A DNA stretch of 64,000 bases from an uncultured Acidobacteriota bacterium. Lineage in GTDB: Bacteria; Acidobacteriota; UBA4820; DSQY01. Every line of letters starts with the position of its first letter. Positions within the stretch are counted from its first letter, which is position 1. Of the stretch, positions 1 to 64,000 are shown one piece after another. The stretch is taken from the NCBI GenBank assembly GCA_963724125.1, contig CAVRTJ010000006.1, forward strand, positions 17,780 through 81,779. The letters run 5' to 3'. A model generated the notes under the pieces. The model was not told the origin of the DNA. It saw nothing but the letters and a program-made list of their open reading frames with translations, and made no database searches. The position numbers and the translations under genes are program-made.

Positions 1-487
1 TCTCCGAGGTAGCGGACGACCTCGAGAGTCAATCCCGGTTCGAGCGATGCATAGAAGTCGCGTGCGTGGTAGTTTCGTCCCGCGACGGGAACGGTTCTGA
101 AGACCGGGGTACCCTCGGCGGCCTTTTCGACCGAGGTCAGGTCCACGCCTACGCTGCGAAACGCCGAATCGTCCGAGGCGGCGATCAACCTGCCGTGCCG
201 CCCGATGAGCCTGAACAAGATCTTCCGCGGTCCAATCGAGCTCGCCTCGCGCTCGAACTCGGCCTGCATGGCGCCCGGTCCCCCGGCTTGGACCAGTTCG
301 GAGAATTCCTTCGCCTTGTCCTTCAGCCAGTTGTCCGACCTGTTTTCCAGGCCGGCCTTCAGAAAGAGGTAGAAACTGATGAACAGAACGATCAGCGAGA
401 AGGCGATCGCGCCCGCGAGGGCGAGCGTCAGCCGGAAAGGCCACGCTGCCGGGCAGGTGCTTGCGGATCCTGGACAAGGCGATCACC
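1..487 (-). CDS. Heavy-metal sensor histidine kinase (CusS/CopS-like), N-terminal part. The gene continues beyond the window start. Probable GTG start at 487 with a 1-nt frame disruption near 440.
   Basis: The minus-strand translation gives AWPFRLTLALAGAIAFSLIVLFISFYLFLKAGLENRSDNWLKDKAKEFSELV, followed by an extracytoplasmic-looking domain. This matches the N-terminal TM1 plus periplasmic architecture of CusS-type kinases. The + strand ORF 66..590 translates to low-complexity Arg/Gly-rich sequence, consistent with antisense. Confidence 0.4.
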
Positions 488-746
488 TCACGGTTCGGGC
501 CGGAACCCTGACTCGCTCTTCCACGCCGGGCCGTCGCTACGAGACTATCCGATGCCACGGGTCTCCGTCCAGTGCCCGAAGGCCTCATAGAACCTGCCGG
601 GCCATTGCGGCTAGAATAAAGGCAAAAGACGCGGTGTTCTGACCATGAGCGGCAGGTCGGCTCCGGCAGGGCTCACGCAAGAACCGGGCGAAGAAGATGT
701 CTTCCCGTACGTGCCGACCCCCCGGCCGAAAGAACAGGGTGCTGGA

Positions 747-1760
747 ATGGCCTATGAAGCAGCCGGAAAACAGGTGCTAGTGACCGGCGCCACCGGACTC
801 ATCGGCGGCAGGGTAGCATCCCGCCTTCTCGCCATGGGTGCCGCAGTCAGGGTGCTTGCGCGAAAGCCCGAAAAAGCCTCGAAGCTCGCCAGTACGGGCG
901 CCGAGGTGGCCCCGGGCGACATGGCCGATGCTGCCAGCCTTCGGGCTGCCGTCCGGGATTGCAGCGCGGTGTTCCACTTTGCGGGCGTGCTCGGCGACGA
1001 GTTCAAGCCCTGGAGCTACTTCCAGCAGGTCAACGTCGACGGGACCCGCGCCCTCGCGGAAGCGGCGCTCGAGAACAGCGTAGAACGCTTCGTACATGCC
1101 AGTACGGTGGCAGTATACGGGTTCGACGCCCCCGCCGGGACCAACGAACGAACGCCCCGCGCCAAAACGGGCGATCCCTACAGCGACACCAAGCGCGAAG
1201 GTCAGGAGGCCGTGGAGAGCCTGGCCCGCGAACGCGGCCTGCCGGCCGTCATCGTGCAGCCTTCTCAGGTCTACGGCCCGGGCGATGAAACCTGGACGGG
1301 CGGCCCCGCCCGCCTGGCGTTGGCCCACAAACTGCTTCTCCCGGGCGGCGGTTGCGGCCTCCTCCAGCCGATCTTCGTCGACGACCTCGCCGACGGCATC
1401 CTCGCCGCAGCCCGGGAGGGGGAAAACGGCGAGGCCTACATCTTGTGCGGGCCCGAGGTCGTTACCGTTGCCGACTTTTTCGGCCGCCTCGCCCGGATGG
1501 CCGGCCGTGAGAAAATACCTTCGGTTCCCGCTTGGCTGGCGCTCTCCACCGCCGGTCTGGCCGAAATCTGGTCGCGCCTGTCCCGCCGCCCGCCGGCGTT
1601 CTCTCGCAGCGCAGTCCGCTTCGTCACGCAGAGGGAGACCACTTTCGACGGAAAGAAAGCCGCCGACGCGCTGGGGTTCCATCCAAAGACGTCTCTGGAA
1701 GAAGGGCTGGCCGCCGTGCGGGCGTGGTTCGAAGCCGGCGGCCTCGGCCGGCCCGCCTAA
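747..1760 (+). CDS. NAD-dependent epimerase/dehydratase family protein (SDR, Rossmann fold).
   Basis: N-terminal VLVTGATGLIGGRVASRLL (GxxGxxG) and the overall SDR-extended pattern. The ATG at 747 places the glycine motif about 10 residues from the N-terminus. The upstream ATG at 645 is a less likely start. Confidence 0.8.
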   Translation: MAYEAAGKQVLVTGATGLIGGRVASRLLAMGAAVRVLARKPEKASKLASTGAEVAPGDMADAASLRAAVRDCSAVFHFAGVLGDEFKPWSYFQQVNVDGTRALAEAALENSVERFVHASTVAVYGFDAPAGTNERTPRAKTGDPYSDTKREGQEAVESLARERGLPAVIVQPSQVYGPGDETWTGGPARLALAHKLLLPGGGCGLLQPIFVDDLADGILAAAREGENGEAYILCGPEVVTVADFFGRLARMAGREKIPSVPAWLALSTAGLAEIWSRLSRRPPAFSRSAVRFVTQRETTFDGKKAADALGFHPKTSLEEGLAAVRAWFEAGGLGRPA

Positions 1761-1867
1761 GGCGGCTCCCGCGCCGCGCCGCCGGGAGGCGGACCTCCCA
1801 CGGAAAAGGGATTGAGGAAGGACACGACGGGGCCGGCCCGGACAGGTCGGGTCCCGAAGGAGGTTCC

Positions 1868-2989
1868 ATGCGGACCGCGACCGATTCCCGCCCTGCACAT
1901 GCTTCCACCGATGAAGACCAATCTCCCGAGCCTAGCGGCAAACGGATCCGCCTTCGGCCCGGCATCGCGACATGCCTTCTAATGTTCGTGCTGTTGCCGG
2001 CCCTTCCGGCACGGGCCGGCTCCGTCCCGCCACCGCCGCGCACCTCCGAAGCCGCGACACGCGTCATAAGGCCCGCCTGGTCGGCCTACGCGCGGGTCAG
2101 GCCTCTCGGACGCTCCAGGGTCTCCGCCCTTCTGGACGGCACGCTCAGCGACTTCGCGGCGTATCCCGGCATGACAGTTACGCGGGGCGAGGTCCTGGGA
2201 CGGCTGACCGGAACCGAACACAGGCAGGAAGCCGCCGAAGCAAAGGCCCGCCTCAACGAAGCGCGCTCTTCCCTTGCTGTCGCTCTGAAAGCGCAACAGG
2301 CCGCGCGGCGGACCTATCCCGCCATCAGCGACCGCCTCAAGCTCGAAGAGACAGCGGGAGCCGTAGAGAATGCCCGTGCCGCCTTCGCCTCGGCCCTCGC
2401 GCGCTGGCGATTCGTGCGGGACAACAGCGTCATCAGAGCACCCTCGCCGGGAGTCGTAACTAGGCTCCGCATCGCGAACGGCGACACCGTGCGCGCGGGA
2501 CAACCCTTGCTGGAACTGGAAAACGCCAACGCGCTCTGGATTTACGGAATCTACTATGGACCGACCGTGCGGAACCTGGCCCGGGGTCTGCTGGGCCATT
2601 TCAAGCCGCTCGACGGCGGGCCCGCCGCTCCCGTCAAGGTCGCCGGCCTCGTGCCCTCGGTCCGCCCGGACGGGGGAACGGGCGTGGACTGCCGGATCCG
2701 GGGCCGCGGACGTCTTCGCGAAGGCGAGGCGGGCACGCTGATCCTCCGGGGACGTGCGAAGAAGGTCACCGTCGTTCCCACGTCCGCCCTGGTCCTGCAG
2801 GGCGGGCGGTGGTACGTCGTCCTTCGCGCCAAGGACGGCGACACGCGCGAGCCGGTCGAACCGGGCCGGAGACTGGGCGAATGGACGGTCGTTCGGAAAG
2901 GTCTGCGTCCAGGCCAGGAGGTCGTGGTGAGGGACGCCTATCTCGTCTTCCACGAGAACGTGGCGCGCTCGTACACGCCGCCTGACTGA
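1868..2989 (+). CDS. Efflux RND transporter periplasmic adaptor subunit (membrane fusion protein, HlyD/CusB/CzcB-like).
   Basis: AAGGAGG RBS 6 nt upstream of the ATG at 1868. Signal/TM segment LLMFVLLPALPARAGS, a coiled-coil region, beta-barrel motifs (VIRAPSPGVV, GQPLLELEN) and a C-terminal domain typical of MFPs. The gene lies immediately upstream of the RND permease. Confidence 0.8.
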   Translation: MRTATDSRPAHASTDEDQSPEPSGKRIRLRPGIATCLLMFVLLPALPARAGSVPPPPRTSEAATRVIRPAWSAYARVRPLGRSRVSALLDGTLSDFAAYPGMTVTRGEVLGRLTGTEHRQEAAEAKARLNEARSSLAVALKAQQAARRTYPAISDRLKLEETAGAVENARAAFASALARWRFVRDNSVIRAPSPGVVTRLRIANGDTVRAGQPLLELENANALWIYGIYYGPTVRNLARGLLGHFKPLDGGPAAPVKVAGLVPSVRPDGGTGVDCRIRGRGRLREGEAGTLILRGRAKKVTVVPTSALVLQGGRWYVVLRAKDGDTREPVEPGRRLGEWTVVRKGLRPGQEVVVRDAYLVFHENVARSYTPPD

Positions 2990-2998
2990 AGGCCTCCC

Positions 2999-5900
2999 AT
3001 GAACATAGAGAAACCGCTCGCAGCCGCCATCAAGAAGCCCGTCGCCACGGTCCTCGTCTACGGGGTCCTGCTCGTTCTCGGACTGTACGCGCTCGTCCGG
3101 ATTCCCGTGGAGGTCCTACCCCGCTTCGACTACCCTGAAATAGCGATCATCGTGCACTATCCCGGCGCAACCACCGAAGACCTCGAAAACCAAGTCTGCC
3201 GGCCGCTCGAGGGGAGCCTTCTCGTGCTGCCTGCGCTGTCCTCCCTGCGCTCGGTCATGGGGCAGAACACGCTCGAGATCGACGCGCGCTTCCGCGGGGG
3301 AAGCAGCGCCCAGATGGACCTCCAAGCGACTTACAGCGCCATCGACCGCTCCCGGGCGCTCCTGCCTCCGTCGGTACATCCCCGCGCGGAGATCATGGGG
3401 GCGGCCATCGACGAGGTGGCGGACTACGCGCTGGAAATCCCAGCCGGAGTCAGGCCCATGGTCGCCCAGCGCGCCGTCCTGACCCGCGTAGCCCTGGCGG
3501 TGCGAGCGGTCAGCGGCATACGGAGGGTCGAAGTCTTCGGCAGCGGCACCGAATCGCTCTGGATACAGCCGAATCCGATGGCGCTGCGGCACTACGGAGT
3601 CTCTTGGCCCGACTCGCGTCGGCCGTTCGGAAACAGGTTCTGCTCGGGCCGGCGGGCTACCTCCGGCTCGGGCACCAGGACGTCCTCATCCAGGCCCGCG
3701 ATCTGCCTGCGCGGGTCGACGAACTCGCCTCGGTCACCGTCCCCGCTCCCGCGGGTCCCGTTCCATTGCACGCCCTGGCGAAGATATCCTTCGCCGCCAG
3801 GCCCATCCGTTACGGGAGGATCTGGACGGCAGGCGGACCATCGCCACGCTCGTGTTCAAGCACGGCAACGCGTCCACCCTGCCTGTCAGGCGGCGGTCGC
3901 CCGGACGGTCCGTTCACTCGCAGGTGAACTGCCCGCCGGCACGCACTGGATAAGGATCTACAGTCAGGGGCACCTGGTTCGCCTGATCGGGCACGACCTC
4001 GGCAGAAACCTCGTCATGGGAGGCATCCTGGCGATCCTGGTCCTATTCTGGCTCCTCGGAATGCACCGGGGGGTCTGGATCCTTGCCCGAGCATCCCCAT
4101 GTCCCTCCTGCCGGGAATCGCGGGGCTCCTACTTCACGGGCCAGAGCCTGAACCTGCTTACCCTTGGCGCCCTTTCGGTGGCCGTGGGCCTTCTGGCGGA
4201 TGACGGCATCATCGTTCTCGAAAGCATCTACCACCGCTGGGAACTCGGGTTCGAGGGGCGGGAGGGCATCCGCCGTGGTCTTTTGGACATAGCCTCCCCC
4301 GACGTGACGGGCACGATGACCACCGTGTCGGTGTTCCTTCCTTTCCTGTTCGTCGGAGGCCTCGCGGCTCTGTTTCTCGTGCCCTTCGCCCTGGCCATGG
4401 GGCTGTCGCTGCTCGCGTCACTGGTCATCTCCCTCACCCTCATACCGCTGCTGCTGGCCCTAGCCGGTCCCCCGAGACGCGGCTCCAGGGCGGCCGGAGC
4501 CGGCGTCGTGGGCTGGCTCGAAAGGCGCAACGAGAGACTCCTCGGTCTCACGCTCTCCCATCCCCGCTGGAGCCTGGCGACGGCCGTCGTCCTCCTGTTC
4601 GTGAGCGCGGGGGTCCTGGTCTTCGTGCCCTTCGACTTCCTGCCCCTGCCCAACGAAGGCGTCCTGCTGGACAGCTTCACGCTCCCCCCCGGCACGGCGC
4701 TGAAAGAAACCCGCGGGGCCGTTTCGCGCCTGACCGCGAAGCTCCGCGCGGACCACGACGTAGCCCACACCCTGACACGCATCGGTTCGGCGGGAGGCAC
4801 GAGCTACACCGAGCCGGATTACGCAGGCGAAATACAGGTGCGGCTTAAGCCGGGCGTCGACGTCAAGAGCCTGGACAGGCTCGCAGCCCGCCTAGTGCGA
4901 GAGAGCGAATGGATGGGGTGCAGCAGAGCGTGGATACGCCCACAATCGAGCGTCTTGGCGAGAGCCTGTCCGGGCTGCCCCAGCCCTTCGCCGTCACCGT
5001 CTACGGGAATCGCATCAGCACGCTCAGGCGCCTGTCGGACGAGGTCACGGCGCGCCTCAGGACCGTGCCTGACCTGACGGATCTATTCAACAACGACGCC
5101 TACCCGGTCACACAGCTGCGGATCGTGCCCAGACCCGCCGCCATGGCTCTCTACGGGATGGCGCCGGCCTCTCTCTACGACCAGGTACTCCCAGCCGTGG
5201 GCGGCGAGGTGCTCGCACGAGTACCGCAGGGCGCGTACCACACGGACATCTACCTCCGGCTGCCCCGCGCACCCGACCTCGGCATCCGCGGGCTGAGCAA
5301 GCTCCTTTTGAAAACCGCAAGCGGATGGACCCCCCTGGGCAGGCTGGCAAATCTTGAGATGGTGTCAGGCCCCAACGAAATCCGCCATATTGACGGAGCG
5401 AGAGCGCTGCAGATCATGGCGACCCCGACCGGGCCACTCGGCTCAACCGTTTCCGCGGCACGGCGAGCGCTCAGGGGACTCCACCTCCCGCCGGGCTACC
5501 GGATCGCCTTTGGAGGACTCATCGCAAGGCTTGAGAAGGAAGCATTGGGCCTCCTACTGGGCGCGGTCGGGGCGCTTGTGCTCATGACGGGAATACTGCT
5601 GCTCCAGTTCGACGGCCTGCTGCTGCCGGGCATCCTGCTCCTCGAAATGCCCCTCGCCTTCACCGGGGGCGCCCTGGCTCTGGGATTGAGCGGCGTGGGA
5701 CTGAACGCGACCGGAGTGGTCGGACTCCTGACGCTCGTCGGGATCAGCCTCAATCACGACATCGTTCTTCTCCACGCCGCCAGGCGCAATGAGGCGGACG
5801 GGATGATCCGTGAAGACGCGGTGCGTGCAGCGGTCTCGGTTCGCTTCCGCCCCATACTTCTCACCACCCTCACAGCGGCCCTCGGCATGCTGCCCACGGC

Positions 5901-6054
5901 CCTCGGCTGGGGTCTCGGCGCGGAACCCGAACAGGGTCTGGCCCTCGTCATCTTAGGGGGCGTCATCTGGAGTTCGGTGCTGAGCACGAACCTGATTCCG
6001 GCCCTGTACCTTCACTGGGCGCGGCCGCCGAAAGCCGGTCGGGACGAGACGTGA
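2999..6054 (+). pseudogene. RND efflux permease (HAE1/HME CzcA/CusA-like, ~1018 codons) interrupted by at least 5 frame changes. Either a pseudogene or indel errors.
   Basis: RND N-terminus MNIEKPLAAAIKKPVATVLVYGVLLVLGLYALVRIPVEVLPRFDYPEIAIIVHYPGATTEDLE in frame 2. Continuation in frame 1 (3604-3830: LARLASAVRKQVLLGPAGYLRLGHQDVLIQARDL). Back to frame 2 (GILAILVLFWLLG). A brief shift near 4070-4120 (correct reading IPMSLLPGIAGLLLHG). Then frame 1 from about 4905 for the C-terminal half (TM7-12, GVVGLLTLVGISLNHDIVLL). Confidence 0.75.
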
Positions 6055-6090
6055 TTGCCGGTCCCGCTTAGACCTCTGGTGCAGTTCGCC

Positions 6091-6789
6091 TCAGCCCTGA
6101 CCACTGTCCTCTCTGCGCGGAGATTCGAGCATGTAGCCCACGCCCCTGAGGGTCCTTATCAGCTTCTTTTCGAACCCCTTGTCGACCTTGTCTCTCAGCC
6201 GGCTGATCCGTGCCTCCACCACGTTCGACTGAGGATCGAAGTTGTAGTCCCAGACGTGCTGCATGATCATCGTCCGCGAGACCACGCGGCCCGCGTTCCG
6301 CATCAGGTATTCGAGAAGAGCGAACTCGCGCGGCTGGAGGTCGATGGCCATCCCCGCCCGGCTGACCTCGTGCGTGAGGAGGTCGAGTTCGAGGTCGCCG
6401 GCCACCAGGCTGCTGGGCTCCGTTGCACCGGACGCCCGCCTGAGCAGGGCCTGGACCCTGGCCATCAATTCGGAGAAAGCGAAGGGCTTGGTGAGATAGT
6501 CATCGCTTCCGGAGTAGAGGCCCCTGACCCTGTCTTCCACCGAGCGCTTTGCGCTTAGTATCAGGACAGGGACGTTGACCTTGCGGCTTCTCAGTTCTCG
6601 TATGACCTCCAGGCCCTCGAGTTTAGGCAGCATCACGTCCACCAGCAGGCAGTCGTACGGTTCCGCGAGAGCCATGTTAAGGCCCTCCTCGCCGTTTGCG
6701 GCGTGATCCACCGCGAAACCGGCCTGCCGAAGGCCCTTCGTCACGAATGCGACGATCTTTACGTCGTCTTCTATAAGGAGTAAGCGCAT
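6091..6789 (-). CDS. OmpR-family response regulator, heavy-metal type (CusR/CopR-like).
   Basis: MRLLLIEDDVKIVAFVTKGL..LLVDVMLPKLEGLEV receiver domain plus a winged-helix C-terminus (LLEYLMRNAGRVVSRTMIMQHVWDYNFDPQSNVVEARISRLRDKV..IRTLRGVGY). Confidence 0.9.
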   Translation of the reverse strand: MRLLLIEDDVKIVAFVTKGLRQAGFAVDHAANGEEGLNMALAEPYDCLLVDVMLPKLEGLEVIRELRSRKVNVPVLILSAKRSVEDRVRGLYSGSDDYLTKPFAFSELMARVQALLRRASGATEPSSLVAGDLELDLLTHEVSRAGMAIDLQPREFALLEYLMRNAGRVVSRTMIMQHVWDYNFDPQSNVVEARISRLRDKVDKGFEKKLIRTLRGVGYMLESPRREDSGQG

Positions 6790-7026
6790 GGAACCCCCCC
6801 TGCCGTCAGCGCCGCTTTTGATACCTCAGCTTTAAGTCTAATCGGAAAAGGGCCTGTCTTCCAATCCTGGTCCTTCGTGCAACGAAGCCGGGACCTCCTT
6901 AAGGACCAGCCGGCCCCTGCCAGGTTCCTTCGACAAATGCGCCTACCGCGTGCCGCCCGGGGCGTTGCTTTTTGCCCGCCCCTACCCTAAACTTCCACCT
7001 GCGTCCGAGCAGAGCAGGAGTGATGT

Positions 7027-7377
7027 ATGGGATGGTTCAACAAGACGCCTCCGCCCCCTCCGCCGAAGACCGTGATAGCCGGCGGTACCTGGATTAACGG
7101 CACCCTCACGACCCGGTCCGAGATAGAGCTCGAGGGACGAGTTACTGGCGCCTTGAAGACCTATGCCTCGCTCCGCATTCTCCCCGGAGGGACTCTCGAA
7201 GGCGAAGCAGACTGCAGGCGCGGCGACTGCGGCGGCACCCTGAAGGGGTCCGTGCGGGCATCCGAGATGATGATTTTCAGGGAAACGGCGGCATGGCGCG
7301 GCGAGCTGAGCACACCCAAGTTGTCCATAGAGAAGGGGGCCAGGCTGGAAGGCCGCCTCCAAGAGAGATCGAAGTGA
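7027..7377 (+). CDS. Bactofilin-family polymer-forming cytoskeletal protein (DUF583).
   Basis: Pro-rich N-terminus, then a repetitive beta-helix pattern: TVIAGGTWINGTLTTRSEIELEGRVTGALK..LRILPGGTLEGEADC..LKGSVRASEMMIFRETAAWRGELSTPKLSIEKGARLEGRL. Confidence 0.6.
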   Translation: MGWFNKTPPPPPPKTVIAGGTWINGTLTTRSEIELEGRVTGALKTYASLRILPGGTLEGEADCRRGDCGGTLKGSVRASEMMIFRETAAWRGELSTPKLSIEKGARLEGRLQERSK

Positions 7378-7979
7378 AACTCTACGCCATCACGGACAGG
7401 ACCCTGCAGGCGTCGGGCGACCTGATTGTTCAGGCATCGAGTCTCATCAGGGCCGGTGTCGACTTCCTGCAGGTCAGGGAAAAGGACCTGTGCGACGCCG
7501 CACTGCTCGGCGTCCTCAAGATCCTTGCGCCGGAAGCCCGCCGCTTCGGTTGTACCCTTCTGGTCAACGGGCGGCCGGACCTCGCCCTGCTCTCCGGAGC
7601 GGGTGGCGTCCATCTTCCTTCGCGCGGCATTTCGACGGCGGACGCCCGGAGCCTCCTGCCGAGGCCGTTCATGGTGGTTCGCAGCTGCCACAGCATGGAC
7701 GAGGTTCTCCTCGCCGCCCAGGAAGGCGCCGACGCGGCAACGGCAGGACCCGTCTACGAAACACCGTCAAAAAAAGCCTACGGGCCACCGATGGGCCTCC
7801 GGACCTTCGCGGCCATCTGCACGGCCTCACCGATTCCCGTCTTCGGTCTCGGCGGCGTGGACGAAGAGCGTCTGGGGCCCGTACGGTCATCCGGTGCCGC
7901 CGGTATCGCGGCCATTAGGCTTTTCTGCGCCATGAAAAACCCTTACGAGGGCGTACCGGCCATCCGGGGACGCTTTTGA
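7374..7979 (+). CDS. thiE: Thiamine-phosphate synthase.
   Basis: VKLYAITDR..AGVDFLQVREKDL..LLVNGRPDLALLSGAGGVHL..GPVYETPSKKAYGPPMGL..IPVFGLGGV. The GTG start at 7374 overlaps the bactofilin stop (GTGA). Confidence 0.8.
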   Translation: MKLYAITDRTLQASGDLIVQASSLIRAGVDFLQVREKDLCDAALLGVLKILAPEARRFGCTLLVNGRPDLALLSGAGGVHLPSRGISTADARSLLPRPFMVVRSCHSMDEVLLAAQEGADAATAGPVYETPSKKAYGPPMGLRTFAAICTASPIPVFGLGGVDEERLGPVRSSGAAGIAAIRLFCAMKNPYEGVPAIRGRF

Positions 7980-8044
7980 TCGAACCCCTCTCGTCGCCAC
8001 GCGGGCGACACGTCTGCCGGCGCCGTCTCGGACCGAGCAATATT

Positions 8045-8073
8045 TTGACCCTGCTTATGTTTTACCCTAAGAT
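8045..8073 (+). promoter_or_regulatory. Candidate sigma70 promoter for ccmE-ccmF (TTGACC, 17-nt spacer, TAAGAT).
   Basis: Read directly from the sequence, about 45 nt upstream of the ccmE start. A GGAG RBS lies at 8107. Confidence 0.4.
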
Positions 8074-8118
8074 CAGGGTTTGGGATTTGTGCCTGATTCG
8101 CATCACGGAGGTTAAACG

Positions 8119-8532
8119 ATGAAAGTAAAACTGACGGTGGGTCTCATCATCGTCTTGGGCGCTGTTGGCCTTTTTTTCCTTTCCAGTACCGGCAACACTA
8201 AACCAGTCTACTACTACAGTCCGACGCAGTTCATCCAGAAGCCGAGCCTGAAAAACGACAGGCTCCGCCTGAAAGGGACCATAAAGCCGGGCACGGTCAA
8301 ACAGTCCAAGGACAAGATAAACCTGTGGTTCGACGTGACCGACGGCAAAGACAGCGTGCCGGTGCACTACCGCGGCGCCGTACCGGACGCCTTCCAGGAA
8401 GGGCTCGAAGTCGTCGTCGACGGACGCATGGGCGACAAGGGTACCTTTCAGGCCAACGAGCTGATCGTGAAGTGCCCGTCAAAGTACGAGTCTAAAAATA
8501 CCGGCCCGAGCGCAAAGGGCCCGACCGCTTAA
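8119..8532 (+). CDS. ccmE: Cytochrome c-type biogenesis heme chaperone CcmE, CXXXY variant.
   Basis: N-terminal membrane anchor, the OB-fold pattern (VYYYSPTQF..DRLRLKGTIKPGTV..INLWFDVTDGKDSVPVHYRGAVPDAFQEGLEVVVDGRM) and a C-terminal IVKCPSKYES in which Cys replaces the canonical heme-binding His of HxxxY. Confidence 0.85.
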   Translation: MKVKLTVGLIIVLGAVGLFFLSSTGNTKPVYYYSPTQFIQKPSLKNDRLRLKGTIKPGTVKQSKDKINLWFDVTDGKDSVPVHYRGAVPDAFQEGLEVVVDGRMGDKGTFQANELIVKCPSKYESKNTGPSAKGPTA

Positions 8533-8544
8533 AGGTATGCACGT

Positions 8545-10617
8545 ATGAATAACCTGGGGAACTACGCCCTTTTCATAGCGCTGGGCCTGGCCGCCTGGGG
8601 AATAGTGTCGTCCTCCGTAAGCTACAGGACGAAGGACCTCCGCTATCTCAGGTCAGCCATCCGATCGCTGTACGGAATATGCGCCATGGTCCTTCTGGCC
8701 GTAGGCGTGCTGTGGGTCGCGCTGCTCCGTAACGACTTTACGCTCAAGTACGTGTGGGAGTACTCGCGGTCGACGCAGCCCACAATTTACAAGATCACGG
8801 CCCTCTGGGGTGGAATGAACGGCTCGATCCTATTCTGGTGCGCACTTCTCTCGATCTTCTCCGCGCTTGCCGTCAGCTTCAACAGGAGAAACAACCTCAA
8901 GCTTCTGCCGTTCACGACGCTGGTTCTCTTCCTGACACTTGGGTTCTTTCTTTTTCTCCTGAACTTCAAGACGAGTCCCTTTCTGCCCCTCCGGGACTCG
9001 GCGGGCATACTTATAAGCACCTATTCACCGCAGATGCTGGCGAGGATCCAAGGCAACGGGCTCAATCCCCTGCTCCAGAACGTCTACATGGCCATCCACC
9101 CTCCGATGCTTTACATGGGGTACGTGGGCTTCGCCGTCCCCTTCGCTTTCATCCTGGGAGCGCTGGCCCACAAAGAGCGCAACACCTTCTGGATGCGGTC
9201 GGCCAGGAACTGGGCCATGTATGCGTGGCTCGCGCTCGGGATCGGTATCCTGCTCGGCGGTTATTGGGCCTACATCGAACTCGGCTGGGGCGGATACTGG
9301 GCATGGGACCCGGTGGAGAACGCGTCCTTCCTGCCGTGGATAACCGGCACCGCGTTCATACACTCTTTTCTCATGCAGGAGAAGCGCGGCATCTACCGCT
9401 TCTGGAACGTCTTCTTCATAGTGGCGACCTTCATCCTCTCCATTTACGGGACGTTTCTGACACGCTCGGGCATCCTTCAGTCGGTCCACGCCTTCGGGCA
9501 GGAAGACCCCTCCATCCCATGGTTCTTCAGACTGGGGACGATCTTCCTGGCCTTCATGGCGGGCATGCTCATCTTGAGCTTCGGACTCATCCTCCGCAGA
9601 AAGAAGCTTCTCACCAGCGGCCAGACCCTGGAATCGGCAGGCAGCCGTGAAACCATGTTCCTCTATGCGAACATCCTTTTCGGCCTCATGGCCTTCGTGG
9701 TTCTTTTCGGCGTCACCAGCCCGATCTTCTATCGCATGGCCACACACCATGAACTCAGCCGGGGCCCCGAATTCTATAACCCCAGGATGATCCCCATAGC
9801 GCTTCTCGTGCTTCTCGTCATGGGCATCGCCTCCATAGCTCCGTGGCGACGCGGCGGCTGGGCAGCTTACAGAAGGCAGATCCTCATCCCCGGAATAGCT
9901 GGCCTTTCCGCCCTGTTGGCCTCGCTAGCGGCCTTCTTCTCGGGTGGCGCGGCATCCAGGGCGGACTTCGCCTCCAGGCCGCTGACTTACATTTATCTCT
10001 TCGCGTGCGTGTCCCTGGCGTTTTTTGTTTCGGGCATTCTGTTCGAGGAGTACACCAGAACGGTCAAGCACGCCCACGCCACGCGCGGATTGAGTGCCCT
10101 TAAGTCCCTTCTGGCCCCTTTCAGGGACAACCCGAGGCGATACGGCGGCTACATCGTTCACCTCGGAGTGGTCTGCCTCCTCCTGGGCATAGCGTTTTCG
10201 GCGACTTTCCAGCGGGAATACCAGGAGACCATGAAACCAGGCGACTCTGCCCTCTTCGGCCCTTACACGGTAAGGATGGCGGACCTGAACCACGACGACC
10301 TGAACTCGAACCTGCAAAAGGTCAATGAGGTCAAGATCTGGGCCGACCTCCAGGTCTATCGGGGGCCAAAGCTGGTTGCCCTCCTGCGCCCCGAACGCGT
10401 CTATTACGCCAGTAATCCAGAGCAGCCCACCTACGAGGTGGCCATCCATTCCACTCTGATGAGGGATTTCTATACCTTGATGGCCGGCTTCGACCTCAAG
10501 AACAACACGGCCATCATCGGCGCCTTCGTCAATCCCATGGTGGCGTGGCTCTGGCTGGGCGGAGTCTTTATACTGATCGGCGGCATCACCGCTCTCTTGC
10601 CCATGAGGAGGACATAG
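8545..10617 (+). CDS. ccmF: Cytochrome c-type biogenesis protein CcmF (heme lyase subunit).
   Basis: Trp-rich WWD motif region (WGGMNGSILFWCAL..ELGWGGYWAWDPVENASFLPWITGTAFIHS) and about 15 TM segments. 690 aa, intact. Confidence 0.9.
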   Translation: MNNLGNYALFIALGLAAWGIVSSSVSYRTKDLRYLRSAIRSLYGICAMVLLAVGVLWVALLRNDFTLKYVWEYSRSTQPTIYKITALWGGMNGSILFWCALLSIFSALAVSFNRRNNLKLLPFTTLVLFLTLGFFLFLLNFKTSPFLPLRDSAGILISTYSPQMLARIQGNGLNPLLQNVYMAIHPPMLYMGYVGFAVPFAFILGALAHKERNTFWMRSARNWAMYAWLALGIGILLGGYWAYIELGWGGYWAWDPVENASFLPWITGTAFIHSFLMQEKRGIYRFWNVFFIVATFILSIYGTFLTRSGILQSVHAFGQEDPSIPWFFRLGTIFLAFMAGMLILSFGLILRRKKLLTSGQTLESAGSRETMFLYANILFGLMAFVVLFGVTSPIFYRMATHHELSRGPEFYNPRMIPIALLVLLVMGIASIAPWRRGGWAAYRRQILIPGIAGLSALLASLAAFFSGGAASRADFASRPLTYIYLFACVSLAFFVSGILFEEYTRTVKHAHATRGLSALKSLLAPFRDNPRRYGGYIVHLGVVCLLLGIAFSATFQREYQETMKPGDSALFGPYTVRMADLNHDDLNSNLQKVNEVKIWADLQVYRGPKLVALLRPERVYYASNPEQPTYEVAIHSTLMRDFYTLMAGFDLKNNTAIIGAFVNPMVAWLWLGGVFILIGGITALLPMRRT

Positions 10618-10847
10618 TGCTTATCACGGTTATCAGCCTCGTCATAGCGGCAGGCGTCTTCCTTTGGATATTTGCGCCCCTCTTCGGGCAGCCCGAGCAG
10701 ATTCCTCAGCAGCGCGGCCGCGAGGAACTCATGTCCGCGGTGAACCGCTCCGTACACGAACTTGAAACGGACCTCAAGTTGGAGAAGATCCAACAAGAGG
10801 ACCTCGACGTCATACAAAAACACCTTGAGGAGGAATCCTCGTCCTAG
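10617..10847 (+). CDS. Small single-pass membrane protein with a C-terminal coiled-coil, translationally coupled to ccmF. Function unknown.
   Basis: GTG at 10617 overlaps the ccmF TAG. VLITVISLVIAAGVFLWIFAPLF TM segment, then a charged helical tail. Confidence 0.35.
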   Translation: MLITVISLVIAAGVFLWIFAPLFGQPEQIPQQRGREELMSAVNRSVHELETDLKLEKIQQEDLDVIQKHLEEESSS

Positions 10848-10856
10848 CGGGGGACC

Positions 10857-11918
10857 ATGAAAGCCCACATCCTTTGGACCGACCGGAGGACGCTCTCCCT
10901 TCTCGACCAGCGCCTTCTGCCGGGTGATGTTGTCTACCGGGAGTACGTACAGGCCGCCGACGTGGCGGACGCCATTCGAAGCATGGTGGTACGCGGGGCG
11001 CCGGCCATCGGTATTACCGCAGCCTACGCCATGGCTATATCTGCCTGGGCAGGCGTTGAAAAAGAATGCAATACGCGCGAATTCAAGCGCCTGCTCAACT
11101 CCGATGCCGACCTCCTGAAAGGAGCGCGGCCGACCGCAGTAAATCTGGCATGGGCCGTCGACAGGTTGACCTGTCTGGCCAAGGACCTCATCAAGAACGG
11201 AGCCGAGCCCGAGGACGTGGCCTTCGCCCTCGAGGAGGAAGCCGTCCAGATCCACAACGACGACATTGCGATGTGCAAGGCCATCGGGAAGCACGGCCAG
11301 CAGTTCGCCGCCAAGGGTTCCACCATCCTGACCCACTGCAACGCGGGCGCCCTGGCAACCGGCGGATACGGGACCGCGCTCGGGGTCGTCCGGGCCGCCC
11401 AGGAGGCTGGCAAGAGCATCAGCGTGTTCGCGGACGAAACGCGGCCCTTTCTCCAGGGAACCCGCCTTACGGCCTGGGAGCTTCAACAGGACGGCATTCC
11501 GGTAACCCTCCTCTGCGACAACATGGCCGGTTCCCTCATGGCGCGGGGACAAGTCGACCTGGTGGTCGTGGGCGCGGACCGGATAGCCGCAAACGGCGAT
11601 ACCGCCAACAAGATCGGCACCTATCCACTGGCCGTTCTCGCGGCCAGACACGGCGTTCCCTTCATCGTCGCCGCACCTTCCAGCACTTTCGATCCCGAGA
11701 CGGCGACCGGAGAAGGCATCCCCATCGAATACCGTCCGGAAGAAGAGGTCCTTTCCATCGGGCACGAACGACTCGCCCCTGCGGGTGTACCCGCCATCAA
11801 TCCAGCTTTCGACGTCACCCCGCACGAGTTGATCGAGGCTATCGTCACGGAGGAAGGCCCCATCTCTCCCGTTGACGAGGAGACGGTAGGAAACTTCCTG
11901 GCCCAAAACCGGCCATGA
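10857..11918 (+). CDS. mtnA: S-methyl-5-thioribose-1-phosphate isomerase (eIF-2B alpha/beta/delta family).
   Basis: Family motifs: RGAPAIGITAAYAM, ARPTAVNLAWAVDRL, TILTHCNAGALAT..GTALGVVRAA, RPFLQGTRLTAWEL, ADRIAANGDTANKIGTY. Confidence 0.8.
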   Translation: MKAHILWTDRRTLSLLDQRLLPGDVVYREYVQAADVADAIRSMVVRGAPAIGITAAYAMAISAWAGVEKECNTREFKRLLNSDADLLKGARPTAVNLAWAVDRLTCLAKDLIKNGAEPEDVAFALEEEAVQIHNDDIAMCKAIGKHGQQFAAKGSTILTHCNAGALATGGYGTALGVVRAAQEAGKSISVFADETRPFLQGTRLTAWELQQDGIPVTLLCDNMAGSLMARGQVDLVVVGADRIAANGDTANKIGTYPLAVLAARHGVPFIVAAPSSTFDPETATGEGIPIEYRPEEEVLSIGHERLAPAGVPAINPAFDVTPHELIEAIVTEEGPISPVDEETVGNFLAQNRP

Positions 11919-12961
11919 CTTACCTGCTCGGACTGGAAAGCTCCTGCGACGACACTTCTGCGGCCGTTCTGGACAGCGAAGGTCGCGTCAAGTCGAACGT
12001 TCTGGCCTCCCAGGATGCCGTTCACGCCCCCTACGGCGGCGTGGTACCGGAACTGGCGAGCCGACAGCACCTCCGCAACATGACCGGAACCGTACAAAAC
12101 GCCCTCCGGAAAGCGGGCATCGACAAGGAGGACCTTTCGGCCGTGGCCGTCACCGTCGGCCCGGGCTTGCTCGGTAGCCTGCTGGTGGGCGTCTCCTATG
12201 CCAAGGCTCTCGCGTGGGGCCTCTCAATACCCGTCTACGGGATCAACCACGTTCAGGCCCACCTCCGATCGCCCTGGATCGAAAACCCCGATCTTCCATA
12301 TCCCAGCCTTGGATTGGCGGTTTCCGGCGGGCATTCGCACCTTTTCCTCTGCTCTTCCCCCGAGCACGTCACCATGGTCGCCCGCACCCGCGACGACGCC
12401 GCCGGAGAGGCGCTGGATAAACTCGCCAAGCGTCTAAACCTCCCCTACCCGGGCGGGCCGGTTATCGACAGGCTCTCTTCTCGAGGGGATTCCAAAGTCG
12501 TACCCTTTACCCTGCCGCGCATGGCCTCTGGTTCTCTGGATTATTCGTTTTCGGGATTGAAAACGGCTGCGCTTCATTACATGATCTCCAATGGACTCGA
12601 ACCTGCGCCCAGGCCGAACCTCGAGGAGCTTCCGCAGTGGGAGTACGACCTCCTCGCATCCTTCCAGAAACGGGTCGTCGACCACCTCCTTCAGCGCGTC
12701 AAAAAGGCCGCGCTGATTTACCGCCCCGCATCCCTGGTAATGGCAGGAGGGGTGGCCTGCAACAGCCTCCTGCGCGGTAGGTTCGCGACGCTCGGGGAAG
12801 ATCTCGGAATTCGGACGGGCTTCCCAAGTCCACGCTTTTGCTCCGATAATGGTGCCATGATAGCTTTTTACGCCCATTCGACGGCCGCCCACAGAAAGCC
12901 GGCCGGCCTCGAGCTCGACGCCTTTCCGACCGTTAGGTGGGAACAGGCGGCCGCCCTCTGA
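11915..12961 (+). CDS. tsaD: tRNA N6-adenosine threonylcarbamoyltransferase.
   Basis: MTYLLGLESSCDDTSAAVL..GGVVPELASRQH..VTVGPGLLGSLLVGVSYAKALAW..PVYGINHVQAHL. Start overlaps the mtnA stop. Confidence 0.9.
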   Translation: MTYLLGLESSCDDTSAAVLDSEGRVKSNVLASQDAVHAPYGGVVPELASRQHLRNMTGTVQNALRKAGIDKEDLSAVAVTVGPGLLGSLLVGVSYAKALAWGLSIPVYGINHVQAHLRSPWIENPDLPYPSLGLAVSGGHSHLFLCSSPEHVTMVARTRDDAAGEALDKLAKRLNLPYPGGPVIDRLSSRGDSKVVPFTLPRMASGSLDYSFSGLKTAALHYMISNGLEPAPRPNLEELPQWEYDLLASFQKRVVDHLLQRVKKAALIYRPASLVMAGGVACNSLLRGRFATLGEDLGIRTGFPSPRFCSDNGAMIAFYAHSTAAHRKPAGLELDAFPTVRWEQAAAL

Positions 12962-12978
12962 TCGGATAGGAGCTGACC

Positions 12979-13278
12979 ATGTACCATTTGCTGACCGACA
13001 AGCAGATCGAAAGTAACATGAAGGACCTCGAGGGATGGGTTGCGAAAGACAAGTCCCTCACCAGGCACTTCCGCTTCGAAGGCTACATGGATGCACTCAA
13101 GTTCGTCGAGGCCGTTGCGGTTGACGCAGAATCCCGTGATCACTACCCCGACGTTCTTTTCAAGTACCTCGAAGTGGTCATAGTGCTCTCATCCCACGAC
13201 GGTGAAGGAATGACTGAAATGGACTTCATTTCAGCCAGGGCGATCGATAAACTGGCGGCGACTTTCAACGCCGGCTAG
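12979..13278 (+). CDS. 4a-hydroxytetrahydrobiopterin dehydratase (pterin-4a-carbinolamine dehydratase).
   Basis: LEGWVAKDKSLTRHFRFEGYMDALKFVEAVAVDAESRDHYPDVLFKYLEVVIVLSSHDGEGMTEMDF matches the PCD/DCoH fold motifs. Confidence 0.8.
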   Translation: MYHLLTDKQIESNMKDLEGWVAKDKSLTRHFRFEGYMDALKFVEAVAVDAESRDHYPDVLFKYLEVVIVLSSHDGEGMTEMDFISARAIDKLAATFNAG

Positions 13279-13427
13279 GCCGTCCCGCAGAGGTCCACGG
13301 CATCCCCCCGCTTTGCCGAAAACCGAGGAATATCTGTCCCCTGTCCAACTCATTGGTCTACCTGGCCTTAGCTCCCGGATGGCCCCGCATGCCCCACCAG
13401 TTGCCCACAACGCCAGCCCTGTTGGAT

Positions 13428-13455
13428 TTGACTCTGCCCCGAAAATCTGTATAAT
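13428..13455 (+). promoter_or_regulatory. Candidate sigma70 promoter for tRNA-Lys (TTGACT, 16-nt spacer, TATAAT).
   Basis: Near-consensus hexamers ending about 7 nt before the mature tRNA 5' end. Confidence 0.45.
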
Positions 13456-13462
13456 TGCCCAC

Positions 13463-13538
13463 GGACCGCTAGCTCAATTGGTAGAGCAGCGGACTCTTAA
13501 TCCGTTGGTTCGGGGTTCGAGTCCCCGGCGGTCCACCA
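13463..13538 (+). tRNA. tRNA-Lys (anticodon CTT), with encoded CCA.
   Basis: Cloverleaf read by hand. Acceptor GGACCGC/GCGGTCC, D-arm GCTCAATTGGTAGAGC, anticodon loop CTCTTAA, T-arm CGGGGTTCGAGTCCCCG, ACCA end. Confidence 0.9.
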
Positions 13539-13960
13539 GGCAGAATGATCCCAGGGAGGCGCAGCCTCCCTTTTTTGCTGTATACGGCATCGGTCTGCAC
13601 GAGGGAGCGAGAAGGGCGGGGTTTTCCGTGGTTTTTGAGGTGCAGGCGCCAACTGCTTGGCGCCGCGCCCCCCGCCCCGGGAACCACAGCTTCCCTTGAA
13701 ACGCAGCGAACCGTGCGAACGAGGCTTCTAGGAAAGGTCGGTTCGAGTCCCCGGCGGTCCACCAGGCAGAATGCCCCAGGGAGGCGCAGCATCCCTTTTT
13801 TGCTGTGCACCGCATCGGCCTGCACGATTGAGCGAGAAGGGTGGGGGGCGCCCATGGTTTTCCCGACGCGGACCCCAACTGCTTGGCGACGCGTTTTCTT
13901 AGCCCCGAAAGGCCCCCCGCTCCGGAAACGCTCGCTGCCCTTGAAACGCCATGCCTTCAG
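13514..13960. repeat. Tandem duplication, two units of about 225 bp at roughly 80% identity. Each unit begins with the tRNA-Lys T-arm/3' end, including the terminator-like segment.
   Basis: GGTTCGAGTCCCCGGCGGTCCACCAGGCAGAATG..CCCAGGGAGGCGCAGC..TCCCTTTTTTGCTGT recurs at 13514 and 13739. CCAACTGCTTGGCG(C/A)CGCG recurs at about 13648 and 13875. CCCTTGAAACGC recurs at about 13694 and 13938. Confidence 0.6.
13554..13577 (+). terminator. Rho-independent terminator after tRNA-Lys.
   Basis: GGGAGGC-GCAG-CCTCCC hairpin followed by TTTTTT. Confidence 0.6.
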
Positions 13961-14114
13961 AACGCGCCATCGGGTATGGTGAAGAGGGCGATATTCGCGC
14001 GGACAATCCCCCCTCCAGGCGCAGGACGGCTTACGACTTTTTCCTTTTCTTTCACGCCTTTACTTGCCTGCAGGCCCGAATGCGCGCTATAATAATTCGC
14101 CTTCTGGAGGGGTT

Positions 14115-14651
14115 ATGCCTCGTCGGTTTCTGGTGCGTGCTGCTTTTCGCAGCGTCGTTATATGTGCGCTCTCCCTGCTGTTCGCGATCGTGTTGTTTCA
14201 CTTCATCTTTCAACCCTTTCAGGTCTCCGGTTTGAGCATGGTGCCGACGTTGGAGAACCACGACTACATACTCATCGACCGCGTATTCTCTCGGGACGAC
14301 GATATCCAGAGGGGCGAACTCGTTGTTTTCCGGCTGAAAAGCCGCGGTCCATTCATTGTCAAGAGGGTGGTCGGCCTTCCCGGCGAGAAGCTTCAGATCA
14401 GGCGGGGGCGCTTGTACATCGACGGCAGGCACATCTCGTCTCTTGACGAAAAGATGTCCGCTCGCTCACACTTCGGTCCCGTCGTTGTTCCTCGCGGAAC
14501 CTATTTCTGCCTCGGGGACAACCGCGCGGTCAGCCTTGACAGCAGAGCGTTCGGGCCCGTTAAGGCATCGAGTATTTACGGCAAGGTGCTGCTGAGGTAT
14601 CTGCCACTCAGGCAGGGTTCGTTGCTTGAGAGGCAAATCGATGCGAAATGA
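14115..14651 (+). CDS. lepB: Signal peptidase I.
   Basis: S26 motifs GLSMVPTL (catalytic Ser box), VKRVVGLPGE, CLGDNRAVSLDSR (box E). N-terminal TM anchor. Confidence 0.85.
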   Translation: MPRRFLVRAAFRSVVICALSLLFAIVLFHFIFQPFQVSGLSMVPTLENHDYILIDRVFSRDDDIQRGELVVFRLKSRGPFIVKRVVGLPGEKLQIRRGRLYIDGRHISSLDEKMSARSHFGPVVVPRGTYFCLGDNRAVSLDSRAFGPVKASSIYGKVLLRYLPLRQGSLLERQIDAK

Positions 14652-14684
14652 GAGCGTCCTAGTGGTCCTCTTCACAGGGGGGTA

Positions 14685-15802
14685 TTGCCGGTGAGCCTGT
14701 CCACTACTCAGCTGCAGGGGGACTTCTCGCAGCTGGGTCTTCCCGAGATCCTCGACTATGTCACGACCACGGGCAGAACGGGCGTTCTGCTCCTACGCAA
14801 CGGGGCGGTTACAAAGACACTTCATTTCAAGAGCGGCATCGTGGTGTTCGCCTCTTCCAACGTTTCCGAAGAACGTTTCGGCGAGATGCTCCTGCGCGAA
14901 GGCAAAATCACGAAAGAACAGTTCGACGAGGCGAGTAAACACGTCACACGCGGCAAGAGGCTCGGCAAAATACTCGTCGAGATGCAGGCCCTCTCTCCCA
15001 AGGAGCTCTGGAACGAGGTGCGCCGCCAGGTCCAGGAAATCGCCTATTCCGTTCTCCAGTGGGATTCGGGGGCTTTCCAGTTTTTCGAAGGCGAAGAGCG
15101 GACCGGAGAAAACATCACAACGTCACTGACCGTCCCCGAACTGCTCCTGGAGGGTTTGAGGCGGATAAAAACTCCGGACCTTTTCGACGAGCGCATACCC
15201 AAGAAAGACGTCGTATTTGAGCGCGTTCTGCCCGCCCACAGGCCGTCGGGGCTCCATTTCGAAGAGTATGAAAAGCACGTGTTCAAGCTCGTCGACGGAT
15301 CGAGGAGCGTCCAGGAAATCTGCGATTTGAGCGAAATCGGCGAATTCGAGACGCTCAAGACCCTCTTTATCTTCTTCACCATAGGGTATCTTCACGTGAA
15401 GGGGCGCAAGGACCGATTCGAGGAAGAACAGCGCGAGATGCGCGAACTCTCCGATCTCATCAGGAACTACAATGAGATGTTTTCCTTTATGTACCATTAC
15501 CTATTGCGGGAGATAGGCCCGATCGCGGAGAATATCCTCGAAAAATACCTTGGACGTCTAAGACGGCCCAACCCGAGGTATTCGGCAGGGTCACCATCCG
15601 TTCAAACGGTGCGCTTTCAGAAGAGCGGATTCTTGAGAACATGATGGAACTTCAGGGAGATCGTTCCGCCATTCTCGTGCAAGCCCTGAACGAATATCTC
15701 TATTCGGCACTCCTGGCGATCAGGAGGACGCTCGGCTCCGATCACGAATCCAAGGTCATGCAGACCCTCCGAAGCACTCGAAAAGACCTGTTCCGTGGGT
15801 GA
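14685..15802 (+). CDS. DUF4388 domain protein (PATAN-type response-regulator-like N-terminal domain) with one frame disruption near 15570.
   Basis: N-terminal QLQGDFSQLGLPEILDYVTTTGRTGVLLLRNG is the DUF4388 signature. After RRPNP the sensible reading continues in another frame (EVFGRVTIRSNGALSEERILENMMELQGDRSAILVQALNEYLYSALLAIRR..KDLFRG, stop at 15800). Confidence 0.55.
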
Positions 15803-16751
15803 ACCCGATACCCGTACCCGCCCGGTGGGGCAGTTACTCGGCATCGTCGGACCCACCGCCGCAGGCAAAAGCGCATTTGCCCTGGAAGTAGCCACACGCT
15901 TCGGCGGGGAGATCGTCTCCTGCGATTCCATGGCGGTCTACCGCAGACTGGACATAGGGACCGACAAACCCTCGCCTGCCGATCGCGAACGCATCCCCCA
16001 TCACCTCGTCGACGTCGCCGAACCTGGATCGTACTACTCGGCCGGAGCTTTCAGGCGGACCGCGCTCGGCGTAATGCAGGACATTTGGAGCCGCAACAGG
16101 CTGTGCGTCCTGGTCGGAGGCACTGGGCTCTATTACAGGGCCCTCACGCAGGGCCTTATTGCAGTCCCCGGCCGACAGGAGGACCTGAGACAACGCCTGC
16201 AGGCGCGCATCCGCAAAAACGGTCCAGAGAGGCTTCATCGCGTTCTCGCCCGCTTCGACCCCTAACCGCCGCCCGAATAGGCACACGCGATTCCTTGAGA
16301 ATAGTGCGAGCGATGGAAGTGTTCATTGCAACCGGCAAGCCCCTATCGCAATGGATCACCGAGACTCCATTCGGAAAGAGGGCCATTCCGGGACTGAGAC
16401 TTGGTTTCGGCGCCACGGGAATTCCTTTACGATAGAATCGAGAGCAGAGTCGACGAGATGATGAGGCGGGGATTGCTCAAGGAGGTGAAGGCACTCCACC
16501 GGGAGGGTGTGCTCACAGGCCCGGTCAGGAAAGCCATAGGTTACATGGAATTAGCGGCCGTTCTAGAGGGTTTGATAAGTCTTGATGAGGCAGTCGCTCA
16601 AATCAAACGGCATTCGAGACGCCTCGCAAAGCGGCAAATGACATGGTTTAGAAAAGAAACCGACATTAAATGGGTCGAAATCGATAAGGAGGCCTGGAAA
16701 AATGATGCAATGGAATTCATCAAAAGATGGTCCGAAAAAACCGGCCGCTAA
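15795..16751 (+). CDS. miaA: tRNA dimethylallyltransferase MiaA, split over three frames (shifts near 16260 and 16420).
   Basis: P-loop GIVGPTAAGKSAFALEVA, DSMAVYRRLDIGTDKP in frame 0. Then DSLRIVRAMEVFIATGKPLS in frame 2. Then REFLYDRIESRVDEMMRRGLLKEVKAL..AIGYMEL..IKRHSRRLAKRQMTWFRKE back in frame 0. Confidence 0.75.
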
Positions 16752-17055
16752 TCGTGAAGTCAACATCCAAAACCAGATACTCAATTTCGTACGGAAGGAC
16801 AGGGCTCTCATTACAATCTTTCTGGTAAGCGGCAAGAAATTCGTCGGCCAGGTGCTTGGCTTTGACCGCTACACAATCCACATCCGCGGGCGCGATTACG
16901 ACCAGATCGTTTTCAAACACGCCATCACAAACGTGTCGGTTCCCCGGCATATCATGCAGAAGCTTCAAGGCGTGGAGGGCGAAGACGACATGGGCTTGGA
17001 TTCCGATTTCGACACCCGCGACGTCACCAGGGGGGAAGACGATCCCGTTTCATGA
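16702..17055 (+). CDS. hfq: RNA chaperone Hfq.
   Basis: Sm fold QNQILNFVRKDRALITIFLVSGKKFVGQVLGFDRYTIHI..QIVFKHAITNV and an acidic C-terminal tail. AAGGAGG RBS at 16686. Conserved miaA-hfq order. Overlaps the miaA 3' end by 50 nt. Confidence 0.9.
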   Translation: MMQWNSSKDGPKKPAANREVNIQNQILNFVRKDRALITIFLVSGKKFVGQVLGFDRYTIHIRGRDYDQIVFKHAITNVSVPRHIMQKLQGVEGEDDMGLDSDFDTRDVTRGEDDPVS

Positions 17056-17061
17056 CGAGCC

Positions 17062-17107
17062 GCCCCTCCCCGGACCGTCGGGCCGTGGGAGGGGCTTGTT
17101 GATTTGT
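17062..17107 (+). terminator. Rho-independent terminator downstream of hfq.
   Basis: GCCCCTCCC ... GGGAGGGGC inverted repeat followed by a T-rich tract (TTGTTGATTTG). Confidence 0.6.
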
Positions 17108-17135
17108 AGAAAGCGATTCGCCGAGGGGGGACAGG

Positions 17136-17789
17136 ATGGGCACGGACCTCCTGAAGAAAGTCGAGTTTTTCATCCCTTGATCGCCTGCAACTCGGGGCCA
17201 TCCTCAAAGTCGCTGAGACACGGCTCTTCCCGAAAAACACCATTATCTTCCACCGGGGCGAGCCCGGCGACAGCCTCTACGTCATACTCAGCGGGCGCGT
17301 CAAAGCCATACTGATCGGAGAGGACGGGAGGAGTAACCCTCGCCTTTCTCCGCGGGCGAGATAGTAGGCGAAATGGCCCTTTTCGATCCCGGAGAGCACA
17401 GGTCGGCCACCGTCGTGACCGTAGAGCCTTCCGAACTGATGATGCTCACGCGGGAACAGTTCATGCGGGCCATCCCAGCCAACCCCACCATAGCCCTCTC
17501 CGTCATGAAAACGCTTGCCCGTGGGTCAGGGAAACCTCCAAAAGAGTGGGCGACCTGATCTTCCTGGACACCTTCAGCCGACTCGCGCGCTACTTGATGG
17601 AACTCGCGCAGAAGGAAGGCCACCCGTTGGCAGAGGTCCACGCTCATCACCCGCCCCACCCAGGAGGAAATCGCTCATTTCATAGGCGCCAGCCGCGAAA
17701 CCGTCAACCGGGTTCTCAAGGAACTCGAAAATCAGGGATTCATCCGGCTCGTCAGGCGCAAGATCATCATCTATCGCACTCTGCCCTGA
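17136..17789 (+). pseudogene. Crp/Fnr-family transcriptional regulator (cNMP-binding plus HTH) interrupted by 3-4 frame changes.
   Basis: Pieces in three frames: LDRLQLGAILKVAETRLFPKNTIIFHRGEPGDSLYVILSGRVKAILIGEDGRE, VTLAFLRAGEIVGEMALFDPGEHRSATVVTVEPSELMMLTREQFMRAI, DLIFLDTFSRLARYLMELAQKEGHPL, and the HTH EIAHFIGASRETVNRVLKELENQGFIRL. Confidence 0.7.
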
Positions 17790-17932
17790 CCGTCCCGCCC
17801 GACCCGCAGACGTCCTTCGCGCACGCACCTCCTAGCTTGCGGATCGCTCGATCACCATTAGCTGAACCCCTTCAATCCCAAGTCGCTCGCATGCTATAGT
17901 ATCTTTTGTAATTCCACCAATGGAGGGGTCTT

Positions 17933-19023
17933 ATGCGCAGAATCCACGCCGGCAGGATTATCGCACTGGTCGCCCTTGTGGCCTTGTCGGTCATGGCCGT
18001 CCAGACTCTTTACAAGCCTTATCGCGAGAAGCTTCCACACGGGTGGTGGACTGGGACCAGGGCTGGATAAGGGCCGATGTCAGCGTTCCTCTCAAGACCG
18101 GTCGTCCCGCCGCCCAGGCAAGGGTAGAGGCCAGGAGGGTGGCCATGATGAAGGCCCAGGCCGAAGCGCTCCGCATCGCCATGCGCCTTCCCGTTGACAG
18201 CGAGAGCAGGCTTGAATCATACGAGGCGCTGCGAATCCACGTGCGGGGCATCGTGGCCGGCGGCGAGGTCGTCTCGGAAGGGATAAGCAACGGTACGTAC
18301 GAACTCTCGTTGAACGTCCCCATCAACGGCGTCAAGGGCATTGCGGCCGAGGTGGCCAAGATCACGCTTCCTCCGCCCGAACACGACGCCGCGCCGCCCG
18401 CCGAAGTCGAGCCGCCTTCCGGACAAGGTGGCGCGCATAAACAACATGCTTCAAGCGAACCCGAGGCTGGCAAAGAGCCCATCCAGAAGCCAGGAGTGGC
18501 CTCCCTCTCCGCGTTTTCCTCGGTTACCGTCGATGCCAGCGAAACCGGCGTAAAGCCCGCCCTCCAGGCCCGGATAGTAGATCCAGACGGGCGCGAGGTA
18601 TACGGAGCGAAGACGGTCAAGCCCCTTGTCGCACGGGAGCGGACGCTGGCCCGGTACGTCACGAAGGGTGACTCCACGGGATCCGCGGACAACGCCTCGT
18701 GGCTGAACCCCGACAGGCTGGGGGCCATACCGTTGGCTCTCATCTCGCCGCCACAGCTCCTCCTCGCCCAGCGAGCGCCCTCTCGGAGACCGAGGGGCTC
18801 CGAGGAGTCCCTCACCGTCAGGGCTGAAAACGCCGCTGGAAAACTCAAGGCCGATATCGTGGTCACAAGGGAAACCGCCGAAAAGCTCAGGAAGCTCAAC
18901 GAGGAAACGGGGGCCCTGACGGAGGGACGTGTGGTGGTCATAGTACGCGCCGACGTCGGCGGCGTGGAGAGCCGAAAGGGCCTTCGCCGCCCCTCCCGAT
19001 CCAGTGTCCTCGCCCTGCGTTAG
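17933..19023 (+). CDS. LPP20-like periplasmic protein. A possible frame disruption near 18040 joins a signal peptide to the body.
   Basis: Signal peptide MRRIHAGRIIALVALVALSVMAVQ sits in a frame adjacent to the long ORF 17920..19023. The body has an LPP20-type pattern (AAQARVEARRVAMMKAQAEALRIAMRL..HVRGIVAGGEVVSEGISNGTYELSLNVP). Confidence 0.45.
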
Positions 19024-19041
19024 GATTCCGGAAAGTCTATA

Positions 19042-20865
19042 GTGGCAAGGCGAACATCAGTTCTCGCTGGATTGGCACTCGGCTTGGCTCTGGCCGGAGT
19101 CGTGGCGCTTCCCCTGGCTGCGGGGCTTGCCTCCGCCGGCGAAGGACGCATCTACGACATCCTGATGCGACTCCGGGAAGGCCGGCCTTCCGCTAAGGTC
19201 CGCCTGGTTTGTCTGGATGATACGACCTTTTCGGCGCTTGGGGGCCGTAATCCGACACGGGCAGAGATAGCCTCGGCCGTCGACAATATCTGGCAGGCCG
19301 GTGCGAGTCTCATCGGGCTTGATCTGCTGTTCGACCAACCTCGCGACGAAGCCGGGGACGACGCGTTGCAAAAGGCGCTGGCGAGCGCCGACGCCGTTCT
19401 CGCCTGCAGTCCCTCCAACGGCCTCATGCCCATCCAGCGGTTTCGAAGTCAAGCCGTTGGTCTCGGATCCGTCGATTTCCTCACCGACCGGGACGGGATC
19501 GTGCGTTCCCTGCCGGGGCCCTACTTTCAGAGCGACGGAAAGAGCCTCGCCGTTCGATACATGCCGATGGCGCTCGAGTGCGCTTTGCTTTACTGGTATC
19601 CCCGCACACACCCCCCACTGAAGCTTTCCCATGACAAGCTCAAGATCGGAGATCATGACTTTTCAATGGCGGGTCACTCGTGGCTGATCCCATTCTGCGG
19701 CGGGGACGGCACTTTGCCCCGGCTCTCGTTCCTGACCGCCCTCAAAGGAGGATCGGCGCTAAAAGCCCTCAAGGGGACGATCGTCCTCGTGGGTTCGACG
19801 CGTCCCAGCCAGCACGACTTTTTCTCGGTCCCGTTGCCGCGGCGCCGGACACGGACCGGGGCGTTCAAGGAACTTGGCAGCAATACCATGGCGGGCGTCG
19901 AGATACACGGCCAGGCGCTCTCTGCACTTCTGGACGGGCGTTCCATCGTTCCGGTCGGCCCCGCCATGCGGTGGCTTTTGTTCGGACTCCTGGCCCTGCT
20001 GGGAACCACTCTCACCATCTTTCCCATGAAGCCCGTCGCCTCCCTCGGTCTCTGGCTCATGTTGGGATTAACCATCGAAATCGGCGGCATCGCGGCCATG
20101 CTTCACGGCCGCCCCTTCCCCCTCCTCGGCCTTTCATTGACGTGGCTCGCGTATGCAGGGACGTCCTTCTCCTACCATCGCTACCTCGATTTCCGCGAAA
20201 GAAAGGCCGTCGAAATACTATTCAGCCGCTACGTGTCACCCAACATCGCGCGGGCTCTTCTCGCCAGGCCCGACTTGGTCCACCTGGGCGGAAGACGGAA
20301 GGTCCTCTCCGTCCTCTTCGTGGACATACGAGGGTTCACCAGCCTCTCGGAGCGCCTCCCGCCCGAGGCCGTCAGCGCCCTGCTCAACGAATACTTCACG
20401 GAAATGACGGACGTACTCTTCGGTTTCGACGGAACCCTGGACAAGTTCATCGGAGACGCCCTTCTGGCTTTTTTCGGCGACCCCGTCGACCAGGAGGATC
20501 ACCCGGCGCGCGCAATAGCGTGCGCGGTCGCCATGCAGAAGAGAGCGGCAGCACTTCGCGAGAGATTCGAGTCGGAAGGCAAACCCGCCCTTCATGTCGG
20601 CATTGCCGTTCATACGGGGCCTGTTGTCGTCGGGAACAACGGTTCGGCCGACAACTTTGATTACACGGTCATCGGAGACGCCGTGAACCTCGCCTCGCGG
20701 CTCCAGGCCCTAGCCACGGCGGACGACGTCATAACGACGACCCGGACCATCGAACATATTTTCGAGTTCAAAACGCGTTATGCTTATGAAGAGCTGCCAC
20801 CTGTACAGGTGAAAGGAAAAAGCGAACCCGTAGCCATTGCTAGGGTTCTGGGGCCAGTCCAATAG
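19042..20865 (+). CDS. CHASE2 extracytoplasmic sensor domain plus class III adenylate/guanylate cyclase.
   Basis: N-terminal TM, then CHASE2-like RLVCLDDTTFSALGGRNP..GASLIGLDLLFDQP. Several TM segments. Cyclase core LSVLFVDIRGFTSLSERL..DKFIGDALLAFFGDP..AIACAVAMQ..HVGIAVHTGPVVVGNNGS..YTVIGDAVNLASRLQ. Confidence 0.85.
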   Translation: MARRTSVLAGLALGLALAGVVALPLAAGLASAGEGRIYDILMRLREGRPSAKVRLVCLDDTTFSALGGRNPTRAEIASAVDNIWQAGASLIGLDLLFDQPRDEAGDDALQKALASADAVLACSPSNGLMPIQRFRSQAVGLGSVDFLTDRDGIVRSLPGPYFQSDGKSLAVRYMPMALECALLYWYPRTHPPLKLSHDKLKIGDHDFSMAGHSWLIPFCGGDGTLPRLSFLTALKGGSALKALKGTIVLVGSTRPSQHDFFSVPLPRRRTRTGAFKELGSNTMAGVEIHGQALSALLDGRSIVPVGPAMRWLLFGLLALLGTTLTIFPMKPVASLGLWLMLGLTIEIGGIAAMLHGRPFPLLGLSLTWLAYAGTSFSYHRYLDFRERKAVEILFSRYVSPNIARALLARPDLVHLGGRRKVLSVLFVDIRGFTSLSERLPPEAVSALLNEYFTEMTDVLFGFDGTLDKFIGDALLAFFGDPVDQEDHPARAIACAVAMQKRAAALRERFESEGKPALHVGIAVHTGPVVVGNNGSADNFDYTVIGDAVNLASRLQALATADDVITTTRTIEHIFEFKTRYAYEELPPVQVKGKSEPVAIARVLGPVQ

Positions 20866-20876
20866 GGAGGTTGACC

Positions 20877-21956
20877 ATGTGTAGACACCCCGCTTTGCTC
20901 GGCGCGATCCTGATCCTGCTCATGGGGCTTGCGCCCATGGCGCAGACCACGGTCACGGTCACGGGAACCGCCGCCATTCTGAACAAAGATGCGACCCAGG
21001 CCCGGGATCGGGCCATCGAGAATGCGCTGAGAACGGCCGTGGAGAGAGTCGTAGGCACCATGGTCGATTCGGACAGCCTGGTCAAAGACAATGACCTCCT
21101 CTCGGACAAGATCTATACCCAGACCACGGGCTACATATCGAACTACAAGATCCTCTCCGAGAGCAGCGACACCGATTCGAACATCTACAGCGTGAAGGTC
21201 GAAGCCTCGGTCAAAGAGGGCAACCTCTCCAACGATCTCAAGTCCCTCGGCGTCCTGATGCACAGGATGGATATGCCCCGCGTGGCCGTGGCGCTCCAGG
21301 AACAGGACGAGACCGCATCCGACCAACTCCTGAGAATGCTGAAAAACAAGGGTTTTCTCGTCGTCGATACGGGGCAGAAATCTCAGTCGCAGGGCTTCTG
21401 GGATATGAACCAGGGACAACAGGCGGACCTGATGAAGCGGTACGGCGCCGAAGTCGTGATTCTAGGCACGGCGAAGGGCGAAGGAGGATCCAGCATCGGC
21501 GGCTCGAGCCTCAAGTCCTACCAGGCCAACGTGAGCCTCAAGGCCCTCAAGACAGATTCCCACGAAGTGCTTGGAACCTCCACGGGCAGTGGAACGGCCG
21601 TGCACGTCGGTGAGGCGGGCCTGACACAGGCGACGAGACAGGCCATCACCGTCGCGGGCAACGACATCCTGAGGCAGATTACATCTCAGTGGGCTAAAGA
21701 GACATCATCCACCCGTATCATCGCGCTGGAAGTCCTTTCTGCTGATGCGTCGAAGGCCGGGAATATAGCAAAAAAACTCAAGCAACAGGGACGTGGGATA
21801 CAAGATGCCATCGTCCGCGAAGCCGAAGGGGGACGCGCTACGCTGAACGTCTCCATGCAGGGAGACGCCTCGGCTCTGGCACAGGAAATCAGGAAGATCT
21901 ATCCGGGAGCACGGATCGTCTCCCAGTCCGCAAACCGTTTGACAGTGTCTTTTTGA
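20877..21956 (+). CDS. Exported two-domain protein with an LPP20-like N-terminal domain and a CsgG-like second domain.
   Basis: GGGAGG RBS. Signal peptide LLGAILILLMGLAPMAQT. TVTVTGTAAILNKDATQARDRAIENALRTAVERVVG (LPP20-type). Then PRVAVALQEQDETASDQLLRMLKNKGFLVVD (CsgG-like motif). Confidence 0.5.
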   Translation: MCRHPALLGAILILLMGLAPMAQTTVTVTGTAAILNKDATQARDRAIENALRTAVERVVGTMVDSDSLVKDNDLLSDKIYTQTTGYISNYKILSESSDTDSNIYSVKVEASVKEGNLSNDLKSLGVLMHRMDMPRVAVALQEQDETASDQLLRMLKNKGFLVVDTGQKSQSQGFWDMNQGQQADLMKRYGAEVVILGTAKGEGGSSIGGSSLKSYQANVSLKALKTDSHEVLGTSTGSGTAVHVGEAGLTQATRQAITVAGNDILRQITSQWAKETSSTRIIALEVLSADASKAGNIAKKLKQQGRGIQDAIVREAEGGRATLNVSMQGDASALAQEIRKIYPGARIVSQSANRLTVSF

Positions 21957-21990
21957 AGCGTTTATTCTGGACATAAGGGAGGACAAGCCC

Positions 21991-22881
21991 ATGAAACGGA
22001 CACTCGTTTCTATTTTCATTGCACTCTGCGTGATGACCTCGCTGGCGGCTCTGGCCCAGAAGCCGAGGATAGCCGTTCTTAAGATCAGAAACGACCAGCC
22101 TTACGGCGGCGCCCGCCTCGGCCCGGCCGTCGGAGACTGGCTCGTCGAAAAGCTCGTCCAATCGGGGCAGTATCGCGTCATGGAACGCCGCGAGATCAAC
22201 TCGGTCCTGCAGGAACAGGGATTTTCTCTCAGCGGAGCCGTCGACGATAAGACCGCCATCCAAGCCGGTAAACTCCTCGGCTGCCAGCTCGTCGTCCTGG
22301 GAGCGGTCACCGACTTTTCCCGGCACAAGTCCGGCGCCCACGGCGCATTCGGCATCGCCTTCAACGTCGGGAAGGTAACGGCCGAGGGAACGCTCAATAT
22401 AAGGCTTGTCAACACCACAACCGGCGAGATCGTGTACACGGGGAGCGCCTCCGGCACACACTCTTTTTCCAAGGTGGACGTGGCCGGTTTCGGGGGTGGC
22501 GTGGATTGGGATGAATCCCAGGCCAGGCAGATCTTCGAACCCGCCGTGACCCACTTGGTGAACAAGATTGTGGCCAAAACGGCTGCGATCAAGGACAGTC
22601 TCGGATCCGTCGCTGAATTATCCGGCAAGGTCGCGAAAGTCGATGCCGGGAAGCTCTTTCTCAACATTGGCAGTACCGACGGCGTGAAGCAGGGCGACAA
22701 GTTTTCACTTTATCACGTGGGTGATACAATCACCGATCCCGACACCGGAAAGGTCTTGGGACAGGAAAAGACTAGAATCGGGACCGTGACGGTCACCAAA
22801 GTCATGGCCGATCACCTCTCGGTGGGCGTCCTCGACGGCGGCGGCCACGCGGAAGTCGGCGACGCCGTTCAGAAGCAGTAG
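21991..22881 (+). CDS. CsgG-family outer-membrane lipoprotein (curli-secretion-channel-like) with a C-terminal beta-rich extension.
   Basis: AAGGGAGG RBS. Signal peptide. PRIAVLKIRNDQ..GPAVGDWLVEKLVQSGQYRVMERREINSVLQEQGFSLSGAVDDKTAIQAGKLLGCQLVVLGAVTDF is the CsgG family signature. Confidence 0.7.
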   Translation: MKRTLVSIFIALCVMTSLAALAQKPRIAVLKIRNDQPYGGARLGPAVGDWLVEKLVQSGQYRVMERREINSVLQEQGFSLSGAVDDKTAIQAGKLLGCQLVVLGAVTDFSRHKSGAHGAFGIAFNVGKVTAEGTLNIRLVNTTTGEIVYTGSASGTHSFSKVDVAGFGGGVDWDESQARQIFEPAVTHLVNKIVAKTAAIKDSLGSVAELSGKVAKVDAGKLFLNIGSTDGVKQGDKFSLYHVGDTITDPDTGKVLGQEKTRIGTVTVTKVMADHLSVGVLDGGGHAEVGDAVQKQ

Positions 22882-22924
22882 GGATAGGGGGGTGGATGGG
22901 CACCATGCCCGTTGAGGCTCAGCG

Positions 22925-23473
22925 ATGACCATACCCAACGTGCTGACGGTATTCCGGATGGTGCTCATCCCCTTCTTTCTCATGGCCGTCATTTACGGCC
23001 ATCCCAGGCTTGCGCTTTGGATTTTTGTGGGCGCCGGACTCACCGATGGCCTGGACGGTTTCATTGCACGCTTCTTCAATCAGAAATCGACCCTTGGAGC
23101 TTTTCTCGACCCGATGGCCGACAAGCTCATCCTCACCAGTGCCTACATTGCGCTCGCCCTGCCTGAAACAGGTATGGCGCATACCATTCCCATGTGGATC
23201 GTCGTGCTTACCATAGCGCGCGACGTGGTCATCGTCATGCTCGCCCTGATACTCAATCTCAGCCACGCCATCAGGAGTTTTCCGCCGTCCATCCCCGGGA
23301 AGTTTACGACCTTCTTCCAGATCGCCTTCGCGGTGGCGGTCCTGCTTCAAAACGGTTATTATTTCCCGGATTGGATCGTAGCCTTTCTGCTGTGGTCCGT
23401 GGCGTTCTTTACCGTCTTTTCAGGCCTTCACTACCTCTGGCGCATGAGAATAATGATCAAGGACACGCCGTGA
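22925..23473 (+). CDS. CDP-alcohol phosphatidyltransferase (PgsA-like), paralog 1.
   Basis: GLTDGLDGFIARFFNQKSTLGAFLDPMADKL matches the D-G-x2-A-R...G...D-x3-D motif. Multi-TM. Confidence 0.8.
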   Translation: MTIPNVLTVFRMVLIPFFLMAVIYGHPRLALWIFVGAGLTDGLDGFIARFFNQKSTLGAFLDPMADKLILTSAYIALALPETGMAHTIPMWIVVLTIARDVVIVMLALILNLSHAIRSFPPSIPGKFTTFFQIAFAVAVLLQNGYYFPDWIVAFLLWSVAFFTVFSGLHYLWRMRIMIKDTP

Positions 23474-23973
23474 AAAACAACTACGTTCTCCTCGGACTGC
23501 TCCTCCTCGCCGTTTCGATCGTCGCGTGCCGGACGGCCACCCCCACGAAGCCCGAATCGCCTCCCGGCCCTTCCGATTCCGCTCAGCCACAATCCCCCGT
23601 CGTGGTTTTTCCCGACGGCTTCTCGGTGCAAGTGAGCCTTGCCCTGACGCCCGAGGAACAGGCCCGCGGGCTGATGTTCGTCAAGGATCTGCCCACCGAC
23701 AAGGGGATGCTCTTCCTTTTCAAGACGGACGAACAGCGGGCCTTCTGGATGAAGAACTGCTTTATCCCGCTGGATCTCATCTGGCTTGACCGGGATTTCC
23801 AGGTCGTGGACATAACGCACGACGCGCCACCCTGCCAGGCGGACCCCTGTCCCAACTACTACCCGAGCCGCGCCATAAGGAACGTCCTCGAGGTTTTAGG
23901 GGGAACGGCGGACGACCACCATCTTGAGATCGGCGAGCGCCTGGTCGTCGTCGATCTCCCTAAAAACCCCTGA
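23470..23973 (+). CDS. DUF192-family exported/lipoprotein (COG1430-like).
   Basis: GTG start overlapping the upstream stop. Lipobox LLAVSIVAC. DUF192-like core VSLALTPEEQARGLMFVKDLPTDKGMLFLF..AFWMKNCFIPLDLIWLDRDFQVVDI. Confidence 0.65.
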   Translation: MKNNYVLLGLLLLAVSIVACRTATPTKPESPPGPSDSAQPQSPVVVFPDGFSVQVSLALTPEEQARGLMFVKDLPTDKGMLFLFKTDEQRAFWMKNCFIPLDLIWLDRDFQVVDITHDAPPCQADPCPNYYPSRAIRNVLEVLGGTADDHHLEIGERLVVVDLPKNP

Positions 23974-24188
23974 TCGTTTTCCAACCGCCTGCTTCTTTCA
24001 GCCGGCCACGGCGCGGCTCACAGCAAAGCACGCACCACCGTATAGCACCGGCTTTTCTTCATCCGTGTAACACACGTGAATCGGCCGATGCCGCCTGCCA
24101 CAGGCCCGCCGCCATCACGGAGGACCGCACGTCCCCCATGCTGGCTCGGCACCCCCTCCGCACCCTTGCTGAAAAGCCAGATAATTCA

Positions 24189-24217
24189 TTGACAGGAAAC
24201 CATTTGAGGGGTATACT
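24189..24217 (+). promoter_or_regulatory. Near-consensus sigma70 promoter for rpsA (TTGACA, 17-nt spacer, TATACT).
   Basis: Read directly from the sequence, about 60 nt upstream of the rpsA ATG. AGGAGG RBS at 24262. Confidence 0.55.
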
Positions 24218-24277
24218 CCCTTAGATTCCACTCTGCGGAGCGGAATCAAAAATCCAAACTCAGGAGGTAGTAGTTAC

Positions 24278-26065
24278 ATGAGCATGACCGAAGGAAAGGA
24301 CCACCAAGGCGATTCTGCGCCCTTCGAGGTGCCCGCGGAATGGCTCAATCTCAGCTCGGACAACATCGGCGAGGAGCCGGAAATCGACATGGGTGCCCTT
24401 CTCAAGGCGAAGGTCGCCGATCACAGCGAGCGCCAACTCATCAAGGGGCGAGTGGTGGCCATAACCCCCACGGACGTACTTATTGACGTGGGGCTCAAGA
24501 GCGAGGGGATCGTTCCACGCGAGGAGTTCACGAGCTCCAGGGGCGAGCTCATCGTCGAACCCGGCGAGGAGGTGGAGGTCTTCCTCGAGCGCATGGAAGA
24601 CGCCAACGGGCACGTTGTCCTCAGCAAGATCAAGGCCCAGAAGATGAAGGCCTGGGAAGAGGTCGAACGGGCCTACAAGGAAGACCGCCCGATCAAAGGC
24701 GTAATCCTGGATCGCGTCAAGGGCGGCCTCGCCGTTGACGTGGGCGTCCGCGCCTTCCTTCCCGGGTCCCTCGTGGACCTGCAGCCCATCCGCAACCTCA
24801 GGGCCCTGAAGGGACAGGAAGTCGAGATGAAGGTCATCAAGGTCAACCGTAAGCGCGGGAACATCGTGCTCTCGCGGAAGGCCTTCCTCGAAGAAAAGGT
24901 ATCTGTCCAGAAGGAAAGAATTCTCGAAGCCGTGGAAGCGGGCCAGCCTCTCCGTGGCGTCATTAAGAACCTGACCAATTTCGGCGCTTTTGTGGACCTC
25001 GGAGGCATTGACGGTCTGCTGCACGTGACCGATATGTCCTGGAAACGTATCAACCACCCGTCCGAAATGTTCCAGGTGGGTGACGAGATCCAAGTACTCG
25101 TCCTGAACTTCGACGAAGAAAACGCCAAGCTACAGCTCGGATTCAAACAGCTGGAGCCCTCACCGTGGACGGACGTCACCGACCGCTACCCGATCGGCAC
25201 AAAGGTCAAGGGCAAGGTCATTTCTCTGACCAATTACGGCGCCTTCGTCGAGCTCGAGCCCGGCATCGAGGGCATGATCCACGTCTCCGAGATGTCGTGG
25301 ACGAAGAAGGTCAAGCATCCTTCCGCAGTCCTCAACGTGGGTGACATGGTCGAGGTCGTGGTACTCGACGTGGACGCCGAGGCCCAGCGCATCTCCCTGG
25401 GGCTCAAACAGGCCGAACCCAACCCCTGGGACATCATCACCGAGACCTTCAGCGAGGGCGACCGCGTCACAGGGAAAGTCCGCAACATCACCGACTTCGG
25501 CGTCTTCGTCGAGGTCCTTGAGGGCGTCGACGGCCTGGTCCACATTTCCGACCTTTCATGGAAACGCATCAACCATCCCAGCGAAGTGGTCAAAAAAGGC
25601 GACGAAGTCGAGGCCATCATCACCAACATCGACGCCGTCAACCAGCGCCTATCCCTCAGCATGAAGGCCCTCATGCCCGATATATGGGACAAGTTCTTCC
25701 AGAACCACTACGTTGGTGACGTCGTTCCCGGGACCGTGACTAAAATCGTCGACTTCGGCGCCTTCGTCGATCTGGGCGACGGTGTAGAAGGGCTCGTGCA
25801 CATCTCAGAGCTTTCCGACCAGCACATCAGCAGTTGCGCAGAAGTCGTCGACGTCGGGCAATCCTATCCCTTCAAGGTCATCCGCCTCGAACCAAACGAG
25901 AAGCGGATCGGGCTGTCGCTGAAGGAAGGCCACCGTAGGGAACGCCAGCAGCGGGAGCGCGAAGACGAGAGCCACTACCGCCCCGTCGCGGATGGCAGCG
26001 TGAGCCTTGGCGACGTGCTTGATTTCAGCGGCTTTCAAAAGAACGATGATGAGGAGCAGGAGTAG
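24278..26065 (+). CDS. rpsA: 30S ribosomal protein S1.
   Basis: Six tandem S1 domains with a G(D/E)xVxGxVxxIxxFGAFV pattern repeated. 595 aa with an acidic C-terminus. Confidence 0.95.
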   Translation: MSMTEGKDHQGDSAPFEVPAEWLNLSSDNIGEEPEIDMGALLKAKVADHSERQLIKGRVVAITPTDVLIDVGLKSEGIVPREEFTSSRGELIVEPGEEVEVFLERMEDANGHVVLSKIKAQKMKAWEEVERAYKEDRPIKGVILDRVKGGLAVDVGVRAFLPGSLVDLQPIRNLRALKGQEVEMKVIKVNRKRGNIVLSRKAFLEEKVSVQKERILEAVEAGQPLRGVIKNLTNFGAFVDLGGIDGLLHVTDMSWKRINHPSEMFQVGDEIQVLVLNFDEENAKLQLGFKQLEPSPWTDVTDRYPIGTKVKGKVISLTNYGAFVELEPGIEGMIHVSEMSWTKKVKHPSAVLNVGDMVEVVVLDVDAEAQRISLGLKQAEPNPWDIITETFSEGDRVTGKVRNITDFGVFVEVLEGVDGLVHISDLSWKRINHPSEVVKKGDEVEAIITNIDAVNQRLSLSMKALMPDIWDKFFQNHYVGDVVPGTVTKIVDFGAFVDLGDGVEGLVHISELSDQHISSCAEVVDVGQSYPFKVIRLEPNEKRIGLSLKEGHRRERQQREREDESHYRPVADGSVSLGDVLDFSGFQKNDDEEQE

Positions 26066-26068
26066 ACT

Positions 26069-26344
26069 ATGACTAAGGCCGATTTGATCGAGCTGGTCTC
26101 AAAAAAGTCGAACCTTCCCAAGAAGCCGGCTGAAATCATCGTGAACACGATTTTCAAGTCCATAACTGAAGCTCTTGACGCCGGCGAGAAGGTGGAACTA
26201 CGAGGCTTCGGCTCGTTCCGCATGAAGGTGAGAGAAGCGCGCACCGCCCGCAATCCGAAAACGGGCGAAAAGGTGCACGTCGACAGAAAGAAGGTCCCTC
26301 ACTTCCGCGCGGGAAAAGAACTCAAAGAATCGGTCAATCGCTAA
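26069..26344 (+). CDS. ihfB: HU/IHF-family DNA-binding protein, probably integration host factor beta.
   Basis: MTKADLIELVSKK..VELRGFGSFRMKVREARTARNPKTGEKVHV..KVPHFRAGKELK. Conserved rpsA-ihfB arrangement. Confidence 0.8.
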   Translation: MTKADLIELVSKKSNLPKKPAEIIVNTIFKSITEALDAGEKVELRGFGSFRMKVREARTARNPKTGEKVHVDRKKVPHFRAGKELKESVNR

Positions 26345-26352
26345 AACGATGA

Positions 26353-26400
26353 AGCCGGCGGTCCGGTGCCTGTCCGCCAGACCGTCGGCTTTTCTTTTTC
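26353..26400 (+). terminator. Rho-independent terminator after ihfB.
   Basis: AGCCGGCGGTC ... GACCGTCGGCT stem (one G:U pair) followed by TTTCTTTTTC. Confidence 0.6.
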
Positions 26401-26413
26401 CGGGTCGATTCCG

Positions 26414-26902
26414 ATGGACATCGTCTTTTCTCCATGGCGCCTGCAATACGTGCAATCTCCCGACAAGGACGCGTCCGATTGCGTTTTCTGCCGCGCTTTC
26501 ACGGAGGAGCCATCCCTGGACAACTTGGTCGTCTACCGCGACGATAAGACGGCCGTCATGCTCAACCGGTACCCATACACGAACGGTCATCTCCTGGTCA
26601 TTCCCAGGAAGCACGTCGATACGCTGACCGGCCTTGACGCCCAAACGCGGGCTTCTCTCCTCGAGGTCATAACGTACAGTGAGTCCTTGCTCCGCAGGGT
26701 GTACAACCCGCATGGCTTTAACGTGGGCCTCAACCTCGGCGAGGCCGCCGGTGCGGGGATAATCACGCACCTCCACTTCCACATCGTCCCCCGCTGGTCC
26801 GGTGACACCAACTTCACTACACTTTTCGGAAACCTCAGGGTCATACTGGAGGACCTCGCCGGCGTCTTCGAGAACTCAGCGTGGAATATCCCGAAAAGAT
26901 AA
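26414..26902 (+). CDS. HIT-family hydrolase (GalT/Ap4A-hydrolase-like branch).
   Basis: DCVFCRAF..YRDDKTAVMLNRYPYTNGHLLVIPRKH..GFNVGLNLGEAAGAGIITHLHFHIVPRWSGD. Histidine triad HLHFH. Confidence 0.85.
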   Translation: MDIVFSPWRLQYVQSPDKDASDCVFCRAFTEEPSLDNLVVYRDDKTAVMLNRYPYTNGHLLVIPRKHVDTLTGLDAQTRASLLEVITYSESLLRRVYNPHGFNVGLNLGEAAGAGIITHLHFHIVPRWSGDTNFTTLFGNLRVILEDLAGVFENSAWNIPKR

Positions 26903-27094
26903 GCTGACCACGAACCCCGGAGAATTCCCGTGCCTTCTTCAGAAGACTCCGACGCAACCTTACTATCCAGCCATCTAAACGCTTTCCACAAGGCCTGCGC
27001 AGAGCTCGAAAACGCAAAGCTGAAAGCGACCTGGCGCCCAGGCCAAGTCGGCATTCCGGGCCGCGGCCGAGTCCCTGAAGGCCGCCGCCGCCCG

Positions 27095-27809
27095 CTACGG
27101 CATCGAGCATGATAGTCTGGCGGCCTCATGGACCTTTCCGAACGCCTCTCCAGAGTGATCGGTGCGCCATGCCTGCCTTCCCGGCTCGCATCGATCCTCT
27201 GCCTCGACTCCCCCGAGAGCCTTCTTCGGTTCCCTCCTTCCAGGATCAGAAAACTCCTTGCCAAGGCCGAAGATATCGCCTTCGACCTGGCCGATATCGC
27301 CAGGGGCGAGTCGACGACCCTTCACTGAGAATCCGGCCCGAATGCCTTTGATGTGGCCGACTGGACCGTGAAAGCCTGGGCCTCGCTTCGGGCAGGCGGA
27401 TGCGGCCTGGAGCTCCGCCGTCCGTATCAAGCCGACAACCACAAATGTCAGGATCAGGCAGAGGCTGACGAACCAAGTCGGAAGCTTCGCACGCTTTCTG
27501 AAGGCGTAAGCCCGGCCAGCGCGACTGCGCCAAACACGCCCATGCACCAGGCCGAGAGCAGTGCAGCATCGTCGTGCTGGCCGATACGCGCAGGATCCAC
27601 CCCTGGAAGATTGTGGATGAGATGCGCCGCCTTGCCTCCGGTAAGAAGACGAGCGGCGTGAACAGGGCAAGAACGACGAGAATGCCGAGGCTCGCGCGCT
27701 TGACATCTTCGCTGCGCCGGATCATGGCCCAGGCGAGAAGAAAAAAATCGAAGAGGATACCGATAACGGGAATGTGATTGATGATGAGATGAACGTGCGC
27801 CCAATTCAT
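27095..27809 (-). CDS. Hypothetical multi-pass membrane protein. Reading frame changes at least twice downstream of a well-supported start. Extent uncertain.
   Basis: GGAGG RBS plus the ATG at 27809. MNWAHVHLIINHIPVIGILFDFFLLAWAMIRRSEDVKRASLGILVVLALFTPLVFLP. Plausible continuation in other frames (LLTGGKAAHLIHNLPGVDPARIGQHDDAALLSAWCMGVFGAVALAGL, then LPTWFVSLCLILTFVVVGLIRTAELQAASA). Confidence 0.35.
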
Positions 27810-28103
27810 GATCCGTGTCCTCCGTCGGCGTACGTCGATACCCGGGGTATCCCGGGAACGGGTCTCGAACCTATATAACACCTTGGAGGATATCAAAATT
27901 CTCTGCATCGACTTCGCACGGTGTTCCCGCCCGCCGTTCCTCCGCGACGACGACTTTGTCCGAGGAGCCCCTCCAACCGTCAGAGGGCCGTCCCGACCTC
28001 GCCCTCGATCAGGGGGGACTGTTTCCGTGCGTCAAGCTCCACGGCCCGAAGAATGAGCGAGTCGGGACCCGCCGCGAGCAGCTTCCCCACACCTCTTGTT
28101 CCG

Positions 28104-29403
28104 TCATTCTCCGATACAAGGTGCGTACAATACAATCCGAGCGAATAGAGGGGGCCGTTCAACTCGATGGAGTCTCAGAAGCGGGCCTGCGGCCCCGCAG
28201 TCGCCCTCGTCCACGACTTGCCTCACGAAGTCCTTCATCACCCGCGCTCTCTCGCCCGGCGTCGAGCTGGACCCCGTACCGCCGACCAGCGATGCCGAAC
28301 CTTCCAGCGCCGTGTAGGCAACGGCTTCGTAGAGACGATCGAACCGCGCATCGCCGAGGTCTGCGGCCGCAAGATCCTCGAAAGTCATGACCTGCCAGCC
28401 GTTTGCGGTGCCGCACATCTGAAGCTGCAGGCGGTGATAGGTCTCGTGCGTCATGGTCGCCAGGAGGGATTTCCAGTTGTCCTTGAAGAACTCCAGGTTG
28501 ATGCCCGCCGTGTCTGCAGTCGCCCAACCCCTAATCCACGGCTCGACCGTGAGACATATCCGCTCATGGAATGTGCGGCCTTCGGGGGCGTACCAGGTAT
28601 GCGGGACAGGACCGCGCCCGCCATTCGCGCCTTGCTTGTCTCGATTTCCGACAGCAGCCGAGCATAGGCCTTCCTGTGCTGCACGATGTCGGCGTAGTCG
28701 AAGAAGTTGTGCGGATTGATCCAGCACCAAAGCCGGTCCAGAGGGTCTCTCGCTCCTGCCATCCTTATCATTTCGGCAAGCGTACCGGTTGTGGGCAGGG
28801 GCGGCGGGACATAGCCCAGGTCGACCCGGTGCTCGAGCATCTCCCGGTTTGCAGGCAGTTCGGCAATAGCACGAGCTTCCTGTGGCGTGACCCGGCCATC
28901 TTCCAGCGCGGTTAAGAAGTCTGAAACGACCGAACCGTCTATCTCAAGACTCACGCTGGCCGGCACGCTCCCGTGAAGGGGCGGGAACTGCACCCCCGTG
29001 AACGCCGCAGGAAAATCGCCCTTCATCACCCGAACGTGTTCCATGTTGGTCGCCCGCTGTCTCGTCAGGCAAAGCGCAGCAGCCACTACGCCCCCCGGAG
29101 ATCGATGTATGGGAATGGCGTCAAGGTCGGCCAACTGCTTCGGCATGAGCCCGTAGAACCCGCCACCGAGTCCCTCCTGCTTCGTCTGAAAGTCCGCCAT
29201 GTCCCGGATTCTATTCTCATTGGAAAACGGATGTTCTGGATCTGCCGCACGAGGAATGCCTTGTCTCTCTCGCTGAGCAACCGATCCATCTCCGTCTCGG
29301 GCGTTTTTTTCGCCGCTTTCATAATGACGGTGGCACCCGTTCCGAATGCTACGATGCAGACCAGGCTGAGAATAGTGCAGAGATGGGATGCAGTGCTCTT
29401 CAA
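28104..29403 (-). pseudogene. Secreted HExxH zinc-metallopeptidase-like protein (DUF2268-like), split over three frames.
   Basis: TTG start with GGGAGG RBS and signal peptide MKSTASHLCTILSLVCIVAFGTGA (29403 frame). Middle part in the 29452 frame (EMLEHRVDLGYVPPPLP..WCWINPHNFFDYADIVQHRKAYARLL). C-terminal part in the 28730 frame containing ATMTHETYHRLQ (HExxH at 28435-28449). Confidence 0.4.
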
Positions 29404-29563
29404 CAGGAAACCTCCCAGAGGTGATTACACGTATCTCTCGATTCCGTTTCATCCTTCCGCTGAAGGATCCGGATCATCCGTTGATAGCCCGTGCCTGCGA
29501 GTCTATAATTAGTTATTGGTTCTGCAATCTGTGACTGGATATCATCACGAGGAGGCTTTCGTA

Positions 29564-30757
29564 ATGTCGAAGACCCATAAGGTAGCCTTGGTTTTCTCGG
29601 GTGGCCCCGCCCCCGCCGCCAACGCCGTTATCTCGTCCGCCGCCTTGAGTTTCCTGGACAACGAGATACCCGTACTCGGAATTCTCGATGGATTCACCAG
29701 GGTCCAGGAGTTCAAGCCCGGAACCTCCGAAGATCTACGGGAAGGACGCGACTTCATCGCCATCGACAAGACGATCTCGTCCATCCGAAACCAAAGCGGC
29801 ATATTCATACGGTCGGCCCGCGCGAATCCAGGCAAACCCGTCGGCGACAAAGGGGATCTGCGCGACCCGGGGAAAACTGAAAAGTTGAAGAATGTGATCG
29901 CCGCCATGGAACACCTGGGCGTCACCGCCCTTGTGACCATGGGCGGAGACGATACCTTGAAGACCGCCAATTTCCTTCATATGCTCGGTCTTCCGGTTAT
30001 CCATATCCCAAAGACCATCGACAACGACTATTACGGCATCCCCTGGACCTTTGGTTACTGGACCGCCGTCGATGTAGCCCAGAAGATCCTCCTCAACCTG
30101 AAATCCGATGCCGAATCGACAAACGCGTACTTCATGGTTGAGCTCATGGGCCGCAAGGCCGGTTGGATAACATACGCTGCAGGCATCGCCGGCGAAGCCG
30201 CCGACATGCTCGCCGCTGAGGAAGTCGAAGGGGAACTCGACCCTGAAGCGCTGGCGGGCCATTTCGCGGACCTAATCCAGGCACGGGAGGCGGAGGGCCG
30301 CACAGCGGGCATCATCTGCATCGCCGAGGGTCTTGCAGACAGACTGCCGGATAGTCTCAGGCCCAAGGAACTCGACCAACATGGGAACGTCTACTACGGC
30401 AGGGCGGAACTGTGCAAGACTCTCGCCGAAAAGACCGCCGCGATTTATAAAGAGCGCACGGGAAAGGCCAAGAAGATCACCCCCAAGCAGATCGGCTACG
30501 AAACTCGAACGGCACGTCCCATCTCCTACGACGTCGTTCTCGGAAGTGCCCTGGGGCACGGCGCCTACCGCCTTTTCAGCCGCAACCTCTTCGGTCACAT
30601 GGTCAGCGTGGAAGATAACATGGATATCAAGGCCATCCCCTTCTCCGACCTTGTTGACGCTGAGACGCTCGTCACGAAGGTCCGCCTCGTTCCCAAGAGC
30701 GGCGATCTCTACAAATTGAAGCAGGCCCTTTCTTTTCCCGTAGGTTCGAAGGACTGA
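29564..30757 (+). CDS. pfp: Pyrophosphate-dependent 6-phosphofructokinase (PfkA family).
   Basis: GAGGAGG RBS. KVALVFSGGPAPAANAVI, MGGDDTL (Asp at the G104 position) and IPKTIDNDY (Lys at the G124 position). These are the D/K residues that distinguish PPi-dependent from ATP-dependent PFKs. Confidence 0.85.
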   Translation: MSKTHKVALVFSGGPAPAANAVISSAALSFLDNEIPVLGILDGFTRVQEFKPGTSEDLREGRDFIAIDKTISSIRNQSGIFIRSARANPGKPVGDKGDLRDPGKTEKLKNVIAAMEHLGVTALVTMGGDDTLKTANFLHMLGLPVIHIPKTIDNDYYGIPWTFGYWTAVDVAQKILLNLKSDAESTNAYFMVELMGRKAGWITYAAGIAGEAADMLAAEEVEGELDPEALAGHFADLIQAREAEGRTAGIICIAEGLADRLPDSLRPKELDQHGNVYYGRAELCKTLAEKTAAIYKERTGKAKKITPKQIGYETRTARPISYDVVLGSALGHGAYRLFSRNLFGHMVSVEDNMDIKAIPFSDLVDAETLVTKVRLVPKSGDLYKLKQALSFPVGSKD

Positions 30758-30781
30758 GCACTCCGCAGGAAGGATGGCGAT

Positions 30782-31278
30782 ATGGACTTCCAGGACCTGA
30801 TCGCAGAGAAGCGGTCCCTCAGGTCGTACAGATCTGAACCGCCATAGACGCGGTCCTCGAGGCAGTGGTTCATGTGCCATCCGTCGGAAATCTCCGGGCA
30901 TACCGCATCAAGGTCGTCAGAGAAACCGACGGTAGGAAGGCCTTCGAGGGAGCGGCCCACGGTCAGGAGTTCCTCATAAGGGCCCTGCTCGCGCTCGTTT
31001 TCCTCGCCTGCCCAAAGGTCTCCCGGAGGCAATACGGAGATCGGGGCCGCGAGCTTTATACCATCCAGGACGCCACCATAGCCTGCCTGTAGGACTATCT
31101 CGCCTGCGTCGAGGTCGGGCCTGCCTCAGCGTGGATCGGGGCTTTTTCACCCGACGACGTGTCCCGTGCGCTCAGAACACCGCCCGGCCTTGTCCCCTCA
31201 GTCACACTGGCCGCCGGTTACCGCGCTGAAAAGCCGGAGCCGACGCCGAGAAAGCCCCTCGGCGAGCTTCTGCTTTAG
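30782..31278 (+). pseudogene. Nitroreductase-family protein remnant spread over three frames.
   Basis: MDFQDLIAEKRSLRSYRSEP, then AVLEAVVHVPSVGNLRAYRIKVVRETDGRKAFEGAAHGQEFLIRALLALVFLACPKV..YTIQDATIACL, then C-terminal LAAGYRAEKPEPTPRKPLGELLL, each in a different frame. Confidence 0.5.
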
Positions 31279-31344
31279 TCCAGACCGGCTTTCGGGCTGT
31301 AACGCCTTGTGATAAAATGCTTTTTTCAAGTGGGAGGAAGGGTC

Positions 31345-32094
31345 ATGTCCGGTCACAACAAATGGGCTAACATCAAGGCGCGCAAGGGTTCCCAGGACGC
31401 CAAGCGCGGCAAGGTTTTCACCAAACTCGCAAAAGAGATCATCATCTCGGCGAGGCTCGGCGGAGGCGATCCCGACGGAAATGCACGGCTTCGCAACGCA
31501 ATCCAGGCGGCGCGCGCCATAAATATGCCAAACGACAACATCAAGCGCGCGATTCAGCGCGGCACGGGGGAACTCGGCGGTGACGCCATCGAAGAGGTCA
31601 TTTACGAAGGCTACGGGCCGGCTGGCATCGCCATCCTGGTAGAAGCCGCGACCGACAACAGAAACCGAACGACCGGCGAGATACGCCACGTGTTCAGCAA
31701 GTACGGCGGCAATCTCGGGGTTCCGGGTTGCGTTGCCCGGCTCTTCAACAGGCAGGGCCAGATCACGATAGCCGGTGAGGGCTTGACCGAGGAGACCGTC
31801 TTTGAAGCCGCCCTGGAAGCCGGCGCCGACGACGTCCAGAGCGACAACGATAATTTCCTCGTTTTCACGAAGTTTGAGGACATGAACACAGTAAGCGATG
31901 CCATCGAGAAAGCGGGCCTGCCCGTCAATGCCGTTCAGGGCGTCTACACGCCCATATCCACGACGTTCATCGCCGGCGAAAACGCCAAGGGGCTGCTGAA
32001 GCTTATGGATGGGCTCGAGGACAACGACGACGTCTCCAACGTCTGGTCCAACTTCGACATAGCGGACAGCGACCTCGAGGCCATCGAAGACTGA
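31345..32094 (+). CDS. yebC: YebC/PmpR-family probable transcriptional regulatory protein.
   Basis: GGGAGGAAGG RBS. MSGHNKWANIKARKGSQDAKRGKVFTKLAKEIIISARLGGGDPDGNARLRNAIQAARAINMPNDNIKRAI. Confidence 0.9.
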   Translation: MSGHNKWANIKARKGSQDAKRGKVFTKLAKEIIISARLGGGDPDGNARLRNAIQAARAINMPNDNIKRAIQRGTGELGGDAIEEVIYEGYGPAGIAILVEAATDNRNRTTGEIRHVFSKYGGNLGVPGCVARLFNRQGQITIAGEGLTEETVFEAALEAGADDVQSDNDNFLVFTKFEDMNTVSDAIEKAGLPVNAVQGVYTPISTTFIAGENAKGLLKLMDGLEDNDDVSNVWSNFDIADSDLEAIED

Positions 32095-32585
32095 TGATCG
32101 TTCTCGGTGTTGATTCGGGATCCCTGTGCACCGGATTCGGTGTCGTCGAAGGCACAGGAAACCGTCAGCGGGCTCTGTCCTACGGGGCTATCAGGAACCG
32201 GGCGAGCACGGGCCATGCCGAACGCCTTACGGTCATACACGACAAGCTGAAGGCGGTCATCCAGCAGTATCATCCCGAAGTGCTCGCGCTCGAGGGGGTG
32301 TTCATGGCGAAAAACGCCCAGAGTGCCCTGAAACTAGGACAGGTACGTGGAGCCGTCATGATCACCGCCTTTGCCGAAGGCCTCCGGCTCATGGAATTCT
32401 CGCCCGCAGAAGTCAAGGCCGCCGTCACCGGCTACGGACGCGCCGAGAAGTCCCAGGTCCAGCACATGGTGAAATCTATCCTCGAACTCACAGAAATCCC
32501 CGAGCCTCATGATGCCGCGGACGCCCTTGCGCTTGCGATCTGCGCGCTGGCCAGCGGCTCCTGGTCCAGACGGGTGGGCGAGTGA
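32094..32585 (+). CDS. ruvC: Crossover junction endodeoxyribonuclease RuvC.
   Basis: MIVLGVDSGSLCTGFGVVE..VLALEGVFMAKNAQSALKLGQVRGAVM..GYGRAEKSQVQHMV. Start overlaps the yebC stop. Confidence 0.9.
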   Translation: MIVLGVDSGSLCTGFGVVEGTGNRQRALSYGAIRNRASTGHAERLTVIHDKLKAVIQQYHPEVLALEGVFMAKNAQSALKLGQVRGAVMITAFAEGLRLMEFSPAEVKAAVTGYGRAEKSQVQHMVKSILELTEIPEPHDAADALALAICALASGSWSRRVGE

Positions 32586-33178
32586 TGATCGCACGGTTGC
32601 GTGGACGCCTGCTTGAGAAAGAACCCTCGGAGCTTGTGGTCGAGGCAGGCGGCGTAGGTTATTCGGTCGCGGTGCCTCTTTCCACCTTCACGCGGCTCAA
32701 TGGCGACGAGGTCGACCTTTTCATTCACACCGTCGTTCGAGCAGACGCCATCCTGCTGTTCGGATTCCTCAGCCGCCGAGAAAGAGAGCTGTTCAGGAAG
32801 CTGATCGCCGTGCAGGGCGTAGGCCCCATGACGGCGCTGGCCATTCTCTCCGGGCTATCTTTCGAAGAGCTTGTTTCGGCCATCCATTCGGGGGACGCGA
32901 AGCGATTGAACGGCATTCCGAGGGTCGGGAAGAAAACCGCCGAGAGGGTCTGCCTCGAGCTCAAGGAAAGGCTCGGCGATCTGGGAAGCGACTACGCGGC
33001 TACTCTCGGAGCGGACGAGGGATTGCCGCACGAACTTTCAGATGCATTGGTCGCCCTTGAAAATCTGGGATACAAGACGAATCAGGCGAAGGACGCGTTA
33101 TTGAAAGCCCGTGCGTCCGTCCCGCAGGGTCCCCTTGAGGACTGGATCCGGCTCGCGCTTAAAGGCCTCTCCCGCTAA
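32585..33178 (+). CDS. ruvA: Holliday junction branch-migration protein RuvA.
   Basis: MIARLRGRLLEKEPSELVVEAGGVGYSVAVPLSTF..LFIHTVVRADAILLFGF..ELFRKLIAVQGVGPMTALAILS. No ruvB follows. Confidence 0.9.
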   Translation: MIARLRGRLLEKEPSELVVEAGGVGYSVAVPLSTFTRLNGDEVDLFIHTVVRADAILLFGFLSRRERELFRKLIAVQGVGPMTALAILSGLSFEELVSAIHSGDAKRLNGIPRVGKKTAERVCLELKERLGDLGSDYAATLGADEGLPHELSDALVALENLGYKTNQAKDALLKARASVPQGPLEDWIRLALKGLSR

Positions 33179-33361
33179 CCGACCGCTTCGCACCAATATG
33201 CCTTTTCCGGCTCGGGAGTCTTCCGCCTGCCGGAAAGCCGTTCATCGCTTTCGCTATGCACACACGGTCGTCCCTACAGGCACTTGCTCACAGTCACACT
33301 TCCGCTCGTGCCCGCGGGACAGCCGGCCTTGCCATCCGACCGGCGGCAACCATGGCCAAGC

Positions 33362-34042
33362 TCAGGCCCTTTTCTTGAGCTGATCCTCGACGAACCTGTT
33401 CAGGCGCTCGTGCTCAGAGTCGGTCATCTCTACGAAGTGAACCCCGTAGGCGTTCAGACGCGACGACACTTCCCGGGCCTCTCTGACCACCACTCCCGTC
33501 ACTTTCACCTTCTCTTTTTCCAACGGAAGGGTGACCTGGAGTTGTACTCTGTCTCCGAGCTTCAGCCGCCTTGCCGTGAGCAGAAGAATCCCCGAGGCGC
33601 TGAGGTTTATGGAGTTGCACAGGAACAGGCTGGCCTGGAGGTACCCTTGGACCTGCACGTACACCAAAAGCCGAGCGTCTCTCCGCACGGCAATCGCCAG
33701 GAGCTTCTCGCACGCCGCACCGAAGTCCGTTCCGACGACGGGCTTCCTCAGGACGACGTTGACTCCTTCGGGTGGCTCGTCTTCGTATTTGTTGCTTATA
33801 AGGATCACGGCGGTCTGGTGGCACTCCGGGACCTCCCGCAGTTTCGAAGCGAGATCAGACCCGGCCATGTCGGACAGTTTCTCGTCTATGATGATAAGCT
33901 CCGGTTGCAAAGTGCCTATTTTCTCAAGGGCTTCCTCGCCTGCCGACGCGCGATGAAGCTCGTGCTCTTTTCGGAGAAGCAGACTCTGCTCGAAAGGAAC
34001 GACCGGAATTCCGCTTTCAACGACCAAGATCCGCTTCCCCAT
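33362..34042 (-). CDS. Response-regulator receiver domain fused to a C-terminal PilZ domain (c-di-GMP-binding type).
   Basis: KRILVVESG..LIIIDEKLSDMAGSDLASKLREV..AVILISN receiver. Then RLKLGDRVQLQVTLP..VKVTGVVVRE..YGVHFVEMTDSEHERLNRFV PilZ-like. Confidence 0.7.
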   Translation of the reverse strand: MGKRILVVESGIPVVPFEQSLLLRKEHELHRASAGEEALEKIGTLQPELIIIDEKLSDMAGSDLASKLREVPECHQTAVILISNKYEDEPPEGVNVVLRKPVVGTDFGAACEKLLAIAVRRDARLLVYVQVQGYLQASLFLCNSINLSASGILLLTARRLKLGDRVQLQVTLPLEKEKVKVTGVVVREAREVSSRLNAYGVHFVEMTDSEHERLNRFVEDQLKKRA

Positions 34043-34356
34043 ATCCTATACCCCTTAGGAAATCTTTTCCTGCCGCCGTGCCAGACGCTCTCTTTAGCTC
34101 TGCAGCGACAGCGACTCGATACGTCCCATAATCGCAACCGGCCCTGCGACCTGACGATATCACCGTTGAGGGTTGTTTCGGTGGCCTGAACCCTCTCCCT
34201 CCCGGGGTTCTTACTGTCCGCAGACCGGCCCCGGGGCCGACAGAACGCACGTGCTCCAGCCCTATGGTGACATTTTAGTGTTGCACGCCGGTGATTTTCA
34301 AGATTGACGTGCCTCTGTGGAAGTGAGGGGCTGCGCAAGTCTTTCTGACGCGGACT

Positions 34357-35310
34357 TTATGGATCGGCACGCCCCGGTTCCTCGTAGGGGAACAACGGAG
34401 TCGACAGGTATCGTTCCCCGCTGTCGCACACTACGCTGACCACGCGTTTTCCCGGGCCCAGTTCGCGCGCGATCTCGAGGGCGGCATGGAGGATCGCTCC
34501 CGACGAAATGCCTGCAAGGATGCCCTCCTCTCGGGCAAGCTTGCGGGCTGCGACGAGGGCGTCTTCGTACGATACCTGCATCACGCGGTCGACCACAGAT
34601 GGGTCGTAGTTCTCCGGGATGAAGCCCGCACCGATTCCCTGAATTTTGTGCGGACCCGGGTCGCCTCCGGACAGGACCGGCGAACCGACGGGTTCTACCG
34701 CCGCGACCAGGACATCCTTTCCCACCGCAGCCTTCAGCATCCGCCCCACGCCGGTCACAGTCCCCCCCGTGCCGACGCCGGCCACGAAGGCATCAAGCTT
34801 CCCGTCCGTGTCCCTTATGACTTCCATCGCGGTCGTATTCTTGTGAATCCAGGGATTGGCAGGGTTGTCGAATTGCGAAGGCATAAACGCCCCCGGCGTT
34901 TTCTCAAGAATTCTCCGGGCCTCGCTTATTGCTCCCTTCATGCCCTTGGCTCCCGGCGTCAGGATGAGGGTTGCGCCGTAGGCCTGCAGGAGACGCCTTC
35001 GTTCCTCGCTCATAGTATCCGGCATGACCAGCACCAGTCGATATCCTTTCTGGGCGGCCACCATCGCCAGTCCGATTCCCGTATTTCCAGAGGTGGGCTC
35101 CACGATGCTCTGTCCCGGCTTGAGACATCCCTCCCTTTCCGCGGCCTCAAGCATGGAATGGGCGATCCGGTCTTTCACACTGGCGCCCGGGTTGAAGAAC
35201 TCCAGCTTCACGCAGACCTCCGCCATGTCCTTTCCCGGGATACGGTTCAATCGCACCAACGGCGTATCGCCGATGGTCTCCGATATGGTCCTGTAAATGC
35301 GTCCACTCAT
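34357..35310 (-). CDS. cysK: Cysteine synthase A (O-acetylserine sulfhydrylase).
   Basis: [30 protein letters not shown] (PLP lysine), [24 protein letters not shown]. 317 aa from the ATG at 35310. Confidence 0.9.
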
Positions 35311-35320
35311 TCTTCTCTCC

Positions 35321-35953
35321 CTAAACCCCTGCACGGGGACAGAGTTCCTCCACACCGCATTCGTCGCACTTCGGTTTTCTCGCCACGCAGACGCCTCGTC
35401 CGTGTTGGATCAGGGCGTGCGCAAGGAATGTCCAGTCCTGCTTTGGAAAAAGCCCCATGAGGTCTTCTTCGGCCTTCTCTGGACTGCCGGCGTTGGACAA
35501 GCCCATCCTCCCCGCCAGACGCCGGACGTGCGTGTCGACGACGACGCCTTCGTTCCTGCCGTAGGCGTTGCCGAGGACCACGTTGGCCGTTTTGCGGGCC
35601 ACGCCGGGAAGACGCACGAGGTCTTCCATATTCTCGGGCACCCGACCTTCGAACTCGTCGACCAGCATCCTGGCTGATCCGTGGAGGGACTTGGCCTTGT
35701 TCCTGAAAAAGCCGGTCGAGCGGATGAGATCTTCCAACTCCGCCTGCTCCATGGCGGCCATCTCGGCCGGTCCAGGGCACCGCCTGAAAAGCGCCGGCGT
35801 GACCTTGTTGACCCTCTCGTCCGTACACTGAGCCGAAAGAATGGTGGCCACGAGCAGCTGGAACGGATTCTCGAAGTCCAGGCTGCAGTCGGCATCGGGA
35901 TACATGTTCTCTAGTCTTCGCAGGATTTGCTTCGCACGTTCCCTATCGGTCAT
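35321..35953 (-). CDS. nth: Endonuclease III.
   Basis: [22 protein letters not shown], the Hh[17 protein letters not shown] and the C-terminal Fe-S cluster [17 protein letters not shown]. Confidence 0.9.
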
Positions 35954-35962
35954 TCTCGGCTC

Positions 35963-38401
35963 CTAATTCGGCGGCGGGACCCCCTGTGAACCATCCGATC
36001 CGGCCGACAGGCTCTCCAGCCCCTTTATATGATTGAGTAACTGCCATACGCTTATTGTATTCCTCCCCGGGACCCTCAACTCGAAAGAGACATCCTTCCT
36101 GAAGAGCGCCTTGACGGGGTTCGCTTCGTGGAAGAGCTTCAGCGCGTAGAAGGTGACGACGCCTCGATCCAATCCGCACCGCAACGAGGCATCGTCGTAG
36201 TTGAGCCGGCTGCTCTTGAGCAGTGAGCGGATCCTCTCTCCTCCCATCTTCACGAGAAATTCCCTTGCGATGGTCCTAGGTTCGGTCCCTGAAGGATCGG
36301 ACCAGACGTCCAGGATGCCTTTCATCTCGCCCAGACCGAGGGACTGCCCGCTCAGGGTCAGGCTCCCGGACACGTCCCCCGACAGAAACCCCGCCAGTTT
36401 GCCGGACTGGTCACACAGGGTCTTCAGTCCCACTTCCTTCAAGATCGCTTGCGCAGCATACCGCAGGCCTTCCGTGGATACCGCCAGCCGCATTTCTGCC
36501 CGCATGCGCCCGTCCCACAAATCGCATCGAGACATATGCAGGACTACCACGCCCGATTCGATAGAGGGATATACTTCGGCGTTGTCGAGGTGAAAAACGC
36601 TGTAACGGATGCGCCCGATCCTCATCGGCGCGCTCTCCTCTTCATGGCGCTGAATCCCCAATGCACCGTCGATCGTCGAACGCTCTGGAACAGAAAAGCC
36701 GAGGACTTCGACGTTCGCCGCATCGTCGTGGATGACGAAAGGAAGCCTTCCATCCACGTCCCTTATCCTCAGGGCCTTGTCTTCCGACAGGAAAGAGCCA
36801 GAACGCACATCCAGGCTACCTCTCAGGCCGACGTGGGAATCAACGTCCTCCATTTTTCCCGAGATCGCCCCACGTCCCGCAACCGAACCATATGCCACGT
36901 ACTCGGGCAAGAAATCGAAGACGGCGTTCTGCAGATCGGCAAGCGACAGAGTCGGCGTCTTGAAGGTGACATCGGCGCCCGTCTCCTTCGTTTTGATGCC
37001 GATATCCACGGGCACGGTGCCACGCTCCAGGCTCAAACCGTGCGAGACGGCCTCCAGCCGGCCTCCTGCGAACGAGCCTTCGAGCCCGCCGGAAACGCCT
37101 CTGAGTTTCCTTTCGCCGCCACCGGGTTCGACGGATACCCCCGCAAGAGAGAGATCGAATCGAAGTCCGTCGGGTATTGTCTCCAAAGGAACGGTCACGG
37201 TACCGCTCAGGCTCCCGGCAGATACCGCCAGCGGAAGCTCCTTGAGGCGCCGAAGAAGCGACATTGCCTGTTTCGCCCCGATCCCGGCGAACTTGAGCGT
37301 CAAGCGTGCCGGGGCATCTTTGACACCGCCAACAGACGCTTCGGCAGTCCCACCCCAGAGGGCGGTCCTCGCCCCGCGCTTCCATCCCGCCTCCCCTGTC
37401 CCTGGATCCAACGGTGCCTTTCAGGCCCTCCACACTCTCTCCAAGAATGTCCGCTTTCCCGCATGACCACGCGCCATAGAGTCCGCCATCCATTTGGAGG
37501 GTCGCCCTCCCTTCTGAGAAGGTTATCTTCCTGTCCAGAAGTGCTCCGTTTACGCGCTCGAGTTGAATGGTCCTCCCCTTGCGGAGCATTACGTGCCCCG
37601 AGAGATCTCCCCTCCAGGAAGGGCACCGCCGTCTTCACGCCAAACGCACCTTCATCCGCGGTGCCCCTGCCCCGCGACCTCCACCCCGCCAAAGATCGGC
37701 CGGCAATAAGAAGACGGCCTGCGCGAAGATCGACGTCCCATCCATCGGACCCGTTCGAGGGAAACCCCTTGCCAGCCGGCCCTGCCCGAGATGCCGCTGG
37801 CCGACATCCCCATGCCCTGCAGGCCTGCACCGGCAACATCCAGAGATAAAGAACCATTTGCCAAACGGAGGCTCCAGGTCCCCTTCCCTTGCGCGTCGAA
37901 TCCACAACTCTCAAGCCCGCCGCCGCGACCCTCGAGCGAAAAAGACCCTCTCGAAGGACCGGTGGGCAGCGGTATATTCCCCCCGCCGTCCTTTGGGCCG
38001 AGGTAACTGAACCGGCCCCCGCCGTTCCACCTGTCGCCTTTCCGGGTTCCGTGCCATTGCGCCTCGCCGAGAGCACCCTTCATCGTGCCCTCGATCTTAG
38101 CCTCCGGCCCGTGACCGTCGGCCTCGAACGAAGCCCTCCACATCGGCCGTTCGAGTCCTCCAGCCGCACTCCAGAAACCCGTTCGATCACGCCGAACATG
38201 GCCCCAACTCCGGAGGCTCGGTAGCATTTTCTCGACTACGCCGAAACGCTTGAGCCGACCTTCGAGGGTCCAGGTACAGCTGACATCACCCCTTTCGGCC
38301 AAATTGAGATTTCCTTGGTATTCCAGCCTCCCTTCCCCGGGAACGCGGATTATCTTTCCATGCGTTTCTCGGGTAATGCACCGCCCTTCAGTTCCTGTCA
38401 T
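35963..38401 (-). pseudogene. Large AsmA-family-like exported protein (outer-membrane biogenesis type), about 810 codons read across several frames.
   Basis: C-terminal 482-aa ORF with a repetitive beta-rich pattern (LSLAGVSVEPGG..VSTEGLRYAAQAILKEVGLK..LTLSGQSLGLGEMKGILDVW). N-terminal 272-aa ORF (37652..38470) on the same strand. The + strand ORFs here are Arg-rich antisense. N-terminal start (ATG 38401) has no good RBS. Confidence 0.4.
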
Positions 38402-38432
38402 ATTTAACTTATTGATAGATTCTACTGAAATA

Positions 38433-38448
38433 AATGTGCTAGCACATT
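38433..38448. promoter_or_regulatory. Perfect 16-bp palindrome AATGTGCTAGCACATT in an AT-rich intergenic island. A second TGTG-N5-CACA half-site pair lies at 38459-38471.
   Basis: Read directly from the sequence. Located about 32 nt upstream (minus orientation) of the AsmA-like start at 38401, overlapping a candidate -35/-10 (TAGAAT) region. Confidence 0.4.
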
Positions 38449-38679
38449 CAGCACTCTTTGTGATTTGCACATACGGGAGCCTCAGGCTGCCGAGTCAATT
38501 TCTACTGCAGAATAGCTACCTTCTGGTCCAGGCGCCGCAGCAAGCCGGATCGGAATCGATGAATCCTTCCCTTCCCGTCCAGACTCCACAGCAGAAATTC
38601 CGATCCCCTGCCCCGCTCGCCTCTGCCGTCTATTTTCCAGGACATCGCCCCGCGCGGGAGATCCCCTTTCACGTAAAAG

Positions 38680-39325
38680 TCATCTCGCGCCGGTCCGCTT
38701 CATCGCGCCGCCACCCGAACCCGAGTTCCCATCGTGGACGTACCAGCCCAGTCGGCCGCCTTCGGCGTTCCAGCAGCCTGAGGCTTCAAGCCGAAGTCCG
38801 CCGTCCGGAGAAACATCGAGACCCACGAACCCGCTCTTGCCATCCTGCGCACCCTTGAGCCCCAGCCAGGCTTCCCTCCCACGACCCCGCGGGCGTATCT
38901 ACCAAGGCCTTTCGCACGTACAGTTCCAGGGGGATATTCAAGGCCCACCCTCCGCCTCCGGTCGGCCGGCCGCCGAACATTCTGCGCCATCCTTCGCGCA
39001 TCGGATTCAGATCGAGCTTTTCGATGCTGATGGAGGGGACGGTGAAGGGGGATCTCGCCGCACATCCCACGGCCAGCGCCAGCGGTGATTCTTCGGCCCC
39101 CAGGACCAGTTTATGGACAACGATACCCTCTTGTGGACGGTATTCCAGTCCCTGCCAGGACACTCTCGTTCCGTTGTAAAGGAGCCATCCTCGCCGCGAA
39201 TCGACGCGCGCGGAGAAGAGATGGACGCGCACGCTCATCTCTCCGCTCCACCTCGAGCGGACGTAGACCCTGGCTGCAAGCCCCAGTCCTTCCTGGAGCA
39301 GTCCCGCGGCCAGGATAAACCACAT
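38680..39325 (-). CDS. Hypothetical exported protein immediately downstream of lnt. Its C-terminal part reads best in a different frame.
   Basis: ATG at 39325, 41 nt after the lnt stop. Signal-peptide-like MWFILAAGLLQEGLGLAA. Then ARVYVRSRWSGEMSVRVHLF..NGTRVSWQGLEYRPQEGIVVHKLVLGAEESPLALAV. The tail AWLGLKGAQDGKSGFVGLDVSPDGGLRLEASGCWNAEGGRLGWYVHDGN is in another frame, ending at 38680. Confidence 0.3.
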
Positions 39326-39366
39326 GAGGACCGTGACCAGTCGGCGGGTTGCGAGAGATGAGCTGT

Positions 39367-40919
39367 TCACCCCATGGCTTTGGATCTGCCCGGCATAATC
39401 GCCGTAATGAGAAAGAACAGGCTGACGAGAAGCGGCAGGTACAGCCAGCCGTCGCCCAATCGGGTCCAGAGGGTTTTCGTGTCCCGTGCTTCCACCAGTC
39501 CCCAGAAAGAGGCCGCATGCCCGGGGGTTGTTGCCGCTTGCAGGTTGCCCCGCGGAGTTACAACGCCGCTCACTCCCTCGTTGGCACTCCTTATCAGGTA
39601 ACGGTCCGTCTCCACCGCCCGGACCCTTTCGAGAAGGAAATGCTGGACGGGACCGGGCGTCCCCCTGTACCAGGCGTCGTTGGTCATATTCACAAGCAAC
39701 TGTGCGCCTTTTCGGACCTCGGTCCTGACCAGCCCCGGAAAGATGCCTTCGTAACAAATCGTCACACCCACCCGTCCGGCAGGCGTTTCCAGGGGTTCCA
39801 GACTGTCGCCCGGCGTAAAGTCTCCGATCGTATCCACGATCGGTTTGGCGAAGAAGAGAAGGTTTCTGAACGGCACGTACTCTCCGAAAGGAACCAGGTG
39901 TGTTTTGGCGTAGCGCCCGCCGACCTGCCCCGACGGCAGGGCCAGGATCGCTCCGTTCTGGTACCCGCCCTTGTCATCGAGTAGGCTTCCCAGGAGGATT
40001 GGCGCCTGGATGGTCTTCGCAATCTGCCCCACCTTGCTCCTGAAGGCGGGGCTGTCATCCCAGTCGAAGGGCGTGCTGGACTCGGGCCAGAGCAGGAGCT
40101 TGAGCTTGTAGTGTTTGAACGCCACGGACAGATCGGTCATCCGCGTCATGATCTTCGTCGCGAAAGTCTGGTCCCACTTTTCATTCTGCGGGATCTGCGG
40201 TTGGATATAGCCCACCGCCTCCTTCGGGAGAGGCTCGACGGGCCGGTTGCTCAGTCGATAGCCCCAGAAGAAAACCCCCACCAGCAGTACGAGGGTCGCT
40301 GGGAACGCTGTAGAGCACCGCCGGATGGTGCCTGTCCCTGAGCCACAGCGCCACGGCGGCCGCCGCTGAGCAGGACGAGGAAGGACAGCCCGAGAACGCC
40401 GAAGAGACGCGTGGACTGAAGAAAGGCCGGATACAGGCTCATCGCGTACCCCGGCCCCCACCATGGAAAGCCCGTGAAGAGATGCCCCTGCAGCCATTCC
40501 CACAGGACCCAGAGAAAGGGCGCCACGAGCAGGCCTCCCTGCCCCCAGCGCTTGATCACGATGGCCAGCGTCCCTAGAAATCCCGCCATGTAAAGTCCAA
40601 GGACGGCGCACATGCCGAGTACGAGCGCCAAGGCCAGCGGTTCCGCGATATTCCCGTACCTCACCAGCGTCGGTATCAGCCACCAGAGCGTCACGAAATG
40701 CCAAGCCGACCCGCCTGCCCAGCCGATGGCGGACGCCCGCCCCGGCTTCTCGCCGGGAAGTGCGTAGAGAACGGCGATAAAGGCCGGAACGGCCAGAATT
40801 CCGTACCCGTAGGGCGGCAGTGACAATCCCCACAGGGCTACGCCCACCGTAAGGCCGATGGGGAGCCTCAGCCTATCCGACCGTAACCGGACCAGTATCT
40901 CTGCTGTTTTTGCACCCAT
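39367..40919 (-). CDS. lnt: Apolipoprotein N-acyltransferase with one frame disruption near 40330.
   Basis: N-terminal multi-TM part in ORF 40251..40919 (WAGGSAWHFVTLWWLIPTL..FLWVLWEWLQGHLFTGFPWWGPGYAMS). CN-hydrolase domain in ORF 39367..40833 (KLLLWPESSTPF..RYAKTHLVPFGEYVPF..VGVTICYEGIFPGLVR..LLVNMTNDAWY), final TM. Confidence 0.8.
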
Positions 40920-40940
40920 TTCAGGAACCGCTCCTTTTCC

Positions 40941-43013
40941 TTATCGTGCCACTCGAAGGTCTGTCCCTGCCAACCTTCCGGCCCAGGTTCGAGCCTTGCT
41001 CAACATCTCCTTGTCTCTCAGGGGATTGGCGATCCTGAAATCACCGCCACCCCACTGCCGCGTACCGCTGAGTTCCCCAGGGCCCCTGAAGGAGAGGTCA
41101 GCCTCTGCGATCTCGAAACCGTCCTGTGTCTTCTCCATCATCTTCAGACGCTCGAGCGATTCGGGCGCAATGCCTTCGGACCGCATGAGAACGCAATACC
41201 CCCTTTGCCCGCCGCGCCCCACGCGGCCGCGAAGCTGGTGCAGCTGGGCGAGGCCGAAACGCTCTGCGTGTTCCACGACCATGACCGAGGCTTCCGGAAG
41301 GTCCACGCCGACCTCCACGACCGAAGTCGCCACGAGAAGCTTAACATCTCCGCTCCTCACGCGACTCATCACCTCCTCCTTGTCCTGCGCCTTCATCCTG
41401 CCATGAAGAAGAGCCGAAGGCACGTCCCGGAAGGGGCCGGCCCTGAATCGTTCAAAAGCTTCGGTAGCGGCATTCAGGTCGAGGGTCTCGGATTCCTCCA
41501 CCAGCGGAAAAACGAAAAATACCTGCCGTCCTTCTGCCGTTTCCTTCCGGAGGAAGGCTTCCATCTTGTGCCGCGCCGACTCGTCCCGGACCACGGTAGC
41601 GATCTTCTGACGCCCCGGCGGCAGTTCGTCGATCACCGAGATGTCGAGATCGCCGTAGAGCGTCATGGCCAGGCTGCGTGGAATGGGCGTGGCGGTCATG
41701 ACCATCACATTCGGGCTGTCTCCCTTCGCCACGAGTCTTGCGCGCTGCTCAACCCCGAAGCGGTGCTGTTCGTCGATAACCACCAACCCCAATCTCTTGT
41801 AGCAAACGCTTTTCTGAAAGAGGCTGTGCGTGCCGACCACGATGTGTACGGTCCCATCTTTCAGCCCCGTCAGGACATCCTTCCGCTCCCTGCTCTTGAC
41901 GGAGGCCGAGAGAAACCGCACAGTCAGTCCCGAGTCTTTCAGCAAATTTCCCAGCTTGAGGTACTGCTGGTGCGCGAGGATTTCCGTCGGGGCCATGAAT
42001 GCCCCCTGAAAACCCACGTGGGCCGCCGCGATCAGGGACAGGAAGGCGACGATCGTCTTGCCGCTCCCCACGTCGCCCTGCAATAGACGGTACATGGGGC
42101 GCTGAACGGCCATATCGCCGGCGATTTCCTTGAATACCCGCCGCTGGGCGCCCGTAAGAGTGAACGGAAGAAGGCGCCGGAGGAGATCACCGGTTTCGTG
42201 CGTCGGCTCGATGACCGCACCCTTAAGGCCCATCCGCTGCCGTCTCGCCTCCCCCTGAAGCCACTGGGAGGCCAGGAGTTCTTCCAGGATGAGCCTGCGT
42301 TGCGGCCCCGTGTCCAGCCGCCGGATGTCCTCCATCAAGACATCCTCTGTCGGGAAGTGGACGCCGCGGAAGGCGTCGTCCCTGGACGGCAGCCCTTCGG
42401 CTTCAAGCAGAAGGGACGGCAGGACCTCCTCAACAGGCCGAGCGTCTTTGAAATAGCGGTGGAAAAGCGTTCGCATGCTTTTCGGGCCGATGCCGCCAGC
42501 CTTGTGGTAGACGGGAACGATCCGGTCCGTGTGGATGCCCGGCCCGCCGGTGGTCTCCTTTTCGATGTCCGGATTCTCGAGTTGAAGCCTGAGGCCCCGC
42601 TTGGTGGAAAAAAGGCCGACCTTGCCATAGAGGTAGACACCGCTCCCCACCGGCAGGGATTTCACCAGCCACGGCTGATTGAACCACACGACGTGGACCG
42701 AACCCGTGTCGTCGCCCACGAGCGCTTCTGTCACGTTGAGGCCGCGCCTGAACCCTCTGCGCGATTTGATGGCCAGAATCCGGGCTTTGAAGCACTCCGT
42801 CATGTCCGGCTGAATGGCGGAGAGCGGCACAGGGTTGCGGCGGTCTTCGTACCGAAAAGGCAACCACCACAGGAAGTCCTCTACGTTTGCAATTCCTGCA
42901 TCTGAGAGGTGTGCGGACGTCGCCTTCCCGCAGCCGGACAGCCACGCGAAAGGCGCCCGCCCGGCCGAGGCGTTTAGCGGCGGCCTGTCACTGGCACTCA
43001 GTTTCCTTACCAT
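40941..43013 (-). CDS. recG: ATP-dependent DNA helicase RecG.
   Basis: Wedge domain region, helicase motifs LQGDVGSGKTIVAFLSLIAA, VIDEQHRFGVEQR, MTATPIPRSLAMT and the C-terminal TRG motif region. 690 aa, intact. Confidence 0.9.
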   Translation of the reverse strand: MVRKLSASDRPPLNASAGRAPFAWLSGCGKATSAHLSDAGIANVEDFLWWLPFRYEDRRNPVPLSAIQPDMTECFKARILAIKSRRGFRRGLNVTEALVGDDTGSVHVVWFNQPWLVKSLPVGSGVYLYGKVGLFSTKRGLRLQLENPDIEKETTGGPGIHTDRIVPVYHKAGGIGPKSMRTLFHRYFKDARPVEEVLPSLLLEAEGLPSRDDAFRGVHFPTEDVLMEDIRRLDTGPQRRLILEELLASQWLQGEARRQRMGLKGAVIEPTHETGDLLRRLLPFTLTGAQRRVFKEIAGDMAVQRPMYRLLQGDVGSGKTIVAFLSLIAAAHVGFQGAFMAPTEILAHQQYLKLGNLLKDSGLTVRFLSASVKSRERKDVLTGLKDGTVHIVVGTHSLFQKSVCYKRLGLVVIDEQHRFGVEQRARLVAKGDSPNVMVMTATPIPRSLAMTLYGDLDISVIDELPPGRQKIATVVRDESARHKMEAFLRKETAEGRQVFFVFPLVEESETLDLNAATEAFERFRAGPFRDVPSALLHGRMKAQDKEEVMSRVRSGDVKLLVATSVVEVGVDLPEASVMVVEHAERFGLAQLHQLRGRVGRGGQRGYCVLMRSEGIAPESLERLKMMEKTQDGFEIAEADLSFRGPGELSGTRQWGGGDFRIANPLRDKEMLSKARTWAGRLAGTDLRVAR

Positions 43014-44826
43014 TCGTGCTGGGGGCGTACAGGGCCTCTATAAAGTCCGCGTATTTTTTCATGATGACCCGACGCTTGACCTTTAAAGTGGGCGTGAGCT
43101 CTCCCTCTTCCTGGGTCAGCTCTCTGGTGAGAAGCTTGCACCGCTTGATCTGCTCGTAGCGGGAAAGGTCGGCGTTCGTTCGCTCTATTACGTTCTTGAA
43201 CAGGTGCTTCACCAAGGGCTCCTCGCAGAGCGCCCTGGGATCTATCTTGTCCACGCCTTTTCCGCGGGCGTACTCGATGACGTTGTCCCAGTTGGGTACT
43301 ATCAGGGCGGTAATGTAGGGCCTGCGGTCCCCTATCAGGACGGCCTGAATCACATACTTATTCATCTTGAGAGCGTTCTCGATGGGCTGCGGGGCGACGT
43401 TCTTGCCGCCCGCCGTGACGAGGATCTCCTTCTTGCGGTCGGTGATGTACAAGTATCCTTCTTCGTCCTGTCGCGCAATGTCCCCCGTCGCGAACCAGCC
43501 ATCCTCGGTCAAAACCTCCACGGTCTGATCGGGCATTTTGTAATAGCCCTGCATGATGCTGGGCCCGCGCACCCACAACTCTCCGTCCTCGGCGATCCGG
43601 ACTTCCAGGTTCTTCAAGGGCCTGCCCACCGCGCCGAAGCGGATGCCGTCCGTTCCGTCTTTGTAGACTTCGTTCACGGCGATCACGGGCGAGGTCTCGG
43701 AGAGCCCGTATCCTTCGGCGATGGGCAGGCCGCAGCCGTAGAAAAAGGCCGCCAGGTGCCTCGGCAGGGGCGCCCCGCCCGAGACGAAGAACCGGATGTT
43801 ACCGCCCACCCTCGCCCGAAGCTTCTTTGGAACCAGTCTGTCCGCCACGGCCCTTCTGATTCTCAGCCCGACCGGCACTCCCTTGGCCGATTTGGAGGCC
43901 TCCGCCCACTCGGAAACGGTCCGCATGCTCCAGTGGATCAGCGCCTTCTTAATCGACGAGGAATGGGCGGCCTGCTCCATGAGTTTTGCGTAGACCTTCT
44001 CGTAAAGCCTCGGCACAGCCGCCATTGTCGTGGGTTTCACTTCGCCCAGATTGTCGGCGACCTTGTCTATGCTCTCCGCATAGGCCACCGTGACGCCTTT
44101 CCAGAAGTAACAGTAGTCGATCATGCGTTCAAAGACGTGGCTGAGCGGAAGGAAGACCAGCGCCCTGTCGGTAGAATCGATCTCGAGATAGTCCATCCCG
44201 AACTTGCAGTTTTCCACAAAGTTGGCGTGGGTGAGCATGACGCCCTTCGGCATCCCCGTGGTACCGGACGTATAGATGAGGGTCGCGAGGTCCCCCGGCT
44301 TTACTTGCCCCGCCGCTCGTCTATGAACGCCGGGATTTTTCGAAGCGAAGTCCTTTCCCCACTCGATGACCTTCTTCCACTCGAGAATATCTCCCGGACC
44401 GTCCGTGGGCGGGTCCATCATGATGATATTCCGCAGGCGCTTGATATTGTCCCTCTGAGAGAGGAGCTTGTTGGCCTGGTCTTCGTTGGAAACGATGGCC
44501 ACTTCGGCGTCGCTGTTGTTGACTATGTAGGCGGATTCAGGGGCATTGAGCGTGGCGTAGAGAGGGACCGTCACCGCGCCGGCCGCGAGGATGGCGTAGT
44601 CCGCCATCAGCCACTTGGGCCGGTCCTCCGAGAGCATGGCGACCCTGTCGCCCGGTTTGACCCCCAGCGCCATGAGCCCGCACGAGAAGTTCTCCACGGT
44701 GTCGGCGACCTCCTGGCTGGAGACAACTTCCCATAGCCCCTTCTTCTTTCGCATGAGAAGGTCGGACTTGCTCGGGCCGTCGATGGTACTGAAATACAGC
44801 TCGCAAAGGGTTCTGATTTCGGGCAT
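42988..44826 (-). CDS. Long-chain-fatty-acid--CoA ligase (AMP-binding, FadD-like).
   Basis: GGAGGAGAGG RBS before the ATG at 44826 (MPEIRTL...). AMP-binding motif LIYTSGTTGMPKGVMLTHANF, YGLSETSP, GWFATGDIARQDEEGYLYITDRKKE. 3' end overlaps the recG start by 26 nt. Confidence 0.85.
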   Translation of the reverse strand: MPEIRTLCELYFSTIDGPSKSDLLMRKKKGLWEVVSSQEVADTVENFSCGLMALGVKPGDRVAMLSEDRPKWLMADYAILAAGAVTVPLYATLNAPESAYIVNNSDAEVAIVSNEDQANKLLSQRDNIKRLRNIIMMDPPTDGPGDILEWKKVIEWGKDFASKNPGVHRRAAGQVKPGDLATLIYTSGTTGMPKGVMLTHANFVENCKFGMDYLEIDSTDRALVFLPLSHVFERMIDYCYFWKGVTVAYAESIDKVADNLGEVKPTTMAAVPRLYEKVYAKLMEQAAHSSSIKKALIHWSMRTVSEWAEASKSAKGVPVGLRIRRAVADRLVPKKLRARVGGNIRFFVSGGAPLPRHLAAFFYGCGLPIAEGYGLSETSPVIAVNEVYKDGTDGIRFGAVGRPLKNLEVRIAEDGELWVRGPSIMQGYYKMPDQTVEVLTEDGWFATGDIARQDEEGYLYITDRKKEILVTAGGKNVAPQPIENALKMNKYVIQAVLIGDRRPYITALIVPNWDNVIEYARGKGVDKIDPRALCEEPLVKHLFKNVIERTNADLSRYEQIKRCKLLTRELTQEEGELTPTLKVKRRVIMKKYADFIEALYAPSTNGKETECQ

Positions 44827-44969
44827 CCTCTCCTCCGACTGTATTGCAATGGAATCGGTCATCCCCACTTCGGTACATGGTGGAGGTAACGGACGTTCCT
44901 GTCAAGCCTAGAAGTCATGGCAGATGGTCCTTCCGGGAACGCCTTTTCCCGAGGTTCACCCGGCCGCGT

Positions 44970-46757
44970 TCAGCGTCCATCCGCCTCGGAAAAAAAACCG
45001 GCCGGCAGGCGCACGCCGCATAGCCCGTCCACGAAGGAATCCCCGTCTTTGAAAAAGGGCACCGCCGCGTAAACGGGCCTCTGCGCCTCAAAGTCGGCCG
45101 ACACGCCCGTCACGTCCGAGAAACGATCCAGGTAGGCCAGCCAGGTGAGCCTCGCCATCTCCGGTATCACGGACGGGTCCCGGATACCGTCCACCAGCCT
45201 GGAGTCGGCCGCATCATCGAACACGAGCGCGTCCAGCCTCCATCTGCGCATACCTGAGGGTCAGGTTATCGAAGTACGCAAGGCGCATGTTCCAAAAGGC
45301 AGGAAAATAAAGCGGCCCCAGTGGCCTGACCTTGCCGTAGGGCTTCAGTCTGCGGGGGTCCTCCGCCTTGAGCTTCAGTTTGCCCGTGCAGCGCCAGAAT
45401 GGGAGCGTAAAGAAGGGGGCCTTTGCGGACGAGAATCGGCTTGAGGAATCTCAATGCATAGGGTTTGTCCGGCGCCTTCATGAATACCGCCCTCTTGCAG
45501 TTACGGCACACGTAGACCAGCGCGCTGCCCACCGCCCTCCAAGTCCGAGCCGCAGTTGCCGCAGGTCAGGGCCGTCAGAAGCGGCTCTCGGCTCATGGCG
45601 TTCTCCCCTGAACGGTTTCGCTGGCTTCGGAACATGACACGAAATCCCGCCCTCAGCAGTCCGTTGACGGGGTTCAGGGGACTCGGCGCCATTTCTCCGG
45701 CGGACTCTATCATGGCGCTCCCCTTCCTGAGCCTCACGTAAAACGGCGTTCGGAAAAAGACCCACGCCGCGTTGAGCCCCGCTGCAACTATGACACCGAC
45801 GACCGCGCAGACCACCGCCAGTGCCTTGAGCGTGCCCGCCCAGTCCTGCCTGATCGCCTCCGTGCCTCCCACGAACTCCAGAAGGGTACGGCCGAACTGC
45901 CCCACGAAGAACGCCAGTATGGCAATCAGGGCCAGTCCCAGAAGAAAGGCCCAGTCCCGCCTGAATGGAAGGCGTCCCGACAGGTTGGTGCCCTGGACCT
46001 CTTCGATGGTGATCGAGACGATCTCACCCCTGTAGCGGAAGGTGAGGAACTGAACGGGCACGTAGACGACCAGTGCCGTCAGCTCAAGGACTTTCAGGTC
46101 GCCCGTCACCTTCGAGAATGAAGCGACGCCCTTTTCCACGATCGTCTGAAGCGGGATATTGGCGTCAACGACCTCTCCATCCCGGACGAGATCCGCGATG
46201 GAAGCCGGCCTGGCAGCATCAAGATTGGCCGTGACCACGTCCCTCAGGTCCTCGTCGAAGAAGTCCCACGATTCCAGGGAGACGGCAGGGTAGAGATAGC
46301 GGAAATCGCCGAGAATGACCCTGCTGTCTTCTTCTACGACGACATCGGGCCGGCTGAACTGGTACCCAGAGGATACCCCGTCGCCCGACGACGCCGCCAT
46401 CCTGTCCACTATCGTGGACTGCGGAAGGGGGGTTTTGATGCGTTCCCGGCCCGTCGCCAGCACGCCGCCGCGCTTCCCGGTCAGAAGATAGAAGGGAATG
46501 TAGGTACGATGCTTCTGGAGAAGAAGCGCCTTCTTCCTTAGACCGCTGGGCAACCAGGGGCTCTTGAAGAGCTTAAGGCTCGTCCGGTGCAGGTCCCCGT
46601 CGGGCACGCCCGGGGACAGCACCAGGCACGGCAGGAAGTCTTCGCCGGTGTAGAAGAGATCCTTGCCGCAGTAAGAGCAGTGCGTCTTCCGTGCGCCCAG
46701 CGGCGGAGCCACGGCGCCTCCGCAGGAAGGGCAGGCCAGTGCCCTGGGAGCACTCAT
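44970..46757 (-). CDS. Zinc-ribbon-containing membrane protein of unknown function (about 595 codons), paralogous N-terminus to the upstream gene. C-terminal third read across two frame changes.
   Basis: ATG at 46757. N-terminal CPSCGG..CSYCGK ribbon. Two TM helices (AFLLGLALIAILAFFVGQF, LAVVCAVVGVIVAAGLNAAWVFF). A second ribbon CGNCGS..(shift)..VCRNCKRAVFMK. Tail continues to 44970. Confidence 0.5.
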
Positions 46758-47470
46758 GATTCCTCCTTCTCGAGGAATCCCCTCAGGGCGGGGTAACAGA
46801 CCGCCGCCGTAGCCGCCACGACGACCAGTGCGATCCAGCCTTCCAGCATGAAAGCCTCCGCGCCGAACAGACAGAAAAGCAGGGTCAGTGCCCACCAGAA
46901 CCGCCTGGTGATCCTTCCGCTCAACGGTGGCGGCGTCTGCTCCAAATGCACGCTCCCCACCACTGCATCCAGCCAGGCCGTATAGCTCGCCTTTTCCGTC
47001 CCGAAGCTGATCCTGAAGAACGGAACGAGGTAGAGACTGAACGCGCCGGCGTCGGGATGGTTCTGCCAGAGGGCGGAGGTGTTGTCCGAGCAGGGTATGG
47101 GCTCGAAGCCGTCCGGAGGCTCGGCCGAAACGAGTGCTCCCGCCGGCGGGAGCCTGAAGCCGTGGAGCGCGGCCGGCAACGGGGAAAAGGCTGGGAAAGT
47201 ATCGCCGCTCTCCTTCCCTCTCACGCCCCAGAACGGTAATAAAAGACCCTTCACCTGCAGGATCGGCAGCCGTGGCATTTCGCGCCGGCCGAGTTCATCG
47301 GCGAGCACGGAACGAGCCCTCGCCTCGGACACCGACGGCGGCAGTTGAAAGCGCTTGAAGGTCTGCGCCCTGTCGAGGAAAAGCGTGGAGTCGCAGAAGG
47401 GGCACTTGAGGAAGGGGTCGTCACGCTCCAGTGTGATTTTAGCGGAGCAATTCGCGCACCGTATTTCCAT
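46754..47470 (-). CDS. Zinc-ribbon-containing membrane protein of unknown function (238 aa).
   Basis: MEIRCANCSAKITLERDDPFLKCPFCDS ribbon, a middle region and two C-terminal TM helices (FWWALTLLFCLFGAEAF, WIALVVVAATAAVCY). 4-nt ATGA overlap with the downstream paralog. Confidence 0.55.
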   Translation of the reverse strand: MEIRCANCSAKITLERDDPFLKCPFCDSTLFLDRAQTFKRFQLPPSVSEARARSVLADELGRREMPRLPILQVKGLLLPFWGVRGKESGDTFPAFSPLPAALHGFRLPPAGALVSAEPPDGFEPIPCSDNTSALWQNHPDAGAFSLYLVPFFRISFGTEKASYTAWLDAVVGSVHLEQTPPPLSGRITRRFWWALTLLFCLFGAEAFMLEGWIALVVVAATAAVCYPALRGFLEKEES

Positions 47471-47500
47471 GGTCTGCCAGTTTTTCCCTTCCCGGCCCGG

Positions 47501-48910
47501 CTATTTCCGCCCCTGACTCTCCCGCACCATTTCCGCCAGGCGCCTCGGGAGATCGAAGAAGGGCCCGGATGAAAAGAAAACGACGAGGCTGGGGGGGTCG
47601 CCGATATCCTTCAAGTGATCGAGGTAAGCCTCGGGACTGTCCTTGATCGACGACACCTTGCCCGAAACGGACAGCACTTCGGCTACCTTCTGGAGGTTCA
47701 GCCTGTCCGCCTCGGGGATCTTTGTCGAAGGTACGAGCGGTCCGAGGAGGACCTCGTCGGCAAGCGCGAAAGCCTCCGGCAGTGCGTCCTGATGGAGCTT
47801 TGTCTGACAGCTGAAGGAGCGCGGTTCGAAGCAGGCCACGACTCGGTGCCGAGCGTATCTCTGCCTGAGGCCTTTCAAGGTCTCGCGAATGGCCGTGGGA
47901 TGGTGGGCGAAATCGTCTACGATGACCAGGCCGTCACGATTAAAAACAACCTCCTGCCTGCGCCGAACGCCGGGGAACTTCTCCAGTGCGCTCTGCAGGA
48001 GCCCGAGTTCGGCGCCCGCCTCCAGGCACGCCGCGAGCGCACCGATGCAGTTCCTCAAGTTGTGGGAACCGTAGAGGGTGCTTTGGAAGGCGCCGAGGGA
48101 CTTGCCCCTGAACAAGAGCCTAAACCTCGTTCCTCCCTCCGTGTAGGCGACATCGGAGACCGACCACTCTTCTCCGCCCGACAGACCGAACGACTGGACC
48201 CTCCGACCGGCCGACGTGACCAGGCGCGACACCGAGGGCGATTCCGTTCCCGCCAGCACGAGGCCGTTCTCCTTGACTGCGCCAAAAAGTCTCAGGAAGG
48301 CTGTTTCCAGTTCAGCGAGGCTCCCAAAGTTGTCCAGGTGGTCGAGTTCAATGTTGTTGAGTACGAGCGTAGAGGGGTCGTAATGCAGGAACTTGGGCCC
48401 CTTGTCGAAAAAGGACGTTTCGTACTCGTCCCCCTCGAGGACCGTCCACTCGCCGCCCCCCCATCGGAAGGACGCGTCCCAGCCGCCCACGATGCCGCCG
48501 ACCAGAACGTTGGGATGGAAGCCCGCCTCGCTTAGAAGCCATCCACACAAGGCGGTCGTGGTGGTTTTGCCGTGGGTCCCGGCCACCACGAGGCTCTTTC
48601 TGTCCAGGACGGTGAACCGCCTGATGGCCTCCGCCATGCTCAGGTACTCGATCCCCATGTCCGCGGCGGCCGCGGCTTCGTCATTCCCCGCGTGCACCGC
48701 ATTTCCGATGACGACGAGATCCGGCCTGGGATGCAGGTGCACCGGGTCGAAGCCGTTCGTGCTGACCTCTATGCCATATCGCTTGATCGCCTCACTCATC
48801 GGCGGATACAGGGCCGTATCACACCCGCTGACATCGTGCCCCTGTGCCTTGAGGAGCCCCGCCAGAGCTCCCATGCCCGTGCCTCCGACCGCCATCATGT
48901 GGATGCGCAT
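47501..48910 (-). CDS. mpl: UDP-N-acetylmuramate:L-alanyl-gamma-D-glutamyl-meso-diaminopimelate ligase (murein peptide ligase).
   Basis: GGAGAGAAC RBS plus the ATG at 48910. MRIHMMAVGGTGMGALAGLLKAQGHDVSGCD, VAGTHGKTTTTA, Mur ligase middle and C-terminal domains (DDFAHHPTAI). Confidence 0.85.
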   Translation of the reverse strand: MRIHMMAVGGTGMGALAGLLKAQGHDVSGCDTALYPPMSEAIKRYGIEVSTNGFDPVHLHPRPDLVVIGNAVHAGNDEAAAAADMGIEYLSMAEAIRRFTVLDRKSLVVAGTHGKTTTTALCGWLLSEAGFHPNVLVGGIVGGWDASFRWGGGEWTVLEGDEYETSFFDKGPKFLHYDPSTLVLNNIELDHLDNFGSLAELETAFLRLFGAVKENGLVLAGTESPSVSRLVTSAGRRVQSFGLSGGEEWSVSDVAYTEGGTRFRLLFRGKSLGAFQSTLYGSHNLRNCIGALAACLEAGAELGLLQSALEKFPGVRRRQEVVFNRDGLVIVDDFAHHPTAIRETLKGLRQRYARHRVVACFEPRSFSCQTKLHQDALPEAFALADEVLLGPLVPSTKIPEADRLNLQKVAEVLSVSGKVSSIKDSPEAYLDHLKDIGDPPSLVVFFSSGPFFDLPRRLAEMVRESQGRK

Positions 48911-49073
48911 GTTCTCTCCATGGTTCCCGGAGCGGATCAATCCCGATGTCTTTTCGCCCGACAAGTCTTCTGCTCGCCCGGCTGGGCTTCGCCCAGGTGA
49001 AAGACGGCTCTTTGATAGAGTACCATTGATGGCCACGCGTTGTCCCACGGCCTTGCCGACAAGCCCGTGTTCC

Positions 49074-49102
49074 TTGAAATTGCGGACCCGTCCTGCTAAC
49101 TT
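49074..49102 (+). promoter_or_regulatory. Candidate sigma70 promoter for pduS-pduT (TTGAAA, 17-nt spacer, TAACTT) in the mpl/pduS divergent region.
   Basis: Read directly from the sequence, immediately upstream of the GGAGGA RBS at 49111. Confidence 0.35.
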
Positions 49103-49119
49103 TGCCTTTTGGAGGATCC

Positions 49120-50418
49120 ATGGCTAAAGCTGCAACGATTGCCCTCAAGTGCGGTGTGGTCGGCGCGGGAGGAGCGGGCTTCCCCACGCACGTCAAACTC
49201 GGCGCACGAGCCGATACCTTTGCCGTCAACGCGGCCGAATGCGAGCCCCTGCTTTACAAAGACCAGGAAATATTGGAGAACTTTCTGGGGCCGTTCAGTG
49301 AGGGCCTCCTGCTCTGCGCCGAATCCGTGGGTGCGGACCGGGTCCTGATCGGCATCAAAGAAAAACACGCCACCCTCATCGAGCGCCTGCGGGACGAGTT
49401 GCCTCCGGGCGTGGAAGTGTGCCCGCTGAAGGATACCTATCCGTCGGGCGACGAGCACATCCTCGTCTACGAAACAACGGGCAGGGCCATCCCGAAGGGC
49501 GGCCTCCCACTCGATGTCAACGTCGTAGTCAACAACGTGGAAACGGTCTTGAACGTCGGCCTGCAGAAGCCGGTCACGGAAACGTTCGTGACCGTTTCCG
49601 GTGCGGTGCCCGAGGTCCTGACCTTCAAGGTACCCATAGGCGCCTCGTTTGCCGACGTCCTGGCGGCCGCCGGCGCTCCGATGCAGGATATGGGATTCGT
49701 CATCAACGGCCCCATGATGGGGCGAGTCACCACCGACCTTTCCGAGCCTGTCACAAAGACCACTTCGGGGATCCTTGTCTTGCCCCTCGGACACTCGCTG
49801 CTGCAGAGGAAAACCCGAACGAAGCAAACGGTGCACAAGATCGCCTATACATGCGATCAATGCATGCGCTGTTCTGACTTCTGCCCCAGGGATCTCCTCG
49901 GACACATCGTCAAGCCTCACAAGGCCATGATCTCGGTCGGTTTTTCGGCCGAAGAGGCCACCGCCTGGCAGGAAACGGCACTCTACTGTTGCGAATGCGC
50001 CCTCTGCACTCTCTACGCGTGCCCGGAAGACCTGGATCCCTTTCGTATCATGGTCGAGAGCAAGCGGGCACTCATGGCCAGGGGTGTCAGGCCCAGGAAG
50101 GAAGAGGTCCAACCTCTCGCCATGTACGACTACCGGAGAACCCCCACGAAGCTCCTCATGAGACGCCTTGACCTGACGCGCTTCGACGCTCCGCACCGGT
50201 TCGAACAGAGGGAAGTCTCTTCCCCGGTGCTGCGCATCCCGCTAAAACAACACACGGGAGCCCCTTCCCTGCCTGTCGTCGCGTCCGGCGATCGCGTCGA
50301 ACCCGGCCAGCTTATCGCCGAGATTCCGAAGGACAGCCTGGGGGCCAGGATCTTCGCCCCCAGGAGAGGACACATCCTGTCCGTCGAGACTGACGGCATT
50401 ACTCTGGAGGTTTCATGA
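49120..50418 (+). CDS. pduS: PduS-like (RnfC-family) flavo-iron-sulfur protein, a cobalamin-reductase-type microcompartment electron-transfer protein.
   Basis: GVVGAGGAGFPTHVKL (NuoF/RnfC-type nucleotide site), SLBB region, two ferredoxin-type motifs CDQCMRCSDFCP and CCECALCTLYACP, C-terminal barrel-sandwich domain. Start codon overlaps the downstream gene (ATGA). Confidence 0.85.
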   Translation: MAKAATIALKCGVVGAGGAGFPTHVKLGARADTFAVNAAECEPLLYKDQEILENFLGPFSEGLLLCAESVGADRVLIGIKEKHATLIERLRDELPPGVEVCPLKDTYPSGDEHILVYETTGRAIPKGGLPLDVNVVVNNVETVLNVGLQKPVTETFVTVSGAVPEVLTFKVPIGASFADVLAAAGAPMQDMGFVINGPMMGRVTTDLSEPVTKTTSGILVLPLGHSLLQRKTRTKQTVHKIAYTCDQCMRCSDFCPRDLLGHIVKPHKAMISVGFSAEEATAWQETALYCCECALCTLYACPEDLDPFRIMVESKRALMARGVRPRKEEVQPLAMYDYRRTPTKLLMRRLDLTRFDAPHRFEQREVSSPVLRIPLKQHTGAPSLPVVASGDRVEPGQLIAEIPKDSLGARIFAPRRGHILSVETDGITLEVS

Positions 50419-51098
50419 GCCCAAGGATCCACCAGATAAAGACGGAGCGCAGAGCATCCGATCGACGCGCCCGGCCTGAGCGGGCCGGTTCAAAAGACTC
50501 CGGAAGTGCCGCCGGACCTACCTCCCGCCCCGCGGCACGCAACGCTATCGGGCTGCTCGAACTCACCTCCATCGCCAAGGGAATAGAAGCCACCGATATC
50601 ATGCTCAAGGAATCGGACGTCGAACTCCTCACGAGCCGTTCCATCTGTTCCGGGAAATACATGGTCCTCGTGCGCGGCGACGTGGCCGCCTGCACCTCTT
50701 CAGTGGCCGCCGGCGAAGCCCTCGGTCGCGAGACGGTGGCCGATTCCATCGTCATTCCCTACCTCCACGAGGAAGTGTTCCCGGCAATTTCCCAATCCGC
50801 GATGGTCGAGAATGTGGAGGCACTGGGCATTCTGGAGGCGTTCAACGTGGCCACGCTGATCGAGGGCGCGGACGCCGCGGTCAAGGCCGCCGAGGTGCAC
50901 CTCCTGGAAATCCGCATCGCGATGGCCCTCGGCGGAAAGGCGTTCTGTGTGGTCACGGGCGAGGTATCGGCCGTTCGCGCGGCCGTCGATGCGGGAAAGG
51001 CCGTCATCGGGGAAAAGGGCCTGCTCACGAACTGGGCCGTGATCCCGGCCCCCGATCCCAACCTCGTCAAAGAAGTCCTCGGCGGAAGGCTGGTGTGA
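50415..51098 (+). CDS. pduT: PduT-like tandem-BMC-domain shell protein (BMC-T) with a ~50-aa Arg/Ser/Pro-rich N-terminal extension.
   Basis: Two BMC domains (AIGLLELTSIAKGIEATDIMLKESDVELL..SICSGKYMVLVRGDVAA and ALGILEAFNVATLIEGADAAVKAAEVHLLEIRIAMALGGKAFCVVTGEVSAV). Conserved Cys in the SICSGK loop at the PduT Fe-S position. GGAGG RBS before the ATG at 50415. Confidence 0.85.
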   Translation: MSPRIHQIKTERRASDRRARPERAGSKDSGSAAGPTSRPAARNAIGLLELTSIAKGIEATDIMLKESDVELLTSRSICSGKYMVLVRGDVAACTSSVAAGEALGRETVADSIVIPYLHEEVFPAISQSAMVENVEALGILEAFNVATLIEGADAAVKAAEVHLLEIRIAMALGGKAFCVVTGEVSAVRAAVDAGKAVIGEKGLLTNWAVIPAPDPNLVKEVLGGRLV

Positions 51099-52504
51099 CC
51101 GATCGGAACTTTTCATGGGGTAGTCCAATGGGCTCTTTCGTTTATACCCACTGTGCGTTGAGAACCTCCGAACAAAAAGGATCCACGGGATTCGCAAGGG
51201 GTCTGTGTATTTTTGTCGCATTCTGCCTTGCCGCCCTGGGCGCCTTCGCCCAAGGTGCAACAGAGAATCCCCAGCCTCCGCCCGCAAAGCAGATCACCGG
51301 CGTCATCACGGAGAGTGGATTCACTCGGCTCAACGTTGCCCTGCCTCCCTGTAAAACGGATACGAAGACGTCTCAACAGGGCAGGCAGATCATTTCTGTG
51401 GTTCAGGATGATCTGGACTTTTCCGGCTACTTCGCCATCGTTCCCGCTTCCCTCTACGCCGGCATGAACCTCGGCGACTCCACCATGGATTACAACGCGT
51501 GGAAAGGCATGAAGGCCGATTACCTCCTACTGACCACCCTGTACAGGTCGGAGGGCCAACTCACGCTGGAAGGGCGACTCTACGACATAAAACGTGAGGA
51601 GATGGTCACCGGAAAGCGCATCAAGGCACCCGAGCACGAGATACGCGCGCTGGGACACAACATGTCTTCCGTCATCCTCGACTATCTTTTCGGCGCCGGG
51701 GCGTTCCCCACGAGCCACGTCCTCTTTACTTCGCACCTGGGCCGGACGGAGGACATTTTCCTCTGCGACTACGACGGGAAAAACTTGATCAGACTGACCG
51801 CCATGGGCCAGTTGAACGTCACTCCGGACGTTAACGCAAACGGCAGCCTCATGGTATTCACGTCCATCCTCAAGGACAGGCAGGAGATCTTCCTGCTCAA
51901 CAGGCAGGGAAAGCGGACCAAGTTGTACGGCGAGGGCGAAGGTCTGAATTCCAATCCCCGCTTTTCCCACGCGGGCAAGACCGTGGCTTTCTGCACGTCC
52001 CGATCGGGTAATCCCGACATTTGGACGATAGGGACGGACGGCAAGCACATGAAGAGGATCACCTTCTCTTGGGCCATCGACACGGCGCCCACGTGGTCTC
52101 CGGACGACCAGAAAATAGCGTTCACCTCCGACCGCTCCGGCTCCCCGCAGATCTACGTCATGGACAGAGACGGCGCCAATGTGAAGCGCCTCAGCCCCCC
52201 GGACAGCGGACGCTGCGACCAGCCATCGTGGTCTCCCCGAGGCGATAAGATTGCATACGCCAGTTTCAAGGACGGTCACTTCAACATAGCCGTCATCGAT
52301 CTCAATACCAACGAGGTGACCTACCTTACGCACGGGGAGGGCGACAACGAAGCGCCAAGCTGGTCTCCCGACGGCCGTTACCTCGCATTCGCGAGCAACC
52401 GATCGGGGAGCTACCAGATCTACATCATGCGCTGGGATGGAACGGGAGTGACCAGAATCACCCACCAGCCTGACTGCTACTCACCCTGCTGGTTCAAGGG
52501 ATAG
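51095..52504 (+). CDS. tolB: TolB-like periplasmic beta-propeller protein. Start uncertain: GTG 51095 overlapping the pduT stop, or ATG 51128, or TTG 51158.
   Basis: Signal peptide GLCIFVAFCLAALGAFAQG. TolB N-domain-like region. Repeated propeller blades with SP(D/R)G motifs (WSPDDQKIAFTSDRSGSPQIYVMD, PSWSPRGDKIAYAS, PSWSPDGRYLAFASNRSGSYQIYIM). Confidence 0.7.
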   Translation: MTDRNFSWGSPMGSFVYTHCALRTSEQKGSTGFARGLCIFVAFCLAALGAFAQGATENPQPPPAKQITGVITESGFTRLNVALPPCKTDTKTSQQGRQIISVVQDDLDFSGYFAIVPASLYAGMNLGDSTMDYNAWKGMKADYLLLTTLYRSEGQLTLEGRLYDIKREEMVTGKRIKAPEHEIRALGHNMSSVILDYLFGAGAFPTSHVLFTSHLGRTEDIFLCDYDGKNLIRLTAMGQLNVTPDVNANGSLMVFTSILKDRQEIFLLNRQGKRTKLYGEGEGLNSNPRFSHAGKTVAFCTSRSGNPDIWTIGTDGKHMKRITFSWAIDTAPTWSPDDQKIAFTSDRSGSPQIYVMDRDGANVKRLSPPDSGRCDQPSWSPRGDKIAYASFKDGHFNIAVIDLNTNEVTYLTHGEGDNEAPSWSPDGRYLAFASNRSGSYQIYIMRWDGTGVTRITHQPDCYSPCWFKG

Positions 52505-52530
52505 TACCGAGGGGGACACATAAATCTGTT

Positions 52531-54225
52531 ATGTTGAGGCATCTCAAGCTCCATGATTTCGCGCTTGTAAAGGACCTCGAACTGGAACCGGGGGAGGGTT
52601 TGTGTCTCCTCACGGGCGAAACGGGCGCGGGCAAGTCAATTCTCGTAGGCGCCGTCGGCCTTCTGTCGGGACAGCGCGCCGAGTCCGAAATGGTGCGAGA
52701 CGGAAGCGACGCAGCGGTCGTTGAAGGTTCCTTTCACGTTCAGCGGCACGCGCCGGAGGTATCGGCCCTGCTCGAGCAGTGGTCTCTCCCCTTCGATGGG
52801 GAAGTGATAGTCCGCCGCAGGGTGCTCAGAGAAGGCAGAAACGCCATCACGGTCAACGGCGGCGCGGTGACGCTTGCCCAACTCAAGGACCTGGGCGCTC
52901 ATCTCGTACAGGTCCACGGCCAGAACCAGGGACAGTCCCTTCTCGATGAGGAGGTCCACAGAAGCATACTCGACGGTCTGCCCGACGTGTCTCCAGCGGC
53001 CGGGGCGCTCGGGCTGTCGTTCGAGGCGCTCGAACAGGCCCTTCGCCTGTTGCGCGGCATTCAAAGGAGCGAGTCCGAGCGGGCACAGCGCCTTGACACG
53101 GTGGTCCTGCAAAGGGGCGAAATAGACCGCGTTGGTCCCAGCCCCGGCGAGGAGGACGAGCACCTAATCGCCAAAGCACGCATGCAGAACGCGGAGGACA
53201 TAGCCGAGGCAGCCAATGCCGTCGCCTCCCTCTTGCGGGACGACGAAGCGAGCGTCGCCTCCCAGCTCGCCGAAGCAAGGCGCAGACTGGGCGACCTTGG
53301 CGACATGGACCCCTCGTGGATCCCGTACATCAAGGACCTGGAGAATTCGGCCGATGTGCTGGCAACCATTGCCTCCGAGGCGGAACGAACCGCTTCCACC
53401 GTAAATTATGACCCGGAGGCGCTCGAGAGTGTCCTCCAACGGCTCGCCGACCTGGATGGCCTTAAGAAGAAATACGGTCCATCCCTCGACGAGGTGCTTG
53501 CCCACAGGAACGCCCTCGAAGAGGAATACGCCGAACTCACGGGCAGAGCCGTTTCTGAGGCCGAGGCCCTCAGGCGCCTGGACGGAGCCTTCGCGGGCTA
53601 CCAGGAAGCCGCCCGTGTCTTGTCCCGCCTCCGTGTCGCCGCGGCACGGTCCTTTTCAACATCGGTGGAGACTGCCCTCCGCCCGCTGGCCATGGACAAG
53701 GCCCGTTTTCAAGTGCAATTGCCTCCCCGCTCCATAGAGGACCCGAAACAGGCCAGTCGTCTGGGTAACGAGGACGTACGATTTCTCTTCTCCGCCAACC
53801 CGGGCGAATCTCCCAAAGCTCTCTCCAAAATAGCATCCGGCGGAGAGCTCAGTCGCTGCCTGCTGGCTTTGCTGACGGTCGCCCTGGGGGGTACCGCGCC
53901 CGATACGCTCGTCTTCGACGAAGTCGACGGGGGCATCGGCGGCCGCCCGGCTGAACGCGTCGGCCGCAGTCTCAGGAAGCTCGCCTCGAAACACCAGGTC
54001 CTGTGTATCACTCACTTGCCACAGATCGCCGCATTCTCCCACTGGCACGCAAAGGTCGAGGGGTAGGTCGATGCCGGCAGGACCGTCGTGGCGGCCCGGG
54101 TTCTCCCCGAAGCGGAAAAGGCGGACGAGATCGCCCGCATGCTGGCCGGCGAGACGATCAATGAAACCGCACGCCAGCACGCGCTTCAACTCATCAAGAC
54201 GTCGGAGAGATCCGAAGGACGGTGA
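52531..54225 (+). CDS. recN: DNA repair protein RecN, with an in-frame TAG at 54064-54066.
   Basis: Walker A LTGETGAGKSIL, coiled-coil middle, signature/Walker B region GGELSRCLLALLTVAL..LVFDEVDGGIGG, then HAKVEG-TAG-VDAGRTVVAARVLPEAEKADEIARMLAGE continuing in the same frame to the stop at 54223. Confidence 0.8.
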
Positions 54226-54277
54226 AATCTGGCTCCTCGGGCCGCCTTCATCGGCAGCCGGAGAGCCTTGAAGGCGC

Positions 54278-55010
54278 TTACCTCTGCGTGTAGCTGATGA
54301 CAAAGGACCGCGTATCCGGGCCACCGCCCTGGAGGGGACCCCATAGCCGCTCCTGGTCTTTCGCACTATCCGGGCCTTGAATTGTACGACCTTCAGCGGT
54401 ACCGTGCCGGGAACACCGAGGATGAGGGTGATCAAGGCATTCTGATCCAGATGCCCAGCGAGTACTATCTGCGCGCCCGAGAGCGAGATGTCCTTGAGGA
54501 TCCCTTTGAATTTTTCGCCCAACTGAGCGAGACAATGCAGGCCGTCTCGAATCTTTTGCGCACGGCCTTCCGATTCTCGGCTTCCGGATCCACCCTCACT
54601 GAAGGGGCGGTCCCACCCACGGGTCCCGTCGGCGCAGAACTCATCACGAATCTCAGAGCCTGCCTGAGAGTCTCCTCGCCGATCGGCCGGGCGATCAGCA
54701 GGCCCGCCCCGGCCGCGTGGGCGTCGGGTTCCAGGTCCCTGTCGGAGATAAGCAAGATGGGCAAGTCTTCGAAGCCGGCCTGTTTCTTCAGGGCCCGGAT
54801 CGTATCCAAACCTATGACCGCCTGCTTGTCGAGATCCACGACAAGCAGATCCGGCACGCCCTTGATGTACATGCCCTGGACGGCTTCCAGATCGCTGCCG
54901 AAACACTCGATCTTCGTTGACTCCGGATCGAGCGGCGATACCGCTCTCTTAAGCGTATTCAGTTCTGCGTCTTCTAAAACTGCCGTGATTTTCACCGTCC
55001 GCCCCCGCAA
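54278..55010 (-). CDS. Response-regulator receiver plus PilZ domain protein (second paralog), read across 2 frame changes. Start at GTG 54995 or TTG 55010.
   Basis: Receiver-like KITAVLEDAELNTLKRAV..VPDLLVVDLDKQAVIGLDTIRALKKQ..PILLISD. PilZ-like KFKGILKDISLSGAQIVLAGHLDQNALITLILGVPGTVPLKVVQFKARIVRKTRSGYG in another frame. Confidence 0.5.
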
Positions 55011-55094
55011 TCATGGACGAAGCCCTTGTAAGCGCAGATACTTCGACCCAACTTGAACAGCCACTCCTGATAAGCCGATTTAGTGTACCACAGG

Positions 55095-55850
55095 TCAGTC
55101 GGTCTTTGAAGCCTCGGGGCGCTTTCTGAAGAACCAGGATATGAGAATACCGACGCCGTACAGGACTAGCGGAACTGCTACTATGGTTTGGGTAACGGGA
55201 TCGCCCGAAGGCGTGATGACTGCCGATATGATGAATGCCAGGAGAATGGCCCACTTGTATTTCTTTAGAAGCGTCGTCGTCGAGACGATTCCCAGGCGGG
55301 TGAGCAAAAGGATGAGGATGGGCGTCTCGAAGGTGAGTCCTATCCCCAGCAGGAACATGAGCTCGAAGTTCCAGAAATAAGAGACCGTAACGATGTTCGT
55401 AAAGCCTTCGTTGTACTGGAAGAAAAAGCGGAAGGTGAACGGTAGGACGATATAGTAGCAAAAAGCAACGCCCGAAATAAAGAAGGCCGAGGTGGCCAGG
55501 ACGAAAGGCACCGCCCACTTCCGTTCCTTCTTCTTGAGCCCCGGCGCGATGAAGGCCCATAACTGGTAGAAAATCCACGGAGAGGCCGCGACGATGCTCA
55601 GAACCGCTGCGATCTTCATGTAGACGAAAAATACTTCCGTGACCCCCGTGTACGTCAGGCTCTGCTGGCCTTTTGGAAGATACTTGTAATAGGGCGCAAC
55701 CAGGACGGCCATTATCTTGTTGATGAAGAGGTAAACGATGAAAAAGGCGACCACCAGGCCGTAGAATGCGCGAAAAATGCGCACCCTCAGCTCTTCGAAA
55801 TGCTGGAGAAAGGTCATCTCTCCCTGGCGGTCCGATTTCTCAGCCGACAT
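55095..55850 (-). CDS. tatC: Twin-arginine translocase subunit TatC.
   Basis: MTFLQHFEELRVRIF, six TM helices and the TatC family pattern (PFTFRFFFQYN, GIVSTTTLLKKYKWAILLAFIISAVITPSGDPVTQ). Confidence 0.9.
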   Translation of the reverse strand: MSAEKSDRQGEMTFLQHFEELRVRIFRAFYGLVVAFFIVYLFINKIMAVLVAPYYKYLPKGQQSLTYTGVTEVFFVYMKIAAVLSIVAASPWIFYQLWAFIAPGLKKKERKWAVPFVLATSAFFISGVAFCYYIVLPFTFRFFFQYNEGFTNIVTVSYFWNFELMFLLGIGLTFETPILILLLTRLGIVSTTTLLKKYKWAILLAFIISAVITPSGDPVTQTIVAVPLVLYGVGILISWFFRKRPEASKTD

Positions 55851-55957
55851 CAGCCGCGTTCCTCCGGCGGACCTGGTATGGATGAATCTACGCCCTTTAC
55901 TCCAGACGTGGCCGTCTGCACGCGCTGCTCATCCTCTCCCACGCCGGATGCGGATTC

Positions 55958-56248
55958 TCATTCCTTCGGGGAGAGAATCTCCTCTGGGGGAGAGTTCGAG
56001 GCCTTTGGCTGCGGTGACGGGAGCGCCCCCTTCGGGCGTGCCGACGCGCGTTGCTCGGGTTCCTTCACATCCCGTTTGATGTCTTCCACTTCCCGTTCGA
56101 TGGTGTCCTGCAGTTCCGAGGTGGCCTTCTTGAACTCCCTGATAGCCTTTCCCAAGGCCTTTCCCATCTCCGGAAGCTTGGTGGGCCCGAACAGGAGAAG
56201 GGCTATGACGAGGATTACAAGAATCTCAGGACTACCTACGGATCCCAT
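55958..56248 (-). CDS. tatA: Twin-arginine translocase TatA/E-family subunit.
   Basis: MGSVGSPEILVILVIALLLFGPTKLPEMGKALGKAIREFKKA, then a Pro/Lys-rich tail. Confidence 0.85.
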   Translation of the reverse strand: MGSVGSPEILVILVIALLLFGPTKLPEMGKALGKAIREFKKATSELQDTIEREVEDIKRDVKEPEQRASARPKGALPSPQPKASNSPPEEILSPKE

Positions 56249-57083
56249 GTCGTTTCTCCGTATTCAGAGGGTAGAGGTTGCCCGATCGGAAGCCGTCAAG
56301 ATCCAGGGTGAAAAAGCGAAAACCCAGCTTTCTGAAGGTCTGGCAGATCTCGTCCCGGACTCCATTTTCGATGAACCGGGCCAGGTCGCACTCTTCGGCC
56401 TCGATACGGGCGGCGTCATCCAGAAGTCTTACCCGGCATTGCCTGAAACCTAAATCGTGAAGGGCGGTCTCTGCCTTCTCAACCTTCGATAGATCCTCGA
56501 GGGTGATAGGCCTGCCCGTCGGGAAACGAGAAGACAAACAGGCGCTCGCCGGCTTGTCCCACGTTCCGAGGGCCAGGTCGCGGGATCGTTGCCTCACGTC
56601 GTCCTTCCGAAAACCGGCCTCAAGCAGAGGCGCCCTCACACCCGCCTCCTTCGCAGCGTCCATTCCGGGCCGCCAGTCCCCTACGTCGTCCGCGATGGCG
56701 CCGAACAAGACCCACGGCAATCCCTTCTCCTCAGCAAGGCGCTCCATCGTTTCGAAGAGGGCCTGCTTGCAATAAAAGCACCTGTAAGCATCGTTTGCAA
56801 CAAACCGGGGATTCTTCATCTCCCGCGTCGCAACAATTTCGTGACGTATTCCGTGTGCCCGCGCAAAGTCCTCAGCCGCCTGCAATTCAGCTCGCGGCAG
56901 GGTCGGCGTGTCCGCCGTGACGGCCACGCACGCATCTCCGAGCGCGGCCGTGCCCTCGCAGGCAAGGAGAGCGGAATCCGCACCGCCGGAGAAGGCCACG
57001 AGAACCCCCGGGGACATGCTCTCAAGGATTTCGTGTAGCCGTCCGACTTTTTCTTCAAGGCCGTCTGTTTCGCGCATCACCAT
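56232..57083 (-). CDS. PP-loop ATP-pyrophosphatase of the LarE/TIGR00268 family (ATP-dependent sacrificial sulfur transferase-like).
   Basis: VLVAFSGGADSALLA PP-loop. NDAYRCFYCKQALF. GAIADDVGDWRPGMDAAKEAGVRAPL. WDKPASACLSSRFPTG. Confidence 0.75.
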   Translation of the reverse strand: MVMRETDGLEEKVGRLHEILESMSPGVLVAFSGGADSALLACEGTAALGDACVAVTADTPTLPRAELQAAEDFARAHGIRHEIVATREMKNPRFVANDAYRCFYCKQALFETMERLAEEKGLPWVLFGAIADDVGDWRPGMDAAKEAGVRAPLLEAGFRKDDVRQRSRDLALGTWDKPASACLSSRFPTGRPITLEDLSKVEKAETALHDLGFRQCRVRLLDDAARIEAEECDLARFIENGVRDEICQTFRKLGFRFFTLDLDGFRSGNLYPLNTEKRHGIRR

Positions 57084-57145
57084 AACTTGTGCCCAGGTTC
57101 CAATGTATTTTAAAGAGCTGGCTTTGGCAACGGCCCGACCGCTCC

Positions 57146-59733
57146 TCAGCCGGCCTGCTGATCTGAACTAGGGTCGATTGATTCTCCGACGGTCTGCTTC
57201 CTCCTGTCCACCAGCGTGAGCAGCGCGACCAGGACGGTCAGGGTGGCGAGCATGCAGTAGACCGTTCCGAGGAGGGATACGTACCCATGCTTCGCAGCCC
57301 CGGATAGGAAGACAGCGACATGGAGCCGAAACCTGCAATGGTGGTGAGTGCCGCGATCACGATGGGCACACCGATCTCTTGGATGACCCGCGCCATGTCG
57401 TGGCCGTCCTCTTCCATGTATCTGTGAACGAAATGTATCCCGTAATCTGAGCCTATGCCCAGGATGAGCGTGGTCACGAAGATGTTCATCATGTTCAGCG
57501 ATTCGCCGAGAAACCGCAGGCTTCCCAGCATCCAGATGAGTCCCACCGCCAGCGGAACGAGCGCGTAGAAGGCGAGACGAAGGTTGCGGAAATCGAGGAG
57601 AATGATGAGGAAGACCACGATGTTGCCCACCACAAATGCAAGGAGGGCGTCCTTTTTGATCTGGCCCCTGAGAACCTTGCTCAATACGTTGATCCCTACA
57701 ACTCGCGCGCCGGGAACCGCATCCTCGACGGTCCTTACGAGCCCCTGTGGCGCAAAACGCTTGAACTCGGTCGGAATGTAGAGATAAACCACGCCCCGGT
57801 AATGATCTGGGCCCTTCTTCACGATGAACCTGGAAACCAGCGGCCCAAGGGGGCCTTTTTCCAGGTCCGCGTAGGTGAGAGGCCCCGAAGGGGCCAGCAT
57901 CTTCCGAAGGTTCTTCAGATAAGGCGAGAAGTATTCGACGTTGAAGCCGTTCGCCTCGCAGGCCTTCGTAAAAGCCTTGTAGATTCGATCGTACGAGAAT
58001 TTGCCTGCTGGATCCTTATGAAGGACTTTCAGCACTTCGTCCTGGGTCTTTATGGAAGGCAGGTATGTCGTCAGGCTATCCGTGAACAGAACGTCGCCGG
58101 ACTTCAGGTAGGGCCTGATGGCGGCGTCTACTTTGTGCGTGTCTTCCAGCACACCCTGCGGCGAGGATGAATCGACGACGGCCATCATGTACGTCAGGGA
58201 TGCGCCGAATTCCCGCCCCACTTCCTTGGTGACCGCTATGCCTTTGTTGTTGGGACTCCTCAGGTTCTGGACGTTATCCTCAAGCTTGATTCCCAGGGCG
58301 GAGATTCCCATCGCGAGGGTCAACACGGCCGCGATTCCAAGGGTCCACTTCGGGTGCTTGTACGACCAGCGGGCAATGAACTGAAACCCGAAGCCGTGCA
58401 TGTGGAAAGTCGGCTCGATGCCCTTTTTCGTCTTGTGGACGTGGTGAAGATAGAGCATGGCCGGGAGCAGCACGAATACGCTCCCCGCGCAGAAGAGGAT
58501 GCCCAGGCTCGTGAAGATGCCGACTTGCTGCATCCCCGTGAACGACGTCAGGAGCAATGCGGCGAAGGTGAAGGCCGTGGTGACGGCTCCGACCATCACG
58601 CCCTTGCCCGTGGTGCCCATGATGATCGATATGCTTTCCTCCACACCCTTCCCGCTGTTTCTGGCTTCGATGTAACGCCCGTACATGACAATGGAGAAGT
58701 CGATTCCGAGGCCGATGAGAAGCGCGCCGAACCCCGCGGTAAGGCTGTTGATGGTCACCCCGATGAGGTGGGCCACGGCAAAGGTCAGCAGGAGACCGAA
58801 CAAAAGCGGCAGCCAGCCGTAAACGAGCGCGCTCTTCCGCCTGAACGCCCATACGAACACGAGCATAACGAGGATGATCGAGCTGATCGTGTTGACCACG
58901 GCATCCCGCTTGATGAGGTTCGCGTCGTCCTGCGCAATGGGGTAACCACCGCCGTACTGAACCCTCAGGTACGAAGGCGATTCGCCCGTGTCCTTCTTCC
59001 AGTTCGACCGCGTCTCCTTTTCCAGGCCCGCCACGTAGCGCATCAGCTTCTTGCCGAAGGGAATGTCCTGGGCCGGACGCTTCGGGCGCACGATCATCAG
59101 GAGACTCGTTCCGTCCTTCGAGAGGTAGTAGCCGTCCGAGAGATCGATCTTCAACTGCCGCGTCTTTCCCATGAAGTGCTTCTTGAGGACGGGAAACAGG
59201 CCGAACGGATCGTACTGAATGATCTGTTTGGTCATCAGCGACGCCGGGTTTGAAATAAGCTGGCGATTGAACGCCATCTGCTTTTCTATGCGGGCGTCGC
59301 TGAAGCGCTCTGCCACGTCACCGAGGTCGCGGGGCGAGAGATACAGGAGGGTGTAGGGCAGCATCTTGTCGACGACGCTCTCGTAATCCTGCAGCTTGTA
59401 TTCCACACCCTCGACCATCCCGCTCTTCTTCAGGCCGGCGGCCATTTCATCGGCATACTCTTCGTAGTTTTCTATGGGGTGCCCTTTGGGATCGTTCGTA
59501 CGCAGCACGATGAACAGGTAGTCGAGGCTCTTGAAGTCTTCCATGGCCATCCTGAAGTTCTCGACCACCTTGTTGTGACGGGGCAGCAGGTCGAGAATAT
59601 CCGACTGAATGTGCGGCGGCTTTACAATGAAGAGTGTTATGGCGGCGGCGGCGATGAGGCCGGCTCCGGTGAGCACCCACTTGTATCCACGCGCGCAGAT
59701 CCTGGCAAGGTTCCTGAGAATGGCCTCCCTCAC
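57146..59733 (-). CDS. MMPL/RND-superfamily exporter (two sterol-sensing-like 6-TM bundles, HpnN-like). One frame disruption near 57305 at the C-terminus.
   Basis: Twelve predicted TM segments in two blocks separated by large periplasmic domains, with the MMPL pattern (GIDFSIVMYGRYIEA, GIGSDYGIHFVHRY). The correct C-terminus reads GYVSLLGTVYCMLATLTVLVALLTLVDRRKQ and ends at 57146. Confidence 0.75.
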
Positions 59734-60386
59734 GATTCGCTCCCTGTCTTGGCCGGACCGCCCTTTTTGAACCGTAGGTCCACGTCCACCGCGCCGGCCG
59801 ACATGATGAAGGTAAACGCCTGGTCAACGGGAATGTCGAGGGGCATGAGGTCCTCCTCCGGGACGAGAATGAGATAGCCGGATGTCGGGTTCGGGGTCGT
59901 CGGGATGAAGACGTTGTAGTATTTTCTGCCCGTCCGCTCGTTGAGCGCGCCCAGGCTCGCGCTTGTTATGAAGCCCATGACCCAGCAGCCTCTTCGGGGA
60001 AACTCCACCAGGGCGGCTCGCTGAAAGCTGTTCTGCCGCTGGAAGGCATCCAGCAACTTCCTCGTCGCCGTGTAAACGGACTTTGCAAGCGGCACCCTCA
60101 CGAGGAGGTTTTCAAATACGTTCCAGGCCTTTTTCCCTAGATAGGAACGCCCTACCAATCCGAGCAGGATCAGCAGCGCCACCGTAATGCCGAGGGAGAT
60201 GGTCTCCGCGACCCCCGGAAACGGAATCCGGCCGAAGCGAGTGAATACGAACTTCACAAGGGGCGACGAGAATCCCACGATCAGCTCGAATCCCAGGTAT
60301 AGGATCCACAGAGTGACCACCAGGGGCAGAACCAGGATCAGTCCCGTGAGAAAGGATTTTTTGAGGGAATTCAGGACCGTTTTCAC
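59730..60386 (-). CDS. DUF502-family membrane protein.
   Basis: KKSFLTGLILVLPLVVTLWILYLGFELIVGF, then PFPGVAETISLGITVALLILLG and a conserved C-terminal region. Overlaps neighbouring genes by 4 nt at both ends. Confidence 0.65.
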   Translation of the reverse strand: MKTVLNSLKKSFLTGLILVLPLVVTLWILYLGFELIVGFSSPLVKFVFTRFGRIPFPGVAETISLGITVALLILLGLVGRSYLGKKAWNVFENLLVRVPLAKSVYTATRKLLDAFQRQNSFQRAALVEFPRRGCWVMGFITSASLGALNERTGRKYYNVFIPTTPNPTSGYLILVPEEDLMPLDIPVDQAFTFIMSAGAVDVDLRFKKGGPAKTGSES

Positions 60387-60976
60387 TCGGCAGGGCCTTG
60401 GAAAAGATCGATCCGTCGCGCAAATTTCACGAAGTACTCTACCATCGAGACGACGGCGATAAATGCGACAAAGTACAAGAGGGCGTTACCCGTAAGCTTG
60501 ACCCACTCCCAATCACGCTGGTTGCCCCAGATTACGAGACAGATCGCCATCACTTCCACCACCATCTTCCACTTACCCAGAACGCCCGCCGGAATCGAAA
60601 CCTGGTGGATCGCCGCCACCATTCTCAATCCCGTCACGCTGAATTCCCGCCCGACAATCACCACGACGACCCATGCTGGTGTGAGATGCAGCTCAACGAG
60701 GGATATGAGGACCGATGCGATCAGCAACTTGTCCGCGATGGGGTCCAGAAGCTGTCCGACCGTCGTGACCTGGTGGCGCTTCCTCGCGACGTATCCATCC
60801 AGCAGATCCGTCAGGGAGGCCAGGAGGAAGATCCCCACCGCAAGTTCTTCCCTGTTGAAGAAGAACCACTTCTCGAAGTGAAACTCGGTAAGAAGAACGA
60901 CGACGATGAGCGGCACCAGAAAGATGCGAAATGTGGTCAGCAGGTTGGGTAGATTCAGGAAGGTATCGCGCTTCAT
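60383..60976 (-). CDS. pgsA: CDP-diacylglycerol--glycerol-3-phosphate 3-phosphatidyltransferase (CDP-alcohol phosphatidyltransferase), paralog 2.
   Basis: NLLTTFRIFLVPLIVVVLL, DLLDGYVARKRHQVTTVGQLLDPIADKLL, four TM helices. Confidence 0.8.
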   Translation of the reverse strand: MKRDTFLNLPNLLTTFRIFLVPLIVVVLLTEFHFEKWFFFNREELAVGIFLLASLTDLLDGYVARKRHQVTTVGQLLDPIADKLLIASVLISLVELHLTPAWVVVVIVGREFSVTGLRMVAAIHQVSIPAGVLGKWKMVVEVMAICLVIWGNQRDWEWVKLTGNALLYFVAFIAVVSMVEYFVKFARRIDLFQGPAE

Positions 60977-61033
60977 CTGCCGCCACCGTCGCGCGTCGTG
61001 GGGCGCGCGTTTTGAAAACAGCCTCGGGAGAGT

Positions 61034-62581
61034 TTATCTGGAACGCTTTCGCCGATCGAGTTCGAATCTTTCAATCATCTTGATGAGTCCGCGCCGTGTT
61101 ATTCCCAGGTCCTCCGCAGCACGCGTCTTGTTCCATTTATACTTCTGCAACGCCTCCAGCAGCATCTTGCGCTGAACGGCCTCCAAGCTGTCCTTCAGGC
61201 GCGTGCCGCCGCTGGCGTCGTTCAAGATGGCAGCCTGCTGAATGACCTCCGACAGGTGGTGCGAGGTCACCATCTCGCCGTCGCTCAGCAGAATGGCAAG
61301 CCTCTCCATCTCGTTCTTGAGTTGCCTCACGTTTCCCGGCCAGCCATAAGCCGTAAGGACATCGATTGCTTCCTTCTTGAAGCCTACGTTCCTCCTGCCC
61401 ATGCGTCCGCCGAAGAAATTCAGGAAGTGTCGTGACAGAAGGGAGATGTCTTCTTTCCTGTCCCTCAGGGGCGGGAGCTTTATGGTCACCACATTGAGCC
61501 TGTAGAAGAGGTCCTCCCTGAACAAACCTCTCTGTATTTGCTCCTGCAGATCCTTGTTTGTGGCCGACAGGATGCGGACGTCCACCTTCCGGGACTTGTT
61601 GTCACCTATCCGTCTGATTTCCCCTTCCTGGAGCACGCGGAGAATCTTGGCCTGCGAGGAAAGGGACAGGTCGCCTATCTCGTCCAGGAAGAGGGTTCCT
61701 CCGTCTGCAACCTCGAAGAGCCCTGGACGGTCGTGCGTGGCGCCCGTATATGCCCCCTTCTTGTATCCGAACAGCTCGCTTTCGAGCAACGTTTCCGGAA
61801 GAGACGCGCAGTTTTGCGCAACGAATTTTTTCTCTCTTCTCGATGACTTGTAATGTATGGCGCGCGCGATGAGTTCCTTTCCCGTGCCGCTCTCACCCAC
61901 CACGAGAACGGACACGTTGCTCGCAGCCACGAGCTCCACCGTTTCGAGTATGGAAATGATCTTGGGAGAGTTTGAGATGATTTCTGGAAATCCCTGGTCC
62001 GTGGCCGCCATCTGCCGGAGGTACGTGTTCTCGATACGGTAGTTTTCCCTCTCCTGGGCACTCTGGATGGCGGAAGACGCCAGATCCACGAACGACTTGA
62101 GAAATTTGTGGTCCCTCTCGGTAAAGGCGCCGTGCCGCTTGCCGTGATCCACGTAAAAGGCCCCGATCAGCGCGTCGCCGTGGATGAGGGGCATGCAGAG
62201 CACGGAGAGGATATTGAAATGAATGGCGCTCTCGCTCTCGAATCTGGGATCCTTCTGCATATTCGCGCTCAGGATCCCCTCCTTCTTTTTTATCGTGGCA
62301 TGAACCACAGAGAGTGCCACTTTCTGCACGTCCACGAGTTCATCTGGATAGAGCGATCGGGCGACCGTCGGGTACAGCTCTCCCTGAGGATTGATCAGAA
62401 AGATCACGCCCCTTTCGGCGTTTAGATGCGATATCGCGAGATCGATCAAGTTCTCGAGCAGCGGTTGGAGATCGGTGAAAGAGTGCACGACGTGTGCGAG
62501 CCTGTAGAGGGTTTCCAGGTCTTGACGCTGATCTGGAATCAGGGGCTCGTCCGGAACTTTTGACGTATTGTCGTCGGTCAT
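61034..62581 (-). CDS. Sigma-54-dependent transcriptional activator with an N-terminal GAF sensor domain and a C-terminal Fis-type HTH.
   Basis: GAF region. AAA+ core VLVVGESGTGKELIARAIHYKS, GAYTGAT, GGTLFLDEIGDLS, LQEGEIRRIG (GAFTGA/ESELFGH equivalents). C-terminal AAEDLGITRRGLIKMIERF. Confidence 0.9.
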   Translation of the reverse strand: MTDDNTSKVPDEPLIPDQRQDLETLYRLAHVVHSFTDLQPLLENLIDLAISHLNAERGVIFLINPQGELYPTVARSLYPDELVDVQKVALSVVHATIKKKEGILSANMQKDPRFESESAIHFNILSVLCMPLIHGDALIGAFYVDHGKRHGAFTERDHKFLKSFVDLASSAIQSAQERENYRIENTYLRQMAATDQGFPEIISNSPKIISILETVELVAASNVSVLVVGESGTGKELIARAIHYKSSRREKKFVAQNCASLPETLLESELFGYKKGAYTGATHDRPGLFEVADGGTLFLDEIGDLSLSSQAKILRVLQEGEIRRIGDNKSRKVDVRILSATNKDLQEQIQRGLFREDLFYRLNVVTIKLPPLRDRKEDISLLSRHFLNFFGGRMGRRNVGFKKEAIDVLTAYGWPGNVRQLKNEMERLAILLSDGEMVTSHHLSEVIQQAAILNDASGGTRLKDSLEAVQRKMLLEALQKYKWNKTRAAEDLGITRRGLIKMIERFELDRRKRSR

Positions 62582-63333
62582 GCCGCGCCTTTGATCGCCT
62601 CCAAGCGGGAGCGTGCTCTCTCGGCCAGTCCCCCTTGCGCATCCTTATCTTCCTTGCCGGAGAAAGCTTCCTCGATCTTCTTGTAGGCATCGACGGCTTT
62701 GGCGTCCTCTCCCTGGCGCTCGTAGAACTGTCCCAGTTGCCACAGGCCCTCGCCTTCAGGGAAATCTGCGTTTTTGAGGCTCGCAAGCGCCTTCCAGTCT
62801 GCCTCCGCCTTCTTGAATTCTCCGGAAGCCTCGTAGAGCCTGGCTCTCAACCCAAGCGCGACGGGAGCCAACCGAGCGTCCTCCGTAAGCGGACCCACCG
62901 TCGTTATGGCATCTTTGATCTTCCCCGAATCGGCCTGCGTAAGAGCTTTGTAGAAGACGGCGATATTCCCGCTCTCATCGCTTCCGGCCTGCTTCTCCAA
63001 CGCCTTGAGACGCGTGTCCACGGCCTTTAGCCTGGCCTGGTTCGTTCCGAAGGTCAGCTGCGCGCTGTTGTTATCCTTGGTGTCCTTTCCGACCGGCGCG
63101 CTGTAAGCCTCCATGACCTGTGTCAGAAGGTAAGAGGACTGGGCGACATGGCGTTGGTGCGAATTCCAGAAATACAACGCGCCGAAGCCGGCGATGAGGA
63201 GTACCAAAAAGCCGGCCAGGTAAGTGGCCCAATGCTTCTCAAGACCCTCTATCACTCCGAAATAGAACTCTTCCAGGATGTCTCGGAACTGGTCTTCCCT
63301 CATCTGTTTCTTGGTGAGCTTCTTGCGCGACAT
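62578..63333 (-). CDS. YfgM-like (UPF0070) TPR-type membrane-anchored protein.
   Basis: N-terminal basic segment, single TM (WATYLAGFLVLLIAGFGALYFWNSHQ, with the WNSHQ junction motif), then a periplasmic helical-repeat domain. Confidence 0.55.
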   Translation of the reverse strand: MSRKKLTKKQMREDQFRDILEEFYFGVIEGLEKHWATYLAGFLVLLIAGFGALYFWNSHQRHVAQSSYLLTQVMEAYSAPVGKDTKDNNSAQLTFGTNQARLKAVDTRLKALEKQAGSDESGNIAVFYKALTQADSGKIKDAITTVGPLTEDARLAPVALGLRARLYEASGEFKKAEADWKALASLKNADFPEGEGLWQLGQFYERQGEDAKAVDAYKKIEEAFSGKEDKDAQGGLAERARSRLEAIKGAA

Positions 63334-63360
63334 AAAGTCTCCTTCGAGGCGACTGAAATG

Positions 63361-63437
63361 TGGTGTGCCTGGCGGGATTCGAACCCACGACCCCCTGCTT
63401 AGGAGGCAGGTGCTCTATCCGGCTGAGCTACAGGCAC
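63361..63437 (-). tRNA. tRNA-Arg (anticodon CCT), with encoded CCA.
   Basis: Reverse complement GTGCCTGTAGCTCAGCCGGATAGAGCACCTGCCTCCTAAGCAGGGGGTCGTGGGTTCGAATCCCGCCAGGCACACCA folds as a cloverleaf. Anticodon loop CTCCTAA. Confidence 0.9.
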
Positions 63438-63464
63438 ATCGGGACCCGGCCCCCTAAAGGCCGG

Positions 63465-63746
63465 TCAGTATTCTATAGTAAAAGCGTCCGTGCTTTCAAG
63501 GTTTCTGGAGGGTGGAAAGGGAACCAGCCTCTCCACTCTCGCATGCCCCGGTCCCTCCCTCAAAGTCGACTCGAAACGCTCGACCGAGAGCCTCTCGCCC
63601 CTGGCCTGCACCTCGACCGATCCATCGTTCAAATTCCGCACCCACCCCCTGACAGCGAGAGATTGCGCCTCCCTGAACACGAAATACCTGAATCCCACGC
63701 CCTGAACCCGCCCCACGACATACCAGGCGGCGCTTACCATCTCCAT
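63465..63746 (-). CDS. acyP: Acylphosphatase.
   Basis: VVGRVQGVGFRYFV and AQSLAVRGWVRNLNDGSVEV signature motifs. 93 aa. Confidence 0.85.
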   Translation of the reverse strand: MEMVSAAWYVVGRVQGVGFRYFVFREAQSLAVRGWVRNLNDGSVEVQARGERLSVERFESTLREGPGHARVERLVPFPPSRNLESTDAFTIEY

Positions 63747-63859
63747 TCGTGCATGCTAGCAAAGACTCGGTCGCCTGTCGCGCAGGCCCATGCATCTTGT
63801 CTTCTCCGGCGGCGTCCTGCGGCTGCATTCATGTTATAATTCAAGGGGAGGTCAACATC

Positions 63860-64000
63860 GTGAGACGACTCATAACACTGACTATTTGCATTCTTTTCTT
63901 CGCGATAATCGGTTGCGGTCAGAAGGCCCCTCCGAGGCCCAGGAAGGACCTCCACCATCCCGGACGCGCCAGGCCGCAGGCGCCCCCCGTAACGGGCGAA
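63860..64000 (+). CDS. Lipoprotein (N-terminal 47 codons only, runs off the window).
   Basis: GTG start. LTICILFFAIIGC lipobox signal peptide. Confidence 0.3.
   Translation, partial: MRRLITLTICILFFAIIGCGQKAPPRPRKDLHHPGRARPQAPPVTGE

Follow-up and report, generated by a model that had tools for sequence, protein, structure and literature searches.

In a soil-type Acidobacteriota bacterium, a receptor predicted to make cAMP is encoded inside an operon of three scaffold proteins related to flagellar-ring proteins. We give about an even chance to the reading that Thermoanaerobaculia (Acidobacteriota) conserve this locus as an envelope module for cAMP signalling, working by a scaffold–cyclase–CRP mechanism. 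The operon offers a concrete protein-partner hypothesis for the CHASE2 sensor domain, whose ligand is in general unknown (PMC5192318). As a preliminary description had stated, the four genes, here called g1 to g4, are co-directional and closely spaced: all four open reading frames lie on the + strand at positions 17933–22881 of the 64,000-nucleotide stretch of DNA that was analysed (the window), with short gaps of 18, 5–11 and 34 nt. No terminator-like site was found in these gaps, and a promoter-like site with 10 of 12 matches lies immediately 5′ of g4. The window carries many indels, a 1-nt deletion in g1 among them.

The second gene, g2 (19042–20865, + strand), encodes a 607-residue receptor adenylate cyclase with a CHASE2 domain, assigned from Pfam, hydropathy and catalytic residues. 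Its first reading as a CHASE2 class III nucleotide cyclase is borne out by Pfam (CHASE2, 4.7e-38; Guanylate_cyc, 8.4e-22), which places the periplasmic CHASE2 domain at residues 21–319 (nt 19102–19998, + strand) and the cytoplasmic class III cyclase domain at residues 422–595 (nt 20305–20826, + strand); hydropathy places TM1 at about residues 5–30 and three further transmembrane helices at about residues 311–376. Alignment with CyaB (3R5G) and Cya2 (2W01) identifies D428, K468, D472, T542, N549 and R553 as the catalytic residues. Both metal-binding Asp residues and the Asn/Arg pair are intact, and K468/T542 are as in Pseudomonas aeruginosa CyaB, which is also the closest solved catalytic domain (PDB 3R5G, 1.9e-36). 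Such a Lys/Thr substrate pair is characteristic of class IIIb adenylate cyclases. Because of these specificity residues, which the preliminary description had singled out for inspection, the product of g2 is predicted to be cAMP and not cGMP.

Upstream of the cyclase, g1 (17933–19023, + strand) encodes an exported two-domain protein: a signal peptide precedes an N-domain that is SHS2/LPP20-like but divergent, and a Pro-rich linker leads to a conserved C-domain marked by the motifs VTVDA..GVKPAL..RI.DP.G..VYG and RADVGGVE. In the window, the frame that opens at ATG 17933 with the signal peptide MRRIHAGRIIALVALVALSVMAVQ reaches a stop after 45 codons; at 18042/18043 one base is missing by comparison with relative L006 (91% identical), in which g1 is intact and 363 residues long. 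The early description of g1 as a periplasmic LPP20-like protein holds as to export, and phmmer matches g1 (2e-12, both halves covered) with the L002 LPP20 protein, which is Pfam-positive; but Pfam itself does not recognise g1 (FlgT_N E 0.13), and the kinship to LPP20 is weak, divergent and transitive only. Along its whole length, g1 is homologous to the gene that heads the canonical LPP20-TPR-g3 operon. The AF2 model of g1 is poor (pLDDT 59.5); in Foldseek it matches Tp0624 (1e-6) and then, weakly, a C. jejuni motor scaffold, FlgT, HP1454 and Tip-alpha, and hhalign of g1 against the N-domain of g3 gives a probability of only 23%. A neighbour-joining tree of LPP20-like proteins places the cyclase partners from Nitrospirota with Nitrospirota paralogues and not with acidobacterial g1.

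The remaining two genes also encode exported proteins. The frame of g3 (20871–21956, + strand) probably starts at ATG 20877, which has a GGGAGG ribosome-binding site ahead of it, and belongs to a family of 1,842 clusters at 50% identity (E ≤ 1e-30). Pfam (FlgT_N, 1.2e-8) and a structure model (pLDDT 79) identify a FlgT-like three-domain protein: an SHS2/FlgT_N domain at residues 25–131 with a conserved insert at 62–88, a CsgG/FlgT_M-fold domain at 137–279 and a ferredoxin-like domain at 281–360. Foldseek ranks full-length FlgT (3W1E, 1.7e-11) first and CsgG (about 1e-5) next. The modelling thus backs the proposed fusion of an LPP20-type N-terminus to a CsgG-type part, whereas the third, C-terminal domain, which by model and structure search is not FlgT_C, had been missed. 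For g4 (21991–22881, + strand), a CsgG fold at residues 19–195 (Pfam CsgG, 3.2e-26) is followed by a FlgT_C-type beta domain at 222–287 (FlgT_C, 5.3e-8) that weakly matches TsaP (3JC8). The protein aligns to CsgG residues 77–186, which we take to include the first transmembrane-hairpin region of CsgG, although phmmer similarity to CsgG is low (E 3e-3). Its designation as a CsgG-family lipoprotein with a beta-rich extension survives in its domains but not in its lipidation: the signal peptide of g4 is of type I (ALA-Q), without a lipobox. More generally, no conserved lipobox Cys occurs in g1, g3 or g4 orthologues, which carry AxA-type signal peptides instead, so the term lipoprotein operon is unsupported in this clade; nor does any of the three exported proteins have an evident outer-membrane anchor.

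A gene for a CRP-family regulator (cNMP-binding and Crp HTH domains; 17136–17789, + strand) immediately precedes g1. The window copy is interrupted by at least three frameshifts, its pieces falling in frames 0, 1 and 2 of a three-frame translation, and it contains the phosphate-binding cassette motif GEIVGEMALF...HRSATVV. Its intact 240-residue orthologue in L006 matches cNMP_binding (7.2e-27) and HTH_Crp_2 (6.3e-18), and its best NCBIfam match is cAMP-activated CRP (8.6e-44, under the model cut-off). The crp gene sits directly 5′ of g1 in eight of the nine acidobacterial loci with sufficient upstream sequence; no CRP gene was found near the Nitrospirota loci. Across 195 kb of acidobacterial loci, TGTGA-N6-TCACA with at most one mismatch occurs at only seven sites, all of them in the crp–g1 spacer, and L001 and L016 have two-mismatch boxes 5′ of g1. 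The window has no CRP box with three or fewer mismatches at 17700–17935; its spacer holds a putative extended −10-like element, TGCTATAGT (17892–17900, + strand), which is conserved in L006 and was missed by a consensus promoter scan. The regulator gene and the relatives' boxes strengthen the previously suggested link to cyclic-nucleotide signalling.

A search for the four-gene order in relatives, as the preliminary description had advised, found it in 12 of 12 acidobacterial species representatives of the cyclase clade (L006–L017) and in metagenome contig L001, with g3 identities of 59–93%. Several relatives have 4-nt overlaps at g1/g2, g2/g3 or g3/g4 (L001, L011, L013 and L016), by which the genes are translationally coupled. 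An LPP20-like–cyclase–g3 order is kept in nine Nitrospirota loci. The cyclase is present in 21 of 80 representatives with g3 operons and absent from 59; most other phyla have the order LPP20-TPR-g3-DUF799-CsgG-PEGA-FecR without it, and such operons, g3 being the FlgT-like gene, occur in Desulfobacterota, Nitrospinota, Calditrichota, Myxococcota and others. In several phyla the locus is flanked by the housekeeping genes miaA, hfq, pgsA-like and rpsA. The tightest conserved unit is the g1–cyclase pair, which is also found without g3/g4 in L086 (miaA-hfq-g1-like-cyclase) and L087; g3 and g4 may therefore be dispensable for sensing. In a neighbour-joining tree, cyclases with a g1-like gene upstream form one clade that includes L086 and L087, and CHASE2 cyclases outside it have FecR-type genes upstream (L088, L090, L091 and L092), with FecR as the immediate neighbour in L088, L090 and L092. 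FecR occurs in none of the 21 cyclase-containing g3 operons and in 19 of those without cyclase. The linkage of the cyclase to the operon is not incidental: relatives' operons contain it, and no terminator separates it from its neighbours.

We propose that three Sec-exported, non-lipidated proteins, with folds as in ring-forming periplasmic scaffolds (an LPP20/FlgP-like SHS2 domain in g1, resemblance to full-length FlgT in g3, and a CsgG fold plus FlgT_C in g4), would be co-expressed with a receptor adenylate cyclase that has four TM helices and CHASE2 as its periplasmic part, and may form a complex physically wired to it. From its FecR-equivalent place directly upstream of the cyclase gene, often overlapping it, we infer that g1 is the periplasmic partner of CHASE2. 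Through this contact, g1 could report the state of a g3/g4 scaffold beneath the outer membrane, signalling inward. The cyclase would then make cAMP, and the adjoining CRP-family regulator would read it and, in most relatives, feed back on the operon through the CRP box before g1.

The close pairing of g1 with the cyclase lends itself to a narrower reading, which is possible though we lean against it: g1 and g2 alone would be a self-contained periplasmic sensor pair analogous to FecR–CHASE2, with g3 and g4 outside signalling and g1 beside them only because it descends from the LPP20 gene heading an ancestral g3 operon. The pairs without g3/g4 and the full-length homology of g1 to the canonical first gene fit this account, as does the Nitrospirota pair, which resembles an insertion between TPR and g3 of an otherwise canonical operon. 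Yet 21 species-level representatives, drawn from two phyla, have the pair directly 5′ of g3 with stop and start codons that overlap, and such retention exceeds what ancestry alone predicts at that divergence. We consider it unlikely that CHASE2 instead senses an unrelated periplasmic cue (a small molecule, or osmotic or envelope stress) with no physical coupling, cAMP–CRP merely controlling expression of the co-encoded scaffold proteins. The CRP boxes before g1 in nine relatives and the absence of a generally known CHASE2 ligand are consistent with this, but it leaves unexplained why, in this cyclase subfamily, a g1-like gene always holds the FecR position of other CHASE2 cyclases and why FecR is missing from every cyclase-containing operon.

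The folds themselves suggest two further roles. That g4, possibly with g3, forms a CsgG-type outer-membrane channel whose export the cyclase monitors or gates would accord with the CsgG domain of g4 and its alignment to E. coli CsgG, but is quite improbable given the low similarity, the absence of a lipobox Cys from g4 orthologues and of CsgA/B/E/F-like genes from the operon, and a fold shared with the non-channel proteins FlgT_M, LpoB, GNA1162 and LptE. Vibrio FlgT and its LPHT ring are the best structural match of g3, and FlgT_N and FlgT_C domains are present; nevertheless, H-ring or basal-disc proteins of the FlgT/FlgP/FlgO type, with a cyclase tied to motility control, are very improbable here, because neither the neighbours nor the 20 largest of the remaining ORFs in the 64-kb window include a flagellar gene, the setting is a housekeeping one in several phyla, and the g3 C-domain is not FlgT_C. 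Hardly credible, and already disfavoured, is a cyclase functionally unrelated to its flanking genes. The 59 cyclase-less representatives and the promoter-like site before g4 would allow it, whereas the order retained in 21 representatives of two phyla, the gene overlaps, the monophyly of the associated cyclases and the adjoining CRP gene and box speak against it.

The scaffold–cyclase–CRP reading has described analogues. In Sinorhizobium meliloti, the CHASE2 class III cyclases CyaD1, CyaD2 and CyaK signal through an envelope protein on which their activation depends, and their cAMP is read by the CRP-family regulator Clr, which has periplasmic, FecR-domain and TPR proteins in its regulon (PMC13001267, PMC5498481). 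There, however, the partner is the outer-membrane beta-barrel NsrA, and no single operon joins the cyclase to SHS2/CsgG-fold proteins; in the window, the candidate partners are the LPP20-like, FlgT-like and CsgG-like exported proteins whose genes flank the cyclase. Clusters of CHASE2, FecR and TPR genes, such as the adenylate cyclase cluster of Campylobacterota (PMC9239204) and the BiofilmReg operon of Burkholderia (PMC5192318), likewise encode a CHASE2 transmembrane sensor beside an exported partner, but the window's cyclase subfamily has LPP20-like g1 upstream instead of FecR. P. aeruginosa CyaB, which signals to the CRP-family regulator Vfr, shares the Lys/Thr pair with g2; its membrane sensor is MASE2, not CHASE2, and no periplasmic scaffold proteins are co-encoded. 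The preliminary description had called the combination undescribed. Given the CHASE2+FecR+TPR and CyaD1/NsrA/Clr analogues, the g1–g4 locus is therefore a further form, itself new, of an arrangement already known for CHASE2 cyclases, their partners and CRP regulators; it is distinguished by its g1-type partner and the absence of FecR from 21 operons, and its mechanism is inferred. As a whole, that description is partly confirmed, most of its domain calls holding, and its interpretation is partly supported.

As for the scaffold proteins, g3 matches Vibrio FlgT over its full length (3W1E; LPHT ring 8Z5N) and shares the FlgT_N insert that separates the SHS2 helix from strand 2; in FlgP and FlgT, the SHS2 insert is correlated with the formation of rings (PMC12222027). 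The FlgT_C domain of g4 and the LPP20-like character of g1 extend the likeness to flagellar FlgT and FlgP/Lpp20 ring and disc proteins; unlike these, the window proteins stand in a non-flagellar context, split the FlgT domains over two proteins, end g3 in a ferredoxin-like domain and have no lipid anchor. Likewise, g1, g3 and g4 are homologous to the LPP20, FlgT-like and CsgG genes of LPP20/DUF799 (GNA1162-like)/CsgG-like lipoprotein clusters, and the window locus shares its chromosomal position, between miaA and the pgsA-like gene, with the cluster in L002. This locus is not the CsgG/LPP20/DUF799 trio previously invoked: it contains no DUF799 gene, its clade is without DUF799, TPR, PEGA and FecR, no lipobox is present in its CsgG-like protein, and the CHASE2 cyclase takes the place of the TPR gene. 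The gene that follows g4, for which we claim no membership in the system, is a pgsA-like CDP-alcohol phosphatidyltransferase gene (22925–23473, + strand; TIGR00560, 1.9e-27, under the model cut-off), a conserved downstream neighbour found 3′ of the operon in Acidobacteriota and at nine loci of other lineages.

The four co-directional genes of the operon (window 17933-22881, + strand) encode an LPP20-like protein (g1, 17920/17933-19023), a CHASE2 cyclase (g2, 19042-20865), a FlgT-like protein (g3, 20871-21956) and a CsgG-like protein (g4, 21991-22881), with short spacers between the called ORFs. A consensus scan found no terminator-like site in any of these spacers, and counts from promoter and terminator scans of the region were not above those in shuffled sequence. 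The sole internal promoter-like match, a sigma-70-like TTGACA-18-TATTCT (10/12 matches) at 21939-21968, spans the 3' end of g3 just 5' of g4; whether it is a true internal promoter or a match by chance, we treat it as uninformative.

The cyclase belongs to this operon by descent. With an alignment of g3 homologues (A1), one genome per GTDB species was scanned, and the resulting 80 loci were annotated through phmmer searches with the proteins of the window and of L002, a locus with a canonical, cyclase-less operon. The preliminary description had suggested looking for the same gene order in relatives, and the order g1-cyclase-g3-g4 followed by a pgsA-like gene is kept in all 12 acidobacterial representatives of the window clade and in metagenome contig L001, with 4-nt overlaps at g1/g2, g2/g3 or g3/g4 in several acidobacterial loci. 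Nine Nitrospirota loci share the order of LPP20-like gene, cyclase and g3, within a fuller operon that adds TPR, DUF799 and lipidated CsgG genes. Because the order is kept in both groups, the cyclase is a lineage-specific yet stably inherited operon component and no accident of the window genome; its reading as an incidental neighbor was tested and found weak. The other 59 loci, in Desulfobacterota/Myxococcota, Nitrospinota, Calditrichota, Thermodesulfovibrio and others, lack a cyclase and show the arrangement LPP20-TPR-g3-(DUF799)-CsgG-(PEGA)-FecR or subsets of it. Nineteen of these 59 loci contain FecR; no locus among the 21 with a cyclase does. A DUF799 gene (GNA1162-like, PF05643), which L002 and many loci of Desulfobacterota, Nitrospinota and Nitrospirota possess, is missing from the window and from every acidobacterial locus of the cyclase clade, so the operon is not one of the LPP20/DUF799/CsgG trios.

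Several features of these neighborhoods were recorded in passing. In Acidobacteriota, and in at least nine loci of other lineages, the operon is followed by a pgsA-like CDP-alcohol phosphatidyltransferase gene (window 22925-23473; L002 9648-10190), and miaA lies upstream in several of the loci that have the pgsA-like gene downstream; either conserved synteny is unusually deep here, or the operon has a functional link with phospholipid synthesis. In the canonical operon, the TPR protein (L002 4356-5528) has a C-terminal S-layer-homology (SLH) domain (1e-6), a hint that it attaches to a cell-wall polymer. In an operon variant of Thermodesulfovibrio/Nitrospiraceae (L073, L078, L080-L085), three small tandem LPP20-like genes lie directly 5' of g3, with CsgG further downstream and without TPR, cyclase or FecR.

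The identification of g2 as a CHASE2 class III nucleotide cyclase is borne out by Pfam matches to CHASE2 (PF05226; residues 21-319, 4.7e-38, 131.6 bits, cut-off 26.3) and Guanylate_cyc (PF00211; 8.4e-22), and its catalytic residues are intact. CHASE2 is a sensor domain of bacterial cyclases and histidine kinases; to our knowledge, the signals it senses are largely not known. Hydrophobic segments at residues 4-33 and 302-376 of g2 bracket the CHASE2 domain, with an N-terminal TM helix on one side and a TM cluster on the other, in the order one N-terminal hydrophobic helix, a periplasmic stretch of ~280 residues, three helices and a cytoplasmic catalytic domain. The nearest solved relatives are Cya2 and Pseudomonas aeruginosa CyaB. 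The metal-binding aspartates D428 and D472 and the transition-state residues N549/R553 align with those of CyaB (3R5G) and Cya2. The specificity pair, K468 in DKFIGD and T542 in DYTVIGD, is identical to that of the adenylate cyclase CyaB, whereas E and G take their place in the guanylate cyclase Cya2 (2W01). The comparison proposed earlier to tell adenylate from guanylate cyclase thus finds Lys/Thr, of the ATP type (Lys with Asp or Thr), rather than the GTP-type Glu with Cys or Gly, and on these residues the predicted product of g2 is cAMP.

Designation of g1 as LPP20-like stands on homology, although not on a Pfam match. None of 27 g1 family members reaches the gathering score for Pfam LPP20 (PF02169), and the scan assigned no family to these homologues; the best match is FlgT_N at E 0.09-0.2, which in the window protein is the only match and sub-threshold (E 0.13). 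By phmmer, however, g1 matches the L002 LPP20 protein across both halves (2e-12), a protein that itself hits Pfam LPP20 (1.5e-8). The g1-like protein of L086, another acidobacterial locus, matches the L002 protein at 7e-25, and g1 matches the cyclase-adjacent LPP20-like proteins of Nitrospirota at about 1e-18 to 5e-20. These alignments indicate that g1 is homologous to the bona fide LPP20-domain proteins heading related operons. The AF2 model of g1, used to look for an SHS2-like fold, is poor (pLDDT 59.5 overall, ~80 in the N-domain); we do not rely on its top structural match, Tp0624, and its further Foldseek matches, to a Campylobacter jejuni scaffold (9HMF, 1.2e-2), FlgT (0.15), HP1454 and Tip-alpha, are weak pointers towards the FlgP/FlgT kind of protein. 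A common SHS2 origin of the g1 and g3 N-domains is plausible but unproven, because profile-profile comparison gave a probability of only 23% over just 55 columns.

The description of g3 as having an LPP20-type N-terminus and a CsgG-type second half proved right when the protein was modeled. Pfam assigns FlgT_N (PF16548; 1.2e-8, 35.8 bits, cut-off 28.8), and the three-domain model (pLDDT 79) has full-length Vibrio FlgT as its top Foldseek match (3W1E, 1.7e-11 over 376 columns), together with the LPHT ring, followed by CsgG (4UV2, about 1e-5), GNA1162 and LptE in the range 1e-5 to 1e-4. The middle domain appears by fold to be the CsgG/TolB-N-like FlgT_M, for which g3 has no Pfam sequence match, and residues 281-360 are predicted to form a beta-alpha-beta-beta-alpha-beta unit, an extra ferredoxin-like C-domain. 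FlgT_C is absent from the C-terminus of g3 and is found instead in g4 (5.3e-8). An SHS2 insert, a feature that correlates with ring formation (PMC12222027), is present in g3. The g3 family comprises 1,842 clusters (50% identity) at E ≤ 1e-30. A flagellar reading was rejected: the neighbors are housekeeping genes, and none of 20 further ORFs of the window belongs to a flagellar family. Known leptospiral surface antigens may also belong to this operon family, since g3 (20871-21956) resembles Leptospira LipL46 (1e-11) and the FecR protein of the canonical operon (L002 8813-9631) resembles LipL45/Lsa33 (about 1e-14).

In g4, the CsgG assignment (PF03783; 3.2e-26, 92.4 bits, cut-off 20.8) and a C-terminal beta extension, now recognizable as the FlgT_C domain, agree with the preliminary description, but its lipobox is missing; a weak resemblance links the C-domain to TsaP, a ring protein associated with secretins. 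More generally, the label 'lipoprotein' finds no support in the exported proteins of the window clade, as g1, g3 and g4 have no conserved lipobox Cys. A Cys after the hydrophobic core is conserved in no g1 orthologue. The N-terminus of the window g4 reads IALC (Leu at -1, not canonical) and then ALA-Q, and most g4 orthologues lack a Cys altogether, whereas canonical CsgG-like genes in other phyla do carry lipoboxes. The alignment of g4 runs across CsgG residues 77-186, which we take to include the region of the TM1 hairpin, one of two transmembrane beta-hairpins that form the CsgG barrel, with shorter segments in g4. Neither the operon nor its flanks showed a curli partner (CsgA/B/E/F), and a curli-type secretion reading of g4 is weak.

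A neighbor-joining tree of 86 CHASE2 cyclases places every cyclase that lies behind a g1-like gene in one clade, made up of the window clade, L086/P0122-4, L087/P0126 and Nitrospirota. In L086 and L087, both from other Acidobacteriota, the g2 homologues (36-38% identity) again follow a g1-like gene, without g3 or g4; the tightest unit is g1 plus the cyclase. Among the cyclases sampled outside the clade, a FecR-type gene lies upstream in L088, L090, L092 and, by motif, L091, and a cNMP-binding protein is encoded upstream in L089. Thus, g1 occupies the usual place of FecR. FecR and TPR proteins, types that accompany CHASE2 elsewhere, are encoded in the cyclase-less versions of the operon. In a neighbor-joining tree of LPP20-like proteins, acidobacterial g1 and the cyclase partners of Nitrospirota do not group together, and transfer of the g1-cyclase pair as a unit is not claimed. 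One FecR-containing g3 operon, that of L036, is the only one with a CHASE2 cyclase nearby (13102-15126, - strand); the gene is convergent, just past the pgsA-like gene, and falls in the FecR-associated clade of the cyclase tree.

In eight of the nine acidobacterial loci with enough sequence, the gene directly upstream of g1 is of the CRP family. Its orthologue in L006, a relative 91% identical to the window, matches cNMP_binding (7.2e-27) and HTH_Crp_2 (6.3e-18), with cAMP-activated CRP (PRK11753; 8.6e-44) as its best NCBIfam match at 149.5 bits against a cut-off of 266. Allowing at most one mismatch, TGTGA-N6-TCACA occurs seven times in 195 kb of acidobacterial loci, all seven in the spacer between crp and g1. 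The CRP-box-like palindromes (TGTGC/CGTGA-N6-GTCACA) lie at L007 4946-4961, L008 4948, L009 4948, L010 4939, L011 4088, L013 5023 and L017 4938, one per locus and nowhere but in the spacer preceding g1; versions with two mismatches precede g1 at L001 269 and L016 383. Neither the window nor L006 has a CRP box upstream of g1. The window copy of crp is frameshifted, yet retains GEMALF...RSA of the phosphate-binding cassette. With the box missing and crp frameshifted, the CRP link in the window genome is by adjacency alone.

The frameshifts themselves are probably assembly errors. The ATG at 17933 starts a good signal peptide in a frame that ends after 45 codons, and the long g1 ORF is in a different frame. 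In L006, the nearest species representative (a Thermoanaerobaculia MAG, ~91% identity across 13.3 kb), g1 is intact at 363 aa, and pairwise comparison finds the window one base short at 18042/18043. About ten further frameshifting indels relative to L006, at window 15558-17634, break the DUF4388, miaA and crp-like genes, splitting miaA into three ORFs and spreading the crp-like gene across three or more frames. The same comparison finds no frameshifting indel in 18405-22886. True pseudogenization of g1, crp and miaA is judged less likely because the indels, clustered in 15558-18043, are mostly single-base deletions, because an AcrB-type gene far upstream (2999-6054) is likewise split into two ORFs, and because the affected genes are all intact in L006.

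We propose that g1, g3 and g4 assemble into a periplasmic scaffold, as their folds are all seen in ring-forming assemblies and g3 has the SHS2 insert. In this mechanism, g1 would touch the CHASE2 domain of g2, the cyclase would turn the state of the scaffold into cAMP, and the CRP regulator would read cAMP and feed back on the operon. The domains and catalytic residues, the gene order with overlaps in two phyla, the monophyly of the cyclases, the alternation of FecR and g1 and the placement of the CRP gene and boxes point in this direction, and we give the mechanism as a whole about an even chance. Its main rival is that g1 and g2 form a self-contained sensor pair with g3 and g4 as bystanders. 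The occurrence of the pair without g3 or g4 in L086 and L087 speaks for such an arrangement, which we nonetheless regard as rather doubtful. A broader and rather improbable reading may also be considered. CHASE2 might be no small-molecule receptor, but might read the state of a periplasmic scaffold near the outer membrane through interchangeable FecR- or SHS2/LPP20-type partners. The LPP20-TPR-FlgT-like-DUF799-CsgG-PEGA-FecR operons would then build a non-flagellar, ring-like structure related to flagellar outer discs, and the window operon would be a variant with cyclase and CRP output hard-wired.

The claim that this is not a described system holds in part. Full-text literature searches found no paper pairing CHASE2 with LPP20, FlgT, CsgG or DUF799, but the general theme of a CHASE2 cyclase with an exported partner and a CRP-family regulator is already known. 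Published clusters join CHASE2 sensors with FecR and TPR proteins in Campylobacterota (PMC9239204) and Burkholderia (PMC5192318), and CHASE2 cyclases of Sinorhizobium meliloti act via an outer-membrane protein and Clr, a CRP-family regulator with FecR and TPR proteins among its targets (PMC13001267, PMC5498481). What is new is the LPP20/FlgT/CsgG kind of partner, the embedding of the unit in a very widespread, uncharacterized envelope operon and the mutual exclusion of FecR and cyclase in that operon. The locus marks a monophyletic cyclase subfamily in which an LPP20-like protein replaces the usual FecR neighbor, and it allows the question of what CHASE2 senses to be put to a concrete experiment with four or five genes. 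Attention is also drawn to an envelope operon family of very large size, found in many phyla, which encodes non-flagellar relatives of the proteins that build flagellar rings and discs, and whose FecR and TPR members are of the kinds already found beside CHASE2 sensors elsewhere.

Elsewhere in the window, a tRNA-Lys(CTT) gene is followed by a tandem duplication of ~226 bp (13463-13949 in all). Each unit opens with the final 25 nt of the tRNA, copied exactly (13514-13547 and 13740-13773), and contains a terminator-like hairpin, CCCAGGGAGGCGCAGCCTCCCTTTTTT. L006 apparently has more copies of this unit, and the duplication may be the scar of an integration or else a repeat array.

Follow-up and report, generated by a model that had tools for sequence, protein, structure and literature searches.

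A PduS/PduT-type gene pair between mpl and tolB-recN in a Thermoanaerobaculia-like acidobacterium, probably a satellite NAD+-recycling module

Introduction

What does a microcompartment shell protein do next to a redox enzyme when no other microcompartment gene lies nearby? This question is raised by the window (the whole 64-kb stretch of DNA that was analysed), in which a gene for a PduS-like protein is directly followed by one for a PduT-like shell protein. A sequence-only reading of this DNA had regarded such isolation as unusual, and proposed that the pair either serves as a satellite to a main microcompartment (BMC) locus elsewhere in the genome or is used outside a microcompartment.

The PduS/PduT pair corresponds to the MNdh/BMC-T^SE module for NAD+ recycling, which was characterised in PNAS in 2024, with functional as well as EPR data that support the NADH-driven passage of electrons through the two proteins (PMC11626177). 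According to the same study, the MNdh and BMC-T^SE genes are adjacent in 97% of loci, and satellite occurrences amount to 5/7 in ACI and 18/20 in PVM. The BMC catalog of Sutter 2021 (PMC8217296) describes ACI as an Acidobacteria-specific BMC type, reported mainly in subdivisions 4 and 6, with a main locus of class II aldolase, hydroxyacid dehydrogenase, BMC-H and a BMC-P triplet, and with the aldehyde dehydrogenase (AldDh) on a satellite. Its Supplementary Data 2 gives PduS/PduT homologues "as pairs in a satellite location" for ACI, FRAG1 (24/57) and SPU1. Bryobacterales/Solibacteraceae and Ignavibacteria are published hosts of ACI and FRAG1 shells. Thermoanaerobaculia, Aminicenantes, UBA4820 and UBA690 are not named in the catalog and supplement text that was searched, and our literature search found no paper tying Thermoanaerobaculia or Aminicenantes to microcompartments.

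Results and Discussion

The gene pair and its surroundings

The features of the locus are collected in Table 1. A GGAGGA sequence (49111-49116) stands ahead of the PduS-like ORF start and a GGAGG (50406-50410) ahead of the PduT-like ATG, both as read from the sequence. The start/stop overlap of the two genes would keep the PduS and PduT partners co-translated, presumably in matched amounts. In the interval 48700-54800, the promoter scan called no sigma-70-like promoter, and the terminator scan returned 7 matches against 5.4 expected, which is the level of chance. Other genes of the window's contig, namely recN and an RND transporter, contain probable frameshifts. An ENA contig (37 kb) with an identical BMC-T falls inside the span of the window. 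Exact-sequence look-ups of the PduS-like protein and of two proteins from the window edges matched no record.

Table 1. Features of the pduS-pduT locus (positions in the window)
Feature	Position	Strand	Description
mpl-like Mur ligase (flank)	47501-48910/49048	-	ORF annotation
PduS-like metabolosome NADH dehydrogenase (MNdh)	49120..50418	+	432 aa from ATG; Pfam domains
Two [4Fe-4S] cysteine motifs, PduS-like protein	49852..50025	+	CDQCMRCSDFCP, residues 245-256; CCECALCTLYACP, residues 290-302
PduT-type tandem-BMC shell protein (BMC-T^SE)	50415..51098	+	227 aa; two PF00936 domains
ATGA start/stop overlap pduS/pduT	50415..50418	+	ATG 50415-50417, TGA 50416-50418; read from sequence
N-terminal extension, PduT-like protein	50415..50540	+	residues 1-42; basic, Ser/Pro/Ala-rich, predicted disordered (pLDDT < 50)
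Edge motif D61-x-x-x-K65, domain 1	50595..50609	+	DxxxK in 82/82 family members
Pore loop S-I-C-S-G-K	50640..50657	+	residues 76-81; aligned to C-P-G-K in PduT structures
Edge motif D153-A-A-V-K157, domain 2	50871-50885	+	A-D-A-A-V-K in 59/82 family members, close variants in 9 more
tolB (flank)	51128-52504		ORF annotation
recN (flank)	52531-54066		ORF annotation

The PduS-like protein

Pfam places a Complex1_51K domain (PF01512) at residues 10-146 (E 1.9e-38; 132 bits, cut-off 31.2), with the motif GAGGAGFP at residues 15-22. It is followed by a weak SLBB match (PF10531) at residues 157-202, which scores 21.4 bits against a Pfam cut-off of 27 and lies where this domain is expected, by Fer4_17 at residues 245-306 (E 1.1e-09), and by RnfC_N at the C-terminus, residues 370-424 of 432 (E 2.9e-11). 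If the weak SLBB match is counted, these are the four domains known from MNdh, RnfC-like but permuted and bearing two 4Fe-4S motifs (PMC11626177). When 70 homologues from related loci are aligned, the eight cysteines expected to ligate the two [4Fe-4S] clusters show 99-100% conservation. The protein bears no N- or C-terminal extension that could serve as an encapsulation peptide.

The PduT-like shell protein

The second gene encodes two BMC domains (PF00936, E 3.9e-44) in a tandem, non-permuted arrangement, as do BMC-T^SE proteins with their pore cysteine (PMC11626177). Its best NCBIfam model is eut_PduT (TIGR02526), with 131.7 bits against a cut-off of 250.3, and the protein is therefore a PduT-type homologue and not an equivalog of enteric PduT. 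Identity amounts to 46% with 3NWG and 45% with Citrobacter PduT (3PAC). The AlphaFold2 model (pLDDT 83) has the BMC-T^S fold and was matched by Foldseek to 3NWG, 3N79 and 3PAC with TM-scores of 0.92-0.94 and rmsd values of 1.2-1.8 A. Modelling of the second gene had been suggested as a check on the first reading; the fit to PduT-type structures rules out that the BMC fold is absent. Compared with the Salmonella and Citrobacter PduS/PduT proteins (3N79, 3PAC), the window pair shares the fold (TM 0.92-0.93), the trimer-type tandem BMC, the position of the pore cysteine and the domain set of PduS, but the window proteins are only 42-45% identical to them, the shell protein scores below the eut_PduT equivalog cut-off, and the pair lies outside a 20-gene operon and has no B12-dependent enzyme nearby.

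In alignments to 3PAC and 3NWG, Cys78 of the pore loop (50646-50648) occupies the position of Cys38 of Salmonella PduT, which marks it, at the level of sequence, as a predicted [4Fe-4S] ligand. The pore cysteine is invariant in the family, within C-S-G-K in 81/82 members and C-A-G-K in the remaining one (locus L064). The motif of BMC-T proteins encoded beside MNdh has been described as a universal CP(G/S)K (PMC11626177); the window protein departs from it in the proline alone and retains the Cys, Gly and Lys, and its C-S-G-K variant would be expected to bind a cluster as well. Since C-S-G-K is the motif of the subfamily, the "universal" CP(G/S)K is too narrow for annotation rules.

Both BMC domains carry a DxxxK edge motif. 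In BMC-H and BMC-T structures the residues of this motif mediate hexamer-hexamer contacts. Ahead of the first BMC domain lies the disordered basic extension of about 42 residues, which distinguishes the window protein from the published module (PMC11626177). The ORF offers no in-frame alternative start codon ahead of the BMC domain. Extensions starting with MS[PA][KR] are seen in the window and in six displayed loci of its clade (L002, L004, L006, L009, L011 and L012), and L013 and L014 lack it, as do those members displayed that fall outside the clade.

Taken one by one, the claims of the sequence-only reading about the pair itself hold. The identities of the two genes are borne out by Pfam, NCBIfam, solved relatives and the structural model, translational coupling through ATGA is evident in the sequence, the cysteine of the SICSGK loop does lie at the Fe-S position of PduT, and ORF annotation returned mpl and tolB/recN as the flanks.

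Isolation of the pair in the window and in related loci

The window, with 49 kb on the upstream side of the pair and 13 kb on the downstream side, was screened by tblastn, with a BMC-P profile HMM and with Pfam, which was run on 38 ORFs (the largest that do not overlap one another, and those flanking the pair). None of these screens turned up a BMC-H, BMC-P, aldehyde dehydrogenase, PduL, class II aldolase or RpiB gene in the 64 kb, so the earlier statement that no other shell or cargo gene accompanies the pair stands for the whole window. The components of the ACI main locus (class II aldolase, hydroxyacid dehydrogenase, BMC-H and the BMC-P triplet) and AldDh are likewise missing from the window. 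In the 64-kb window the pair thus lies away from any BMC-H+BMC-P main locus, as the satellite definition of Sutter 2021 asks of shell genes, with or without enzymes.

Among 160 related loci (about 2 Mb surveyed), the pair stands alone in 159. The single exception, L064 on an acidobacterial chromosome, is the only locus in which it is embedded in a full metabolosome locus, with the gene order DeoR, three BMC-P, RpiB, PduS, PduT, PduL, AldDh, BMC-H and class II aldolase; its BMC-T is 61% identical to that of the window. PduS lies upstream of BMC-T in nearly all 160 loci: one locus with enough upstream flank (L069) has no PduS match, and in L041 the two genes are separated by 1.7 kb. The expectation that such a pair sits among shell and cargo genes is accordingly correct for pdu operons and does not apply to the subfamily of the window. 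The implied unusualness of the isolated pair has to be given up, as satellites are reported both in PMC11626177 and in PMC8217296. This module usually stands by itself, as has been published before, and the window pair is no anomaly in that respect. Of the two options first proposed, the satellite that serves a main locus elsewhere in the genome is the published explanation for such pairs. Standing alone is close to a rule in this subfamily, and the 159/160 count is stronger than those published so far.

The host clade

The genome loci closest to the window come from Thermoanaerobaculia or Acidobacteriota MAGs (69-91% identity), and the window is part of a Thermoanaerobaculia-like clade of Acidobacteriota. 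This clade is monophyletic in the tree, comprises 14 loci with BMC-T identities of 69-96%, and maintains the gene order mpl<->pduS-pduT-tolB-recN. The synteny with mpl, tolB and recN reaches L013, whose PduS is only 50% identical, which suggests stable vertical inheritance within the core genome. A -4 start/stop overlap was computed in 8/14 loci of the clade. The other six are L003 and L010, for which an in-frame ATG is listed at the overlap position, and L005, L006, L008 and L012, in which the called upstream ORF continued past it. Few genes of the neighbourhood are as well conserved as BMC-T, whose conservation across the 14 loci reads, from the sequences, as purifying selection. Beyond the clade, the nearest relatives (55-65% identical) are found in Bryobacterales/Solibacteraceae and Ignavibacteria/Melioribacteraceae MAGs.

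Neither BMC-H nor BMC-P nor an aldehyde dehydrogenase was seen in the window clade (about 64 kb of the window genome and ±10 kb in the relatives). When the BMC-P of L064 was used as a protein query, it gave 120 matches, among which none was named Thermoanaerobaculia and none was tied to a PduT-bearing contig, an outcome that speaks neither for nor against vertex proteins in the clade.

Proposed function and alternative explanations

Based on our observations, we suggest that the pair is probably a functional MNdh/BMC-T^SE module for NAD+ recycling, placed in a satellite position in a Thermoanaerobaculia-like genome. By analogy with the characterised module, the PduS-like enzyme would sit on the luminal face of the shell and oxidise, at its FMN, the NADH produced by an encapsulated aldehyde dehydrogenase. 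Electrons would then pass through the two [4Fe-4S] clusters of the enzyme to a third one, which the PduT-like trimer would hold at its pore with three Cys78 residues, and would exit to a cytosolic acceptor. The enzyme activity of the pair is presumed from that of its counterparts. A main BMC locus in the window genome is presumed as well, and a BMC-H + BMC-P shell and its cargo should be encoded elsewhere in it. The two-gene unit with the dehydrogenase directly upstream of the shell protein is that of the GRM1 MNdh/BMC-T^SE of Clostridium botulinum, and the module is often encoded apart from its main locus (PMC11626177). Differences from that module are the pore motif, the N-terminal extension and the fact that the 64 kb of the window genome showed neither a cognate shell nor an aldehyde dehydrogenase. 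ACI and FRAG1 satellites, as described in PMC8217296, resemble the window pair in their stand-alone two-gene arrangement, and those of ACI also in the phylum of the host, whereas the window clade is separate, monophyletic and has a fixed mpl/tolB/recN neighbourhood of its own. Assignment to ACI needs a main locus, and the window presents an acidobacterial host and the pair alone. On the side opposed to the satellite module we counted the lack of BMC-H, BMC-P and AldDh in the surveyed parts of the clade, the searched catalog text that names no BMC of Thermoanaerobaculia or Aminicenantes, the BMC-P search that yielded no link to the clade, the C-S-G-K motif, the NCBIfam scores below their cut-offs and the fixed synteny with tolB-recN.

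The other option of the first reading is use outside a microcompartment. In its general form, the lineage would build no icosahedral microcompartment, and PduT-like trimers or sheets together with the PduS-like enzyme would act as a free-standing NADH:acceptor oxidoreductase, whose tail possibly docks to a partner or surface; we consider this unlikely. The more specific version, likewise unlikely in our estimate, is that a clade devoid of any BMC-H or BMC-P has long kept the pair at its fixed place (mpl<->pduS-pduT-tolB-recN) for redox work that needs no shell. NADH oxidation would then be coupled to a cytosolic or envelope acceptor by a BMC-T trimer or sheet that carries a [4Fe-4S] cluster and a lineage-specific basic tail. 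Use without a shell would agree with the finding of no further BMC gene in the 64 kb of the window or within ±10 kb of 18 clade loci, with the deep, fixed synteny with the housekeeping genes mpl, tolB and recN as far as L013, with the disordered basic extension confined to a subclade, and with the silence of the 2021 catalog, in the text searched, on this clade. However, the relatives from Bryobacterales/Solibacteraceae and Ignavibacteria are equally isolated, and they belong to groups published as ACI/FRAG1 shell hosts, so that isolation carries little information. Moreover, the edge motifs are invariant, as expected if the protein still tiles into a facet, and the literature consulted offered no precedent for such use. 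The locus would gain real importance only if the clade lacks shells, as a BMC shell protein would then be working outside a compartment; a shell-free redox device, if true, would be the first case in nature of a microcompartment shell protein employed where there is no microcompartment.

It is highly improbable that the pair is an evolutionary relic, left from a lost BMC locus and persisting by chance without function. Its isolated position and the probable frameshifts in recN and the RND transporter on the same contig might be taken as signs of decay, but both ORFs are intact, BMC-T ranks among the best conserved genes around it, and all nine cysteines expected to bind cofactors are conserved, as are the edge motifs and, in the loci where it was resolved, the ATGA overlap, while the proteins diverge to 69% (BMC-T) and 50% (PduS) identity. 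This pattern of conservation comes close to refuting a decaying remnant. The original biochemical assignment of Salmonella PduS as a cobalamin reductase (cited in PMC4207490 and in PMC11626177) leads to another possibility, namely that the enzyme serves B12 reactivation, on behalf of a diol or ethanolamine lyase, instead of recycling NAD+. We regard this as very unlikely here: the Pfam annotation of the 38 window ORFs contains no B12-dependent lyase, PduO/EutT adenosyltransferase or cob gene, the sole embedded homologue (L064) lies in an aldolase/RpiB/AldDh locus without a B12 enzyme, and the role has been argued to be inapplicable to types other than PDU and EUT (PMC11626177). Hardly credible, finally, is a misidentified RnfC, i.e. 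the C subunit of a membrane Rnf complex that lies beside a BMC gene by coincidence. Among solved structures the PduS-like protein is indeed closest to RnfC subunits (7ZC6, E 2.4e-40; 9ERI), whose FMN/NADH-binding and di-cluster ferredoxin domains are homologous to its own, and its best NCBIfam match is rnfC (TIGR01945). Nevertheless, the score of 201 bits stays under the rnfC cut-off of 246, and both the rnfC and PrdC scores are below their cut-offs. In the alignment to 7ZC6, residues 371-421 of the query correspond to residues 33-82 of the chain and residues 7-305 to 126-418, so that, unlike in RnfC, the protein is circularly permuted and its RnfC_N barrel is C-terminal, as in PduS/MNdh. No membrane partner genes (rnfABDEG) occur among the 38 ORFs annotated by Pfam, and PduS is paired with BMC-T in nearly all 160 loci (exceptions L069 and L041). 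The domain order and the conserved pairing refute the RnfC identity.

If the pair is a satellite NAD+-recycling module, as we favour, the window extends the host range of a module already characterised and known from satellite loci by one lineage. Thermoanaerobaculia-like Acidobacteriota are not among the hosts named in the literature consulted. The module is fixed beside tolB-recN in one acidobacterial clade and looks vertically inherited there, in contrast to the frequent horizontal transfer that has been published. This fixed synteny, together with terminator matches at chance level, is not what would be predicted for a conditionally used accessory module.

Identity of the PduS-like and PduT-type proteins

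A PduS-like gene translationally coupled through ATGA to a gene for a PduT-like tandem-BMC protein had been proposed from the sequence alone, and annotation bears out both genes and their overlap (Table). The first protein carries the PduS domain set, i.e. Complex1_51K (E 1.9e-38), a di-cluster ferredoxin domain and a C-terminal RnfC_N barrel, together with a weak SLBB match (Pfam). Among solved structures, RnfC subunits are the nearest relatives; PduS is told apart from these by circular permutation, and the permuted order is present here: the C-terminal barrel matches the N-terminus of RnfC, while the remainder matches downstream RnfC. The eight cysteines of its two motifs, CDQCMRCSDFCP and CCECALCTLYACP, are 99-100% conserved in 70 homologues.

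The second protein shares 46% identity with BMC-T 3NWG of Desulfitobacterium and 45% with PduT 3PAC of Citrobacter. Superposition of its AlphaFold2 model (pLDDT 83) on PduT-type structures gives TM 0.92-0.94 at rmsd 1.2-1.8 Å; the objection that the protein might lack the BMC fold when modelled therefore fails. Its score falls short of the NCBIfam cut-off for eut_PduT equivalogs, so that we class it as a homologue of PduT type, not as an equivalog of the enteric protein. The DxxxK edge motifs, which are those of BMC shell proteins tiling into facets, are invariant in the family. Also invariant is Cys78, which lies in the loop S-I-C-S-G-K and matches the PduT pore cysteine in the alignment, as the sequence-only reading had it.

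Two features differ from the published description of this module, in which the PduS and PduT homologues are named MNdh and BMC-T^SE (PMC11626177). In that study CP(G/S)K is called universal in BMC-T^SE next to MNdh, whereas the family analysed here has C-S-G-K, and annotation rules keyed to the former motif would overlook this subfamily. The other difference is the basic N-terminal tail, predicted to be disordered, of the window subclade (about 30-45 residues, with the conserved start MS[PA][KR]I/P..I[RK] and, after it, 30-40 basic residues rich in Ser, Pro, Ala and Gly). It is present in the window, L002, L004, L006, L009, L011 and L012, and absent from L013 and L014 as well as from the displayed non-clade members. 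Translation must take in the tail in the window, since the BMC domain has no other in-frame start ahead of it. Should the termini of BMC-T face the cytosol on the concave side, as those of BMC-H do, the tail could dock an external partner.

Features of the window and, in the last row, of the related locus L064
Feature	Position	Strand	Remarks
AcrB-type RND transporter	2999-6054		overlapping ORFs 2999-5077 and 4909-6054, different frames
Cyclase and lipoprotein genes	19042-22881
Zinc-ribbon-like proteins	45501-47470	-	adjacent ORFs, 238 aa and 464 aa
mpl-like Mur ligase	upstream flank	divergent to pair	324 bits to mpl, 287 to murC, both under cut-offs
PduS-like protein	49120-50418	+	432 aa from ATG; GGAGGA upstream at 49111-49116
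pduS/pduT ATGA overlap	ATG 50415-50417, TGA 50416-50418	+	GGAGG at 50406-50410 within 3' end of pduS
PduT-type BMC-T	50415-51098	+	227 aa; two BMC domains, E 3.9e-44 (Pfam)
N-terminal extension of BMC-T	50415-50540	+	residues 1-42; basic, Ser/Pro/Ala/Gly-rich, predicted disordered (pLDDT below 50)
Pore motif C-S-G-K	50646-50657	+	in 81/82 family members; C-A-G-K in L064
recN ORF	52531-54271 region
L064 metabolosome locus	5379-13924		DeoR, three BMC-P, RpiB, PduS, PduT, PduL, AldDh, BMC-H, class II aldolase

Genomic neighbourhood of the pair

The flanks are a divergent mpl and tolB/recN, in agreement with the sequence-only reading. The tolB start lies about 30 nt 3' of pduT and recN 27 nt past tolB; the three genes are co-directional, with no terminator call above chance between them (51098-52531). 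It is possible that the BMC module is co-transcribed with the envelope and DNA-repair genes tolB and recN.

Pfam annotation of 38 ORFs (the largest non-overlapping ones and the flanks of the pair) revealed only housekeeping and envelope functions, including an efflux pump, CcmF, TsaD, ribosomal protein S1, PFK, YebC, cysteine synthase, Lnt, RecG, acyl-CoA synthetase, TatA/C, MMPL and a sigma-54 activator. No second shell protein, vertex protein or typical cargo came up within the 64 kb by any of three methods: tblastn with canonical shell proteins, tblastn with shell and cargo proteins from a BMC locus of an acidobacterium, and a BMC-P profile HMM based on 125 sequences. The observation that the window holds no other microcompartment genes is thus confirmed in full.

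Distribution and conservation

Homologues come overwhelmingly from Acidobacteriota MAGs. A GTDB scan with one genome for each species gave 80 loci, and a JGI metagenome scan 80 more. The nearest 13 genome loci (L002-L014; 69-91% identical), labelled Thermoanaerobaculia, Acidobacteriota and, once, Aminicenantes, group with the window and ENA contig L001 as a single clade in a neighbour-joining tree. The order pduS-pduT-tolB-recN is found in every clade locus reaching far enough, mostly with the divergent mpl, and four metagenome contigs (L084-L087) share it; pduT-tolB-recN is retained even in L013, where RecN identity is just 36%. The 4-nt start/stop overlap was computed in 8 of 14 clade loci and two more have ATG at that position; in the remaining four the upstream ORF runs on and the overlap is not computable. 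Inheritance of the module in this clade thus looks vertical, at a fixed site, whereas the 2024 study stressed horizontal transfer (PMC11626177).

More distant relatives (55-65% identical), from Bryobacterales/Solibacteraceae, Ignavibacteria, Melioribacteraceae and Bacteroidota, lack the tolB synteny. Nearly all 160 loci have pduS upstream of the BMC-T gene. The exceptions are L069 (Sulfopaludibacter SbA3, 10001-10549), with no PduS homologue within ±10 kb of the BMC-T, and L041 (1075-5027), with a PduS match at a computed gap of 1.7 kb upstream of the BMC-T ORF.

In 159 of the 160 loci the DNA covered, about 2 Mb in total, shows neither shell genes (BMC-P, BMC-H) nor genes for aldehyde dehydrogenase, PduL, aldolase or RpiB; flanks of at least 9 kb on each side are available for 38 of the 80 genome loci. 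The sole exception is L064, on the complete acidobacterial chromosome CP070717.1 (Acidobacteriota bin48), where the pair is embedded in a complete metabolosome locus. The subfamily therefore does work within a metabolosome locus, and the solitary state is its usual genomic condition. The RpiB-like protein of the L064 locus has a Cys-rich N-terminal extension. The first BMC-P of the locus is nearest to proteins of Ignavibacteriae, Bacteroidetes, Calditrichaeota and KSB1 (63-67%), and this suggests a horizontal origin.

A probable satellite module

In the 2021 catalog (PMC8217296), a main locus is defined by BMC-H plus BMC-P, and distal shell genes are counted as satellites. Its Supplementary Data 2 describe paired PduS/PduT homologues as satellites of the Acidobacteria-specific ACI type, and place a PduS/T pair in 24 of 57 FRAG1 loci and PduS/T satellites in five SPU1 genomes. 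Its BMC-T^s tree includes PduT-type satellites of SPU1, SPU7, PVM, FRAG4, FRAG6, FRAG8 and GRM3C, as well as an unclassified acidobacterium entered as 'incomplete (sat) (omitted)'. Among more than 7,000 loci, MNdh occurs in 2,172, in 97% of these adjacent to BMC-T^SE, and the module is mostly a satellite in PVM (18/20) and ACI (5/7) (PMC11626177). Reduction of the shell protein's cluster by NADH was demonstrated in the same study, which proposed NAD+ regeneration for the encapsulated aldehyde dehydrogenase. The earlier interpretation is partly supported. Its first alternative, a satellite of a main BMC locus elsewhere, is how published work accounts for such pairs, whereas the implied unusualness of the orphan state finds no support, given how regularly the pair occurs alone and that satellite pairs are published. 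What had been called an 'orphan electron-relay module' is therefore one case of a known module in an arrangement already on record.

By homology, the PduS-like enzyme would sit on the luminal face of the BMC-T trimer and oxidise NADH at its FMN; electrons would pass via the two PduS clusters to a [4Fe-4S] cluster at the trimer pore, with three Cys78 as ligands, and from there to a cytosolic acceptor. The full and conserved set of cofactor ligands, the invariant DxxxK and the translational coupling support, at the sequence level, an active module. We infer activity of the pair, cluster binding by the C-S-G-K loop and a shell in the host organism.

We consider a satellite MNdh/BMC-T^SE module the best explanation, and a probable one, although both protein identifications are much firmer than the case for a main locus. 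A BMC-P protein search gave no match tied by contig or name to the window clade, and the available literature and supplement text of the 2021 catalog mention no BMCs of Thermoanaerobaculia or Aminicenantes. That the window clade runs the pair without a shell seems unlikely. Isolation by itself is no argument for shell-free use, because the pair is just as isolated in the published ACI and FRAG1 host lineages; the clade stands out only by its deep tolB-recN synteny and the subclade-specific N-terminal tail.

Other features of the window

The recN ORF stops after 511 aa, at position 516/563 of the NCBIfam model, and a 66-aa ORF comes after it, while RecN of L001 (99.4% identical, two indels relative to the window) has 564 aa; the window gene probably carries a frameshift or an assembly error. 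A frameshift or assembly indel is likewise the probable cause of the split RND transporter. The adjacent 238-aa and 464-aa proteins have zinc-ribbon-like N-termini (CxxC...CxxC) and hydrophobic C-terminal parts, have no NCBIfam match and a weak GIR1-like zinc ribbon as sole Pfam match, and are kept beside mpl in L001-L008 and L084. The gene for a CHASE2-adenylate/guanylate cyclase and, after it, the FlgT_N-like and CsgG/FlgT_C-like lipoprotein genes make up an envelope-signalling cluster that has no relation to the pduS-pduT pair.

Follow-up and report, generated by a model that had tools for sequence, protein, structure and literature searches.

The gene pair followed up here, in a 64-kb stretch of DNA (the window), belongs to a known type, the MNdh/BMC-T^SE (PduS/PduT) electron-export module, and its shell protein carries a basic N-terminal tail that canonical members lack. 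Judged from sequence comparisons, the following description, taken as one claim, is at the least very probable. The 227-aa protein is a PduT-type tandem-BMC shell protein (BMC-T^SE) with a predicted pore 4Fe-4S cysteine, its gene is translationally coupled to that of its partner NADH dehydrogenase, MNdh/PduS, and the pair would, by comparison with relatives, serve an ACI-type microcompartment as a satellite module, the host being a Thermoanaerobaculia-like acidobacterium. The protein carries a translated, disordered, polycationic tail, made up of a conserved 9-residue terminal motif and then a spacer, rich in Pro/Ala/Arg/Lys, that evolves fast and varies in length; the tail was gained once in the clade. 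Our best explanation as a whole joins this identity to a mechanism in which the tail is a tether for an electron acceptor outside the shell, and we place it somewhat short of an even chance.

The tail-bearing ORF (50415..51098, + strand) encodes the 227-aa tandem-BMC protein, the N-terminal sequence of which is MSPRIHQIKTERRASDRRARPERAGSKDSGSAAGPTSRPAARN. Pfam PF00936 matches it twice (E = 3.9e-44). The first match spans residues 44-115 and the AIGLLEL stretch of the first BMC domain begins at A44, so the N-terminal extension is 43 residues long (50415..50543). A preceding sequence-only reading, which had put the start of the BMC domains at about residue 55, was correct that an extension is present but overestimated its length at about 50 residues, and the interval that it gave, 50415..50585, runs 14 residues beyond the extension into the BMC domain. 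The two domains are non-permuted and are contained in about 180 residues, and residues 42-222 are collinear with the PduT structures 3NWG, 3PAC, and 3N79, which are the nearest among solved structures. In the AlphaFold2 prediction, which was made on the monomer, the pLDDT of the BMC core is about 85-98 across most residues and drops near the C-terminus. Cys78, for which no substitution was found in 39 homologs, matches in the alignment the Cys within 'ICPGKF' of PduT 3PAC, and C78-S-G-K-Y satisfies the pore-cysteine motif C-[PSA]-G-[KRS]-[YF] (PMC6325248). The features of the locus are listed in Table 1.

Table 1. Coordinates of the features of the tail-bearing locus in the window
Feature	Position	Strand	Basis or remark
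MNdh / PduS-like flavoprotein gene	49102..50418	+	Pfam; true start may be ATG 49120
GGAGG Shine-Dalgarno	50406..50410	+	4 nt 5' of ATG; tGGAGGt identical in 11 long-form loci
Start codon and conserved N-terminal motif, residues 1-9 (MSPRIHQIK)	50415..50441	+	Counts over 39 tails; dN/dS
Variable basic disordered spacer, Pro/Ala/Arg/Ser-rich, residues 10-43	50442..50543	+	pLDDT <50; charge; dN/dS
Tandem BMC core of PduT-type BMC-T^SE and stop codon	50544..51098	+	Residues 44-227; Pfam, PDB, AlphaFold2
Cys78 codon, predicted pore 4Fe-4S ligand, motif C-S-G-K-Y	50646..50648	+	Alignment; published motif
tolB homolog	51095..52504	+	Pfam TolB_N, PD40; listed GTG start overlaps BMC-T stop
recN homolog, last gene of conserved block	52531..54222	+	tblastn; in-frame TAG 54064-54066

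Residues 1-43 appear from sequence to be translated as part of the BMC-T protein. The ATG at 50415 follows the GGAGG and overlaps the TGA of the PduS-like ORF (50416-50418) as ATGA, both of which the sequence-only reading had described correctly, and the ATG, the GGAGG, and the overlap are kept in 11 related long-form loci. Upstream, the frame has a stop at 50391. No ATG, GTG, or TTG occurs in frame from codon 2 up to Met63 (50601), which is already within the BMC domain, and no Shine-Dalgarno sequence precedes residue 44. This bears out the statement that there is no nearer in-frame start, and internal initiation, an objection which that reading had raised against itself, lacks a start codon from which to proceed.

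The substitution pattern points in the same direction. In codons 1-9 the amino acids are conserved and the synonymous sites are variable (dN/dS about 0-0.2). The spacer is the fastest-evolving stretch of the protein, with a dN/dS of 0.36-0.53 and about 1.3 in one saturated pair, and over the pooled linkers pN is significantly lower than pS (0.20 vs 0.38, p = 0.005). The tail is also retained across lineages in which synonymous sites are saturated. We used dN/dS in place of GC3 periodicity as the coding test. GC3 is 0.80 in the pooled linker, 0.84 in the core, and 0.62 in the window's own linker, and positions 1-2 of the linker are also GC-rich because of its amino-acid composition. It could be argued that the extension is never made, that a non-canonical start codon close to the beginning of the domain is used instead, and that the open frame upstream of it is an artefact of high GC content. 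Open frames do come easily at 60-67% GC, in several relatives the frame is open for >170 codons upstream, and the GC3 of the window's own linker is low. However, an ATC or CTG start at residues 45-47 would truncate the first strand, the residues of which are invariant or nearly so, and the lack of a usable start or Shine-Dalgarno sequence, the conservation of the ATG, the GGAGG, and the amino-acid motif, and the excess of pS over pN in the reading frame of the tail leave this argument with hardly any probability. The extension is genuine rather than an artefact of the start call, as had been claimed, given the conserved start context and N-terminal motif and the selection in frame. An origin from a frameshifted 3' end of pduS was ruled out, since long and short forms share a single PduS end position in the alignment.

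The product of the upstream gene has the Pfam domains Complex1_51K, SLBB, Fer4_17, and a C-terminal RnfC_N, and it is collinear with PduS-like proteins from 12 related loci. A PduS-like gene lies directly 5' of the BMC-T gene in nearly all of 89 loci, and the two exceptions are truncated by the contig end. Downstream, the order pduS-bmcT-tolB-recN is kept in every long-form locus with downstream sequence, and in the window the tblastn homology of recN continues past the in-frame TAG. The 64-kb window, which is the part of the source genome that was examined, contains no BMC-H, BMC-P, or aldolase gene and no further BMC gene. The ACI main locus was seen in the genomes of two relatives. In the MAG GCA_027349505.1, contig DAIEMO010000133.1 carries the long-form gene, and contig DAIEMO010000104.1 carries a class II aldolase, a 2-hydroxyacid dehydrogenase, a BMC-H, and three BMC-P genes; GCA_964589625.1 likewise has the long-form gene and the ACI main shell locus on separate contigs. 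At another locus (L008), the ACI shell genes lie directly 3' of pduS-bmcT-tolB-recN. Neither the identity of the MNdh/BMC-T^SE module nor its ACI satellite status had been mentioned in the sequence-only reading.

As far as the homologs collected here can tell, the tail is restricted to the Thermoanaerobaculia-like clade and is lineage-specific. It was found in 39 distinct protein clusters (90% identity), which match eight species-level genomes of Thermoanaerobaculia-like Acidobacteriota, whereas sister lineages have 2-8 residues ahead of the BMC domain and 137 canonical representatives have a median of 4 residues before the first strand. When aligned to 3NWG, 3PAC, and 3N79, residue 42-43 of the query meets residue 2-3 of the structure, except in 3PAC, where it meets residue 22; the deposited 3PAC chain has about 20 additional residues ahead of its own SQAIGILEL start. 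These comparisons agree with the earlier statement that canonical PduT begins at the domain, and the alignment of homologs, which had been proposed as a check, answers in favour of lineage specificity. Common, annotated homologs with the same extension had been named as evidence that would count against a peculiarity, and what was found, the 39 clusters labelled only 'BMC domain-containing protein' or wrongly 'CcmL/EutN', does not amount to this. A short-form subclade is nested within the long-form clade, which suggests from sequence that the tail can be lost. We came across no mention of the tail in PMC8217296, PMC11275729, or PMC6325248, three papers on microcompartments. A literature search returned no paper in which Acidobacteria, PduS, and PduT occur together, and the PduS/PduT pair is not discussed in the microcompartment catalog paper.

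The 43-residue tail contains 9 R, 2 K, 2 D, and 2 E (net +7, pI 11.9), and its pLDDT is 41-50 without secondary structure, in keeping with the sequence-only description of a strongly basic and disordered segment. That description also called it Arg/Ser/Pro-rich, which is true of the window's sequence, but in the clade as a whole the residues that make up the tail are Pro, Ala, Arg, and Lys. Counted by position over the 39 tails, the consensus of residues 1-9 is M-S-[PA]-[KR]-[IP]-x-[QN]-[IT]-[RK], and a second motif, [PA][RK]D[AS]Y[QRG]G, is conserved in one sub-clade. Tail length ranges from 29 to 49 aa with many indels. All 39 tails have a net positive charge (+2 to +11), as against -4 to -11 for the cores; the cores of long forms are a little more acidic than those of short forms, in samples that are phylogenetically non-independent. 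The helical hydrophobic moment of the tail did not discriminate between readings, since Arg outweighs the other residues on the scale and Pro occurs in the highest-scoring windows. A regular expression for the tail motif, run in six frames over the window and the whole set of 96 loci, ACI main loci among them, matched only at the BMC-T start, and thus there is no shared targeting peptide in the sequences searched. A tail-only profile (34 aligned tails) gave 314 word-sharing candidates and none at E <= 10 in a collection of 5.8 billion proteins, a size at which so short and low-complexity a profile is powerless.

One account of such a segment is a neutral low-complexity expansion, translated without a specific function, in which a short leader like that of the sister lineages (MSP...RN, about 8 residues) grew by slippage in a GC-rich genome and was tolerated because the leader points into solvent. 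The fast spacer with its dN/dS values, the variable length, the nested short forms, and the structureless AlphaFold2 prediction would all fit this account, and P, A, R, and G are the residues expected from GC-rich codons. However, slippage does not readily explain why residues 1-9 are strongly constrained at the amino-acid level while their synonymous sites vary, why linker pN is below pS, or why the tail survives in synonymously saturated lineages. The uniformly basic charge of the tails against acidic cores and the second motif of one sub-clade are likewise signs of constraint. We consider neutral expansion rather unlikely, although it deserves to be kept in mind.

The sequence-only reading had put forward nucleic-acid contact, membrane contact, or a tethering peptide as roles; of these, a tether would best suit a short terminal motif that is conserved and a spacer behind it that is not, and the direction in which it would point depends on the topology of the shell. 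In PduA, whose BMC domain is non-permuted, the N-terminus is located on the concave face, toward the cytoplasm, although shell orientation in native metabolosomes is still debated (PMC6109187). By analogy, the N-terminus of the window's non-permuted domain would come out on the concave, cytosol-facing side, and the tail should be external to the shell and not luminal. The published model has MNdh on the convex luminal face and electrons exiting via the pore cluster toward the concave face, where a small ferredoxin or flavodoxin is expected at the pore (PMC11275729). A concave N-terminus and electron exit on the same face would thus place three basic tails per trimer over the exit of an acidic tile. 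The tails might then act as flexible fishing lines, the charge of which would offset that of the tile and attract a soluble, acidic ferredoxin- or flavodoxin-type carrier, and the terminal motif could make a specific contact that keeps the carrier close to the pore cluster. We suggest this outward-facing tether for an acidic electron acceptor tentatively, as possible but clearly less than evenly probable. The fast linker (dN/dS about 0.4-0.5), the indels, the nested short forms, the restriction of the motif to one protein among the sequences searched, and the empty result of the tail-only profile count against it. An acidic 77-aa ferredoxin (net -12 to -13) holds a conserved position near the ACI main locus of long-form genomes, 6-8 kb away from the shell genes, and may be a candidate acceptor or possibly just an unrelated neighbour.

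The tail could also hold the shell to an anionic surface, either the nucleoid or RNA, for positioning or segregation, or the inner membrane, with the electron exit near membrane acceptors. Its charge (net +2 to +11, pI 10-12) and predicted cytosolic N-terminus would suit such an anchor. A Pro/Ala/Lys/Arg-rich tail with PKKPK- and RG-type stretches resembles histone-H1-like tails, and the shell protein EutK has a basic nucleic-acid-binding extension. However, a position-specific terminal motif favours a protein partner over generic electrostatics, and the tail, in which only 3 of 43 residues are hydrophobic and an amphipathic helix is not predicted, would be a poor membrane anchor. The conserved neighbourhood also lacks a ParA/McdA-like or DNA-related gene except recN, which adjoins the short forms too. 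An outward anchor is, in our opinion, unlikely.

It has been shown for PduB that deletion of the N-terminus lowers enzyme loading (bioRxiv 10.1101/2021.10.27.466122), and by this precedent the tail might be a luminal shell-to-core tether that binds MNdh or other cargo and aids loading at assembly. The translational coupling of the BMC-T gene to MNdh, the concave position of MNdh in half of the published AlphaFold2 complex models (PMC11275729), and the debate over native orientation speak for it. However, PduB is permuted and the window protein is not, so that the N-terminus is on the concave face, and published footprinting and conservation data put MNdh on the convex face (PMC11275729). We found no clade-specific indel or terminal change in MNdh that tracks the tail, and there is no internal start that would give a pair of isoforms like PduB/PduB'. 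A luminal role is quite improbable.

Returning to the outward tether, a more specific version of it would make the tail a dedicated docking arm, in which the 9-residue motif binds a particular ferredoxin/flavodoxin-type carrier or a membrane oxidoreductase and the basic spacer steers that partner to the cluster. We regard this as doubtful, but if it were true, the tail peptide could be used as bait for the electron recipient of the microcompartment. The acceptor outside the shell is left unnamed in the published model (PMC11275729), and the tailed clade would offer a natural handle on a partner, be it by pull-down with the peptide, by predicting complexes against MAG proteomes, or by assaying electron transfer for tailed and tailless protein. 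Such a tail would also be a natural case of display on the shell's outer surface and as such of interest to shell engineering. If it is neutral, it is merely a lineage-specific disordered appendage of little consequence.

Among known systems, the closest is the BMC-T^SE/PduT and MNdh/PduS module of Sutter et al. 2024 (PMC11275729). The window's pair has the same tandem non-permuted BMC domains with the pore Cys in C-S-G-K-Y, the same coupling of its gene to a PduS-type flavoprotein gene directly 5', in which the four Pfam domains recur, and probably the same satellite-locus placement, which was reported for ACI in 5/7 occurrences. However, canonical BMC-T^SE proteins have 2-5 residues before the first strand, whereas the tailed clade has a basic disordered tail of 29-49 residues with a terminal motif. 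PduB, from the Pdu microcompartment, is likewise a trimeric tandem-BMC protein extended at the N-terminus by a few dozen residues, which are regarded as a flexible tether. However, its extension has no sequence similarity to the tail, its N-terminus is on the opposite face because its BMC domains are permuted, with a different predicted shell side, and it is made as two isoforms from two start codons, whereas the tailed protein has a single start. We did not assign the tail to the class of PduB-like shell-core tethers, since its domains are non-permuted and no start lies between codon 2 and Met63. Encapsulation peptides likewise have a short conserved terminal element and a poorly conserved linker to a folded domain, but they form amphipathic helices, about 18 residues long, on cargo enzymes, whereas the tail is on a shell protein; as a predicted coil with 4 Pro and 3/43 hydrophobic residues, it was rejected as a member of this class. 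EutK and PduK also have extra specialised segments on a shell protein, but these are C-terminal and on BMC-H, that of EutK being a folded helix-turn-helix, whereas the tail is N-terminal, disordered, and on BMC-T.

Two adjacent genes, read by domain content, structure matches and pore motif, form a PduS/PduT module. The upstream product has the four-domain architecture described for PduS (PMC6325248), the nearest solved structures to the downstream BMC protein are the PduT-type trimers 3NWG, 3PAC and 3N79, and its C78-S-G-K-Y fits the pore-cysteine motif C-[PSA]-G-[KRS]-[YF] (PMC6325248), Cys78 being invariant among 39 homologs. By every sequence-level criterion, the protein belongs to the BMC-T^SE/PduT family; Sutter et al. 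2024 (PMC11275729) gave the module the new name MNdh/BMC-T^SE. The pair is flanked downstream by tolB and recN and upstream, on the opposite strand, by a Mur-ligase gene. No other shell gene, BMC-H, BMC-P, class II aldolase or other gene of the ACI microcompartment type was found within the 64-kb window. The recN gene has an in-frame TAG where relatives encode Ala, Ser or Thr (VEG*VDAGR vs VEKAVHAGR in the related locus L010), and homology runs 52 codons past it; a nonsense mutation, a pseudogene or an assembly error could each account for it.

By Pfam, the protein has two BMC domains (PF00936, E = 3.9e-44), of which the first begins at residue 44; the structural alignments start at query residue 42-43. 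The N-terminal extension noticed in the sequence-only reading is real but accordingly comprises 43 residues, not the claimed 50-55 or so. The start site is as that reading had it: the ATG follows a GGAGG and shares ATGA with the TGA stop of the upstream ORF, and no ATG, GTG or TTG occurs in frame between codon 2 and Met63 (50601). A TGA closes the frame on its 5' side. The extension is indeed strongly basic (Arg 9, Lys 2, Asp 2, Glu 2; net +7, pI 11.9), and the disorder predicted for it was recovered by AlphaFold2 with a 39-sequence alignment as input, which gave residues 1-43 a pLDDT of 41-50 without secondary structure and a confident BMC-T core. With four prolines and no more than three hydrophobic residues, the tail is not an encapsulation-peptide-type helix.

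Positions of the features discussed (L-numbers, related loci from other genomes; A1, protein alignment; P-numbers, homologous proteins)
Feature	Source	Position	Strand	Remarks
PduS-like gene	window	49102..50418	+	Complex1_51K, SLBB, Fer4_17, C-terminal RnfC_N (Pfam)
TGA closing the BMC ORF frame	window	50391
GGAGG	window	50406-50410	+	upstream of the BMC ORF ATG
PduT-like BMC protein	window	50415..51098	+	227 residues
N-terminal extension	window	50415..50543	+	43 residues
recN	window	52531..54222	+	in-frame TAG at 54064-54066
77-aa acidic ferredoxin	L090; L092; L093; L094	18191-18424; 15388-15621; 13855-14088; 16743-16976	all -	Fer4_13
Cys-rich-ended ACI protein	L008; L091; L094	14944-15324; 10921-11526; 10912-11490		no recorded Pfam match
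[PA][RK]D[AS]Y[QRG]G motif	P0003, P0010, P0011, P0017, P0023, P0028, P0032, P0037	A1 columns about 40-55

Eleven loci of the long form, the homologs with a tail, share the same ATG, ATGA overlap and upstream tGGAGGt, and their codons 3-9 keep the encoded amino acids while synonymous sites differ (CCA/CCC, AGG/AAG/AAA, ATC/ATT, CAG/CAA, ATA/ATC). The dN/dS ratio (Nei-Gojobori) was 0.03-0.07 for the BMC core, about 0-0.2 for codons 1-9 and 0.36-0.53 for the spacer (residues 10-43) in three independent close pairs. Pooled over these pairs, the spacer differs at 0.38 per synonymous and 0.20 per nonsynonymous site (Fisher p = 0.005), so selection acts on the protein in the BMC reading frame; with the conserved start context and motif, this supports a genuine extension. 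Beside this result stands the reading of the tail as a neutral low-complexity expansion, which we regard as rather unlikely. Internal initiation, which the sequence-only reading had set against its own claim, was looked for and is not credible: neither a canonical start codon nor a Shine-Dalgarno sequence is present within the extension ahead of residue 44, and the nearby ATC or CTG would truncate the first BMC strand, which is made up of residues that vary little or not at all among homologs. That the tail is not translated is thus very improbable.

The 39 distinct tails are 29-49 residues long (median 37) and rich in Pro (16.5%), Ala (14.7%), Arg (13.1%), Lys (9%) and Ser (8.9%). Their net charge ranges from +2 to +11 (median +6; pI 10-12), and the attached cores are acidic (-4 to -11). 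Positions 1-9 follow the motif M-S-[PA]-[KR]-[IP]-x-[QN]-[IT]-[RK], in the two flavours MSPKIHQIK and MSARPVNIRKK, and the junction reads [IP]-[RK]-[DN] ahead of AIGLLEL. A further conserved motif, [PA][RK]D[AS]Y[QRG]G, occurs in one sub-clade and contains the tail's only aromatic residue. P0030 combines an MSARPLNIRKK-type tail, as in P0006, with a core nearly identical to that of P0028, whose 49-residue tail is of the MSPKIHQIR type; this could reflect tail-type recombination or a chimeric assembly.

Homologs in a large protein collection fall into three length classes: those with the extension have 213-233 aa, those with 3-11 residues ahead of the core 187-194 aa, and those with 4 such residues 183 aa. 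When species-representative genomes were scanned, eight, with titles naming Thermoanaerobaculia or Acidobacteriota MAGs, proved to carry the long form (L010-L017; top match 91% identical to the window protein). The protein starts 2-5 residues ahead of the domain in about 70 loci of Bryobacterales, Terriglobia, Melioribacteraceae/Ignavibacteriota and Bacteroidota, and 8 residues ahead in Aminicenantes-like loci. When the core was searched against 1.84 billion representative proteins, the 137 PduT-like representatives matching from the core start had a median of 4 leading residues, which, like the structural alignments, bears out the claim that canonical PduT begins at its first BMC domain. Since 100/137 have <=6 residues before the core and 11/137 have >=20, albeit in unverified gene calls (e.g., about 77 in P0285), long extensions are uncommon in the family but not unique to the Thermoanaerobaculia-like clade. 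Five distant representatives (P0285, P0323, P0367, P0388 and P0390) have 77-143 leading residues, which could have arisen as tails independently or reflect over-extended gene calls; P0285 starts with MASIKTSLKKTK, followed by a Lys/Ala/Val-rich low-complexity stretch. Neighbour-joining of the cores places the long forms in one clade, within which nests a set of short forms (5-8 residues), most simply explained by secondary tail loss. The PduS-like partners of long and short forms are collinear, without a clade-specific indel. An origin of the tail from the 3' end of pduS was rejected, since PduS ends at one and the same alignment column in both forms.

A PduS-like gene lies directly upstream in nearly all of the 89 loci compared, both exceptions ending at a contig end, and the pduS-bmcT-tolB-recN block is kept in the long-form and 8-residue groups. 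In the Aminicenantes-like loci L008 and L009, the block is directly followed by BMC-H, three BMC-P, an unknown gene and a 2-hydroxyacid dehydrogenase, which fits the locus that the 2021 catalog (PMC8217296) describes as ACI-type. In this stretch (8640-16872 in L008) the main locus also includes a C92 peptidase, and tolB and recN lie, for no evident reason, among microcompartment genes. The unannotated protein after the BMC-P triplet of ACI loci has a conserved Cys-rich C-terminus (endings CVNCRGRCRQLGF, CCGSGRCKTLGF and CDGSGRCKTLGF). Two long-form MAGs also have the main locus of the ACI type (TPR protein, class II aldolase, BMC-H, three BMC-P, unknown protein and 2-hydroxyacid dehydrogenase) on a contig separate from the long-form gene: GCA_027349505.1 (DAIEMO010000104.1; long-form gene on DAIEMO010000133.1) and GCA_964589625.1 (CAZPSH010000002.1; CAZPSH010000019.1). 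Judging from these relatives, the most plausible reading of the window locus is that of an MNdh/BMC-T^SE satellite to an ACI microcompartment, in agreement with the satellite position of 5/7 ACI occurrences of the module (PMC11275729). The satellite state in Thermoanaerobaculia may stem from relocation of the shell genes. No BMC-H or BMC-P occurs within the 10-kb flanks of the approximately 70 Bryobacterales, Terriglobia, Melioribacteraceae/Ignavibacteriota and Bacteroidota pairs (L007, L020-L089).

It is well supported that the tail exists, is under protein-level selection, is predicted to be disordered, is always basic, carries a conserved terminal motif and sits on the Fe-S pore tile of a module for electron export. 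In the proposed model, MNdh on the convex, luminal face oxidizes NADH, electrons leave via the pore 4Fe-4S cluster, and a small ferredoxin or flavodoxin is expected as acceptor at the concave, cytosolic face, with no specific partner known (PMC11275729). In a non-permuted BMC domain, the N-terminus is located on the concave face, which faces the cytoplasm in assembled shells (PMC6109187), and MNdh is placed on the convex one, so the trimer's three tails would ring the site where electrons exit to the cytosol. A luminal tether like the PduB N-terminus is disfavoured by this topology and by the lack of an internal start, and is improbable. Anchoring of the basic tail to nucleoid, RNA or membrane is unlikely. 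We tentatively prefer an outward-facing tether, though the odds are less than even: the basic spacer would offset the acidic tile and draw in an acidic carrier, with which the terminal motif would make a specific contact. Long-form genomes encode, at a conserved distance of 6-8 kb and in a conserved position relative to the ACI shell genes, a 77-aa ferredoxin that is highly acidic (net -12 to -13); it is a candidate external acceptor, a lead and not evidence.

Neither the catalog (PMC8217296) nor the MNdh paper (PMC11275729) nor the GRM review (PMC6325248) describes the tail. The sequence-only reading would have yielded to common, annotated homologs; tailed homologs exist, but databases label them generically ('BMC domain-containing protein') or wrongly ('CcmL/EutN'). 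The finding would gain weight if the tail were a docking arm for the missing electron acceptor. Shell-protein extensions are already a known theme, N-terminal in PduB, C-terminal in EutK and PduK, and up to 200 residues long in BMC-H proteins (PMC8217296); the tail on a PduT-type tile is a new variation on it.
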